A stretch of DNA of 64,000 bases from Sphyrna mokarran (Eukaryota). A program made the position numbers and the translations under genes. The stretch is taken from positions 3,844,001 through 3,908,000 of the forward strand of contig JAGIQG010000040.1 in assembly GCA_024679065.1 (NCBI GenBank), read 5' to 3'. Shown piece after piece: positions 1 through 64,000 of the stretch. The notes beneath the pieces are model-generated. The model searched no databases. It was not told the DNA's origin and worked only from the letters and a program-made list of their open reading frames with translations. The number at the start of each line of letters is the position of its first letter. Within the stretch, counting starts at the first letter, position 1.

Positions 1-1355
1 GGAAATGTGCCTAAATGTGACTCCAGAAATACAGCAATATGGTTGACTCTTAAAGCTTTCTAGTCAGTGGTTTGCCCCAGAATTTTTCTGCGATGAAAGA
101 AGCATTTAGATGACCATCTGACACGCTATGGGCCAAGAGCTGGAAGATGTGATTGGAACGGATGCATGCTTGATAGCTAGTACACACAAGATGGACCGAA
201 GGTCTATAAAAGTTTATAACTCTTTGACTCGACAGCTCCCCTTTCAAATCAGCCATGGGACTTTAAACGCCCAAAGACAAGACCAACTATTTCATATGTC
301 GTCTAAACTTCGATGAGTGACATTGTGGAACTCCCTCAACACAAACAAAAAGTGCTGGAAAATCTCAGCAGCTCTGACAGATCTGTGAGGAGGGAACAAT
401 GCAAACGTTTCGAGTCTAGATGATCCTTCGTCAGTTCTGGTAAAGGGTCAAAGAGACTGAGGGTTCTCTGGGCTCGAAACAAAAACATTCTGGAAAATCC
501 CAGCAAGTCTGATAGCATCTGTGGAGAAAAAACAAGTTTTGAGGCTGGATTACATACAACCAAGCCTACCTGGTCCGACTCCCGATGAACAGCAATGGCT
601 CGCCATCTAAAACGACCTAACAATTATCCGGTTTCCTCCCACAGTCCAAATGACTCGCCTGTTAGTTGCATTGACCACGCTAAATTGCCCTTCAATGTAC
701 TGAACAGGCGCCAGAGCGTGGCGACTAGGAGATTTTCATAGTAATTTAATTGCAGTGTTAATGAAAGCCTAACTGTGACACTAATGAATAAACTTTAAAC
801 AATCCATGAAATTCAGGGCAATTAGGGATGTAAACGAAGCCCTCACCCCATGAGACAGTAGGTAAAACAACACCATTTAGCTTCTAGTTAAACATCACGA
901 TTCGTTTACTTCTTATCAAATCCTTCAATGGATGACCTTATGTAAAATAACACCCACCCCCACCCCCCGCCCTTCGATGGACGTGTCTGCGTCTCAAACC
1001 TGTGTTTTTTTTTCAATCTGTTGTTTGAAAGTACCCTAATTCATTTCAAACCAAAGAACAAAGAATCCCACCTCCAGTGGAATTCCACAATAAAGGGAGT
1101 GGAAATTTAGGGAATTATATGTGCGCCAGATAAAGGACGATCCAGTTAAGGGCGAATTTATTGACGCCAATCAGCCTAAAAAGCACATTTTTGGGATAGG
1201 GGAGGAAACTGAAGCACCCGGAGAAAACCCATACAAACACAGGCAGAATGTGCAAACTCTCACAGACATTGATCCAAGCCGGAGATCCGATCTGGGCCCC
1301 TGTAACTGCACAGCCGATGGAGATAGTCACTGGGCTGACGTTTTGCCAGTCAATT

Positions 1356-4300
1356 GGTCCAGATTAAGCGTACACTAACGGATGTGAAGCACTAGGCAAC
1401 TCTCGAAGCAATATCCAAGAGCAACCCTCGCACTACCCACCGCGTGTATACGCCTTGTTGGCCAACAAGAGGGACCGAATCGCCTGTGGATGTAAAAGGA
1501 GACATCAATAAACACAAATAGACATACAACAGACTATACAGACAATGATGGAAGATCCCCAATAGCTCCAATGTAAGTGACGGTGTGAGGCTTAAAATTT
1601 GTTGGATGGCCGATAGGAATCTATTAATTCCCAGGAACGTCCTGAGGCTCTTGATCTTCACCTAGAACAATCGTTTGTATCCTTCCACTTCCAATCTGGT
1701 GATATGACTATCTAAGTAAGTCTTAAACAACTTTAGCGTGTCTGCCTCCACCACCCTATGTGGCAGTGCATTCCAGGCCCCCGCTATCTTCTGTGTAAAA
1801 AACGTCCCTTTGACAACTGAGTTACATCTCGCCCATCTCACCTTGAGCTCGTGACCCCTCGTGAGCGTCGCCTCCGACCTGGGAAAAAGCTTCCCACTGT
1901 TCACCTTATCTATATCCTTCATAATTTTATACACCTCTATTAGGTCTCCCCTCATTCTCCGTCTTTCCAGGAAGAACAACCCCAGTTTGCCCAATCTCTC
2001 CTCATAGCTAAGACCCTCCATACCAGGCAACATCCTGGTAAATCTTCTCTGCGCTCTCTCCAAGACCTCCACGTCCTTCTGGTAGTGTAGGGACCAGAAC
2101 TGGACGCAGTACTCTGAGTATGGTCTAACCAACGTTCTATTCAGCTGCAACATCAGACTCCAGATTTTATACTCTATACCCCTTCCTATAAAGGCAAGCA
2201 TACCATATGCCTTCTTCACCACCTTCTTCATCTGTGCTGCCACCTTCAAAGATTTGTGGACTTGCAAACCTAGGTTCCTCTGTGTTTCTATACTTTTAAT
2301 GGTCCTACTGTTTATCGAGTAACTCCCCCCAACATTAGTTCTTCCAAAATGCATCACCTCGATTTATCTGAATTAAATTCCATCTGCCATTTCTTCGCCC
2401 AAGTTACCAGCCTATCTATATCCTGCTGTATTGACCAACAACGTTCATCTCTATCAGCAAGTCCAGCCACCTTCGTGTTATCTGCAATCTTGCTGATCAC
2501 ACCAATTACTCCTTCTTCCAAATCATTTATATATATGTCACAAGTAGCAGACGTCCCGGTGTGGAGCCCTGCGAACAGCACTGGTTATAGACCTCGAGCT
2601 GGAAAAAGAACCTTCCACTGCTATCCTCTGCCTCCTGTGACCAAGCCAGTTCCCAATCCATCTAGCCACCTGTCCTTGTATCCCATGAGCCTTAACCTTT
2701 TTTTTTTAAACAACTTGCCATGAGGGACTTTGTCAAACGCCTTACTGAAATCCATATAGAAGACATAGGCTCGGTTAGTGCAATGGATGGGCTCGGTTAG
2801 TGCAATGGATAGCTATAGATTAGCCAGGAGGGAGCTAAAGAGTGAATTGAGGAGAGCAAAGAGAGGACACGAGAAGACTTTGGCTGATAGGATTAGGGAG
2901 AATCCTAAAGCTTTCTTTAGATATGTTAAGAATAGAAGATTGGTTAGGGCAAGATTAGGGCCAGTCATAGACAGCAGTGGGAAGTTGTGCGTGGAGCCTG
3001 AGGAGATTGGAGAGGTACTGAATAAATATTTCTCTTCGGTATTCACGCAGGGTGATGTAAATGTAGTTATGGAGAACACTGAGGTACAGGGTAGCAAACT
3101 GGAAGGTATCGAAGTAGATAGGGAGGATGTGCTAGATATTCTCGAGGGTTTGAAGTTGGATAAGTCCCCTGGGCCGGACGGGATTTACCCTAGGATTCTC
3201 TGGGAGGCAAGAGAGGAGATTGCAGAGCCTCTGGCTCTGATCTTCAGGTCCTCGTTGGTTACGGGTGTGGTTCCGGAGGACTGGAGGATAGCGAATGTGG
3301 TCCCGTTGTTCAAGAAGGGGAAGAGAGACCTTCCAGGGAATTATAGGCCAGTGAGTCTTACTTCTCTGGTGGGCAAAGTGTTGGAGAGAATTATTAGGGA
3401 TAGGATTTATAGTTATTTAGAGAGAAATGAATTGATTGGGGATAGTCAGCATGGTTTTGTGAAGGGTAGGTCGTGCCTTACTAACCTCATTGAGTTTTTT
3501 GAAAAAGTGACCAAAGAGGTGGATGGGGGTAAGGCGGTTGATGTGGTATATATTGACTTTAGTAAGGCGTTTGATAAGGTGGCCCATGGAAGACTTCTGC
3601 AGAAAATGCAGATGTATGGGATAGAGGGTGATTTAGCTAATTGTGTTAGGAATTGGCTAGCAGATAGAAGACAGAGGGTGGTGGTTGATGGGAGATATTC
3701 ATCTTGGAGTTCGGTGACAAGTGGTGTACCTCAGGGGTCTGTTTTGGGGCCCCTGCTGTTTGTAATTTTTATAAATGATCTGGATGAGGGTATTGAAGGA
3801 TGGATTAGTAAATTTGCAGATGACACTAAAGTTGGTGGAGTGGTAGATAGTGAAGATGGGTGTTATAGTTTGCAGAGGGACTTGGACAAGTTGCAGAGCT
3901 GGGCCGAGTGGTGGCAAATGGAGTTTAATGTGGGAAAGTGTGAGGTAATGCACTATGGCAGAAATAATAAATGTGTAGAATATAGGGCAAATGGTAGGAT
4001 TCTTAGTAGTCTAGATGAACAGAGGGATCTTGGTGTGTATGTGCATAGATCCCTGAAAGTAGGCAGTCAGGTCGAGAAGGTTGTTAGGAAGGCATATGGA
4101 GTCTTGGCTTTTATTGGTAGAGGGATTGAATTTCGGAGCCGCAACGTCATGTTGCAACTGTACAAAACTCTAGTGCGGCCGCACTTGGAGTATTGTGTGC
4201 AGTTCTGGTCCCCACATTATAAGAAAGATGTGGAGGCATTGGAGAGGGTACAGAGGAGGTTTACCAGGATGTTGCCTGGTATGGAGGGCAGGTCTTATGA

Positions 4301-5232
4301 GGAGAGGCTGAGGGATTTGAGGTTGTTTTCATTAGAAAGGAGGAGGCTAAGAGGGGACCTGATCGAAACATATAAGATGATTAGAGGTTTAGATAGGGTG
4401 GACAGTGATAGCCTTTTTCCTAGGATGGAGAAAGCTAGCACGAGGGGACACAGCTTTAAATTAAGGGGTGATAGTTATAGGACGGATATCAGAGGCAGGT
4501 TCTTTACCCAAAGGGTGGTTCGGGAGTGGAATGCCCTGCCTGCAGCAGTTGTAGATGCGCCAAGTTTGGTGGCGTTTAAGAGGTTAGTTGATAAGTATAT
4601 GGAAGAGAAGGGAATGGTTTAGTTTGGAGGGGCATTGCTTTTTATATTGTTCGGCGCAACATCGAAGGCCGAAGGGCCTGTTCTGTGCTGTAATGTTCTA
4701 TGTTCTATGTTCTATGACATCCACGACCCTTCCTTCGTCAATCGTTTTTGTCATCTCCTCAAAAAAAAAACTCCAGCAAATTTGTAAGGCATGACCTCCC
4801 TCTTACAAAACCATGCTGTCTGTCACTAATGAGATTGTTCCGTTCTAAATGTGCACGCATCCTCTGTCTAAGAAATCTCTCCAACAACTTCCCTACCACG
4901 GACGTCAAGGTCACAGGCCTATAATTACCCGGGTTATTCCTGCTAAATTTTTCAAATAACGGTACCACATTCCTTTTCCTCCAATCCTCTGGGGCCTCAC
5001 CTGTGTCCAAAACATAGGCAAATATTTCCATCAAAGGCCCAGTAATTTCATCTCTTGTCTCCCTGAGCAGTCTAGGATAAATACCATCAGGCCCCGGGGA
5101 TTGGTCAGTTTCAATGTTCCCTAAAAAACCTAATACTTCCCCCGTTGTAATGGAGATTTTCTCCAACGGGTCAACAACTCTCTCGGAGACATTCTCAGCC
5201 AACGCGTTTCTCTCCTTTGTGAATACTGACGC
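1356..5232 (-). mobile_element. Older CR1 LINE (RT domain and 3' UTR), split by a younger CR1 inserted at ~2768-4714
   Basis: Minus-strand ORFs 1662-2357, 2354-2581 and 4759-5202 give frameshifted CR1 RT motifs (PGPDGIYPR, QHGFVRGRSCLTNL, YCVQFWS, WNALP). The 3' UTR at ~1356-1470 matches that of the CR1 at ~6960-7075. Confidence 0.9.
2768..4714 (+). mobile_element. Young 5'-truncated CR1 LINE with an uninterrupted 614-aa RT ORF and (GTTCTAT)n tail
   Basis: ORF 2778-4622 contains GVPQGSVLGP and KFADDTK. It ends in gttctatgttctatgttctat, has GACAT at both junctions and a short tandem duplication at its 5' end. Confidence 0.95.
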
Positions 5233-5235
5233 CAG

Positions 5236-7075
5236 GTATGTAGATGGGTTGAGAACTGGCTTGGGAGGAGGAGACAGCGGGTAGTAGTGGAAGGCTCTTT
5301 CTCCAACTGGTGGTCAGTCACTAGTGGTGTGCCACAGGGCTCAGTACTAGGACCTCTTAGAACATAGAACATAGAACATAGAACAATACAGCACAGAACA
5401 GGCCCTTCGGCCTTCGATGTTGTGCCGATCAAAATAAAAAGCAATGCCCCTCCAAACTAAACCATTCCCTTCTCTTCCATATACTTATCAATTAACCTCT
5501 TAAACGCCACCAAACTTGGCGCATCTACAACAGCTGCAGGCAGGGCATTCCACTCCCTAATCACTCTTTGAGTAAAGAACCTACCTCTGATATCCGTCCT
5601 ATAACTCATACCCCTTAATTTAAAGCTGTGTCCCTCGTGCTAGCTTTCTCCATCCTAGGAAAAAGGCTATCACTGTCCACCCTATCTAAACCTCTAATCA
5701 TCTTATATGCTTCAATAAGATCCCCTCTTAGCTGCCTCCTTTCTAACGAAAACAACCTCAAATCCAAAACAGACCCTGAGGCACACCACTCGTCACCGAA
5801 CTCCACGATGAATATCTCCCATCAACCACCACCCTCTGTCTTCTATCTGCCAGCCATTCCTAATCCAATTAGCTAAATCACCCTCTATTCCACACATCTG
5901 CATTTTCTGTAGAAGTCTTCCATGGGCCACCTTATCAAACGCCTTACTAAAGTCCATATATACTACATCAACCGCCTTACCCCCATCCACCTCTCTGGTC
6001 ACTTTCTCAAAAAACTCAATCTCTTCTATTTGTGTCTCTTCTATTTGTGATTTATATAAATGACTTGGAAGAGGGGGCATGTGGTGTGATCAGCAAATTT
6101 GCTGATGACACTAAGATACTTGGATTAGCGGGGACTGAGGAGCAGTGCCAGGCAATACAACAGGACATAGATAGGCTGGTAGATTGGGCAGACAGATGGC
6201 AAATGGAATTTAATCCGGATAAATGCGAGGTGATGCATTTTGGCCAGAATAATGTAGAGGGGAGTTATAGGATAAAAGGTAAAACTATCCGGAGTATAGA
6301 GACGCAGAGAGACCTGGGGGTGCAGGTTCACAAGTCTCTGAAGGTGTCAGTACAGGTGGAAAAAGTGATAAAGAAAGCGTATGGTATGTTAGCCTTCATA
6401 GGAAGGGGTATAGAATACAAGAGCAGGAGTTTGATGTTGCAAGTGTATAGAACGTTGGTTAGGCCTCACTTGGACTACTGCGTCCAGTTCTGGTCGCCAT
6501 ACTACCGGAAAGATGTGGAGGCCCTGGACAGAGTGCAGAGGAGATTTACCAGGCTGCTGCCTGGTATGGAAGGGCTGTCTTACGAGGAAAGGTTGAACGC
6601 ACTGGGGTTGTTTTCCCTTGAAAGACGTCGGCTGAGAGGGGATCTATTAGAGGTACATAAGATTATGAGGGGTATAGATAGAGTAAATGGTGGTAAGCTT
6701 TTTCCACCATTAGATTCGGATAGAACGAGGGGTCACGGCCTTAGGGTGAGGGGGGCTATGTATAAGACTAATATTAGAGGGCATTTTTTCACACAAAGGG
6801 TAGTGGGGGTGTGGAATGCACTACCGAGTAAGGTGGTGGGAGCAGGCACGCTAGGGTTGTTTAAGGGTCTCTTGGACAGCCACATGAGCGGTCTGCAGAT
6901 AGAGGGATATAGGAGGACTGTTTAAATACTTTAATTGTTTCCACAGGCTGTTCGGTCCACCTTGTTGACCAACAAGGTGCATGCATTCGGCAGGTCGTGA
7001 GAGGGCTGCTCCTGGATGTTACTTCAGGAGTGGCCTAGTGCTTCATGTCGTTAGTGTATGCTTAAGCTGGACCAT
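5236..7075 (+). mobile_element. CR1 LINE (RT C-terminal half and 3' UTR), interrupted by an internally deleted young CR1 (-) at ~5358-6030
   Basis: 5236-5357 reads ...GVPQGSVLGPL and resumes at ~6040 as LFVIYINDLEEG...KFADDTK (ORF 6032-6925). The nested copy starts with an (AGAACAT)n tail. Confidence 0.9.
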
Positions 7076-7084
7076 CAGATGGGC

Positions 7085-7365
7085 AACATGACAGCTCAGA
7101 GACTATCGCTGTTGCTGTGCAAACACATGGATTTGGGCCTGTGTCTGCAGGAATTTGCGCGTTCTCCCCATGGTTGCGTGGGTTTTCTCCGGGTGCTACG
7201 GTTTCCTCCCACTTCCCAAAAATGTGCTCTTAGGCTGATTGGGTAACTAATTGTCCCTATATTGGTCCCTATATGTCATTAAGACGTTAGGATGGCGGCG
7301 CGGGCTCGTTGGGCCGAAGGGCCTGTTTCCCGTGCTGTGTTGTTCTTTGTTCTTTGTTCTTTGTT
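7085..7365 (+). mobile_element. V-SINE/HE1-like SINE; further copies at ~625-800, 1160-1330, 9200-9510, 26790-27045, 32580-32900, 39635-39925, 41215-41450, 43575-43880
   Basis: Recurring core GGGTTTTCTCCGGGTGCT.CGGTTTCCTCCCAC...TAGG.TGATTGG, with a CR1-like 3' end (gggccgaagggcctgtt) and a (TTCTTTG)n tail in this copy. Confidence 0.75.
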
Positions 7366-7790
7366 TATTCAGGATCTCCCCTACTCCTATTTCGCTCCTC
7401 AATCCACAACTGTGCCCACAGTAGCCTTGTTCGTGAACTGGGGAATTCTCTAGATTAATTCCTCTTCTGTCTTGTTCCCTGCTCCCCCACCCTCCCCCCA
7501 CCCTCCTCGTCTCCACATTTCCACCTCAGTTTCTTTACCTCCATTCCTTCAACAATTTTCCTGAAAAATTACACCAACCGCAGAACAGCTTTCTGGTTTC
7601 TAACCCCTACTGGTGTGCTGTGCCAAATATTTTTAGCCAGTGCTCATGTAGAATCACATGGACGATTTTAATCGGGTGCGGGTGCTTCATAGGAATGGAA
7701 TTGATAGTTATATCTAAGAGGAAGTTGTTGCTGTCGCAGCTGAGGTGATACATCCGACAGCAGCAGCAACAGCAGCAACAGCTGCTAAAG

Positions 7791-7872
7791 AGTTTTTGTG
7801 CTGGCACGTATCACTGTGGGTATACGCTGGGACCACGGTAGTTGAACCTCCCTTAACGCCTGTACAATAACC
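7791..7872 (+). other. TRDD: TCR delta D segment (coding 7819-7833, GGTATACGCTGGGAC) with 5' 12-RSS and 3' 23-RSS
   Basis: AGTTTTTGT(7791-7799)-12 bp-CACTGTG(7812-7818)-D-CACGGTA(7834-7840)-23 bp-ACAATAACC(7864-7872). Open in all three frames (GIRWD/VYAG/YTLG) and unlike the conserved TRBD GGGACAGGGGGC. Confidence 0.93.
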
Positions 7873-8083
7873 TCCCAGTCCCACGGGAGAACATCAAGCT
7901 CTCTCAATAGCACCCTTCCAACACCACATTCCATCACCACCTTCCATCCCCACCGTGATATTCACCGAGTGTACGCTATTAATGGTCTGAACCTCCACCC
8001 AATTAAGGCACTGGGACAGAGCAGAGGGACAGAGAGAGATAGACGAGACCACAATGGATCTTGTCATGGAATCAAAGGGTGTG

Positions 8084-8141
8084 TATGGAGAGGTTGCAAA
8101 GCTCATCTTCGGCAGTGGAACCAGGCTGATTGTAGAACCCA
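8084..8141 (+). CDS. TRDJ: TCR delta J segment 1, YGEVAKLIFGSGTRLIVEP
   Basis: GGATCTTGT(8056-8064)-12-GGGTGTG(8077-8083); FGxG motif; phase-1 donor GTAAGT at 8142. Confidence 0.92.
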
Positions 8142-9565
8142 GTAAGTAATTAATCCCGGATAATGATGACTCAACGTATTATTTTCCCGGCGACTTCATT
8201 GCTAAGTTACCTCAATTTGCACTGTTGTTGTATGGACCAGGTGAACAGAATTCGTTGGGAATCCAAACAGCGGCTTCACTGTACGCTGAGACAGAGCAGA
8301 TATGAGCTTCATTGTTTCCAAAATTCAGGATTGTTTCTTTAAAATATTTAACTGGCCTTTACCATGAAAACCCACCTGGGTGGCGAGCAAGGAGACGTAT
8401 TAGCGAAATGGCTGTGTGCAATGCGATTGAATAATTTATTGATAGATCGTTAGATGAGGCACACTCCGATAGAGCCATCAAATCATAGAGATAGACAGCA
8501 CTGTAAAAGCCGCTTAAACCGAATGAGGGGCAGAGATAGAACAGACAGGAAGATACTTATGGTCATTTTAAAGGGATCAATGAGCATTTTGGAGGGCGTG
8601 GGGGGGTGTGGAGTGCATTGATTTAGGTACGGCGTGGGAGACTTAGAGGGACTGTGAAGAGACCTTTTTCGCCCTAAGAGTGATGGGAGTCTGGAACTCA
8701 TCGACAGAGGCCCTCACAACACTTGATTGGAAACTTTTGGTGCCATATTATGCACCACAATGAGCCAGGAGCTGGAAATGTGATTAGAAAGGTCAGCTAG
8801 CTTGTTTTTGGCTGGGACAGACACGATGGGCCGAGTGGCCTTTGACATACTATAGACTTCTGTTTTATTCCCTAGTGGCAGAGTCCAGGACCAGAGGTTA
8901 AATCCTAGAATAAGGGGCTACCTATTTAGAGAGAGACGATGAAGAAATTCTCCCTTCAGGTGGTACCGAATCTATGGATTTCTTTACTGCAGAGGGATGT
9001 ATAGACTGCCGTTAAGTGTTTTCAATGCTGGGATAGACAGATTTTTAATCCACAAGGAAACGAGGATCATGGGGACACTGTTGGAAAATGGAGTTGAGGA
9101 TTATCATATCAGATCAGTGGTGATCTCATTTAATGATGGGTGAGCCGAATAGCTTCCTTCTGCTCAGAGAGAAGTGCCAGGGGAGATGGAAAAAGTGAAT
9201 CATGGAATCTCTACAGTGCAGAAGGAGGCCATTCGGTCCATCGAGTCTGCGCCAACCACAATGCCTCGCAGGCCCAATATATCCACTTACCTTATTAATA
9301 TCTCTGACACTGCTGTGAGTTTAGCATGGCCAATCAACCTAACACGCACATCTTTGGACTGTGGGAGGAAACCGGAGCACCCGGAGGAAACCACACAGAC
9401 ACAGGGAGAACGTGCAAACTCCACGCAGACAGTGACCCAAGGCCGGAATTGAATCCGGGACTCTGGCTGTGAGGCAGCAGTGCTAAACATTATGCCACTG
9501 TGCCGCCCTCCGTCAGTGTCTTGTCCAAATATTGTGCTCTTTAAAATATTAAAAAAGGGAACTAA

Positions 9566-9568
<3 letters not shown>

Positions 9569-9626
<58 letters not shown>

Positions 9627-9630
9627 TGTG
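9569..9630. repeat. (GT)n microsatellite; others at ~21235, 21415, 22271, 24335-24386, 24456-24491, 57310-57392
   Basis: Perfect dinucleotide runs, which account for the CV/HT-repeat ORFs in the track. Confidence 0.97.
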
Positions 9631-9796
9631 TTGGGGAAGAGGCAGTGGAGGTGGGCGTGGATGAACAGGGTGCAAACGGTTATATTGTTCGAAGAGAAAC
9701 AAATTTAAAAAAGTAATAATAACTCAAAGTCAGTATCAGTTAGGTCTGTGTTCATTTTGCTTGGATCTATACTTTGTCATAAGTACTACCGCTGTG

Positions 9797-9855
9797 CTAT
9801 GATGAAGCTGCGAAGCTCGTCTTCGGTAAAGGGACAAAACTCACAGTGGAGCCCA
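9797..9855 (+). CDS. TRDJ: TCR delta J segment 2, YDEAAKLVFGKGTKLTVEP
   Basis: ATACTTTGT(9769-9777)-12-CGCTGTG(9790-9796); FGKG; donor GTAAGT at 9856. Confidence 0.92.
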
Positions 9856-10489
9856 GTAAGTCATCAATTATTTTCCACCATGACTTATTTACACTAGGGA
9901 AACAACTGAAAGTTTCAGTTCGAATATATCTCACCAAAGTTTTCAATCAGTATCGACTTTTGGCGGTGGGAGAGGTAATATAATGGCTATTAATAACTTG
10001 GGGAAGTCTTATGGCACATTGTGTTAAAGTATCTGTCCCTGAGCCAAAAATGCCTGGTTTGAGTCCTAATCAATGTGCTTGATGGCCAAGGGAGGTGAGT
10101 TTATAATGTGGTCCAACACGAATGGTAAGAGTAGGATAGACTCCTGCTCAAAAACAGACTTGATATGGAACTTTGATCTTTAAGTCCCTAGCAACATTAT
10201 AGCGACCTGTTCCAGAAATAACTAGCTCTAGAAGCAAGTTAATTCTGCCTTTGTGCACCACTAATTGCAGCAAGTGAATTTGGAGTTAGATGTTCTTATT
10301 GTTATAGAATCGTATAAAATTCATTGTTCCTCTTCTGCTAGTAAATGTATTTTAACTCTTTATACAACATAGCAGTTTTCTAGGCATCCAGCCTATTAGT
10401 CAGTATCCCAATTTCCTTGCTATGTGAATTAGTCAGAAACTGAATGACCTTATGCATTGATAGCCCTCTGCTGGCAATGCGAAACAGTG

Positions 10490-10555
10490 CTTATTATTAT
10501 GACGGTACTTTGGAACTCACCTTTGGCAGCCGAATCCAACTGAATACTGTGCCAA
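10490..10555 (+). pseudogene. TRDJ: Defective or ORF-class J segment 3, YYYDGTLELTFGSRIQLNTVP
   Basis: FGSR replaces FGxG; heptamer AACAGTG (10483-10489) with a poor nonamer; donor GTAAG intact at 10556. Confidence 0.75.
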
Positions 10556-11174
10556 GTAAGTGCCAGCTGCTTCCTCTTTACCGTTTGACATACTTTTCTG
10601 TTGAGCCGGTGTCTGGCTAATGTGACAGAGAGCGAAAATAATTCATGAATTCAAATTAATAATAAGTTGTTACATGGATCAACATATCATTAGGTAGCTA
10701 AGTAGAGAGGCAGAGATCCAGGGGATATAATTAATAAATTCACGTGGCAGAAAAAGTGGTGATGTGATAAATGGAGAGCAGGAAAGCCTTACATCATAAA
10801 ACGATACAGAGAGAAATAGGCAGGGCAATGGTCAAATGGACTGAGCAGTGGAAAATTGAAATTTAACTCTGAAAAGTATGGGATGACACATTTTGGGAGG
10901 ACTAACATGACAAGAGAATACAGAGAAGTTAACGAAACCCTACATAGAAAGAGGGTTAGACTTCTAGCTCTGTGTTGTACTTTTGTGAACTAGAGAAAAT
11001 CAAATAGAAGTGGGAATAGTTGGGAGATGGTTTCGGGGACAGGCATAGTTCATTTTCTTCTTGCAATTTGAATTCTAATCTATAGGCAAAACACCAAGCA
11101 AGACAACTACGTTTCCTGTCATTACTGTTCCCACGAGAGTAGCCGATTTGTTTCACATCGATAGCGACATTGTC

Positions 11175-11232
11175 ACCCCCACCAATGAAAAGCTGATTTT
11201 TGACACTGGAACCAAAGTCACTGTGGAACCCA
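11175..11232 (+). pseudogene. TRDJ: J pseudogene 4, PTNEKLIFDTGTKVTVEP
   Basis: FDTG motif, donor mutated to ATAAG, heptamer CATTGTC. Confidence 0.8.
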
Positions 11233-11554
11233 ATAAGCACCTTCGCAAAATGTAACAATGAAGCAGTGCGGATGCGGAAAATCTGAACAATATTTATTGA
11301 GAATGAAATTCCAGACCGTAAAGTGGATAGAAATATATGTCATATGGTGCTAATAGGCTAGAAAGGGAATTGCATTTAAATTGGTGGATGGGAAATGTTT
11401 TTCTTTCAATATATACACTGCTTTGGCTATTGAAGTAAGCAGAATCTGAAATTAAACCCAAAACTCAAACTCAGGAGAAACAAAATATAAATAAATCTTG
11501 TATTTCGGTTCATCTGGTTCGGTTTAATTATTTGTCACATTGTGTACAGATGTG

Positions 11555-11614
11555 CTCGCGCCAGAACTTTAAAACTTATCTTTGGCAGGGTAACGCATTC
11601 ACTATTGCAACTCA
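11555..11614 (+). pseudogene. TRDJ: J pseudogene 5, ARTLKLIFGRV...
   Basis: ATTATTTGT(11527-11535)-12-AGATGTG(11548-11554); KLIFG followed by decayed sequence; donor ATAAG. Confidence 0.7.
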
Positions 11615-11808
11615 ATAAGACATTGATAATATTCAGTTTGGATCTGGTTAGAATTGAAGCAGCTGAAATTTCCTTCTGGGGCTCTTCCTAATGTGAACTT
11701 TGTATATATTGCCCTGCCTCGAGTTAGTGAGTGTGATTTATCATGTGTTAAATGACACATGCATTTTCACTCCATTGGAAGGTTTATGTCTGCGCCCTTT
11801 GCACTATG

Positions 11809-11869
11809 CATTATTATGATACCATGAAGCTCACATTTGGCAGAGGGACCCAGTTGACTGTTGTGCCAA
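11809..11869 (+). CDS. TRDJ: TCR delta J segment 6, HYYDTMKLTFGRGTQLTVVP (non-canonical heptamer)
   Basis: GGTTTATGT(11781-11789)-12-CACTATG(11802-11808); FGRG; donor GTGAGT at 11870. Confidence 0.88.
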
Positions 11870-12113
11870 GTGAGTACGGTTGGAAGTTACATTCATTTTG
11901 TTTCATGCAGATTATATTTTCGCATTATGGTGTCTGATGAATAGCAAGTAAGCAACAATACAAAGTATTAATGGAATATAGTTGAAAGCATTTTGTCTGT
12001 AAGGTGAGCTTCAAGAAGGTAGGGAGACAGCTAGCTCAGGTCTCAATGCTTATTTAGACATGGCAGACCAATTTTTGAACCTCAGCAATGTGACAGGTAT
12101 GGATGAGTGCCTC

Positions 12114-15100
12114 ATAGAAACATCGAAACGGAGAAGATCGTAGCAGGAGGAGGCCATTCGGCCCTGCCAGCCCGCTCCGCCCTTCAGAGTTGGGCAATCA
12201 GAGTTGGTCTGATTGCCCAACTCAGCAGCCCAATCTTACTTTCTCCCCAAAACCTGTGATACCATTCGCCCTAAGTGCTATATCTAGCCACCTCTTGAAT
12301 ATATTCAATATTTTGGCATCTACTACTTCTTGTGGTAACGAATGGCTCATTACGCATTGGGTGAAAGAATATCTCTTCACCTCCGTCCTTAATGGTTTAC
12401 ATGAATCCTCAGACTGCGACTCCTGGTTCTAGATTCTGTCACCATCAGGAATATTCTCCCTGAATCCCTGTAAGTCTCAGATAACATTCCCCCCTCATTC
12501 GTCTGCACTCCAGCTGAAGCAGTCCTAACCTCCTCAATCTCTCCTCATACATCAGCTCCGCCATCCCGTCACTAACATCACTAGTGACAGTTATAGGACG
12601 GATATCAGAGGTAGGTTCTTTACCCAAAGGGTGGTTCTGGAGTGGAATGCCCTGCCTGCGGCAGTTGTAGATGCGCCAAGTTTGGTGGCGTTTAAGAGGT
12701 TAGTTGATAAGTATATGGAAGAGAAGGGAATGGTTTAGTTTGGAGGGGCATTGCTTTTTATATTGGTCGGCGCAACATCGAAGGCCGAAGGGCCTGTTCT
12801 GTGCTGTAATGTTCTATGTTCTATGTTCTATCCCCGGATTCAGCCTGGTAAAGCTTCACTGCAGTCCCTCGAGAGCAAAGAAATCCTTTCTCAGAAAAGG
12901 TGACAAAAACTGCATACAATATTCTAGGTGCGGCCTCACCAAATCCCTGTGTAATTGCAATAACACATCTCTGCTCCTTGCTCAAAACCTCTCGCAATGA
13001 AGGCCAACATGCCATTTGCCTTCTTTACTGTCTGCTGTATCTGCATGCTTAACTTCAGCGACTACTGAATAACGACGCCCAGACCTTGATGCAAATTCTC
13101 CTCCCCCAACTTATAGCCATTTAAGTAACTACCTGCTTTTTTGCTTTTGCTTCCAACGTTCACTTTTATCCAGATTAAACGGCATCTACCATTGATTTGA
13201 CAGCTCAGACAATCTGTCAAGATCAGAATGAAGGATCCTTGTCACAGCTCACCCTCCCATCCAACTTGATGTCATCTACAAATGTTGACTTGTTATATTT
13301 TGTTCCCTCGTCCAAATCACTAACATATATTGTGAATAGCTGGGGTTCCCATACTGATCACTCTTAAGACATGCTGCCTACCAATTTGTAAATGGCTTAT
13401 TAATTCCTACTCTTTGTTTCCTCTCTGTCAATCAGTTTTCTGTTGATTTAAGTGCACTTCCGCCAATTCCATGCACTTTAAATTTGCCTGATAATCTCTT
13501 ATATGAGACTTCGTCAAACAATTTCTTAAAATCCAAATATACCACATCGACTGGCTCCCTCTTGTCAACCCTATTCTGCACATCTTCAAAGGATTCCAAC
13601 AGATCTATCAAGCATGATGTCCCCTTCATAAATCCATGCGAACTCTGTCTAATCCTGCCACTGCTTTCAAAATATTCCGCTATAAATAATTGATGATGGA
13701 TTCGAAAGTTTTCCCCACTTTCGATGTTAGGCTTACTGGTCTATAAATCCCTGTTTTCTCTCTATCTCCTTTTTTGAATATATGAAACATTAGCTACTCT
13801 CCAACCTGCAGGGATGGTTCCAGAGTCTATATAATTCTTGAAGATTACGATAAATGCATGAACTATTTCTAGAGCCACTTCTGGGATGTACTCTGGAGTG
13901 TAGATAACGAGGCCCTGGGGATTTATCCACAATCAATCCCATCAATTTTCCTACCAACAGTTCTCTACTAATGTTCATCTCCCTCAGTTCTTCCCTCTCA
14001 CTTAATTTTGCATTCTCCAACATTTTTGGCATCTGATTTGTGTCCTCATTTGTAAAGATAGAACAAATGTATGTATTCAGTTGGTCAGCCATTTCTTTGT
14101 CCCCTATTATACATTCCTTCATCTCTGTCTGTAGCCGTTCTACATTTAGTTTCAGTCTTTATGTTGCCTGTAACCTTACTGTATTTTCCCTTTGTTAATC
14201 AATCCCTTCGCGCTTTTTTGCTGATTCTAAACTTCTCCCAATCCTTAGACTTATTATTAGTGTTCTTGGCCAATCTCTATGCTTCTTCCTTGAGTCAGGT
14301 ACTATCTCTAATTCCCTTAGTAAGCCATGGATTGGCGCTCTTCGTTTATTGCTTTTGTGCCAGGCAGGAATAAACAGTTACTAAAGTTCCCCCATGCGTT
14401 CCTTGAATGTCTGCCGTTGCCTATCCATTGTCATCTCTTTAAGTATCTCTCCCCAATCTATGAAAGCTAAATCAAATCTCATATCTTCATCAAGATTCAG
14501 CACAGTAGTCTCCAAGTCAACTACTTCACTCTCCATCTTGATAAAAAAATTCTGTCATGTTATGTTCACTCATTCCAAAGTGTCTCCCACAGCTAGATTG
14601 GTAATTATTACCTTCTCACGATACAGTACTCAGTCTAAGGTGGGCTGCTCCCTAGTTGGTTCCTTCACATATTGATCAGGGAAACCATCTTGTATCCACT
14701 CCAGGAATTCCTCCTCTACGGCATTGTGGCTAGTTTGATTTGTTCAATCAACATACAGATTAAAATCATCCCTGATCACCGATATTCCCACATCACTGCA
14801 TCACCAATTTCGTGTTTAATGCATTTCCAACATCACCACTGCAATTTCGGTGTCTATATATGACTGACGCTTTCTGTCCCTTGATATCTCTCAGCTCTAT
14901 AATGTATAGATTCCACATTATCAGAGCTAATATTATTTAGAACATAGAACTTAGAACATTACAACACAGAACAGGCCCTTCGGCCTTCGATGTTGCGCCG
15001 ACCAATTAAGAAAAAGCAATGACCTTACAACCTAAACCATTCCCTTTTCGTCCATAAACTTATCCACTAACCTCTTAAATGCCACCAAACTTGGCGCATC

Positions 15101-15490
15101 TACAACTGCCGCAGGCAGGGCATTCTATACCCTAACCACCCTCTGGGTAAAGAACCTACCTCTGATATCCGTTCTATAACTACCATCCCTTAATTTAAAG
15201 GTATGTCCCCTCGTGCTAGCTTTCTCCATCCTCGGAAAAAATTTCTCACCAGTGTGTTAATTTCCTCTTTAACCAGCAGTGCCACTCCACTATCTTTTCC
15301 TTTATGCCCACCCTTCCTAAATACTGAATAACCTGGGACATTCAATTCCTATCCCTTGTCACCCTGTAGCTATGACTCCGTAATCCCAATTATATTGCAC
15401 CATTTACATCTATCTGCTTGATTAGTTCATCCACATTATTGCAAGTGCTCCACGCATTAAGCCACAGTGCCTTTAAACTTGCCTTTTTAA
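12114..15490 (-). mobile_element. Long decayed CR1 ORF2 (endonuclease to 3' end), with young CR1 3' fragments nested at ~12590-12830 (+) and ~14939-15240 (-)
   Basis: Fragments LKALWLNAWSTCNNVDEL, DKSPGPRYLHSRV, VDVVYLDFKK and MYEERLRRLGLLQLE occur in CR1 order. Confidence 0.85.
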
Positions 15491-15699
15491 CATTGATTGC
15501 CTGTTTCCCAGTATTCTTCTCTATAGCCCTTTTTGAAGTTTGCGTTTGGTTTCTCTGCTGATCATTTTTCTTGTTTCCTTTCCTATCTCTTGTTTTTGTC
15601 CTTGTTCTCTCTTTCCCTGACTCCTTACATAGGTTCCCAATCACATAGTATCTTAGTTTCATTGGTTGACCTTGCATCATTCTGAGGTGGTGAAAGTGG

Positions 15700-16010
15700 A
15701 AGGAGGCAATGGCCTAGTGATATTATTGCTAGATTATTAATCCAGTAAATCAACAAGTGTTCTGGGTTCAAATCACGCCACAGCAGATGGTCGAATTTGA
15801 ATTCAATAATCTGGAATTAAGAATCTACTGTTGATGATGAAAAACCAGTGTTGGAAAAACCCATCTGGTTGATTAATGTCCTTGAGAGAAAGAAATCTGC
15901 CATTCTTATCTGATCGGGCCTGTACGTGCAATTTTGTGGATTCTCAAGGGCAATTGGGAATGGATAATAAATTCTGGCCAGCCAACGGTGCCCATATCCC
16001 ACGAATGAAT
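15700..16010 (+). mobile_element. tRNA-derived DeuSINE/SacSINE1-like element; related copies at ~1-60, 25050-25350, 33810-34130, 59320-59620
   Basis: tRNA-like head (tggcctagtg...gggttcaaatc) and a recurring core aaacccatctggtt.a.taatgtcctt.ag.gaa.gaaatctgcc. Confidence 0.6.
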
Positions 16011-16612
16011 AGAAAATAGCCCCCTTTTGGAAAATGAGCACGTTGATTCAATTAAACATAAACGCACCTTTCAGACTCAACATGTCTGTTTATCTCTTCG
16101 AAATCTAACAGGATTATGACAATAAGAACATATAATGCTGGGAAAAACCACAGCAGGTCAGGCAGCAACTGGAAGGAGAGAAAGTTTAGCTAACAAATTA
16201 AATACTATTGAATTGTATTTCTTTTCTGCCAGGTGTTGAGGCGTCACTGGTAAGGCCATGTTGCAAATTTCTGTTAAGCCATTTCAGAGATTGGCAGAGC
16301 AGGCGCAAAGTGCTGAATAGCCTTCCCTTGATTCTATGTTACCTACATCTGGTGCGGGGGGAGGATGTGGATAGTTATATTTGACCAGTGTCTACCTTGG
16401 CTCAGAAGTTCTTCACTTTGATAAAATCTTAGTGCATCCAAGGAGGCAATTCGGCCCATTTAGCCTGTGATGGTGGGGAGGGGGAAGATACATATTTATC
16501 TGTTACCTACAGCGAATCAGTCACTGTTCCAGATTTGCTTTTGCCGTGAATTGTCTGAAATCTGAAGCAGCTATCTCAATAGAAGGTTTCTGTCTAAGCA
16601 ATTCTTACAGTG

Positions 16613-16661
16613 TATGATAAGCTAACGTTCGGCAGCGGCACCCAGGTGACAGTTGTGCCAA
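16613..16661 (+). CDS. TRDJ: TCR delta J segment 7, YDKLTFGSGTQVTVVP
   Basis: GGTTTCTGT(16585-16593)-12-TACAGTG(16606-16612); FGSG; donor GTGAGT at 16662. Confidence 0.93.
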
Positions 16662-17428
16662 GTGAGTATGAAGTCAGTTTGTTTTTATTCTTTCAGTCCA
16701 CATCTCCTCTGTAATCTAGTTTTCTGTTGTAAGTAGTCTAGTCGAGTTGGGCAGAGTGCCAATACAATATGTAGCATGCAGGCGAAGAGATTGCACAGTT
16801 TTGAGTCAATTTTGATCTAGCTCAGCTTACCCAGGCATTCGAGCTCCATGGGATAGGAGTTGGGGCTGCAAGCCTCAGTAATATGATATTGAACTAAGAA
16901 GCAGATTTGTGCCCTGTTAACGCGTTAGGAAGATTCAATCCAGAAAAATGACCAAAAAGAAAGAGGGGAGACGAATAAGTATCAGTGTTCTGTTTAAACC
17001 TTTGTAATTGTGAATTACATAGGCCTTTTATTCTCTTGGTGAAAAATAAATTTTCCTCATATTATTCCCACATCCGTTGACTATGAACGCTGGTTCTGGA
17101 CCCTGTCGTCATCCTACATCTACCCTGCCTAATCCTGCATTATGGGTTTTAATGAGATCTTCCCCTTCTGCCTCTCTTCTTCTGAACGCCAGAATATAAA
17201 GTCCTAACCGACTCAATCTCCCCTCATATATCATTCCTGCCATTCCAGAATTTGACGCTGCACTCCCTCTTTAGCAAGAACGTCCTTCCTCCGATATTGT
17301 TCTGCATATGTTTCTGGAGGCAATAATGAATCAGCTGTGAAAGCAAATCGAATCATAAAAACCTTAGCATGAAACACATTGCTATTCATGTGGGTTATGT
17401 CGGTTTTGTACTATCTGGTATCACTGTG

Positions 17429-17479
17429 CAACTAGAAAGCTTATCTTTGGCAGTGGAACCAAACTCACTGTAGAACCCA
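17429..17479 (+). CDS. TRDJ: TCR delta J segment 8, TRKLIFGSGTKLTVEP
   Basis: CGGTTTTGT(17401-17409)-12-CACTGTG(17422-17428); FGSG; donor GTAAGT at 17480. Confidence 0.94.
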
Positions 17480-20400
17480 GTAAGTGAAACGATTCTCTGC
17501 ACTTTGTGTCTGGTTATAGTTTAAGAAAGTAATTTCAAATTATAATCCACCTGTAATGAATCTTTGTCCCGTAATAGCTACTGTTGAATTGATGGGAGGG
17601 ACAGAGGACGAGCGAGAGAGGAGTGAAAAATTAAAATGTTCTGACAACTCTGTGTTAGAATTTACAAATAGCAAATTATTAGGCTCCTACAACGACGGAG
17701 GAGACCGTTAGGCCCACCGCTCTTGCTTCAGAACAATAGAATTATCATTATTAGTTTTACAGAACAGAAAGAAGCCTTGCGGCCCACTGTGCCTGCTCTA
17801 ATCATTAAACCCCTATCTATCCCAATCGCATTTTTCAGCACTTGGTTGTAGCCTTGTATGCTACGGCATAAATAATCTTTGAACTTGCATGCAAAGATCC
17901 CTCTGATTCTCTGCATTTTCTCACGTCCTACAGTTCATTTTACATTCCCTGCCTTGTTACCCCTCGCAAAATGCATCACCTCACACTTTTCAGATTTAAA
18001 TTCCGTTTGCCACTGGTCTACCTCTCTGACCAGCTCGCCCATATCGCCCTGTAACCTTTGCAAGTCAGTGACATTTAACCTCACAGGAAAAACATGTGTG
18101 CATCCTTGGCTTGACTTGGTGTGAAATTTATATCCAGCTCTCCAGAAATAATGCATATTAAATATCTTTCTTCTGTCCTCTGCGAGGTAAATATGATTCA
18201 GCTTCTGCAATGCCAAGCTTCTGTCTTGGAAAATGTTCCTGCACATTTACTAATCACTACAGTGAGACACCCACACTCTTCAATGAAATATGTGACCAGT
18301 AAGGATAAACTTACTTAATGTCATTATCTGCTGTGTGATGGACAGGGAGCTAGCATTATGTGGGAAGGCAATTGAGGACATTGCACTGATATAATGAATT
18401 TGCGCCGCTGAATATCCAGCTCAGCTCCTCCTAAAATTGTAGTGTGCAGTTTTTCTAGCTCCAGACCTTAAGTGATGTCATATTGGACTCACAAAGTGTA
18501 ATTTCATTTTCCTTTCTTGATGTGGGCATTTCTAATTGCCCACTGGGCAATTTCAGATTCCACAACGTTGCTTCTTGGATCCAAACAGCTGACAGCCTAT
18601 TTCCTTCCCCAAAGGAAGTGTTGATCCAAATGGGCATTTACAACCCATGGTAGATGTCCTATTTTCATTCACAAACTTGGCAATAGTAAATTCACTTTTT
18701 TATCCAAGTCATTATGTAGATTGTAAATTATTGTGGCTCGAGGATTGACCACTGAGGCATTCACTTGCAACAGATTGTTATCCTGAAAATACTCCTCTTA
18801 TACCAACTCTCTGTATCGATTAGCCAATCCTCTATTCATGCGAGTATATTACTCAAAAAGCATGAGCTCTGAATTAGCCCTTTGTCCAAGATCTTATAAA
18901 AAGCTTTTTGCTGCAAAGATAAGATGCCAACCATTGAATGGCAATGCCTTTTTTAGGGCATTGGTCCATAGTTGCCGTAGTTCTTACTTGAGGCTACATT
19001 TCGATCAATTTATTTGAAATTGCTCCAAGTGCTGGGATGGGAATTGAACGTATTTCTTCTGGGGAATTAGCCTAAATGCCTGTTCTACTAATCCAATGGT
19101 ACTGCCATTTCGCTGCAACCATCCCATAAAGTTACATGAAGAATGTTTAGTGACAGTTTCAATAAAAAGTTTGTTAGAGTCGATATCACAGTGATGAATT
19201 TTGTGTTGTAAGCTTTATGAAAGAAGTAATATTCAGTGCCATCACTCAGCACTGTCCTTCATGGAGATATATAGTGTAGAGAAAGATAGAAAATAGGAAC
19301 ATGAGTAGGCCATTCGACAGTTAGACCCTGCTCTGCCATTCGACACAACAATGACTGACCCTGTAACTCAACACTATACTAGCCTTCTCCTCATAATTCT
19401 TGAAGGCTTTAGAGTATATTAACATATTTCCTTTTAAAATGTACTCACTGACTTCGCATCCACAAACTTCTGTGGTAGACAACTACAGTTTTATCAACCT
19501 CTAAATGAAGATTTTTTTCCTCATCTCAGACTTAAATATCAACCCTGTACACTGAAACTTTGATCCCTTTTTCTCGATCCCACCCCGCCAAAAAAACAAC
19601 AAAATGCCTGCCTCCCGTCTGCTCATCCCTGCTAGAATTCTATACATTTCAATGACATCACCTCGCATGTTCTAAACTCCACATGAATACAGATGCAATC
19701 GCCTCTCTAAAATGACAATCCTGCCATTCCAAGAATTAGTCTAGTGTGCTTTTTTCTGCACTCTTTTTATTCCAAGTGTATTCTTTCTTCGGTAAGGAAA
19801 CCAAAATTGCACACAATATTAGCAATATTATCGTCAAAAAAGGTATCGTCAAAATTGGATTTAGGAAATGTTTTAATGGAAGAATGTGAGATATATGTGG
19901 CAAAATGTTTCCTGATTTCGCCCTCGAAAGCCTTAAACATTAAAAATCGTTTAAAATCCAATTTGCTGAAATAAATCTTGAACTCCCCAAACAGTAGCAA
20001 ACGTTCCTGTTTATCAACCTTCTCCGTTTGGGAATGATTAACTCACTCCTTAACTATATTCCAGCGTTTTAGAGTTAAACATCATTAATTAGTGTTAATC
20101 GGGCTCTCTCAACATATATACAGCTTACAGAGTAAAATGTCTTCTCCTCCTACTCTGTTCATGGATTTTTTTGAATGCTGATTTTTAGTTTTACGAGAAA
20201 CAGAATATAAATGTTGCCAGCTCTGATTGTGAACTCTTCTTTATTTCAATAATTGATCTCAGATCTTCACATTGAAACATAAATATTAAGACCCGAATGT
20301 ATTTTTCAGTGTCTCACTGTCTGTGCATTAAGACATTCATTGATTAATCCTTAGTCTTAGCATATGGACATTTATTAATAACATGGTTCATTGATTTTTA

Positions 20401-21426
20401 ATTCTGAGGTGCGTTAACTTACATTTCCCTGCATTGAAAACATCCATTAGTTTTATCCATTCACCAAATATTAATATTTCTTTGCAAATTGATGCTTCCA
20501 GCTATACTGCTTACAATGCCATTTTTGTGTCATTTACAAACTAACGTATTCAGCATTCTATCACATTCAATCGCATTGTCTTAATAAATGCAACCAAACT
20601 GCATATCATTCTGTATAGATATATGTGCGTATTTGTGTGTGTGTGTACTTGTGCGTGAGTGTGTTTGTACGCCTGCATGCTCCTATGTCCATACCTGTCT
20701 GTATGAGTATCTGCGGCATGTATATGTATTCAAATTTCGAAGCAGAATAGGAGCAGGTATGGCAAATTAGCCCATCTATACTGATCGAATATTCAAATTG
20801 ATCATGGCACAGTCACACACGAGTATACACCCACATTAATATTTTATTATATATAAACGTAGCATTTGCCTTCCTCATTGTTTGCTGCACCTATATGCTA
20901 GATTTTAGTTACGTGGAAGTCAACTCTTTTCAACGTCGCACTATATAAGAAATATTCTATATTTCTTTGTTTTTTCCAACTATAGTGGATAACTTCATAC
21001 TTAGTCACTTTTTATCTCATCTGCTATGTCTTGCACACTCAGTCAGCTTGTCCAAATTCCTTTGAAACCCCCATTACATCCTCCTGTCCATTTTTCCTTT
21101 GTCATCAGCAAGGTTTGAACTATTTCATTCGGTCCCATGTCAAGTTTCTACGTGTGTTTCAGTCTCTGTGTTAATTTCTTGGCATGCCTGCCTCTCAATA
21201 CCTCAGTCTGTGTGTCTCTGGATGTCTCTAGATCTGTGTGTGTGTGTTTGTGTGTGTGTGTGCGCGCCTGTGCGCCTTATGATTATACTTGTCTACGTGA
21301 GTGTCTTTGGCATGCAAATGTACTTCATTCTTAAAGAAACATAAGAGCAGGAGTAGGCCATTTGGCCAACAAATAATGCTCCAACATTCCAACAGATCAT
21401 GGTGCACACATACGTGCGCACACACA

Positions 21427-21465
<39 letters not shown>

Positions 21466-21909
21466 GTACACTCATATTCCTATTTTATTAGAGAAATGTG
21501 TGGCATTTGTCTTCCACGTGTCTTGCTGTGTCTACATGCAGGTTTTTAGTGACCCATGAACAAGGACATTCTCTGGCAACAACTCTGTCCAATCTCGCAC
21601 CGCTTAGGAACTATTCTGCCTTTCTAATGTTTTATTTCCTGGCAGAGTGGATAACTTCACACATATTCAGTTTTTATTCCATCTGCCATGTCATTGTCCG
21701 TTGACTCAGCCCGTACCAATCCCCTTCAAGTCATACATGTATCCTCCTCACCATTAGCTGTGTGTCATCAGTAAGATTGGAAATATTTTATTCGGGCCCC
21801 AAAATCTATTCAGTTTGTTTTTGTGTCTTACTCAATGTCTCAGCATGTCTCTCTATGTGTGTATCTGGGCATGACTACCTCGAAATGCATGTGTGGAAAT
21901 GCATGGGTG

Positions 21910-22269
21910 TCATAGAGTCATAGAATCAAAGGTTTACAAAATGAAAACAGGACTTTGGCCCAACTTGTTCATGCTGCCTTTTTATTATGCTCTGAACCAG
22001 TCCTAATTGCCGGCATTTGGCCATGTCCCTCTATTCCCATCTTACCCAAATAACTATCTAAATGCTTTTTAAAAGACAAAATTATACCCGTCTCTACTAG
22101 TACCACTGGTATCTTGTTCCAGACATTCACCATCTTCTGTGTGAAAAAAATGCCCCTCTGGGCACTTCTGCATCTCTTTCTCTCTCACTCTCTCACTCTC
22201 TCACTTTAAACCTATGCCCTCTAATCACTCTCAATATCTCAATATCTGTTTGTCTTCTTGTGTCTCTAG

Positions 22270-22302
<33 letters not shown>

Positions 22303-24330
22303 CACCTTTGCCTGTATGTGCTTGTCTTTGTGAGTGTCAACGGCGTGCAAATATACTTCATTCTCAAAGGAACATAAGAGCATTGTAAGCCATTTGGCCC
22401 GCAAATAATGCTCCAACATCCAAACAAACCATGGTGCACACATATGCGCGCGCGCGTGCGCGCACACACACACACATAGACGAGTACACTCATATTCTTA
22501 TTTTATTAGACAGATAATGTAGCATTTGCAGAATCCCCTAACTTTAGGAAAAGATATTGACTATCTAGCAGATCTGTACCCCTCATTATTTTATAGACGT
22601 GTATGGGGTCACCACTCAGCTTTCAACGCTCCAGAGAAAAAAGTCCCAACCTCTCCTTATAGCTCCGGCAGCATCCTAGAAAATATTTTCTGCACATTTT
22701 CTAGTTTAATAATACCCTTTAGAACATAGAACATAGAACAATACAGCACAGAACAGGCCCTTCGGCCTTCGATGTTGTGCCGACCAAAATAAAAAAGCAA
22801 TGCCCCTCCTAACTAAATCATTCCCTTCTCTTCCATATACTTATCAACTAACCTCTTAAACGCCACCAAACTTGGCGCATCTACAACAGCTGCAGGCAGG
22901 GCATTCCACTCCCTAATCACTCTTTGAGTAAAGAACCTACCTCTGATATCCGTCCTATAACTCATACCCCTTAATTTAAAGCTGTGTCCCCTCGTGCTAG
23001 CTTTCTCCATCCTAGGAAAAAGGCTATCACTGTCCACCCTATCTAAACCTTTAATCATCTTATATGCTTCAATAAGATCCCCTCTTAGCCGCCTCCTTTC
23101 TAACGAAAACAACCTCAAATCCTTCAACCTCTCCTCATAGGACCTGCCCTCCATACCAGGCAACATCCTGGTAAACCTCCTCTGTACCCTCTCCAACCAG
23201 GGCTGTACACAATATTCAAAGTTGGCCTTACCAATGTCTTACACAACTTCAACAAGGCGTCCCAACTCCGGTATTCAATGTTCTGACCAATGAAACTAAG
23301 CATGCTGAATGCTGTCATCACCATTCTGTCCACTTGTGGGCAGAGGAACTATGAACCGATGCCCCTAGATCTCTTTGTTCTGTAACTCTTCCCAAAGCCT
23401 TACCATTAACTGAGTAAGTCCTGCCTTTGTTCAATCTACCAAAATGCCTCACCTCTCATTTATCTAAATTGAACTCCATCTGTCAGTCGACAACTCACTG
23501 GCTCAATTGATCAGGATCCCATTGCAATCTGAAATAACCTTCTTCACTGTCCACTCTGCACAAATCTTGGTGTAATCAGCAAACTTACGAACCATGCCTC
23601 CTATATTCTCATCCAAATCATTAATATAGATGACAAATAACACTGGACCGAACACTGATCCCTGAGACCCACCGCTGGTCACCAGCCTCCAGTTTGAAAA
23701 ACAACTCTGTACAACAACTCTCTAGTTTCTGTCATCACCAGTTTTGTATCCATTTACCTTTCTCACATAATTTTATGCAACAACCTACCATGTGATACCT
23801 TGTCAAAAATCCATATAGACAACAACTGCACTGTCCTCACCAGCCTTCTTGGCTATCCCTTAAAAAAACTCAATCAAATTTGTAAGAAATGATTTTCCAC
23901 TCACAAAGCCATGCTGACTGCCCCTAGTCAATCCTTTCATCTCTAAATGCCTGTAGATCCTGTCTCTTAAAATATGTTCCGAAACTTAACCACTACAGAT
24001 GTCGGGCTCAATGGCTTGTCGTTCTCAGGCTTTTCCCTGCAGCCTTTTTTTTAAACAAAGACACAATATTTGCTGCCCTCTAATCTTCAGCACCTCACCT
24101 GTGACTCTGCTCAGGGACCCGCAAATTCCTCCCTAGCCTCCACAATATCCTGGGATATATTTCATCAGGTCCAGGGGATTTATCTCCCTCAATACGCTTT
24201 ATGACTTCCACACCTCCTTCTCTGTAATATGTACAATCCTCAAGACATCACTATTTATTTCCCAGTTTCCTAATATCCATGCTTTTCTCAACAGTAAATA
24301 CTGATGAGAAATTTTCATTTAGGATCTCAC
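21910..24330 (-). mobile_element. Decayed CR1 LINE with a young CR1 3' end nested at ~22720-23195
   Basis: ORF 22813-23196 (young family, AGAACAT tail), ORF 23124-23333, and further decayed RT sequence to ~24330. Confidence 0.85.
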
Positions 24331-24332
24331 CC

Positions 24333-24390
<58 letters not shown>

Positions 24391-24448
24391 GTATTTGTGC
24401 ACATTTTTCTGTGCATGTATGTATGTCTGTGTATGTGCCCGGGCATTG

Positions 24449-24493
<45 letters not shown>

Positions 24494-24712
24494 AGAGAGA
24501 AGGAGAGAGAGAGAGAGGCATCACTCCTCAGCCTCCTCTGTGCCGAGGGAAAAAGGCCAAACTTATCCAGTCTCAGCATTCGGTAAATTAATGGAGAAAC
24601 TTACATATTGTTAAGACACAGAAAAAAATGCAGTCTAATCGAATGTCATAGCATGTTGGAGGAGGCACCCTGTTGGGTTCTGACTCTTTCCTTTCATTTC
24701 TACAATTTTCAG

Positions 24713-25024
24713 AGGCGAGAGACCCGCAAAAACCAAAATTGAGCGTCTTTTATCCGCCAGTGCCACCGGATGCCTCCAACATCAACACAGCTGCAGTATG
24801 CTTAGCCTCGGACTTCTCCCCCAAGGAAATCGAGCTCTCCCTGTACACGGGATCCGGCCAGGAGGTCAATGTGACAAGATCCAATGTCCTATTGGAGAGC
24901 GGGAATTACAGGAGCTCGGGTTTCCTGCCTTTCCGCCAACTCGAGATATCGCCAAACATCACGTGCAAGGCATTTCACAATAATCATAGTTACTCAATAA
25001 ACATCTCACCCACAGCTCAAATTG
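24713..25024 (+). CDS. TRDC: TCR delta constant region exon 1 (Ig C1 domain)
   Basis: Acceptor ttttcAG at 24711-12; ARDPQKPKLSVFYPP..AAVCLASDFSPKEIELS..SSGFLPF..NITCKAFHN; 312 bp, phase 1-1; donor GTAAGT at 25025. It follows a D segment and J cluster and resembles shark C-delta as recalled. Confidence 0.95.
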
Positions 25025-25519
25025 GTAAGTTCATTTTATTTTCATTCATGTGATGTGGGTGTCGTTGCCATGGCCACCATGTATTGCCCATCCTAAATTG
25101 CCCTTCGCAGAAGATATTTAAGAGTCACATGCCAGCCAGACCATGTACGGACAACACATTTCCTTCCCTAAAGGACATTAGTGAACCAGATGAGTTTTAA
25201 CGATAATCAACAATTGTTTCATGATTATCATTAGACTTTTAATTCTATTTTTAAGAAATATTCAAGTTTCACATTTACAATACCCAGATCTGTATCCTGG
25301 GTCACTGGATTGTTAGCCCAGTGACAATGCCACTGAGCCACTGCCTCCTCTAAGAAGCTTTTGTGATTGGAAGATCGTCCACCAAAATATTATCCAACTT
25401 TTTAACGACGGAAGGACTCTTGTGTCATCGTCACTCAAAATGTAATCTTTTTGAAAGGTTAGCCGACTAATGACTGAAGGTCTCTGGATTTTACGGCATG
25501 AGTTCTTCAGTGTCTCAGA

Positions 25520-27520
25520 CCTAACCAGCTTCAGTTGCTTCATCAATCACTTTCAATCCATTAGAGGGTCTGAAGTTAGGATGTTCGCTGATGACTGAAC
25601 AACATCAGCACCATTCAAGCCACCTCAGATCATTACAACGGCAGCAATAGCTGGACAATCTCTAGGCTTTGACTGACAAGCTGCAAATAATATTTGCGCC
25701 ATACATCTTCCAGGAAATGACCAATTCCAAAAGGAAAAAAGCTAACAATTGGCTCTTGATATTTATGGTATCACCATGATTGAAAGAAAGGGCAAAGAAC
25801 AAAGAAAATTACAGTACAGGAACAGGCCCTTCGGCCCTCCAAGCTTGCAGCGACCATGCTACCCAAATTCATGAAACCCCCATTGCTTCCGGGGACCATA
25901 CCTCTCTATTCCCATCCTACACGCTCCTTAAAACTCACTATCGTATCTGCTTCCACTACCACTCCCGGCAATGAGTTCTAGGCGTCCACCACTCGATATG
26001 TAAAAATTCTGCCTCGTACATCTCCTTTAAACCTTGCCCTCGCAACTAAAATCTATGCCCCCTAGTAATTGACTCTTCCACCTTGGGAAAAAGCCTCTGA
26101 CACAGAACATAGAACACAGAACATTACAGCGCAGAACAAGCCCTTCGGCCTTCGATGTTGCGCTGACCAATTAGGAAAAAGCAATGACCCTCCAAACTAA
26201 ACCATTCCCTTTTCGTCCATAAACTTATCTACTAACCTCTTAAACGCCACCAAACTTGGCGCATCTACAACTGCAGCAGGCAGGGCATTCCATACCCTTA
26301 CCACCCTCTGGGTAAAGAACCTACCTCTGATATCTGTCCTATAACTACCACCCCTTAATTTAAAGCTATGTCCCCTCGTGCTAGCTTTCTCCATCCTAGG
26401 AAAAAGGCTATCACTGTCCACCCTGTCTAAACCTCTAATCATCTTATATGTTTCAATAAGGTAGACGATTCAATCGATTCAATCTGTACATGCCTCTCAT
26501 AGTCTTGTAGACTTCTATCAGGCCAACCCCCACTATCAACACCTTGTGGGTTAGCGTTGCTCAGAAACTGGACTGGACTATCCCTATAAGTGCTAATGCT
26601 GCAAGAGCGGGCCGGAAATCGGGAACCTTGTGGTGAATAACATATCTCCTATTTCCCAAATCCTCTGCACCATCCACACGACATAATCATGAACGTGGTA
26701 GTGTATTCGCCACTTGCCTGGATGAATGCAGCTCCAACACAAACAGAAACTTGACACGACCCAGGGCAAAGCAGCTCCAATTAATTAAATGTTTATTTAT
26801 TAGTGTCACGAGTAGGCTTACATTAAAACTGCCATTTCTATGAAAATCCCCTAGTCGCCACACTCTGCGCCTGTTCGGGTACACTGAGGGATAATTTAGC
26901 ACGGCCAATGCATGTAACCAGCACGTCTTTCAGACTGTGGGAGGAAACAGGAATACCTGGATCAAACCCACATTGACACAGGGAAAATGTGAAGACTCTG
27001 CACAGAGAAGCCAGGAATCGAACCCAGATCTCTGACGCTGTGGCAGGGAGGGGAGGGGGGAGGGAGATGGTAGATGGCCGTAGTACTAACCACTTGTCGC
27101 TCCAGCATTAAGTACTCCATTCACAAACATCCACTTCTTCCACCACCCAAGCACAATGGCAGCAGTGTGCACCATCCACAAGTTACACAGCAGTAACTTT
27201 CTAAGTCTCCTTCAGTTGAATCGTCCAAACACATGATCTTTATCATCTCACAGGACAAATGCAACAGATACCTGGGAACACCATTATCTGGATGTTCCCT
27301 TCCAAGTCACTCAGCTTCCTGACTTGGAAATGTTTCGGCCGTTCCTTCACTGTGGCTGGGTCAAAGTGGTCGAACTTCTTCCCTAACAGCACTATGTGTC
27401 TACGTACACCTTACAGACTGTAGAGGTTCAAGCAGGAGATTCACAGCCACCTTCTGAAGGTGGCAATTAGGGAATGGGAAGAAATGCTGACCTGCCAGCG
27501 ATGATGTTCACATTCTGTAA
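25520..27520 (+). mobile_element. Decayed non-LTR retrotransposon 3' part with nested CR1 and SINE pieces; a related fragment lies at ~62720-62960
   Basis: MFADD-like motif at ~25581 and the shared block caagagc.ggtcagaggct/ctgtccaccatc.acaagg; young CR1 3' end at ~26100-26460. Confidence 0.6.
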
Positions 27521-28017
27521 ATGAATAAAAATAATAAAAGCTGACTATTACATTTCAGGGCACTGTCCAGGACCGGCAGCTGCTGGTTCATCACCGAATT
27601 TGGGAAAGTATTAAATACTAGCCGGGATACTGGAGAATCCCGCTCCTCTGGAGAAATGCCCTGACTTCATTAATCTATTGCAGGGCTGAAATCAGGCCTC
27701 GGTTTCACGAGTTCTTCGGAAGACAGTGAAATACTGCATCGATGGAATGGTCTGGAGTCTGGGGTTTGATTCCTGTTGGGTCATCGACCCTGCACTCTTT
27801 GAACTCAGATTTGGGCCGAACTAAATGGCAGAGCTACCAATGTTTCTCCGTTGTGAATAATCAAGTGAACAAGTCCAATCGTGCTGTTTGATTCTTACTT
27901 TCTTCGTGGCTATTGATTATGACAACAACATTATTCGAAGTGATATTGAGAACAAACATAGTTACAGGAATGTCACTTGCTCACTAAATAAGTCAAACGT
28001 ATTTTTTGCCCTTCCAG

Positions 28018-28080
28018 ATAAACGTCAATGCCCTACAAGTCGAAATGATTCCTTGACAGAATTAAGTCACCCAGAAAACG
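28018..28080 (+). CDS. TRDC: TCR delta constant exon 2 (connecting peptide with interchain Cys)
   Basis: cttccAG|; DKRQCPTSRNDSLTELSHPEN; 63 bp, phase 1-1; donor GTATGT at 28081. Confidence 0.9.
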
Positions 28081-28490
28081 GTATGTGCTTTATTCAATAT
28101 TTATCAAAGTAAAATACTTGCAAATAGATTAAGAAGTGGACAAATATGCACGGATAGAGACGGGAGATCGAATGATAAACATATAGCGAGATGGGGAGAG
28201 AGATAGATTGTCACACAGGGTGAGTGAGAGAGATATATAAATCCAGGGAAAGAGAGGGGGCAGGGGTTTGGAGAGGGAGACAGAAATTCAGATTGAAGGA
28301 GAGATGAAGATAGATAGACAGCAGGCAGGCGGGCCGGCAGATGAACGGACGGACAGGGATGGACAGACGGACGAAAGTCAAGCAGTTAAGTAATAAAAAA
28401 AATCACATTAGTGGTAAATAGTTGTTTTTCAATTCCAAATAATATATACATTAAACCAGACTTATCATTCTTTTTCTCTTATTTTGGCAG

Positions 28491-28601
28491 ATCAAATAAG
28501 GGCGAACTCTTTGTCTTTGACGGTGATGGGGCTAAGAATTTTGTTTTTCAAGAGCATTGCCTTCAATGTCATGATGACGGCCAGGGTGTGGCTATTTTGA
28601 G
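28491..28601 (+). CDS. TRDC: TCR delta constant exon 3 (transmembrane), stop TGA 28598-28600
   Basis: DQIRANSLSLTVMGLRILFFKSIAFNVMMTARVWLF* has the R and K residues typical of TCR alpha/delta TMs; donor GTAAG at 28602. Confidence 0.95.
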
Positions 28602-29343
28602 GTAAGATCGGTTCCTAAGTGCATGCCCAGAAAGACAAAGTGTGATGGACACTATCCATTGACGGGATCTCGCGAGACCATTGTTAAGGCAGGCGCTAAA
28701 GCTAACCCGTGGAGTGAACATTCACTTGGATGCATTTAGGCAAACGGAATCTTATCCGCGTGCTCCATGCTCATTGCTTTTCATCCCGTTTTCCCCAACC
28801 CTCTCCCCCAATTGCATCCTTGACTTCTTAAATCTCTCCATCTAAGTGCTCTGGCTGCAAGACCATGTCGGAAATTGGAAATCCTGTGCTGAATAACGTA
28901 ACTTTTAATTCCCCCAATCCTCTGCACCATCCACAAGACATAGTCAGTTGTTTTTAATTATGGGTGTCACTGACTAGTCTAGCCTTTTACGCCCATCCCC
29001 TAGTCTTGAGCTGTGTGGCTCTTTCGGAGAGTCGGACAATGTTATTTAAAACTCAGTCGGTTGGTGCTCGCTGTTCCCCCTCTCTGCTTTCCGCTATTGT
29101 CTCTCTTTCTCTGTCCCCTTCCCGCTCACTCACGTCGGCGAGCATGTCTCCATCTACTTTGTCTGATAGAGTCGGTGCAGACTCTATCAGTCAAATGCAG
29201 CCTTCTGTCGGGGTTCTTGTGCACTTGCATTAGTTTCTGAGAATATTAATGGAGAATATTAATAGAGAGCCCAAAAATAAAACATGTTCTTTGCTTGCTG
29301 ATCTTTGACATACTACCATTGTTGCTCCTTTCATTCCGAACAG

Positions 29344-30650
29344 AACTGCGTTGGACGATGAAATGGATTCAAGTGTGAACTCATTGACTGGAGCACAAAA
29401 TCCAGACGCTTTCTGATCATAGATTCCAATTCAAGCAATTCAATCTCGCTTGTTTTAAATGGTGGCTTAACTTTTAAAGATCCTCATTTCGATAACTCTT
29501 ATCAATTGTTATTTTGATTTAAAACTCGTGATTCTGCATGAATTCTACTGCTTATCCGATACAAAATTTCAATTATATATTTTAGTAACAGCATGGAGCT
29601 AATATATGGTTTCAGCCTGCATTAGTGTCAGAGACATTTTTGAAAACAGCATTTTCAATTTTAGGACATATAAAACTTCGATTTTTATAATCTTTGCTTA
29701 GAATAGTAGAATCCTATTGCAGAGAAAGCAGCCACTTATGCCATAGTGACAGTACCAGTCCCTTTACAGGGCAATCTAGCTAATGGCATCTCAACATTCC
29801 CTTTTTGTTATTTTGTTCAAGCAGTTATTTTAAATATTGCGTTTTTATTACATGCAATTTAAGAGTGTAAGATACATTTAATCAGCAAGGGTCTGATCGA
29901 ATTTTCATCAAACTCGATAACTCAATAGATTTGAATGGGAACAGGGAAGCGGAGAAATGACCCTATCTGATTCAATCAGTTTTAGTTAGCCTGTGTTCCT
30001 TTTTTAGTATTTCAAGAGCTAGTGGAGGAAAGGATAAGCTTGACTGCCTGGAGTTACTTCTCTGAATCAAAGGAAGTCGATCAGAGCGAAAATCGGGCGG
30101 TTATTGGGATGCCACCCGCTTTTAGATTGTAGTTAAGATGATGTTCTGTCTCCCATCTTAATCTTGGACTCCAGATATTTCTCTCAGTGCCAAGGAGGCA
30201 TTCAGCCCCCACCTGTACGTCCGGGCCCTTAGAGATAATCGAGGCACCACCTGCCACTGTGTAGAGCTTTATCATTACACGGCATTTCACAAGTAAGGTG
30301 AGCAAGAGTTTTTGAACATTTCGCCTTTAGCTTAGCCTAAACTCAATCTATCTTATAAACAGTGCTCTCAGGTTTTTTCACAAAAGGGATTCATACATGT
30401 TAAAGATCGTCCTGTTAGTCAGGAGATGCGAGAGTTATGGGGATAAGGTGGTAGATTGGAGCTGAGGATAATATGAAACCAGCCATGATTTCATTAAAGA
30501 CCAAGCAGACCGGATGGACTGAATGGTCCACTTCTGCTCCTCCGCCTTAAGGTCTTCTGCTTCGTCAATCACAGTTTTATGCGTATTTGTCACCTTCTTC
30601 TTTTGTCATATGCGTCGCAATTAATATTGAATAAATTTTCAGTCTTTAAT
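29344..30650 (+). other. TRDC: Probable TRDC exon 4 (3' UTR); 3' end uncertain, candidate AATAAA at 30630-30635
   Basis: Pyrimidine tract and CAG acceptor at 29341-29343. The donor immediately after the stop codon implies a fourth exon, as in mammalian TRAC/TRDC. Confidence 0.6.
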
Positions 30651-30899
30651 GAAGGGTGTCTTCTGTCTCTTTGTTAATGCGTTGGCAAAACATGCATTTG
30701 GTTTGGTCAATACAGCGTCGTCACGCAGCACAAATGGAGACCACTCGGCCCATCATGAGGATACCAGCTTCCCATGGCAGATCCTGCCAATTGGAGCCAA
30801 TTTATTTTGAAGTCCAAGAATTGGAAGTCTAAAGTTTGAAATCTCTGGTCTCGGGGCTAAGGTTTATTCGTTCGATGGCCATTCCAATTTAAAAAAAAC

Positions 30900-31900
30900 A
30901 AAGAAAATTATAGTACAGAAACAGGACCTTCACCCCGCCCCCCACTCCCCCAAAGCCTGCACTCTCCATGCTGCCCCACTGAATTAAAACCCCTCTCCTT
31001 CCGCGGACCATATCCCTCTCCTATATAGTATTTGTCCAGACAGCCCTTAAAAGTCACTATTGTATTTGTTTCCACTATCTTCCCTGGCAGCGATTTCCAA
31101 GCACCCACCGCCTTTTGTGTGGAAAAAAAAACTTGCCTTGTACATCTCCTTTAAGCCTTGTCCTCCGCACCTTAAAGGTATGTCCTTTAGTAACTGAGCC
31201 TTCCACCCTGTGAAAAAGTTGACCATCCACTCTATGCATGCCTCTCATAATATTGTACACTTTGATCAGGTCATCCAACAACCTCCGTCTTCCAGTGAGA
31301 ACAACTCAAGTTTCTCCAACCTCTCCTCATTGCTAATGCCCTCCATACCAGGCAACATCTGGTAAATCGTTTGTGTACCCTCTCCAAAGCCTCCACATAT
31401 TTCTGGTAGTATAGATGCCAAAATTGAACACGTTGCAAGTGCGGCCTAACTAAGATCCCATAAATCTGCAACACGACTTGCCAATTTTTAAACTCAGTGC
31501 CTCAGCCAATGAAGTCAAGCATGTTGTATGCCTTCTTGACTTTCTTTCCCAAATGCGTTGCCACTTCCAGATCCCTCTGCCCATCAATATTCTTAAGGGC
31601 ATTGCCGTTTACTGTATATTTCCTATCTGTATTAGACCTTCCAAACTGCAACATCTCACATGTGTCTGGATTAATTTCCATCTGCCATCTCTCTATCCAA
31701 GTGCCTAACAGATCTATGCCCTGCTGTATCCTCTGATAGTTCTCATCGCTATTCACAAATTTATCAATCAGCAAATCTATCAAAATTTGTTCTGTCTGCA
31801 AACGTACTGATCAATCCAGCTACATTTTCCTCGAAATCATATATGCATATTATAAACATCAAAAGTCCTAGCATTGATCCTTGACGAATCCCACTTGTGG
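30900..31900 (-). mobile_element. Decayed CR1 3' portion
   Basis: ORFs 30908-31801 with RT C-terminal motifs (LVRPHLQRVQFW, WQMEINPDTCEM). Confidence 0.85.
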
Positions 31901-33079
31901 GGGATCTTACCATTCTGCTGCCGTCTCCACCCCATCCTCCCCATCTCCCACCACCCCCCCCCCACGACCCGCTTAAAAATATAATAACAAAAAAATGGGA
32001 GTTAAGGTAATGGTAGAAGGCAAGTTTCCTAACAGAAATGACGAAATTCAGGAGCTAACCCGACCAGAAAAGCAAGAAAAATCCCAAATATCCCCAACAC
32101 CAAAAGATGAAGTCTGCTCCTGTGCCTGATTTAACTACATCGTTTGCAGTGGAAATTAGGGCCATTTGGGATGAGCTATAAATATTAGCGGTGCAGTGTC
32201 CCCCCCCCCCATATATAATATATTTGTTACTTCATTCATTGTTACGTGCATTGTTGACGGGGCCAGAATGTATTTCCCATGCTAAATCACCATTGAACTG
32301 CATGGCTTTCATTGACCACCGTGTTGTACTTGAAGTCTCATGTAGTGAACCAGATGGATTTTAACAACAATTGATTCGATTGTTGAATTCCAGATTGTTT
32401 TTGTAGAATTCAGATTTCTGCCACTGCCATGGCAAGAATTCAATCCTTGCATTTGCCCAAAACATTATCCCTGACTTTCTGGATTAATCGTCATGTCGTT
32501 ACAACATCCCTGAATGACGAGGGAGGAACAATTTATTAGAATGGGTTCTGTGCTTGTGTTAACCATAGAATACAATAATAGAATCGTAGAACCCTTAAAT
32601 TGAAAAAAGAAGCCATTCAGTCCATCGAGTAAGCACTGACTCTCCAAAAGAGAAATCAAACCAGACCTCCCCTTTGCCCATGGCCAATTCGCTTCACCTG
32701 CACTTCTGTAGGACACAAAGGTACATTTTGGCATGACCAATCCACCCAAGATGCACATTCTTGGACTGAGGGAGACTAGAGCATCCAGATGAAACCCACG
32801 CAGATATAGGGAGAACGTGCAAATTCAGCACAGGCAGCCGTGCAAGGCTGAAATCGAATCCGTGTCTCTGGCACAGAAGAGCTAACCACTGTGCCTAGGA
32901 CTCTAGATGATTTGGTCAGAGACCGTTCCCCACTGCAACCCATCATACTTTAGTGTGAGTGCTCAACCTGTATTTGATATTTTAAGATGAATGATCCAGC
33001 TCTTTAATAAGAATGACACAAATTACACTTTTCAGTCTCGATGTTCATGGTCTGAATATCCTATCCGGTGTTGATATTC

Positions 33080-33470
33080 ATTTGCTCTTGGCAACAGAGG
33101 GTTAATCGACTTTGAGTTGCTTCTTTTGATAGAAAATGCTGAGATGTAATGATACATGTGTTCACTGCTGATTGGGGGAAGCAGGTTCTGGTTGGCAAGG
33201 AGACCAACGGCAGCAGGAAGTGCGCTGAGTGTGCGGTTTCAGTCAAGAGGTCGCTGAGCCTCTCAGTTTGCTCAAAGACCAGAACTTGCGGTTTAATCAC
33301 CCGGGACTGGAAACTCCAGCAGCGAGATGGCAGTTAGGCAGTGTGGAGCAGGGGGGAGGGGTGAGAGACCAGATGTTGCCAACTCTCGACAAGCATGAAT
33401 CTTTTCAGAGACTTTCCTAGCGACTGAAGCTGCAGGAGATTTTTGCAAAAGACAGTTTCAAAGGCACACA
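33080..33470. promoter_or_regulatory. Candidate T-cell enhancer (ETS/RUNX/TCF/E-box motif cluster)
   Basis: CAGGAAGTG 33214-33222, TGCGGT 33232-33237 and 33287-33292, CAGATG 33370-33375, TTCAAAG 33457-33463, in apparently non-repetitive DNA. Confidence 0.35.
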
Positions 33471-34376
33471 GCCTCTGAAAGAAGAAACAGTTCATTTTTT
33501 TGCCCTCTTTCCTATCTGTCCGGCAAAGGTTAAACATTCCATCAGGTTCCACACCGCTGCCCCCATCACTCCTCCGACGCCCGCTCACTCCCTCCCCCCA
33601 CATCCTCCCACTCCCCCCCGCTAAAGAGTCATATATGTTTCAAAACATCATCACTCTTCTGTACTCCAATGGACTCTGTCCGATTTTTCCTCGTATAACA
33701 CCGTCCCAAGTCCCCAATCCAGTTGAGTGAAAACACTTGCTTTCCCCCCTGAAGAAGAAAATCTGCGGTTTTGACACCGTCTGGTTTTCATGTGACTCCC
33801 GACACACAGCATTTTTTATTCATTAATGGAACATGGGCGTTTGTTGCCCATCTCCAGTTGCCCTTGGAAACAGTTGACAGTCAACCACATTGATGTGGCT
33901 CTGGACTCATGTGTAGGCCAAACCAGGTAAGCACTGTAGGTTTCCTTCCCTAAATGACATAGCAACGCAGACTTTTTTTCTAAAAATTGACAATGATTTC
34001 ACTGTCATCAGTAGATTCGAAATTTGGGATGTTTTTATTGAATTGGGTTTCAAAAACGGGACCCCAGAACATTGGCTGAGTTTTTGGATTGATACTCTAG
34101 CGATAACATCACTACACCATTTCTTCGCCTGTTTGACTGTTAACTAATACCTGAGATGGCCATTAGCAAACTATAATATTCAAATACAATTAGCAACAGC
34201 AACACAAAACCAGAAAATGCTGGAAAAGTTCTGCAGCTCTGACACCATCTGTGTTAACGTTTCGAGTCTGGGTGGCTCTGACGAATCGTCATTGAGACTC
34301 GAAACTTTGGCTCTATTCTCTCTCATCAGATGCTGTCGACCCACTGAGATGTTTCAGAATCCTCCTATTTTGTTTT

Positions 34377-37300
34377 AGATATAGATATAGATATAGAACA
34401 TTACAGCACAGAACAGGCCCTTCGGCGTTCGATGTTGTGCCGACCAAAATAAAAAGCAATGCCCCTCCTAACTAAACCATTCCCTTCTCATCCATATACT
34501 TATCAACTAACCTCTTAAACGCCACCAAACTTGGCGCATCTACAACAGCTGCAGGCAGGGCATTCCACTCCCTAATCACTCTTTGAGTAAAGAACCTACC
34601 TCTGATATCCGTCCTATAACTCATACCCCTTAATTTAAAGCTGTGTCCCCTCGTGCTAGCTTTCTCCATCCTAGGAAAAAGGCTATCACTGTCCACCCTA
34701 TCTAAACCTCTAATCATCTTATATGCTTCAATAAGATCCCCTCTTAGCCGCCTCCTTTCTAACGAAAACAACCTCAAATCCTTCAACCTCTCTTCATAGG
34801 ACCTGCCCTCCATACCAGGCAACATCCTGGTAAACCTCCTCTGTACCCTCTCCAATGCCTCCACATCTTTCTTATAATGTGGGGACCAGAACTGCACACA
34901 ATACTCCAAGTGCGGCCGCACTAGAGTTTTGTACAGTTGCAACATGATGCTGCGGCTCCTAAATTCAATCCCCCTACCAATAAAAGCTAAGACTCCATAT
35001 GCCTTCTTAACAACTTTATCCACTTGACTGCCTACTTTCAGGGATCTATTGACACATACACCAAGATCCTTCTGTTCCTCAACATATTAAGAGCCCTACC
35101 ATTAGCCCTATACTCTACACATTTATTGTTCCTGCCAAAGTGCATTACCTCACACTTTTCCACATTAAACTCCATTTGCCACCTCTCGGCCCAGCTCTGC
35201 AACTTGTCCAAGTCACTCTGTAAACTATAACACCCCTCTTCACTATCTACCACTCCACCAACTTTAGTGTCATCTGCAAATTTACTGATCCATCCCTCAA
35301 TACCCTCATCCAGATCATTTATAAAAATTACAAACAGCAGGGCCCCAAAACAGACCCCTGAGGTACACCACTTGTCACCGAACTCCACGATGAATATCTC
35401 CCATCAACCACCACCCTCTGTCTTCTATCTGCCAGCCAATTCCTAATCCAATTAGCTAAATCACCCTCTATTCCACACATCTGCATTTTCTGTAGAAGTC
35501 TTCCATGGGCCACCTTATCAAACGCCTTACTAAAGTCCATATATACTACATCAACCGCCTTACCCCCATCCACCTCTGTGGTCACTTTCTCAAAAAACTC
35601 AATGAGGTTAGTAAGGCATGACCTACCCTTCACAAAACCATGCTGACTATCCCCAATCAATTCATTTCTCTCTAAATAACTATAAATCCTATCCCTAATA
35701 ATTCTCTCCAATACCTTGCCCACAACAGAAGTAAGACTCACTGGCCTATAATTCCTGGAAGGTCTCTCTTCCCCTTCTTAAACAATGGGACCACATTCGC
35801 TATCCTCCAGTCCTCCGGAACCACACCCGTAACCAACGAGGACCTGAAGATCAGAGCCAGAGGCTCTGCAATCTCCTCTCTTGCCTCCCAGAGAATCCTA
35901 GGGTAAATCCCGTCCGGCCCAGGGGACTTATCCAACTTCAAACCCTCGAGAATTTCTAGCACATCCTCCCTATCTACTACAATACTACCCAATTTGCAAC
36001 CCTGTACCTCAGTGTTCTCCATAGCTACATTTCCAGCACTCTGCGTGAATACCGAAGAGAAATATTTATTCAGTGCCTCACCAATCTCTTCAGGCTCCAC
36101 GCACAACTTCCCACTGCTGTCTATGACTGGCCCTAATCTTGCCCTAACCAATCTTCTATTCTTAACATACCGAAAGAAAGCTTTAGGATTCTCCTTAATC
36201 CTATCAGCCAACATCTTCTCGTGTCCCCTCTTAGCTCTCCTCAATTCACTTTTTAGCTCCTTCCTGGCTAATCTATAGCTATCCATTGCACTAACTGAGC
36301 CTTCAAGCCTCATCCTGACATAAGCCTCCTTTTTCTTCTTAACCAGCAAATCAACTTTTTTCGTACACCAAGGCTCTCTTACTCGACCATTTCCTCCCTG
36401 CCTGACAGGGACATACTTATCAAGGACTCGCAGCAGCTGCTCCTTGAATAAGCACCACATTCCAGATGTTCCCAGTCCCTGTAGTTCCTAGTCCAATCTA
36501 TGCACCCTAATTCTCTCCTGATGGCCTCATAATTACCCTTCCCCCAGCTATAACTACTGCCCCCAGCTTCATGCCTATCCCTGTCCATCACTAAGGTGAA
36601 CGTAACCGAATTGTGGTCACTATCACCAAAATGTTCACTAACTTCCAAGCCTAACACCTGGTCTGGCTCATTGCCCAGCACCAAATACAATGTAGCCTCA
36701 CCTCTAGTTGGCCTATCTACATACTGAGTCAAAAAACCTTCCTGCACACTCTGTACGAAAACTGACCCCTCTAACGAGCTAGAGCTATAGCTATTCCAAT
36801 CAATATTAGCAAAGTTAAAGTCCCCCATCACAATTACCCTACTACTTTCACTCCTAATCAGAATTGACTTTGCAATCCTTTCCTCAACCTCTCTAGAACT
36901 ATTAGGAGGTCTGTAAAAGACTCCCAACAGGGTGACCTCTCCTCTCCTGTTTCTAATCTCAGCCCATACTACCTCAACAGAGAAGTCCTCATCAAAGTTC
37001 TTTTCTATCACTGTGATACAGTCTTTGACCAATAATGCCACTCCTCCCCCTCTTCTACCTCCTTCTCTACTCCGACTAAAGCATTTGTACCCCGGAACCT
37101 GCAATATCCATTCCTGTCCCTGCTCTACCCAAGTCTCTGAAATGGCCACAACATCGAAGTTCCAGGTACTGGTCCAAGCTGCAAGTTCCTCCCCCTTATT
37201 GCGAATACTCCTTGCATTAAAGTATACGCATTTCAAACCATGCCCCACCCCACCCGTACGCCGCTGTGTTTTACAACTCTCTTCTATAACCCCCTTACTC

Positions 37301-37580
37301 TCATCCCTCTCAGCACCCCAACTACTTAGGATCCCACCCCCCCCCCGAATCAGTTTAAAGCCCCCATCATAGCCTTAGCAAATTTTCCCCCCAAGATATT
37401 AGTCCCCCTCTGGTTCAGGTGTAGACCATCTCTCTTGAAGAGGTCCCACCTATCCCAGAATGAGTCCCAATTGTTAAGGAACCTGAACCCCTCCCTCCTG
37501 CACCATCCACGCAGCCATGAGTTCAAACTTTCCCTTTCTCTGTTCTTCTCTAAACTATCCCTTGGCACAGGCAAGAGTCC
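34377..37580 (-). mobile_element. Young CR1 LINE with complete but frameshifted ORF2 (APE endonuclease and RT) and the 3' end of an esterase-like ORF1
   Basis: ORFs 36379-37248 (YFNARSIRNK..SETW..GDFN..SDH), 35738-36460, 35328-35741, 35038-35388 and 34472-35023; ORF1 motif LFKRDGLHLNQRG at 37350-37580. Confidence 0.96.
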
Positions 37581-38809
37581 AGAGATATAGAATCCACAGT
37601 AATTAACGTTTCGGATGAAAACAGGCTGTGAGTTGGAATTCTCGAAATGAGCTACACATTCCTTTTCAGGGAAGAAACCAGCGTAGGCCAAAGTGCAGCA
37701 TTTTAGTCAAAAACAGGAAACGCTGCTTGCATTAAGACAGCCAGTGACTGTGCAACTGAGAAACCGAGTTAAGGTTTCAGACTCAAGTATTTGCATGAGG
37801 ACTGGAAGATATAAGAGATGAAGAGTTATTTTTATTCTTCCGCCCCATGTGGTTGCTGCAGCCTCTCGCCTCTTGACTATCTGAATGTTTCAGAAGATAG
37901 GTAAATGTGGGTCATATTTCTCTAGGTCTTGTCTCACACACAGTCCGCGTTGTAGGCAGATTTCCCTTCTGAAAGAACATAAAAACTAGAAACAGGAATA
38001 GGCCACCTGGCCCTCTGAATCTGATCCACCATTCAATAAAAACATAAATGATCTTTTCGTGGACTCCGCTCCCCTTACTCGCCCGCTCACCATAACCCTG
38101 AATTCCTTTACTGCTTTAAAATCTATCTTTGCCTTTAAAACTTTTAACGATGCAGTCTCAACTGCTTCACTGCGCAGGGAGTTTTACAGATTCACAGCTA
38201 TTTCGGTGAAAATGTTCCTCCTCAACACAGTCCAAAATCTCTTCGTCTTTATTTTGAAATTTTGCCCCTTAATTCTATTTTCATCCGCCAGTAGAAACGA
38301 TCTCCTTGCTTGTATCTATCTATTACCTTCATAATTGTATGCGTTTCTATAAGACCTCCCCCCCCACTTTTTCTTCCAAATTCCAATGAGCATTGGCACA
38401 GCATTGGTGCACAGTATGTGGTTTTGCAACAACAGATGTTAGTTTTTTTAAGCTCTCTATTATTCAGGCGAATTTTCAATTCTACATTATTATCAATTAA
38501 ATTTGAATTCCACCTGTCACCGTTGGTGGGATTTGAACTCGTGGGTCCAGAGCACCAGAAAATACTGTCCCAAGCCGCCGCCATTACTACGATAAAATCA
38601 CAAGGGCAATAAATACTGGGAACACAATCAAAAAGAGATTCACCCTCCAAGTCACTCACCATCCCGAAACATATCGGCCGTTCCTTCAGTACTGCTAGAA
38701 CATAATCCCGGAATTGTCAGAATTTTATAACTTTCAATGAGACCTTCCATTCTTCCGAATTTAACTGAAAGCATGCCTCAATCTCTCCTCAAAAGGTAAT
38801 GTTTAAATC

Positions 38810-39542
38810 CAGAGACTTAGCTTTAAGGGGAGCAAACGATCCCTCCTGAGCACATTCTTCAAAAGTAGCGCCTTTCCAACTGGGTGTTCCTCACGGGCCC
38901 CTCAGATTTCTTCCCCAGATCTGAATTCCTTGATCCGTGTACTGCAATCGTGGGATGCGACATGGATTCGGGGCCTTCAGACAGCGAGGAATGCGTGCAA
39001 TCTCCCGAGACGGCATGCAATCAGGAGGATAATTGCAGAGGCCGCGAAGGACATAAATATGCAGCCACAGTGACCATCAATAATGTACTAAAATTCATGA
39101 TCGCAAATGACATGTGTTGCATTTATCCTAACCTGTCCACACTGTACATTTTTTTGACTTTATCAATAACCAGCACGGTTGCGGAACAATCCTTTAACCG
39201 GCTCAAACACATAAAGTCCTACCTTTTTTAATGGGCAAGGATAGATTGTATGGGTTAGCTTTGGTCTCCATTGAAAAGCAGTTGGCTACTGAGGTGCAGT
39301 ATAATAAAGCAATAGATAACTTCGGTACAATGAAGCCTAGACGAAAAAGGCTGTTGTAGTTGCTTCACACTTTTTCATATTGCTTCGTTTTGTTTTAATT
39401 AAATGGCATCCATATTTTTTGTAATGTTTTGATTTTAAATACAAAATAAAAATGTATAATGAGTTTAAAATTATTTGGCATGCGTCGTGGTGCCTTTCTT
39501 ATGTTCTCGATCTCCCTAACTTTAGAACCTGACTACGCCTTG
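38810..39542 (+). mobile_element. hAT DNA transposon relic (transposase C-terminal dimerisation domain)
   Basis: IYPNLSTLYIFLTLSITSTVAEQSFNRLKHIKSYL..MGKDRLYGLALVSIEK at ~39120-39360; TIR-like GACTACGCCTTG at ~39531-39542. Confidence 0.8.
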
Positions 39543-53717: not shown

Positions 53718-55009
53718 CATAGTGACACTGAACACGGGGAGAGCTGGATAAATACTTGATTATTGCGAGGATTCCAGCCACACTGATATAGAACACGAAG
53801 AGATCTGTACAAAAACCTGAACATGGTGCAGACTACAGACACAATGATACAGAGCACGGAGAGAGCGACACAAAAACTTGATCATGGTGAGGTTTACAGA
53901 AGATGTGGAGATGCCGATGTTGGACTGGGGTAAACACAGTAAGAAGTCTCACAACACCAGATTAAAGTCCAGCAGATTTATTTGGGAGCACAAGCCACCA
54001 TCTTTCGGAGAGCTGCTCCTTCATCATGGTATTTCAGTTCATAAACAAGGCATATAAAGACACAAGCTCAATTTACAAAGTAGTGGTTGGAATGCGAGTC
54101 TTTACAGGTAATCAAGTCGTAAAGGTATAGACAATGTAAGTGGAAAGAGGGTTAAGTGTAGGTTAAAGGGATGTGTATTGTCTCCAGCCAGAACAATTAG
54201 TGTGATTTTGCAGGCCCGGGCAAATCATGGGGGTTTTAGATAGCGTGACATGAACGCAAGATTCCGGTTGAGGCCGTCCTTATGTGTACAGAAATTGGTT
54301 ATCAGCCTGTGCTCAGCGACTCTGTTTTGTCGTGTGTCATGAAGGCTGCCTTAGAGAACGCTTACCTGAAAATCAGAAGCCGAATGCCCGTGGTCGCTGA
54401 AGTGTTCGCAAATAAGAAGAGAACATTCTTGCCTGGTAATTGTCGAGTGGTGCTCATTCATCTATTGTTATATCTCTGATGGTCTCCCCAATGGGACATC
54501 CTTTTCTGCAGCTATTGTTGGCTGAGTTGTAATGTGCTACCATGTATCTGGTGCATGGTGTTCTCACATGAGTTGATGGTATCGGTGTCGATGATCCAGC
54601 ATGTCAGGGTTGTGTCGTGTCATGGTCACTGTTCTCCTGAAGGTTGGGTAGTTTGCTGCGGACAATGGTCTGTTGAAGGGCCTGGCCTTGCAAAGTCTCA
54701 TCAACTGTCGTGGCTGGAGACAATACGCATCTCTTTAACTTATGTTTAACCCTCTCTCTACTCGCATTGTCTGTACCTTTAAGAATTGGTTACCTGTAAA
54801 GACCATTAGTTTGTAAATTGAGTTTGTGTCTTTATATGCCCTATTTGTGAACTGAAATCCCACTCACCTGATAAAGGAACAGAGCTACGAAAGCCAGTGG
54901 CTTGTGTTACCAAATAAATCTGTTTGACTTTAACCTGGTGTTGTGAAACTTCTTACGATGATCATAGACCCGCAGTGATGCAGAACACGGAGAAATCTGT
55001 ACAAAAAAC
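53718..55009 (+). repeat. Tandem array of 23-RSS units (61-bp period), interrupted by a Penelope element
   Basis: CATAGTG-23-ATAAATACT (53718-53756), CACACTG-23-ACAAAAACC (53779-53817), CACAATG-23-ACAAAAACT (53840-53878), CGCAGTG-23-ACAAAAAAC (54971-55009). Confidence 0.9.
53901..54956 (-). mobile_element. Penelope-like retroelement fragment (GIY-YIG C-terminus) with an inverted terminal copy
   Basis: Minus strand reads IGET..MNEHHSTITRQECSLLICEHFSDHGHS..HKDGLNRN; ~53938-54180 is an inverted repeat of ~54730-54956. Confidence 0.8.
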
Positions 55010-55055
55010 TGACCGTGGCAAGGGTTACACATTCCTGTATTCCTCACCATGTCCA

Positions 55056-55213
55056 GGTATTTGTACCTTTCTCTCCATGCACTATATCACCATATCTGTA
55101 GCACTCAACGTGTTTACATTTTTGTACAGCCCTCTCTCTGTTCTGTATTGTTGTTGTCTGTAACACCATGTTCAAGTTTCTGTACAGCTCTCTCCGTGTT
55201 CTGTATCACTGTG
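55056..55213 (-). repeat. Second tandem 23-RSS array (three units, 58-61 bp period)
   Basis: Nonamer-23-heptamer units at 55175-55213 (CACAGTG/ACAGAAACT), 55117-55155 and 55056-55094; the last two have degenerate heptamers and related spacers. Confidence 0.85.
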
Positions 55214-55529
55214 CTCTGTGCCGACTCAGTGCGCAGTAATACACTGCAGAGTCACTCGGTTGCAGTTTGGAGATCGTTAACCGGCTGAATTTTTCAAGGG
55301 GATCGACAGATGCAGAAATTATTCCCCGGCAGCGTTTTCTTTGCTCGTCTCGCCTGACTTGTGTCTCTTAGGCAGGTATTTTGAGGTCTGTCCTGGGGAA
55401 TGCCGGTACCAGTAGAGTGTATTCACAGTTATTCACAGGGATATTCACAGTTTAAAGTAATGGTGTCGACAGTAGCAGAAGTTTGGAGAGATGGGTTCTG
55501 GGACACAGATAAACCGGATGCAGCAGAAC
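55214..55529 (-). pseudogene. NAR-TCR supporting V-delta pseudogene (leaderless, downstream of the NAR-TCR J)
   Basis: ctatAG|GSAASGLSVSQNPSLQTSATVDTITLNCEY..NCEYT.YWYRHSPGQTSKYL..SKLQPSDSAVYYCALSRHR with stops and frameshifts; perfect heptamer in its 23-RSS. Confidence 0.85.
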
Positions 55530-56455
55530 CTATAGGATAAAGCTAAAGATTTCTGTGATGATTTTACCAGCCTTGCATGTTAGTTTGCCCGAGGAAACAT
55601 AATCGCGTCCATAGCTGGCCATTTTGCCGTAATTGTTTCATTGAAGGGTGTGCCACATTTATTCACTGCAGTTGGGGAGACAGAATCATCTCTGCATTCT
55701 ATATTATACCGAATCTGCAGAACAGAAATAGGCCATTTCGTCCACTGGCGTGTGCGTTTCTTAACACTGCACGCGTGCCCACTCCCCTCTCACACTCGAT
55801 CCCTACACTCTGAGCACTGTGTCCTTCTCCCTCCTCGATTATTCAAGCCTTAACACAAATTCCTTATGCCATTTACTGCAACCATGCCAGGCGAACTCCA
55901 CATTCTTCCTAATTTCTTCCTTTTATCTTAATAGCATCACATATAAATACTTCCTGACACTGAATCATTTTCTCTACATGTATATTAATGAAACTATAAC
56001 ATAGTGTTTAACATTTTTTTTCCTAATTGGTCGGCGCAACATCGAAGGCCGAAGGGCCTGTTCTGTGCTGTAATGTTCTATGTTCTATTTATGTCAACAA
56101 CAAAAGCAGAAAAATGCTGGAAGATCTCTGCAGGTCTGTCAGCGTCTGTGGAGACAGAATAGAGTCAATATTTCCAGTCTATTTGATCCTTTGTTAGAGC
56201 AAGCCTTCCCTACAGCTTGCTTCATCTTTGGCGATCGCGCACTTCTGCAATCTGGCCTCACATTCGGACCCGATTCCAGTTTCCTTGTCTACTCCCAAAC
56301 CTAAAACTGCAATTGGAAATCTTCCACAGGAACCACCACTCCCCCCACGCTGCTGTTGTATCACAGAGGATTGGATTGAGGCAGATTGCAAAAATGAACT
56401 GACGGTAAACACTAACCAGGACAGTCGGCAACAAAGGGTATTTGGATTCACTTAC

Positions 56456-56508
56456 CGGCTGAGACAGTCACCAGCGCCCCATAATCATCTGTAAATCTCC
56501 ATCCTCCA
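56456..56508 (-). pseudogene. NAR-TCR/IgH-like J segment with a 23-RSS, GGWRFTDDYGALVTVSA
   Basis: RSS 56509-56547 reads CATTCTTGT-23-CACTGTG on the minus strand; ends VTVSA G|GTAAG (phase 1); the W/F-GxG motif is degenerate. Confidence 0.8.
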
Positions 56509-56867
56509 CACAGTGATAGAACTCTCAGTCAGCCCAATACAAGAATGACTGACACCTCAACTTGCCGGGAAAACATTACCAAATAAACAGCATTTATTGA
56601 TTATTCAGGGGTGAAAGATCAATCATGAACAATGATTGTTTTCTAACCATCATTCAATCAAACAGTTCCTTGGGACACCGAGAGCCCTTGGCAAAACGGA
56701 CCTGGAAAATTCAATGAAAGATAACTGAACGGAAGAAATTACGACGAAATTAATCCATGTTGCAATGATAATGACAACAACCCGATCAGTTATATTCCGC
56801 GCCCTGGGAATTATTGCTTTGATTGTTCGGAGATATTTAAATATTTGCCCTTCTCTCTTCCACTGCG

Positions 56868-57312
56868 GTGTTCCATATCTGTAGTACCAACTGAGCTTTA
56901 CAGTAATAGGTGGTTGTGTTTTCAACTCTCACATCGTGAATTTCCAGCGAAAACATAATTGCAGCTTTATTCACCGACAGAACAAATATCCCTCCGCTGG
57001 AGATTCGCTCCCACTCTGTCCCGGTCTGGTTTTGTCTGAAGAAATGACATTTTCTAAATCATAACCACCAGAGAAAACAAAGATGATGTGAGAGATTGAA
57101 ACTCCTCCTGATCACCACTGCCGGACTCTGCACCACTAACTCACTGCAAGATCCTGGAAATTAAACGCAGAGAGTTTAATGGACCATCAGAGCGGAACCA
57201 CACAACGGGGCTGAAAACCCAGGCAGCGTCTGCAATTGGAATGTACTGGGGTGCTTTATATTCAATCCACGCAGTGTGGGTTAGTTTGATCGGTACTCAC
57301 TGGGTAAACACA

Positions 57313-57394
<82 letters not shown>

Positions 57395-57413
57395 TGAAAA
57401 CAACGATTCGCAT
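56868..57413 (-). pseudogene. NAR-TCR V (IgNAR-like V) pseudogene: leader 57301-57413, V exon 56868-57153, putative 12-RSS 56840-56867
   Basis: ttccAG|RSCSELVVQSPAVVIR../FRQNQTGTEWERISSGGIFVLSVNKAAIMFSLEIHDVRVENTTTYYCKAQLVLQIWN shows the IgNAR-type short FR2-CDR2 region and YYCKA. The 5' part is frameshifted. Leader MRIVVFIV(CV)nVCLP|gtgagt. Confidence 0.88.
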
Positions 57414-58204
57414 GCTCTGTTGCCTGGAGCTGATGAAGGGGAAATTGAGAGCGCCAAACTAGATTGCTCTGGGAGACTGGATCTCAAGAACTACCATGAA
57501 ATATTTCAGGCCCGACCATAGGTAAATTAGGCCACGTCCATCATTTAAAATAAAGCCCGAGGATTTACAGGGGGCACACAGCTGTGAACACTGTGTCGAA
57601 GAACATAGCTGCTATTGCTGCCACGGAGCAACCGACCCCAGAATCTCATGCTGAGAGGCACAGTTTCCATATCCCCTCCTTTATTTTATCGCCAGTTGAT
57701 TATATTTTATTAATTCAAGGAATGCGGTCTTCACAGATTCAGCCAGCAGTTGTTAATTATCTCTAATTTCCCCCTTGTGAAGGTGAGCTGCCTTTTGAGC
57801 CACTGCAGTCCATGTGTTGTAGATACACCCACAGTGCTGTTAGGGAGGGAGTTCCAGGAATTTGAACAAATGACAGTGAAGAAACGTCCGAAATGGTTCT
57901 AAATCAGGATAATTTGTGACTTAAGGGTTAACTTCCAGGTGGTGCGATTTCCATATACCTACTACCGTTCTCCTTCTAGAATATAGCAGTGCTATGTTTG
58001 GGAGGTGCTGCTAGGGAGCTTTGGTGAATCCTTGCAGTGTATCTTGTATGTTGTATACACTTCTGCCACTGTCCTCGGTCGTGAACGAATGTATGTTTAT
58101 GCAATTGGTACCAATCGAGCTTCGTCATGGGCGGGTCAACCTCGAAGTTAGAGTCTCATTGCACAACTTCAGAACCACCTCCATTATTCTAGTGTAAGGG
58201 CAGC

Positions 58205-58422
58205 TTCACTAACTTCCTGTCCATTAACTTCCTGTTTGATTCGGAGCAGCATGTTCTGTCTGCGCTCCTTGTTAACGAGACGCAAATAGCGGTTGATGGA
58301 ACCATATAGACAACACTGTACAGACACGTAGAGGAATCTTTCGCTCGTTGGCAACTGTTCGATTCCAGCTCGTCTTTTGGAAACTTTAAAACCACTTGGG
58401 AGTACAATTCCGAGAAAGCAAA
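58205..58422 (+). promoter_or_regulatory. Putative V-gene promoter with tandem ETS sites
   Basis: AACTTCCTGT twice (58211-58220 and ~58226-58235), about 200 bp upstream of the leader ATG. Confidence 0.45.
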
Positions 58423-60017
58423 ATGTCACAGGATTTCAGGGCTTCCATTCTTATTCTTTTCCTGAAGCTCGGTGAGTTGTTTAACAAGCATTGGAATGCA
58501 GATTTGCAAAAATAATATCGAGGGATGGCTGGATGTAGGAAAAGAAGTGAGACTAGGGGCAATTAAGGGAATAATAGAGGATGGACGGATGTATGTTTTT
58601 CTTGAACATTCACTTTGCTTATTCCGGTTTACAATAGTTTATTGTAACTGAAAGGGGGCATTGAACAGAGGGAAACATTGGATTATATATATTCAAAGAT
58701 CTGAAAGCGTCAGAGTAAATTTGAAAGTTTCTGGAAACATTTCCAACTCTGACCTCTATGCATAGGAATAGTGTACATGTGAAGTGACATTAAATCAAAT
58801 ATTTCTGCATCCGTACTCAGGCCTTTTTTAATGTACGTTGTTTAGTTATGGGTATTAAATCTAATGAACAGCAGCATGGTCTTGGGAAGGGTAAAGGAGG
58901 ATTTATTGGAATGGTCTCTGTGATCAGGATCCTTAGGTTTCAGGGCACACTGAAATAACAGGAGTCCCTTTCTCAGAATACAGGCAGGTAACAGAAGATC
59001 TGAAAGTGATGTTGATGTCTCAACTGTGTAAATTGTTCCAAGCGACAGAAAGCTGGGTAACCAGGGCGGGTTATCCAGCTGAGGAGAATGGAAAAATGAT
59101 TCAAAGGAAGAATTTCCTTTTTTGAAATGGTGGTCCAAGCAGATTTCATGCTAACTGCTAAGAGGAAGCAGGATGAATATTTGGAGAGAAATATTTTCCA
59201 GATTATGCAGAAAGAGTAGCGGTTGGGGGAAATGATAAATCTGTCATCTGTCAATAGGTGACATGTGTGTTTGCCGAATTACCCATTCCTTTTATTCATT
59301 TGTGGCTTCCGTTCTAATTATTTTCCTAAAGCGACTGGGTGTCGCTGGCTGGCCAGCACTTCCTGCTCAGTCTTAGTTGCCCGAGGGCAATTTGGAGGCA
59401 ACCACAATTGTCTGGAGCCACTTATAGGCCAGACCAGGTCAGAAGGGCAGATTTCCTTCCCTGAAGAACAATAGTGAACCAGATGGGTCCATACGACAAT
59501 CGACAATGATTTCGTTGTCAATTCTTAGTTCCAGTTTTTTTACTGTTTTCAAATCCTGCCGTGGCGGGATTCCTGGCTGAATTTCTCCATTAATTAACTA
59601 GCGATAACATCAATGGGCCACCGCCTATTATGATGAGGAGATGAAAGTTTTTTTAATAGTGTCCCATGTCAAAACACCTATTTATTTTCTGTTTATTATG
59701 TATTTGAAGGATTGTGTTATTCTGATACTGTTACGCAACTTACATCATCGGTATCATGTTTGGAGGAAGAACGCATGGTGTTGCCCTGTTCATTTTCCAC
59801 AGACCGCCGCCGCTACGATCTGCTCTGGTACCGACAAAAAACGGGGGAGGAACCGGTTTTTTTAACCAGAAGGAATTCGGAAGGACAAACAGAGAAAGCT
59901 GAGCATGTGGGAGGCCGATTGTCTTCAATGCTGCAAGCATCGAATCGTTTCTACAGTTTAACGCTGACAGATGTACAGCTGAGTGACAGTGGCATGTATT
60001 ATTGTGCGCTGAGCATT
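58423..60017 (+). CDS. Apparently functional TCR alpha/delta V gene (leader 58423-58471, V exon 59710-60017)
   Basis: Leader MSQDFRASILILFLKL G|gtgagt; ~1.2 kb repeat-expanded intron; DTVTQ..LPCSF..LWYRQ..SDSGMYYCALSI is open; CACCGTG-23-ACAGAAACT at 60018-60056. Confidence 0.9.
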
Positions 60018-60527
60018 CACCGTGATACAAACTTGTAAAGGCCCCGTACAGAAACTATGACTGGAATATCACATCACTCGAGTGGCTGAACTCCGAATCT
60101 TCACCTCTGGCGGCAGCAGAACACGCCACGGACTGTTCACAGCTGTACGATTTTAATCAGAAATAAAACGTTTATCCATGTAAAAGACCGACACTTTATG
60201 ACTGAATATTTAGTCAGAAAACTGACCACTTCAGAAAATGAATCTCAGGCCTCAGTATCGCTATAATTAACCTTACACCATAGTTTGTACTCAGTGAGTG
60301 ACTGACGCCGAAGCAAATATTTCACCTTGTTGGTGAAAGAACTTCAGCTGACACATGGCCCTGATTTGATTCTGGTTGAAATATCTGGCAGATATTTTGC
60401 AAATTATTTAATTACCTGGAAAGAATGATGAGGAATTGATTTTGCCTATCTGAATGCAGTGTGGTGTTGGCCCTGGTTCCGGATGAACATTATAAAGGGA
60501 GAGAGAGGTTCGGGCTCGGCAGCGGCC

Positions 60528-60947
60528 AAGCAAATATTTAAAGTCTGGATTGTTTTGAGGATAGTGATTCTCGGTAACGATGATTATAGGTGTGTTCAAC
60601 TAAAGATAAAATGTTGATTATGTGTTAATGCGCCATCTTGTTTTGTTCCTGAACACATTGCAGATCAGAATGATAGAGCTTCAGTTACTCAGTCTCAAGA
60701 ATCAGCGAGAATGAGAGAAAGTGAAATCGTGACGATAAAATGCACCTCTCGCACTACAGAAGAAGGTATTATGACTATTGTTATCGACAGGAACTAGTGA
60801 AGAAGCCCCAGTTTGTTGTGTGGAGACAGTCTTGGAATGTTGTCAGCATTAGGAAACCGTTTTGTTTCAGACCTCCAGCTGTCAGATTCCACCACAAGTT
60901 TAATCATCATGGACTTGCTGCAGTATATTACTGTGCTCTCTCTGGGA
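60528..60947 (+). pseudogene. TCR V pseudogene, paralogue of the V at 51247-51692
   Basis: Leader 60528-60573 with ATG changed to AAG; V exon from 60664 has frameshifts and deletions (SVTQSQ..TIKCT..VVWRQSW..AVYYCAL); CTCAGTA-23-ACAAAAACG at 60948-60986. Confidence 0.88.
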
Positions 60948-61114
60948 CTCAGTAACTGAAAATAAGAACGACTATGTACAAAAACGTCCTTCGAGTTGAA
61001 ACTGCGGTTTTTACCTATTGATATTGAATCGAATCTTGACAGATTCAACTACAACAAAGCTGTGAGCGAGGTAAACAGAGAAGAGTCCAATTAACTTCTG
61101 TCAACTGCTGCACT

Positions 61115-61445
61115 CGTAATCACTGCACTAGAATTTGCCTCAGCTTTTATTAATCTCGTCCCTGCATTAGTAATAACTTAATTAGACCCCTTCTCTGTTG
61201 ACATTAATCTGGACCCTGCACTAAAAATAACTACATTTAGACCACTTAAATTTGTGTTAATCTAGTCCTTATGTCAAAAATTACTACACTTGACCCTGTC
61301 TCACTTTATATTAATCTACACCCTGTCCCATGTTATAGTAATCTAGACCCTCTCTCAATTCATATTAATCTAGAACCTGTATCAGCAATCACTGCACTTG
61401 ATCCTGCCTCAGTTTATATTCATCTAGATCCCGTATTAGTAGAAT
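61115..61445. repeat. Degenerate minisatellite (~50 bp units built on TAATCTAGACCC / ACTGCACTTGA)
   Basis: About six imperfect repeats of taatcactgcactaga...tattaatctagaccctg. Confidence 0.7.
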
Positions 61446-61469
61446 TTTGTGTCTGATTGTTTGACTTGA

Positions 61470-62310
61470 TTTGATTTACTTTTGTCATAAGCATTAGTAT
61501 GCAATGAAAAGTACGTTTTCTTGCAAGCTATACAGACAAAACACATAGAAAAGTAACAGAGAAAGTGCAGAATGTAGTACTACAGTCATAGCTAGTGTTT
61601 AGAGAAAGATCAGGTTAATGTGAGGTTGTTCGGATCTAAACTCTGATTGCAGCAGGGAAGACACGGCTCTTGAATAGTTTGGCACGCGACCTCAGACTCT
61701 GTATCTTTTTCCCGATAGGTCCTTAATTATGTTGGTTATTTTTCAAGACTGCGGGAAGTGCGAGACAGTACCAATGGATGGGAGGCCATTTGCGTGATGG
61801 ACTGGGCTTCATTCACTACCTTTGTAGTTTCTTGCAGTCTCGGACAGAGTATACCAAGATATCATACAACCAGGAAGAATACTTTCAAGGTGCATCCGTA
61901 AAAGTTGATGAGAGTCGTAGAAGACATGCCATATTTCTATAGTCTTCTGAGAAAGTAGAGGCGTTGGTGAGCTTTCTTAACTATAATGCTGGCATGGGGG
62001 GAATACAGGTTGCTGATGGTCTGGACACCTAAAAACCTAATACCATTAGGTAACCTAAGACCATTTCCACTTCGTCCCCGTTGATGTAGACAGGGTCATG
62101 TTCTCCTCCACTCTTCCTGAAGTCGATGACTGTCTCCTTCAAAATGATATTGAGGGAGAGATTATTGTCTACGTAACAGTTCACCAGATTCTCTAAGTCA
62201 CTCCTGTACTCTGTCTCGTCATTGTTTGAGATCCGACCCACTACGGTAGTGTTATTAACAAACTTGAAAATCGAGTTGGAGGGGAATTTGGCCACACAGC
62301 AATACACAAG
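61470..62310 (-). mobile_element. Rex1/Babar-like non-LTR retrotransposon fragment
   Basis: ORF 62029-62307: NSIFKFVNNTTVVGRISNNDETEYR..NNLSLN..KETVIDFRK. Confidence 0.8.
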
Positions 62311-63837
62311 TATTACACAAGTGCACTTGGAATGCGGAATTAGTTGAGCACAGTAACGACTGCGGCAGCGACAGTACTAATATAAAAAAGATTTTTTGCC
62401 TTGTGTTGTAATATATGAATCAGATCCAAGCGCAATATTAGCAGCTGCTAGACTAGAAACAGGCAATACAGCACGGTAAGAATATAAGTTACAGAGAGAC
62501 ATGGAATTAAAGACAGTAACACGACCCGACCACTAATCACTCCCATCATTGAATCAACTATCAAATAGTACTTGAATATAATGTTTTCCAAGCATACGAC
62601 ACTGGCTCTGACATGTGCCGCATGATGCATTCAAAAACAAAAGTACTGAAAATTCTCTGCACTCTGAGCAGGAAAAGAGATGCTCCTGTTCTAACCCAGC
62701 AGCACAATTTATCAGTTCGTGTAGTGGCGGCAAGAGCAGGTCAGAGGCTGGGAATCCTGCGGCGAATAACGCACCTCCTGTCTCCCCAAAACAAGTCCAG
62801 CATTTACAAGGCAACAGTCAGGAGTATGATGGAATGCTCTCCAAACGCCTGATTGGTACAGGAACTCACTATATACACCTTAGACAGCATCATCCAAACA
62901 CAATAACGCTACCACCTGGGGGTTCCCCTCCTAGCATATTGCCATCCTGACTCGAAAATATATCTGTGCTCCTTCATGGTATCTGAGGCAAGGTCGTAGA
63001 ACAATGAACTACCCATCAATAACACTATGAATGCCAAAAGAGAAGATGCTGGAAAATATCAGCAGATCCGGAAGCATTTGTATGGAGCTGACGTTTCGAG
63101 TTCCCTTTGATCCTTTGTCAAAGCTAAAAGGCATAAAAAATAGAAGATATTACAGGGTGAGGGAATGAAAGATGGGTAATAGCCACATTAACCAGGGGAA
63201 GAGGCTGCTAAAGGCAGTCCATGGAGACAATAAAATGTATGAATGCCCAAACGGCAGAGAAGCTAAAATCAGAGGGTAAGTTGTGAGAGCTGAAGATGTG
63301 GGGGCGGGGTGAATGGGTGGGGGACAGGAAAAAATTTTTAAAAAGAGGGAAAGGGGAAGCAAAGGGAGAAAGTATGGAAAGCGGAGATAAAATACGGGGA
63401 AGAGTGAGAGGGGCTGAAGAAACAAAAGGGAGAGAACAGTAAAAGCATATGTAAAATGGATGCATCTGCACCAATGGACTGTAGTGCTTCAAGAAGGCAG
63501 CTCACCGCACCACCTTCTCAAGGATAAGTAGTGATGGATAAAAACTGCCAGCCCAGCCACTGACGCATATCTCCTTAAAGAATAAAAATAAATATCCAGC
63601 CAGCTGCCAGAACGGGCAATCACAGGATCCCATGAACAGGTGGATGGTAATAAACTGAAAGTCTATTTACATAGTCAACCTTTTTGAAAATGTTTTTCTA
63701 ACGAGCGTGTTGTGCAGGTGGATTCCCTGCAGCTTGTGCTCAGTTTCTCAAAAAACCCTACGTGAACCAGTCCCACCGCCTGCTCTGGGAAGAAATGAAC
63801 AAAACCTGTGAATTGGACAATAGGAAACAACATCTAA

Positions 63838-63926
63838 GGGCTTGTTTGGGATTTGAATCCGGGGCCTCTTGCACACTTCGACCACAACAATCCAAAGCAA
63901 GAATCATACCGCTAGACCAACGAGTC
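63838..63926 (-). pseudogene. tRNA-Pro(TGG) pseudogene with a 17-nt insert in the anticodon loop
   Basis: GACTCGTTGGTCTAGCGGTATGATTCTTGCTT-TGG-ATTGTTGTGGTCGAAGTGT-GCAAGAGGCCCCGGATTCAAATCCCAAACAAGCCC aligns to vertebrate tRNA-Pro; the T-stem and acceptor stem are mispaired. Confidence 0.85.
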
Positions 63927-64000
63927 TGCACTTACAGAGCGCAAATAAAACATAATTCATTTGTTTGTACCCAAAGCAGCTCAGAAATCTCCGATAAAAA

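What the first reader, a model, noticed from the sequence alone, without database searches (positions are those of the whole stretch)
53718..55213. Tandem arrays of complete 23-RSSs behind both NAR-TCR supporting V genes
Seen: each supporting V is followed by 3-4 copies of a ~61-bp unit (heptamer, exact 23-bp spacer, nonamer, ~22-bp linker). In the plus array, distal copies are better than the first (CACACTG/ACAAAAACC, CACAATG/ACAAAAACT). Presence behind both diverged paralogues suggests the array predates their split. Established: V genes normally have one RSS. Inference: the array could be a RAG-loading platform or decoy tuning supporting-V usage, or allow serial rearrangement from distal to proximal RSS in a chain needing two V(D)J events. 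A neutral minisatellite is also possible. The linkers have no 12-RSS, so they are not D segments.
Basis: partly seen in the sequence, partly recalled or inferred. Interest (0 to 1): 0.85.

Follow-up and report, generated by a model that had tools for sequence, protein, structure and literature searches.

The report
Decayed RSS minisatellites behind two V pseudogenes
Two dead, tail-to-tail copies of a shark T-cell-receptor V gene are each followed by several tandem copies of the DNA signal that normally directs V(D)J cutting; here the copies are decaying relics, but the repeat seems to be a family trait of this gene type that may be unreported.

Summary
Seven ~61-bp units (heptamer, 23-bp spacer, nonamer, ~22-bp linker) lie between two convergent V segments: P1-P3 (53718-53900) and P4 (54971-55031) on the plus strand, M1-M3 (55213-55032) on the minus strand. 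Their consensus is a perfect 23-RSS.

"Complete RSSs" is overstated. Only 3 of 7 units (P2, P3, M1) keep the essential CAC and a good nonamer. The heptamer is the least conserved segment (54%, against 73-75% for spacer and nonamer).

Both V segments are pseudogenes. A 1,055-bp very-high-copy repeat (53902-54956) splits the plus array. V plus array forms an old inverted duplication (about 68% identity).

The array is not private to this relic:
- An ORF from another source reads through five units behind an open supporting V.
- Contigs of three organisms hold M1-like units at a 61-bp period.
- A sawfish gene model reads into a second unit.
- The scan noted the same arrays on other DNA of this genome (s1-887384, s1-886788; unchecked).

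Best reading: a hitch-hiking RSS minisatellite of the supporting V-delta family, non-functional here.

The parts
53419..53717 (+). Supporting-type V-delta pseudogene (V+). It has a splice acceptor with no leader and a CDR1 cysteine, but several stops and frameshifts. No NAR cassette lies upstream.
   Evidence: Translations. tblastn of NAR-TCR gene models gives 54-58% identity over FR2-FR3. NAR V hits occur only on the minus strand at 56768-57175.
53718..53778 (+). Unit P1: CATAGTG / 23 / ATAAATACT + 22-bp linker. CAC is lost and the nonamer is poor.
53779..53839 (+). Unit P2: CACACTG / 23 / ACAAAAACC + linker. One of the three units that keep CAC and a good nonamer.
53840..53900 (+). Unit P3: CACAATG / 23 / ACAAAAACT + linker. 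One of the three units that keep CAC and a good nonamer.
53902..54956 (.). Very-high-copy interspersed repeat inserted into the array. It has internal inverted arms at 53939-54221 and 54680-54956.
   Evidence: Word depth reaches 4.9 million, against 13-30 in the flanks, in runs of four organisms. Loose ends lie at 53902 and 54956. Arms are 78% identical, against 68% for the V+array arms, Fisher p = 0.0018. Partial copies lie at 49914-50003 and 45519-45554.
54971..55031 (+). Unit P4: CGCAGTG / 23 / ACAAAAAAC + linker. CAC is lost. Its linker end abuts the linker end of M3, which is the palindrome axis.
55032..55094 (-). Unit M3: TATGGTG / 23 / ACAAATACC + linker. CAC is lost.
55095..55152 (-). 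Unit M2: heptamer place reads AACAACA, the unit is 3 bp short, nonamer ACAAAAATG. Dead.
55153..55213 (-). Unit M1: CACAGTG / 23 / ACAGAAACT + linker. This is the V-proximal RSS of the minus V and the best-kept unit.
55214..55526 (-). Supporting-type V-delta pseudogene (V-). It has stops and frameshifts, and its CDR1 is broken by a 10-bp repeat at 55420-55452.
   Evidence: tblastn gives 69-76% identity in FR3 to Cetorhinus, Heterodontus and Mustelus models.
56456..56508 (-). Context: NAR-cassette J relic with a 23-RSS (heptamer at 56509-56515 on the plus strand) and a splice donor.
56768..57175 (-). Context: NAR-TCR V relic (..YYCKA) upstream of V-.
   Evidence: tblastn gives up to 75% identity to P0001.

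Best explanation
The stretch is a fossil. An ancestral NAR-TCR supporting V-delta gene had its 23-RSS plus the next ~22 bp copied head to tail into a 61-bp minisatellite, so every unit starts as a potential RAG signal.

Inferred history:
1. The array travelled with the gene when the family multiplied.
2. At this spot V plus array was copied in inverted orientation, giving V+ P1-P4 | M3-M1 V-.
3. Both V segments then died.
4. A high-copy transposable repeat landed between P3 and P4.
5. The units have since drifted without regard to RSS function.

In live family members the array probably stays RSS-like through two forces. The V-proximal unit is under selection as the working RSS. Unequal exchange or conversion among units keeps spreading its sequence to the rest. 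Under this view the distal units need no use of their own.

Shown here: the units, their decay, the pseudogenes, the inserted repeat, the inverted duplication, and similar arrays elsewhere.

Inferred only: the origin by tandem duplication, the homogenisation, and the lack of function of distal units in live genes.
For: - Units and period.
- RSS excess over chance: (10 hits against 0.96 expected).
- Pseudogenes.
- Uniform or inverse decay: mean pairwise identity is heptamer 54%, spacer 73%, nonamer 75%, linker 62%. Heptamer plus nonamer against the rest gives permutation p = 0.63. CAC is kept in 3 of 7 units.
- Inserted repeat: (depth and loose ends). It is younger than the inverted duplication: 226/289 against 339/500 identical, p = 0.0018.
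- Arms align in register through V and three units.
- Family trait, P0007: a 219-aa ORF with an open supporting V, then five units with heptamer-compatible and nonamer-compatible codons at a 61-nt period, 5 of 5 each. It aligns to both window arrays by tblastn.
- Family trait, reads: 'goes back 47/50' joints at 55210/55213 to 55164. In X2, the run whose in-between letters were listed, 14 and 11 letters lie between, which gives a 61-bp period. The same joint occurs in contigs of organisms A and D.
- Low copy number: depth over M1 and P2 is only about 3-15 times the flanks, so this is a small family and not a genome-wide repeat.
- Single RSS behind the two other V families in the window.
- X1 contigs match both arrays with 0 differences.
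Against: - In P0007 all five heptamer and nonamer places look intact, while same-frame unit pairs differ mainly in linker and spacer codons. That is the pattern expected if the RSS motifs of distal units were selected. The numbers are small, and it is seen only at the amino-acid level.
- The sawfish model P0011 and the bamboo-shark model P0004 read through an RSS and a linker that resemble the window's. Array or linker may therefore have lasted since the shark-batoid split, which is long for a neutral repeat.
- Decay in a pseudogene says nothing about function in live genes.
- P0007's V lacks the CDR1 cysteine (W instead), so I have not shown an array behind a V that is certainly functional.
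- The X1 run may come from the same animal as the assembly, so it is not independent support.
Confidence: 0.65

Rival explanations
1. The array is a selected feature of live supporting V-delta genes, and only its relic is seen here. Several same-sense 23-RSSs would raise RAG capture of the supporting V, act as decoys that damp its use, or allow a distal cut followed by a second cut nearer the V.
For: - The array is present in several sources and apparently specific to this V family.
- P0007 has 5 of 5 heptamer-compatible and nonamer-compatible places, with most differences in the linker and spacer.
- The sawfish model P0011 suggests great age.
- The consensus unit is a perfect 23-RSS.
Against: - A cut at a distal unit leaves n x 61 bp of RSS sequence on the V coding end. 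That is not a multiple of three, and in the V frame a canonical heptamer followed by A reads a stop. Most gene models end ..AQ followed by a stop at that place. Such joints would therefore be unproductive.
- In this window the RSS motifs are not preferentially kept.
- No joints were examined.
- The two rearranged-looking products among the 17 hits (P0014, P0009) show no unit sequence in CDR3.
Confidence: 0.22
2. The inverted duplication itself was made by RAG in the germ line. A cut at the heptamer of a distal unit left a hairpin or fold-back coding end. That end was copied back through the array and the V, giving the tail-to-tail pair.
For: The axis between P4 and M3 (55031/55032) lies within 2 nt of the linker/heptamer border in both arms, which is where RAG cuts. 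By chance this would happen about 5 times in 61. Germ-line RAG activity in sharks is known; this is recalled, not checked here.
Against: - The arms hold 4 and 3 units, not equal numbers.
- With about 30% divergence the axis cannot be placed exactly.
- Fold-back inverted duplications arise without RAG.
- There is only one case.
Confidence: 0.1
3. The units are not RSS copies at all but part of a transposable element or satellite that happens to look like an RSS, or the arrays grew independently behind each V.
For: Other first-reader notes report arrays of RSS-like motifs elsewhere in this genome (s1-887607, s1-887451; unchecked). A true high-copy repeat does sit in the array.
Against: - The first unit of each array is the RSS that abuts the V coding end.
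- Depth over the units is about 3-15 times single copy, against up to 4.9 million word depth for the real repeat.
- blastn finds the unit nowhere else in the 64-kb window.
- The arms align in register.
Confidence: 0.03

Closest known systems
Canonical 23-bp-spacer recombination signal sequence (RSS) of a TCR V gene segment
   Same: Each unit has a heptamer, a 23-bp spacer and a nonamer. The consensus is CACAGTG / 23 / ACAAAAACN. The first unit abuts the V coding end.
   Different: V segments normally carry one RSS; here there are 3-4 head-to-tail copies with a 22-bp linker. At this locus 4 of 7 have lost the CAC, which the abstract of PMC12711392 (seen in the listing) calls strictly conserved.
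[quoted passage not shown]
   Same: Homology to the second V domain of NAR V + V-delta models. The V exon is leaderless behind a splice acceptor. The plus V has a CDR1 cysteine. A NAR V/J relic lies upstream of the minus V. The defining features are taken from passages of PMC1845163.
   Different: Both copies are pseudogenes. The plus copy has no NAR cassette. They lie downstream of C-delta, one inverted. The accessible papers do not mention RSS arrays. The primary paper (Criscitiello 2006) and the nurse-shark locus paper (PMC7909615) were not held.
Minisatellites (tandem repeats with 10-100-bp units)
   Same: Head-to-tail units of constant period, about 30% diverged from one another, and carried along in duplications.
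   Different: The unit is a functional signal of the V(D)J recombinase and starts exactly at a coding end. Copy-number polymorphism was not examined.
Cryptic RSSs and V-replacement signals
   Same: Extra RAG-target-like sites near a V segment.
   Different: Cryptic RSSs are single chance-like sites, often inside the V. These are full duplicated copies outside the coding end, all in the same sense.

Membership tests
23-RSS | Heptamer beginning CAC (consensus CACAGTG) | tested here: inconclusive
   Met in 3 of 7 units (P2 CACACTG, P3 CACAATG, M1 CACAGTG). Not met in P1 CAT.., P4 CGC.., M2 AAC.., M3 TAT...
23-RSS | Spacer of 23 +/- 1 bp | tested here: met
   Six of 7 units have 23 bp. M2 is 3 bp short overall.
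23-RSS | A-rich nonamer (consensus ACAAAAACC) | tested here: met
   0-2 mismatches in P2, P3, P4, M1, M2 and M3. P1 has 3 (ATAAATACT).
23-RSS | Heptamer abuts a coding end | tested here: not met
   True only for P1 and M1. The other five follow a 22-bp non-coding linker.
23-RSS | Cut by RAG1/RAG2 and joined under the 12/23 rule | not testable with these tools
   Needs joints from lymphocyte DNA or a substrate assay.
NAR-TCR supporting V-delta | Leaderless V exon entered by splicing from the NAR J | tested here: met
   A ..cctgcag acceptor lies directly before ..DSS.. at 53419. The NAR J relic ends in a gt donor at 56456.
NAR-TCR supporting V-delta | Conserved extra cysteine in CDR1 | tested here: inconclusive
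   The plus V reads ..CEYSGNCQYT... The minus V's CDR1 is broken by a 10-bp repeat.
NAR-TCR supporting V-delta | Lies downstream of a NAR V-(D)-J cassette | tested here: inconclusive
   Met for the minus V (NAR V relic 56768-57175, J 56456-56508). Not met for the plus V (no NAR V hit on the plus strand).
NAR-TCR supporting V-delta | Sequence kinship with known supporting V domains | tested here: met
   Of the 17 phmmer hits, the 12 whose sequences I read include 10 two-domain NAR V + V-delta models. The 10 looked up by name come from Cetorhinus, Heterodontus, Scyliorhinus, Chiloscyllium, Pristis and Mustelus (9 named), plus one unnamed ENA ORF, P0007, which holds the supporting V alone.
NAR-TCR supporting V-delta | Open reading frame (functional gene) | tested here: not met
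   Stops and frameshifts in both copies.
Minisatellite | Head-to-tail copies of a 10-100-bp unit | tested here: met
   TRF period 61. The repeat finder spacing 61, 61, 58-61.
Minisatellite | Copy number varies between individuals or paralogues | not tested
   The window has 3-4 units and P0007 has 5, but no two individuals were compared at one locus.

The most novel reading that the evidence does not exclude
Tandem arrays of same-sense 23-RSSs are an ancient, maintained attribute of NAR-TCR supporting V-delta genes, possibly older than the shark-batoid split. RAG would really use the distal signals, either as a landing pad that makes the second of the two required rearrangements more likely, or as a decoy or second-chance device. 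The relic pair here would further record a germ-line RAG cut at a distal unit that folded back into an inverted duplication.
Probability: 0.2. Interest if true: 0.85.

Novelty: new variant of a known kind. Interest (0 to 1): 0.55.

Why it matters
A V segment with several complete RSSs in a row is not part of the textbook picture. It would give a natural experiment on how RAG chooses among adjacent signals, through scanning, competition or decoys, in the one receptor chain that needs two V(D)J events.

My searches of the held library found no description of such arrays. The primary NAR-TCR papers were not held, and supplements were closed, so a mention there cannot be excluded.

This particular locus is a dead copy. 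Its value is as a dated outgroup:
- It shows that the array existed before an old inverted duplication.
- It shows what neutral decay of the units looks like (heptamer first), against which arrays behind live genes can be compared.

It also warns annotators. Three database proteins read through the RSS, or through the RSS array, as if it were coding: two gene models (P0004, P0011) and one ORF called on an ENA contig (P0007).

Tried and rejected
- D segments: rejected. No 12-spacer RSS lies in the arrays.
- Assembly artefact: rejected. The arms are only about 68% alike, and Logan contigs of run X1 match both arrays with 0 differences. X1 may be the same animal.
- One single large palindrome including the inner repeat: rejected. 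The inner arms are significantly less diverged, and the inner part is a very-high-copy repeat.
- Positional orthology of units (P1-M1, P2-M2, P3-M3): not resolvable. Identities of 67, 66 and 70% are no higher than cross pairs such as P2-M1 at 77%.
- A 12-RSS or 23-RSS on the opposite strand of the unit: none seen by eye, and none passed the thresholds of the scan.
- Homologue word searches gave nothing. One search used the plus-V piece (no candidates). One search used the P0007 array part (only itself among 104 candidates). One search used the reverse-strand ORF over M3-M1 (no candidates).
- Two scans of metagenome contigs with unit patterns gave 0 hits each.
- The search of earlier findings by sequence and by a second set of words gave nothing.
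- Papers PMC1458790 and PMC7909615 were not held.
- The species of the window was not determined. C-delta is 73% identical to the Mustelus asterias model.
Full report
WHAT IS THERE. The region 53419-55526 holds two V segments that point at each other. V+ lies at 53419-53717 on the plus strand and V- at 55214-55526 on the minus strand.

Behind V+ come three contiguous 61-bp units: P1 53718-53778, P2 53779-53839 and P3 53840-53900. Behind V-, read on the minus strand, come three more: M1 55213-55153, M2 55152-55095 and M3 55094-55032. A seventh unit, P4 (54971-55031), has plus orientation. It lies directly against M3, linker end to linker end.

Tandem Repeats Finder reports the 61-bp period (2.5 copies, 72% matches, score 162). 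The repeat finder gives the four plus-strand copies as one family and the minus-strand copies as two pairs with spacing 58-61. The MAFFT alignment of the seven units has the consensus CACAGTG, 23 bases, ACAAAAACN, then a 22-base linker (TGAACATGGTGAGGnnTACAGA), with a mean column identity of 79%.

MORE THAN CHANCE. The consensus 23-RSS pattern with up to three mismatches has 10 matches in the window. The shuffle expectation is 0.96 (largest 4; 0 of 100 shuffles reach 10). Four of the ten are P2, P3, P4 and M1. The others include the RSSs of the two other V segments (51246 minus, 60018 plus), the 3' RSS of a D segment (7834) and the RSS of the NAR J relic (56509).

HOW GOOD ARE THE UNITS. Only P2 (CACACTG/ACAAAAACC), P3 (CACAATG/ACAAAAACT) and M1 (CACAGTG/ACAGAAACT) keep the CAC. 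The other four have lost it:
- P1 reads CATAGTG with a poor nonamer.
- P4 reads CGCAGTG.
- M2 has AACAACA at the heptamer place and is 3 bp short.
- M3 has TATGGTG.

The abstract of PMC12711392, seen in the listing, calls the first three heptamer bases strictly conserved. So "complete RSSs" holds for 3 of 7 units.

Mean pairwise identity by segment is heptamer 54%, spacer 73%, nonamer 75% and linker 62%. Heptamer plus nonamer columns (65%) are not better kept than the rest (68%; permutation p = 0.63). The RSS as a whole against the linker gives p = 0.10.

THE V SEGMENTS. Both are pseudogenes with several stops and frameshifts. The CDR1 of V- is also broken by a 10-bp repeat (55420-55452).

A 58-residue open piece of V+ was searched with phmmer against 1.84 billion representatives and found 17 proteins. 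I read 12 of them. Ten are two-domain models in which a NAR-type V (..YYCKA) is followed by this V type. I looked up 10 by name. Nine come from Cetorhinus maximus, Heterodontus francisci, Scyliorhinus canicula, Chiloscyllium plagiosum, Pristis pectinata and Mustelus asterias. The tenth, P0007, is an unnamed ENA ORF that holds the supporting V alone.

tblastn of all 17 back on the window places the second domain on V+ and V-. It places the NAR domain only at 56768-57175 on the minus strand. Between that relic and V- lies a J relic with a 23-RSS and a splice donor (56456-56508).

Passages of PMC1845163 give the marks of NAR-TcRV-associated delta V segments: no leader, and a conserved CDR1 cysteine. 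V+ shows both (acceptor ..cctgcag before ..DSS.., and ..CEYSGNCQYT..).

The window is the 3' end of a TCR delta locus:
- a D segment at 7819-7833
- two J segments at 16613 and 17429
- C-delta at 24712-25023 and its transmembrane exon at 28475-28597

The relics lie downstream of C-delta. This agrees with the scan's note s1-887599.

THE PIECE IN BETWEEN. Laying Logan contigs of four runs from four organisms at 80% likeness shows word depths up to 4.9 million between 53902 and 54956, against 13-30 in the flanks. Loose ends lie at 53902 and 54956. This is a very-high-copy interspersed repeat. It has internal inverted arms at 53939-54221 and 54680-54956, and partial copies elsewhere in the window.

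Its arms are 78.2% identical (226/289). The V plus array arms are 67.8% identical (339/500). Fisher p = 0.0018. So the repeat came in after the inverted duplication and split the array between P3 and P4.

A 271-base contig of run X2 (organism B) covers 54931-55199, that is repeat end, P4, M3 and M2, with 36 other letters and 8 gaps. The whole relic is therefore older than the split of organisms A and B.

THE INVERTED DUPLICATION. A global alignment of 53250-53900 with the reverse complement of 55032-55700 runs in register from about 55 bp upstream of the V exon through the V and three units. So the array existed when the copy was made.

Unit-to-unit identities do not show positional orthology. 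P1-M1 is 67%, P2-M2 66% and P3-M3 70%, against P2-M1 at 77%.

The axis P4|M3 lies within 2 nt of the linker/heptamer border in both arms. That is the place where RAG would cut. By chance this is about 5 in 61. I record it as a lead, not a finding.

IS THE ARRAY PRIVATE TO THIS RELIC? No.

(a) P0007 is a 219-residue ORF from a 1,007-bp ENA contig with no name. It holds an open supporting V and then reads on through the flank. Dipeptides that a CACAGTG gives in the three frames (QW, TV, HS, QW, TV) stand at residues 118, 138, 158, 179 and 199. Nonamer-compatible tripeptides stand at 127, 148, 168, 189 and 209. That makes five of five units at a 61-nt period. tblastn aligns this tail to both window arrays, for example residues 155-215 to 53709-53891 at 56%. 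P0007's V has W in place of the CDR1 cysteine, so I cannot call it functional.

(b) In one search, contigs of X1, X2 and X10 (organisms A, B, D) show joints that go back from 55210/55213 to 55164. In X2, the only run whose in-between letters were listed, these number 14 and 11, which gives two M1-like units 61 bp apart. One of the two X2 forms implies a changed heptamer (CAG..) and the other a canonical one.

(c) Depth over M1 (98-331) and P2 (54-94) is a few-fold to about 15-fold that of the flanks. This points to a small family, not a genome-wide repeat. The "other letters" at 53783, 53798, 53804 and 53854 move P2 and P3 toward the consensus unit.

(d) The sawfish model P0011 reads V, RSS and linker, and then residues that fit a second heptamer-like start. 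The bamboo-shark model P0004 reads V, RSS and the start of a similar linker.

(e) Two first-reader notes on other DNA of this genome report the same arrays: s1-887384, 437 kb upstream, "behind every NAR-TCR supporting V-delta", and s1-886788, 237 kb upstream. I saw only their titles and could not read that DNA. They are leads, not support.

By contrast, the two other V families in this window have one RSS each.

All cross-species statements rest on amino-acid read-throughs and on the tables. No lymphocyte joints were examined. The X1 run may be the animal that was assembled.

READING. The locus is a decayed RSS minisatellite carried by two dead copies of a supporting V-delta. The RSS motifs here decay at least as fast as the rest of the unit.

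For the family, I think the most likely account is hitch-hiking. The proximal unit is kept by selection as the working RSS, and exchange among units spreads that sequence. A cut at a distal unit would leave n x 61 bp on the coding end. That is out of frame, and a canonical heptamer followed by A reads a stop in the V frame. Most gene models do end ..AQ at that place. Such a joint would be unproductive.

Three things count against pure neutrality: the five-of-five intact motif places in P0007, its differences concentrated in linker and spacer codons, and the possible age shown by the sawfish model. I put the selected-array reading at about 0.2.

LITERATURE. Full-text searches for NAR-TCR with RSS terms, for tandem, multiple or duplicated RSS phrases, and for heptamer + nonamer + minisatellite found no description of RSS arrays behind V segments. 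How each paper was seen:
- Passages only: PMC12227049, PMC3457774, PMC1845163.
- Abstract in a search listing only: PMC12711392.
- Not held: Criscitiello et al. 2006 and PMC7909615.
- Recalled only, not looked up: Deiss et al. 2019.

Supplements were closed and may bear on the novelty claim.

VERDICT. At this locus it is a fossil. The family-wide array is a new variant of a known kind and is worth a proper survey at the live genes that the scan has flagged elsewhere.

Noticed in passing
window 53902-54956: A very-high-copy interspersed repeat with about 280-bp internal inverted arms. It is present at huge depth in contigs of four different organisms. Partial copies lie at 49914-50003, 50038-50082 and 45519-45554.
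   Followed up: partly
window 55031/55032: The axis of the tail-to-tail unit pair P4|M3 falls within 2 nt of the linker/heptamer border, the place where RAG would cut. The inverted duplication may have a fold-back or hairpin origin.
   Followed up: partly
window 55420-55452: A 10-bp tandem repeat (TATTCACAGT, 3.1 copies) sits in CDR1 of the minus V pseudogene and breaks its frame.
   Followed up: no
window 51249-51563 (minus) and 59757-60017 (plus): Two open V segments of other families, each with a single 23-RSS and no array. The first is inverted downstream of C-delta, like the inverted V-delta of mammals.
   Followed up: partly
window 7819-7833, 16613-16660, 17429-17480, 24712-25023, 28475-28597: A D-delta segment with a 12-RSS and a 23-RSS, two J-delta segments (..FGSGT..), the C-delta exon and the transmembrane exon. 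The C-delta exon is 73% identical to the Mustelus asterias model.
   Followed up: partly
window 55013-55285 (plus) and 53720-53881 (minus); proteins P0004, P0007, P0011: The strand opposite the RSS array is open in long stretches (a 91-aa ORF). Two database gene models (P0004, P0011) read through the RSS, and one called ORF (P0007) reads through the array, as if coding. This is a source of spurious proteins.
   Followed up: partly
window 56456-56515 (minus): The NAR-cassette J relic carries a 23-spacer RSS, as note s1-887615 says. No D was looked for.
   Followed up: no
proteins P0008, P0010 (Scyliorhinus canicula models): The supporting V domain reads ..LNWEYSG.C.. with W where the canonical first cysteine is expected, while the CDR1 cysteine is kept.
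   Followed up: no

Follow-up and report, generated by a model that had tools for sequence, protein, structure and literature searches.

A probable dead NAR-TCR cassette inverted downstream of a D-J-C-delta unit in Sphyrna mokarran

A stretch of 64,000 nucleotides from Sphyrna mokarran (assembly GCA_024679065.1, contig JAGIQG010000040.1, positions 3,844,001 to 3,908,000; the window) holds what we consider, with a probability of roughly 85%, to be a dead NAR-TCR cassette. As assembled, it is found 27 kb beyond the 3' end of an intact D-J-C-delta unit, facing the other way. A leader, a NAR-type V, a J and a supporting V-delta, all of which a sequence-only reading had placed here on the minus strand, were found there at 57,413-55,175 (Table 1). 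Features shared with the NAR-TCR cassette of cartilaginous fishes, which reportedly goes back to Criscitiello et al. in 2006, include the order in which leader, NAR V, J, leaderless supporting V-delta and 23-RSS follow one another, and the linkage to D-J-C-delta, here to a D, to five J and to a C-delta with an open frame, all within the window. The cassette adds one more copy to a shark unit that is well known, and a published table already contains NAR-TCR genes in inverted position.

Table 1. Features of the window (positions counted from its first letter) and the Mustelus asterias gene models used for comparison
Feature	Position or model	Strand	Remarks
D-delta, candidate partner	7791..7872 (D 7819-7833)	+	5' 12-RSS, 3' 23-RSS
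Five J-delta with 12-RSS	8056..17480 (near 8.1, 9.8, 11.8, 16.6 and 17.4 kb)	+	
C-delta, three coding exons	24713..28600 (24713-25024, 28018-28080, 28491-28600)	+	splice to one open frame
Conventional V-alpha/delta neighbour	51208..51692	-	leader, open V exon, 23-RSS; inverted relative to C-delta
Second supporting V-delta, broken	53419..53878 (V 53419-53717)	+	stop at 53427, deletion near 53520, CDR1 Cys kept
Supporting V 23-RSS and two decayed rungs	55056..55213	-	RSS 55213-55175; rungs at 55155 and 55094; period of ~60 nt
Supporting V-delta, leaderless, pseudogene	55214..55529	-	+2 at ~55437 (9-mer repeat over CDR1); -1 at ~55321-55327
NAR-TCR-type J	56456..56508	-	open frame; G-S-G motif decayed to D-Y-G; phase-1 GTAAGT donor
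Cassette J 23-RSS	56509..56547	-	perfect heptamer, 3 nonamer mismatches
V-end signal, decayed	56840..56867	-	heptamer-like CGCAGTG at 56867; best-fit spacer 12, at chance level
NAR-TCR-type V exon, pseudogene	56868..57153	-	preceded by an intact AG acceptor
NAR-type V leader exon	57301..57413	-	113 nt; (GT)43 run at 57308-57392 swells the exon; out of phase with the V exon as assembled
Conventional V neighbour	59718..60056	+	open exon, 23-RSS; same direction as C-delta
Broken V neighbour	60420..60986	+	72% identical inverted relative of the V at 51.3-51.8 kb
C-delta models of Mustelus asterias	P0016, P0022, P0028-P0030, P0032, P0034, P0038, P0076, P0077, P0105-P0107		

The leader begins with an ATG at 57413, is followed by a GT donor after 57301 and ends in V-C-L-P, as do the leaders of intact models in the protein comparison; it is of the type seen in the NAR-TCR family, its phase having been lost through the (GT)43 run. 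The frame of the V exon is broken by three one-base losses, near 57106, 57080-57088 and 57048, and the first canonical Cys is gone. NAR V is characterized, in the portions of PMC1845163 consulted, by the lack of Trp in the 'WYRK' strand and by a Cys in the a-b loop. The strand reads H-F-F-R-Q in the window copy, with no Trp, like the intact models. The a-b loop Cys, found in 42 of 42 intact models in which the motif could be located, is replaced by Phe; since this codon is one base away from a Cys codon, the loss is read as decay.

A recombination signal had been proposed at the V end. A candidate is indeed placed there, directly after the Y-R-Y-G-T end as in model P0009, and this position is what speaks for it: it has 5 mismatches in total (counted, as in all our scans, against the RSS consensus), and 122 of 200 control stretches scored as well or better. 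A 12-spacer V signal, permitting direct V-J joining, was rejected as its score is at chance level. Unlike in the known cassette, the RSS scan revealed no D segment in the V-J interval at a score above chance, a candidate 5' signal near 56783-56756 being at chance level. The J, expected to carry its own RSS and a phase-1 donor, has both, and the score of its 23-RSS was reached by none of 200 control stretches of 400 nt. Five to six of its 14 residues match five reference J stretches. Its donor is in phase with the supporting V, and the intron leads from the J directly to the supporting V exon, over 0.93 kb.

The leaderless V-delta anticipated behind this J was likewise recovered with its 23-RSS, which has 2 mismatches and a score that no control stretch of 200 matched; by its letters this signal looks usable. 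The Cys that had been assigned to CDR1 of the supporting V lies within the third copy of a 9-mer, CTGTGAATA, which occurs three times and repeats the framework Cys codon; it appears to be such a duplicate. In the reading with the fewest lesions CDR1 has no Cys, the loop being overwritten by the repeat. The supporting V of NAR-TCR carries this Cys according to the part of PMC1845163 at hand, as do 43 of 45 intact supporting V models. Because it is present in the intact models, in the neighbouring copy and, by hand reading among the differences listed, in contigs of runs X2 and X7, which keep P-G-F-C-Q-H-T, its absence here is also read as decay. The proposed acceptor was upheld in part: an in-frame AG remains at 55531-55530, but the site homologous to the acceptor of the neighbouring supporting V, 9 nt further downstream, reads TG instead of AG.

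The surroundings of the cassette are rich in V genes. V exons lie behind C-delta at 51.2 (-), 53.4 (+), 55.2 (-), 59.7 (+) and 60.7 kb (+), besides the NAR-type V at 57 kb (-), and the cassette is likely an ordinary member of a large V gene array running both ways. Two elements had escaped the sequence-only reading. One is the second, broken supporting V, which faces the cassette tail to tail; the other is the stacking of three 23-RSS rungs, about 60 nt apart, on both supporting Vs (at 53718, 53779 and 53840 on the second), followed in both by the same repeat element at a similar place. Rungs two and three of the second supporting V are nearer to the consensus than its first. A further rung, in the opposite direction and with no V exon before it, was seen at 54971-55009 (+). 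No NAR V was found upstream of the second supporting V by tblastn, sensitive blastn or a profile search, and no J was seen there. From 51118 to 61077 the window is roughly mirror-symmetric around 54.4 kb, with a V(-) and a supporting V(+) in the left arm, a supporting V(-) and a V(+) in the right, and 66-72% identity between the arms; this symmetry would be accounted for by an old inverted duplication about that midpoint. The V at 59718-60056 points away from the D-J segments of the window, and the 12-RSSs of the first two J-delta (8056-8083 and 9769-9796) are weak, with 5 mismatches each. Long open frames at 2769-4622, 5951-6925 and 34472-37374, the longest of 617 residues, resemble by eye pieces of LINE reverse transcriptase or endonuclease.

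These neighbours bear on an alternative which we hold to be a serious contender, albeit not the favoured one: that the D-J-C-delta of the window is one of many dispersed TCR-delta clusters with no J-alpha or C-alpha behind, and that the cassette is duplication debris which may have served another C-delta. This would be compatible with a dead NAR-TCR cassette. In Mustelus asterias, 13 gene models contain C-delta, with 11 distinct tails and on contigs of 12 lengths, a number that exceeds two alleles; six of the 13 carry a NAR V and a supporting V, and one more carries a supporting V. The first C-delta exon of the window is 73-77% identical to eight Mustelus models, as against 41-49% to six models from other sharks. 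In Heptranchias, two C-delta models (P0044 and P0056) lie on one contig. The model counts in these two sharks suggest multi-copy TCR-delta clusters. The mirror symmetry described above points the same way, as does the lack of any J segment or J-alpha in the 35 kb behind C-delta, where a motif search and a pattern taken from the accessible part of PMC10322711 gave no real match. However, the gap between C-delta and the TCR-alpha model in the stingray is 79 kb in the consulted portion of PMC12227049, so that 35 kb without J-alpha proves little, and an inversion of the whole D-J-C block (compare the great white shark table discussed below) would explain the neighbours equally well. The Mustelus copies may moreover include unmerged haplotypes, the gene models give no distance from cassette to C-delta, and the tree speaks neither for nor against the two supporting Vs being sisters (AU test, p 0.47). 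Shark TCR genes are described as a translocon in the parts seen of PMC6795676 and PMC12227049. Multi-copy shark C-delta was not reported in the titles and abstract beginnings that were searched, a coverage outside which most subscription papers lie.

The dead NAR-TCR cassette, as we prefer to read it, is identified by its anatomy and by its identities to known sequences. The alignment score of the NAR V was 258, compared to 12 or less in 25 random stretches of the window. With an open piece of 59 residues from this V, the top 11 matches among solved structures were all VNAR chains; in a search of a protein collection, 26 of 27 candidates matched, all of them shark gene models, and in 20 of 21 retrieved shark models the NAR V continues into a supporting V. 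Pfam found no family for the same piece, which amounts to half a domain. The best match, at 81%, was LOC121270138 of the great white shark, a gene labelled NARTCRdV in table S1 of PMC12227049. Computed on a read-through translation with X at the breaks, the median identity of the NAR V was 65% to 42 V domains of NAR-TCR type, 44% to six IgNAR V, 34% to two IgH-like V and 25% to two conventional V. Of 18 columns in which NAR-TCR V and IgNAR V differ, it agrees with the former in 8, with the latter in 3 and with neither in 7. The supporting V agrees with its own class at 16 of 24 diagnostic columns.

A tree was computed from 44 rows, which included 14 of the 42 NAR-type and 14 of the 45 supporting-type models. 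In the best tree the split between NAR and non-NAR domains had an SH-aLRT support of 100, the V of the window was placed among the NAR-TCR V (83), and both supporting Vs of the window fell inside the supporting-V clade (97). AU tests, run on 43 rows after a long elephant shark row had been dropped, have low power on such short domains and rejected none of the alternatives, whether the NAR V was grouped with IgNAR (p 0.53) or with IgH-like V (p 0.077), or the supporting V with conventional V (p 0.31). The tree test by itself would be insufficient for the assignment, which rests on anatomy together with identities. The view of the sequence-only reading that this is a pseudogene of NAR-TCR type is sustained. 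By identity, diagnostic columns and the best tree the repaired translations stand apart from conventional TCR V and IgH-like V, as had been expected, although the AU tests rejected none of these alternatives.

The similarity to VNAR chains raises the question of whether the upper half of the cassette is a stranded V-J of an IgNAR antibody, beside a TCR V pseudogene. The two V types are alike: IgNAR V (Triakis scyllium BAJ20185-88 and Chiloscyllium VNAR) is also a short single-domain V and is 37-47% identical to the copy in the window. The solved structures that match best are VNARs, the grouping with IgNAR was not rejected by the AU test, and the a-b loop Cys is absent. Against this stand the higher median identity to NAR-TCR-type V, the F-F-R-Q strand without Trp, and a leader and a J of the type of the NAR-TCR models, together with diagnostic residues that are those of NAR-TCR. 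The anatomy differs as well, as neither a multi-D array nor an IgNAR constant exon was found behind the V; what follows the J instead is the leaderless supporting V of a TCR. We consider this origin very improbable.

The state of the NAR-TCR cassette was examined part by part. The reading frame is lost in the leader and in both V exons, and the J motif has degenerated; in these points, and in the loss of the a-b loop and CDR1 Cys residues and the decay of the V-end signal, the window copy differs from the known cassette. No damage is seen in the J heptamer, the supporting V RSS, the V acceptor or either splice donor. The proposal that all parts had decayed together was thus too strong, and decay looks stepwise. 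Run X1 contains 94% of sampled words, and its contigs are identical to the window over 55181-56041 and deviate from it by a single letter, without a gap, over 56109-57241. As the letters of V and J are given there without a gap, the lesions are unlikely to be consensus errors, although X1 may be the source sample of the window and hence does not prove fixation of the lesions in the species, and the leader lies outside the covered stretch. That the cassette is live and its frameshifts are one-base errors of long-read assembly, as might be suggested by the single-base losses in the NAR V and by the parts that are intact, is hardly credible in view of the gapless X1 contigs over both V exons and the J, the base changes that hit conserved positions in the a-b loop Cys, the J motif, the V heptamer and the homologous acceptor, the 9-mer repeat over CDR1 and the long end branches in the tree, whose lengths of 0.30 and 0.39 exceed the median of 0.16.

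Contigs from related sharks give an indication of the order in which the dead cassette was broken. Compared to 57000-57106, an X7 contig has 6 differences and one gap, among the differences listed, and its copy appears to share the middle frameshift of the NAR V. From these letters the NAR V was probably broken first, in an ancestor common to related sharks, and CDR1 was overwritten later in the lineage of the window; this order assumes that the contigs of the relatives are orthologues, and they may be paralogues. The X3 and X7 copies also lack about 0.6 kb within 56360-57000, which takes away the J and the two signals along with the 3' half of the NAR V; 639 nt including the J are missing from the X7 contig, and the same joint is present in X3. 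In one X3 contig, over 56508-57022, the first base of the J, exactly at the heptamer, is joined to the middle of the NAR V. This joint, seen in a single contig, adjoins a heptamer-like CAGAGTG (57018-57012), with 4 letters in between, and looks like an inherited joint of recombinase type in the copy of a relative.

The NAR-TCR chain is made by two separate rearrangements, according to the sections consulted of PMC1845163, PMC5931798 and PMC3457774. While the cassette was intact, a first cut by the RAG recombinase would have joined the NAR V to its own J, and a second would have joined the supporting V to D-delta or J-delta. With the D of the window, the second join would have been an inversion of 47.4 kb, bringing D, J and C behind the cassette, and splicing of the cassette J to the supporting V would then have yielded a V-V-C delta chain. 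The geometry proposed earlier for an inversion of about 47 kb was confirmed: the supporting V 23-RSS and the 12-RSS of the D have the same orientation and are 47,395 nt apart, an arrangement that, judged from signal positions, fits the 12/23 rule, although the event itself is our inference. If the supporting V were joined straight to a J, the distances to the five signals would be 37.8-47.1 kb. With the frame broken in its leader and in each V exon, the cassette is incapable of giving a V-V-C chain today; since the supporting V signal looks usable, it may at most take part in non-productive joins.

An inverted place of this kind is probably ordinary for sharks, as judged by comparing layouts. 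In table S1 of PMC12227049, to which the following counts are limited, all seven NARTCR rows of the great white shark lie 3' of the TCR-alpha C model, four of them in the opposite direction and one marked 'pseudo??'; this layout comes from one assembly, and the table sheet has no separate C-delta row. The three NARTCR rows of the stingray are all opposite to C-delta and 2.1-2.5 Mb upstream of it. Section 6 of the same paper does not discuss the orientation of NAR-TCR genes. The mouse Trdv5 joins a D by such an inversion, in the part of PMC4995090 available. Like the supporting V, it is a V with a 23-RSS, downstream of C-delta and opposite to it, in a position to join the 12-RSS of a D by inversion of D-J-C; unlike it, the window holds a dead cassette with two V, among five V exons in both directions. 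The closer counterpart of Trdv5 is the open conventional V at 51.2-51.7 kb. No inverted NAR-TCR pseudogene was reported in the titles and opening lines of abstracts covered, which take in few of the subscription papers. The inverted layout may already be visible in the nurse shark locus map of Deiss 2019.

NAR-TCR cassettes are described in PMC1845163, PMC5931798, PMC3457774 and PMC6795676 and mapped in table S1 of PMC12227049, each as far as the consulted extracts go. Another TCR chain with two V domains, the marsupial TCR-mu, is treated in the portions consulted of PMC2275272 and PMC3457774. It differs in its IgH-like V and in a locus and constant region of its own, and arose convergently; its tandem cluster layout provides a model for a clustered reading of TCR-delta. 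In smoothhound-type sharks, TCR-delta might have departed from the rule of a single constant gene and been multiplied into antibody-like clusters, with many D-J-C-delta units, often with NAR-TCR cassettes, free of J-alpha and C-alpha. The window would be one such unit, and its dead cassette and mirror twin would record the inverted duplications by which the units spread. We regard this broader picture as doubtful, somewhat more so than the dispersed-cluster alternative for the window itself. If true, it would mean that TCR-delta has come to be organized in clusters like shark antibody genes, a step that marsupial TCR-mu took on its own, and it would raise the question of how each T cell picks one cluster. 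The cassette is useful as a marker for the birth and death of whole cassettes beside C-delta.
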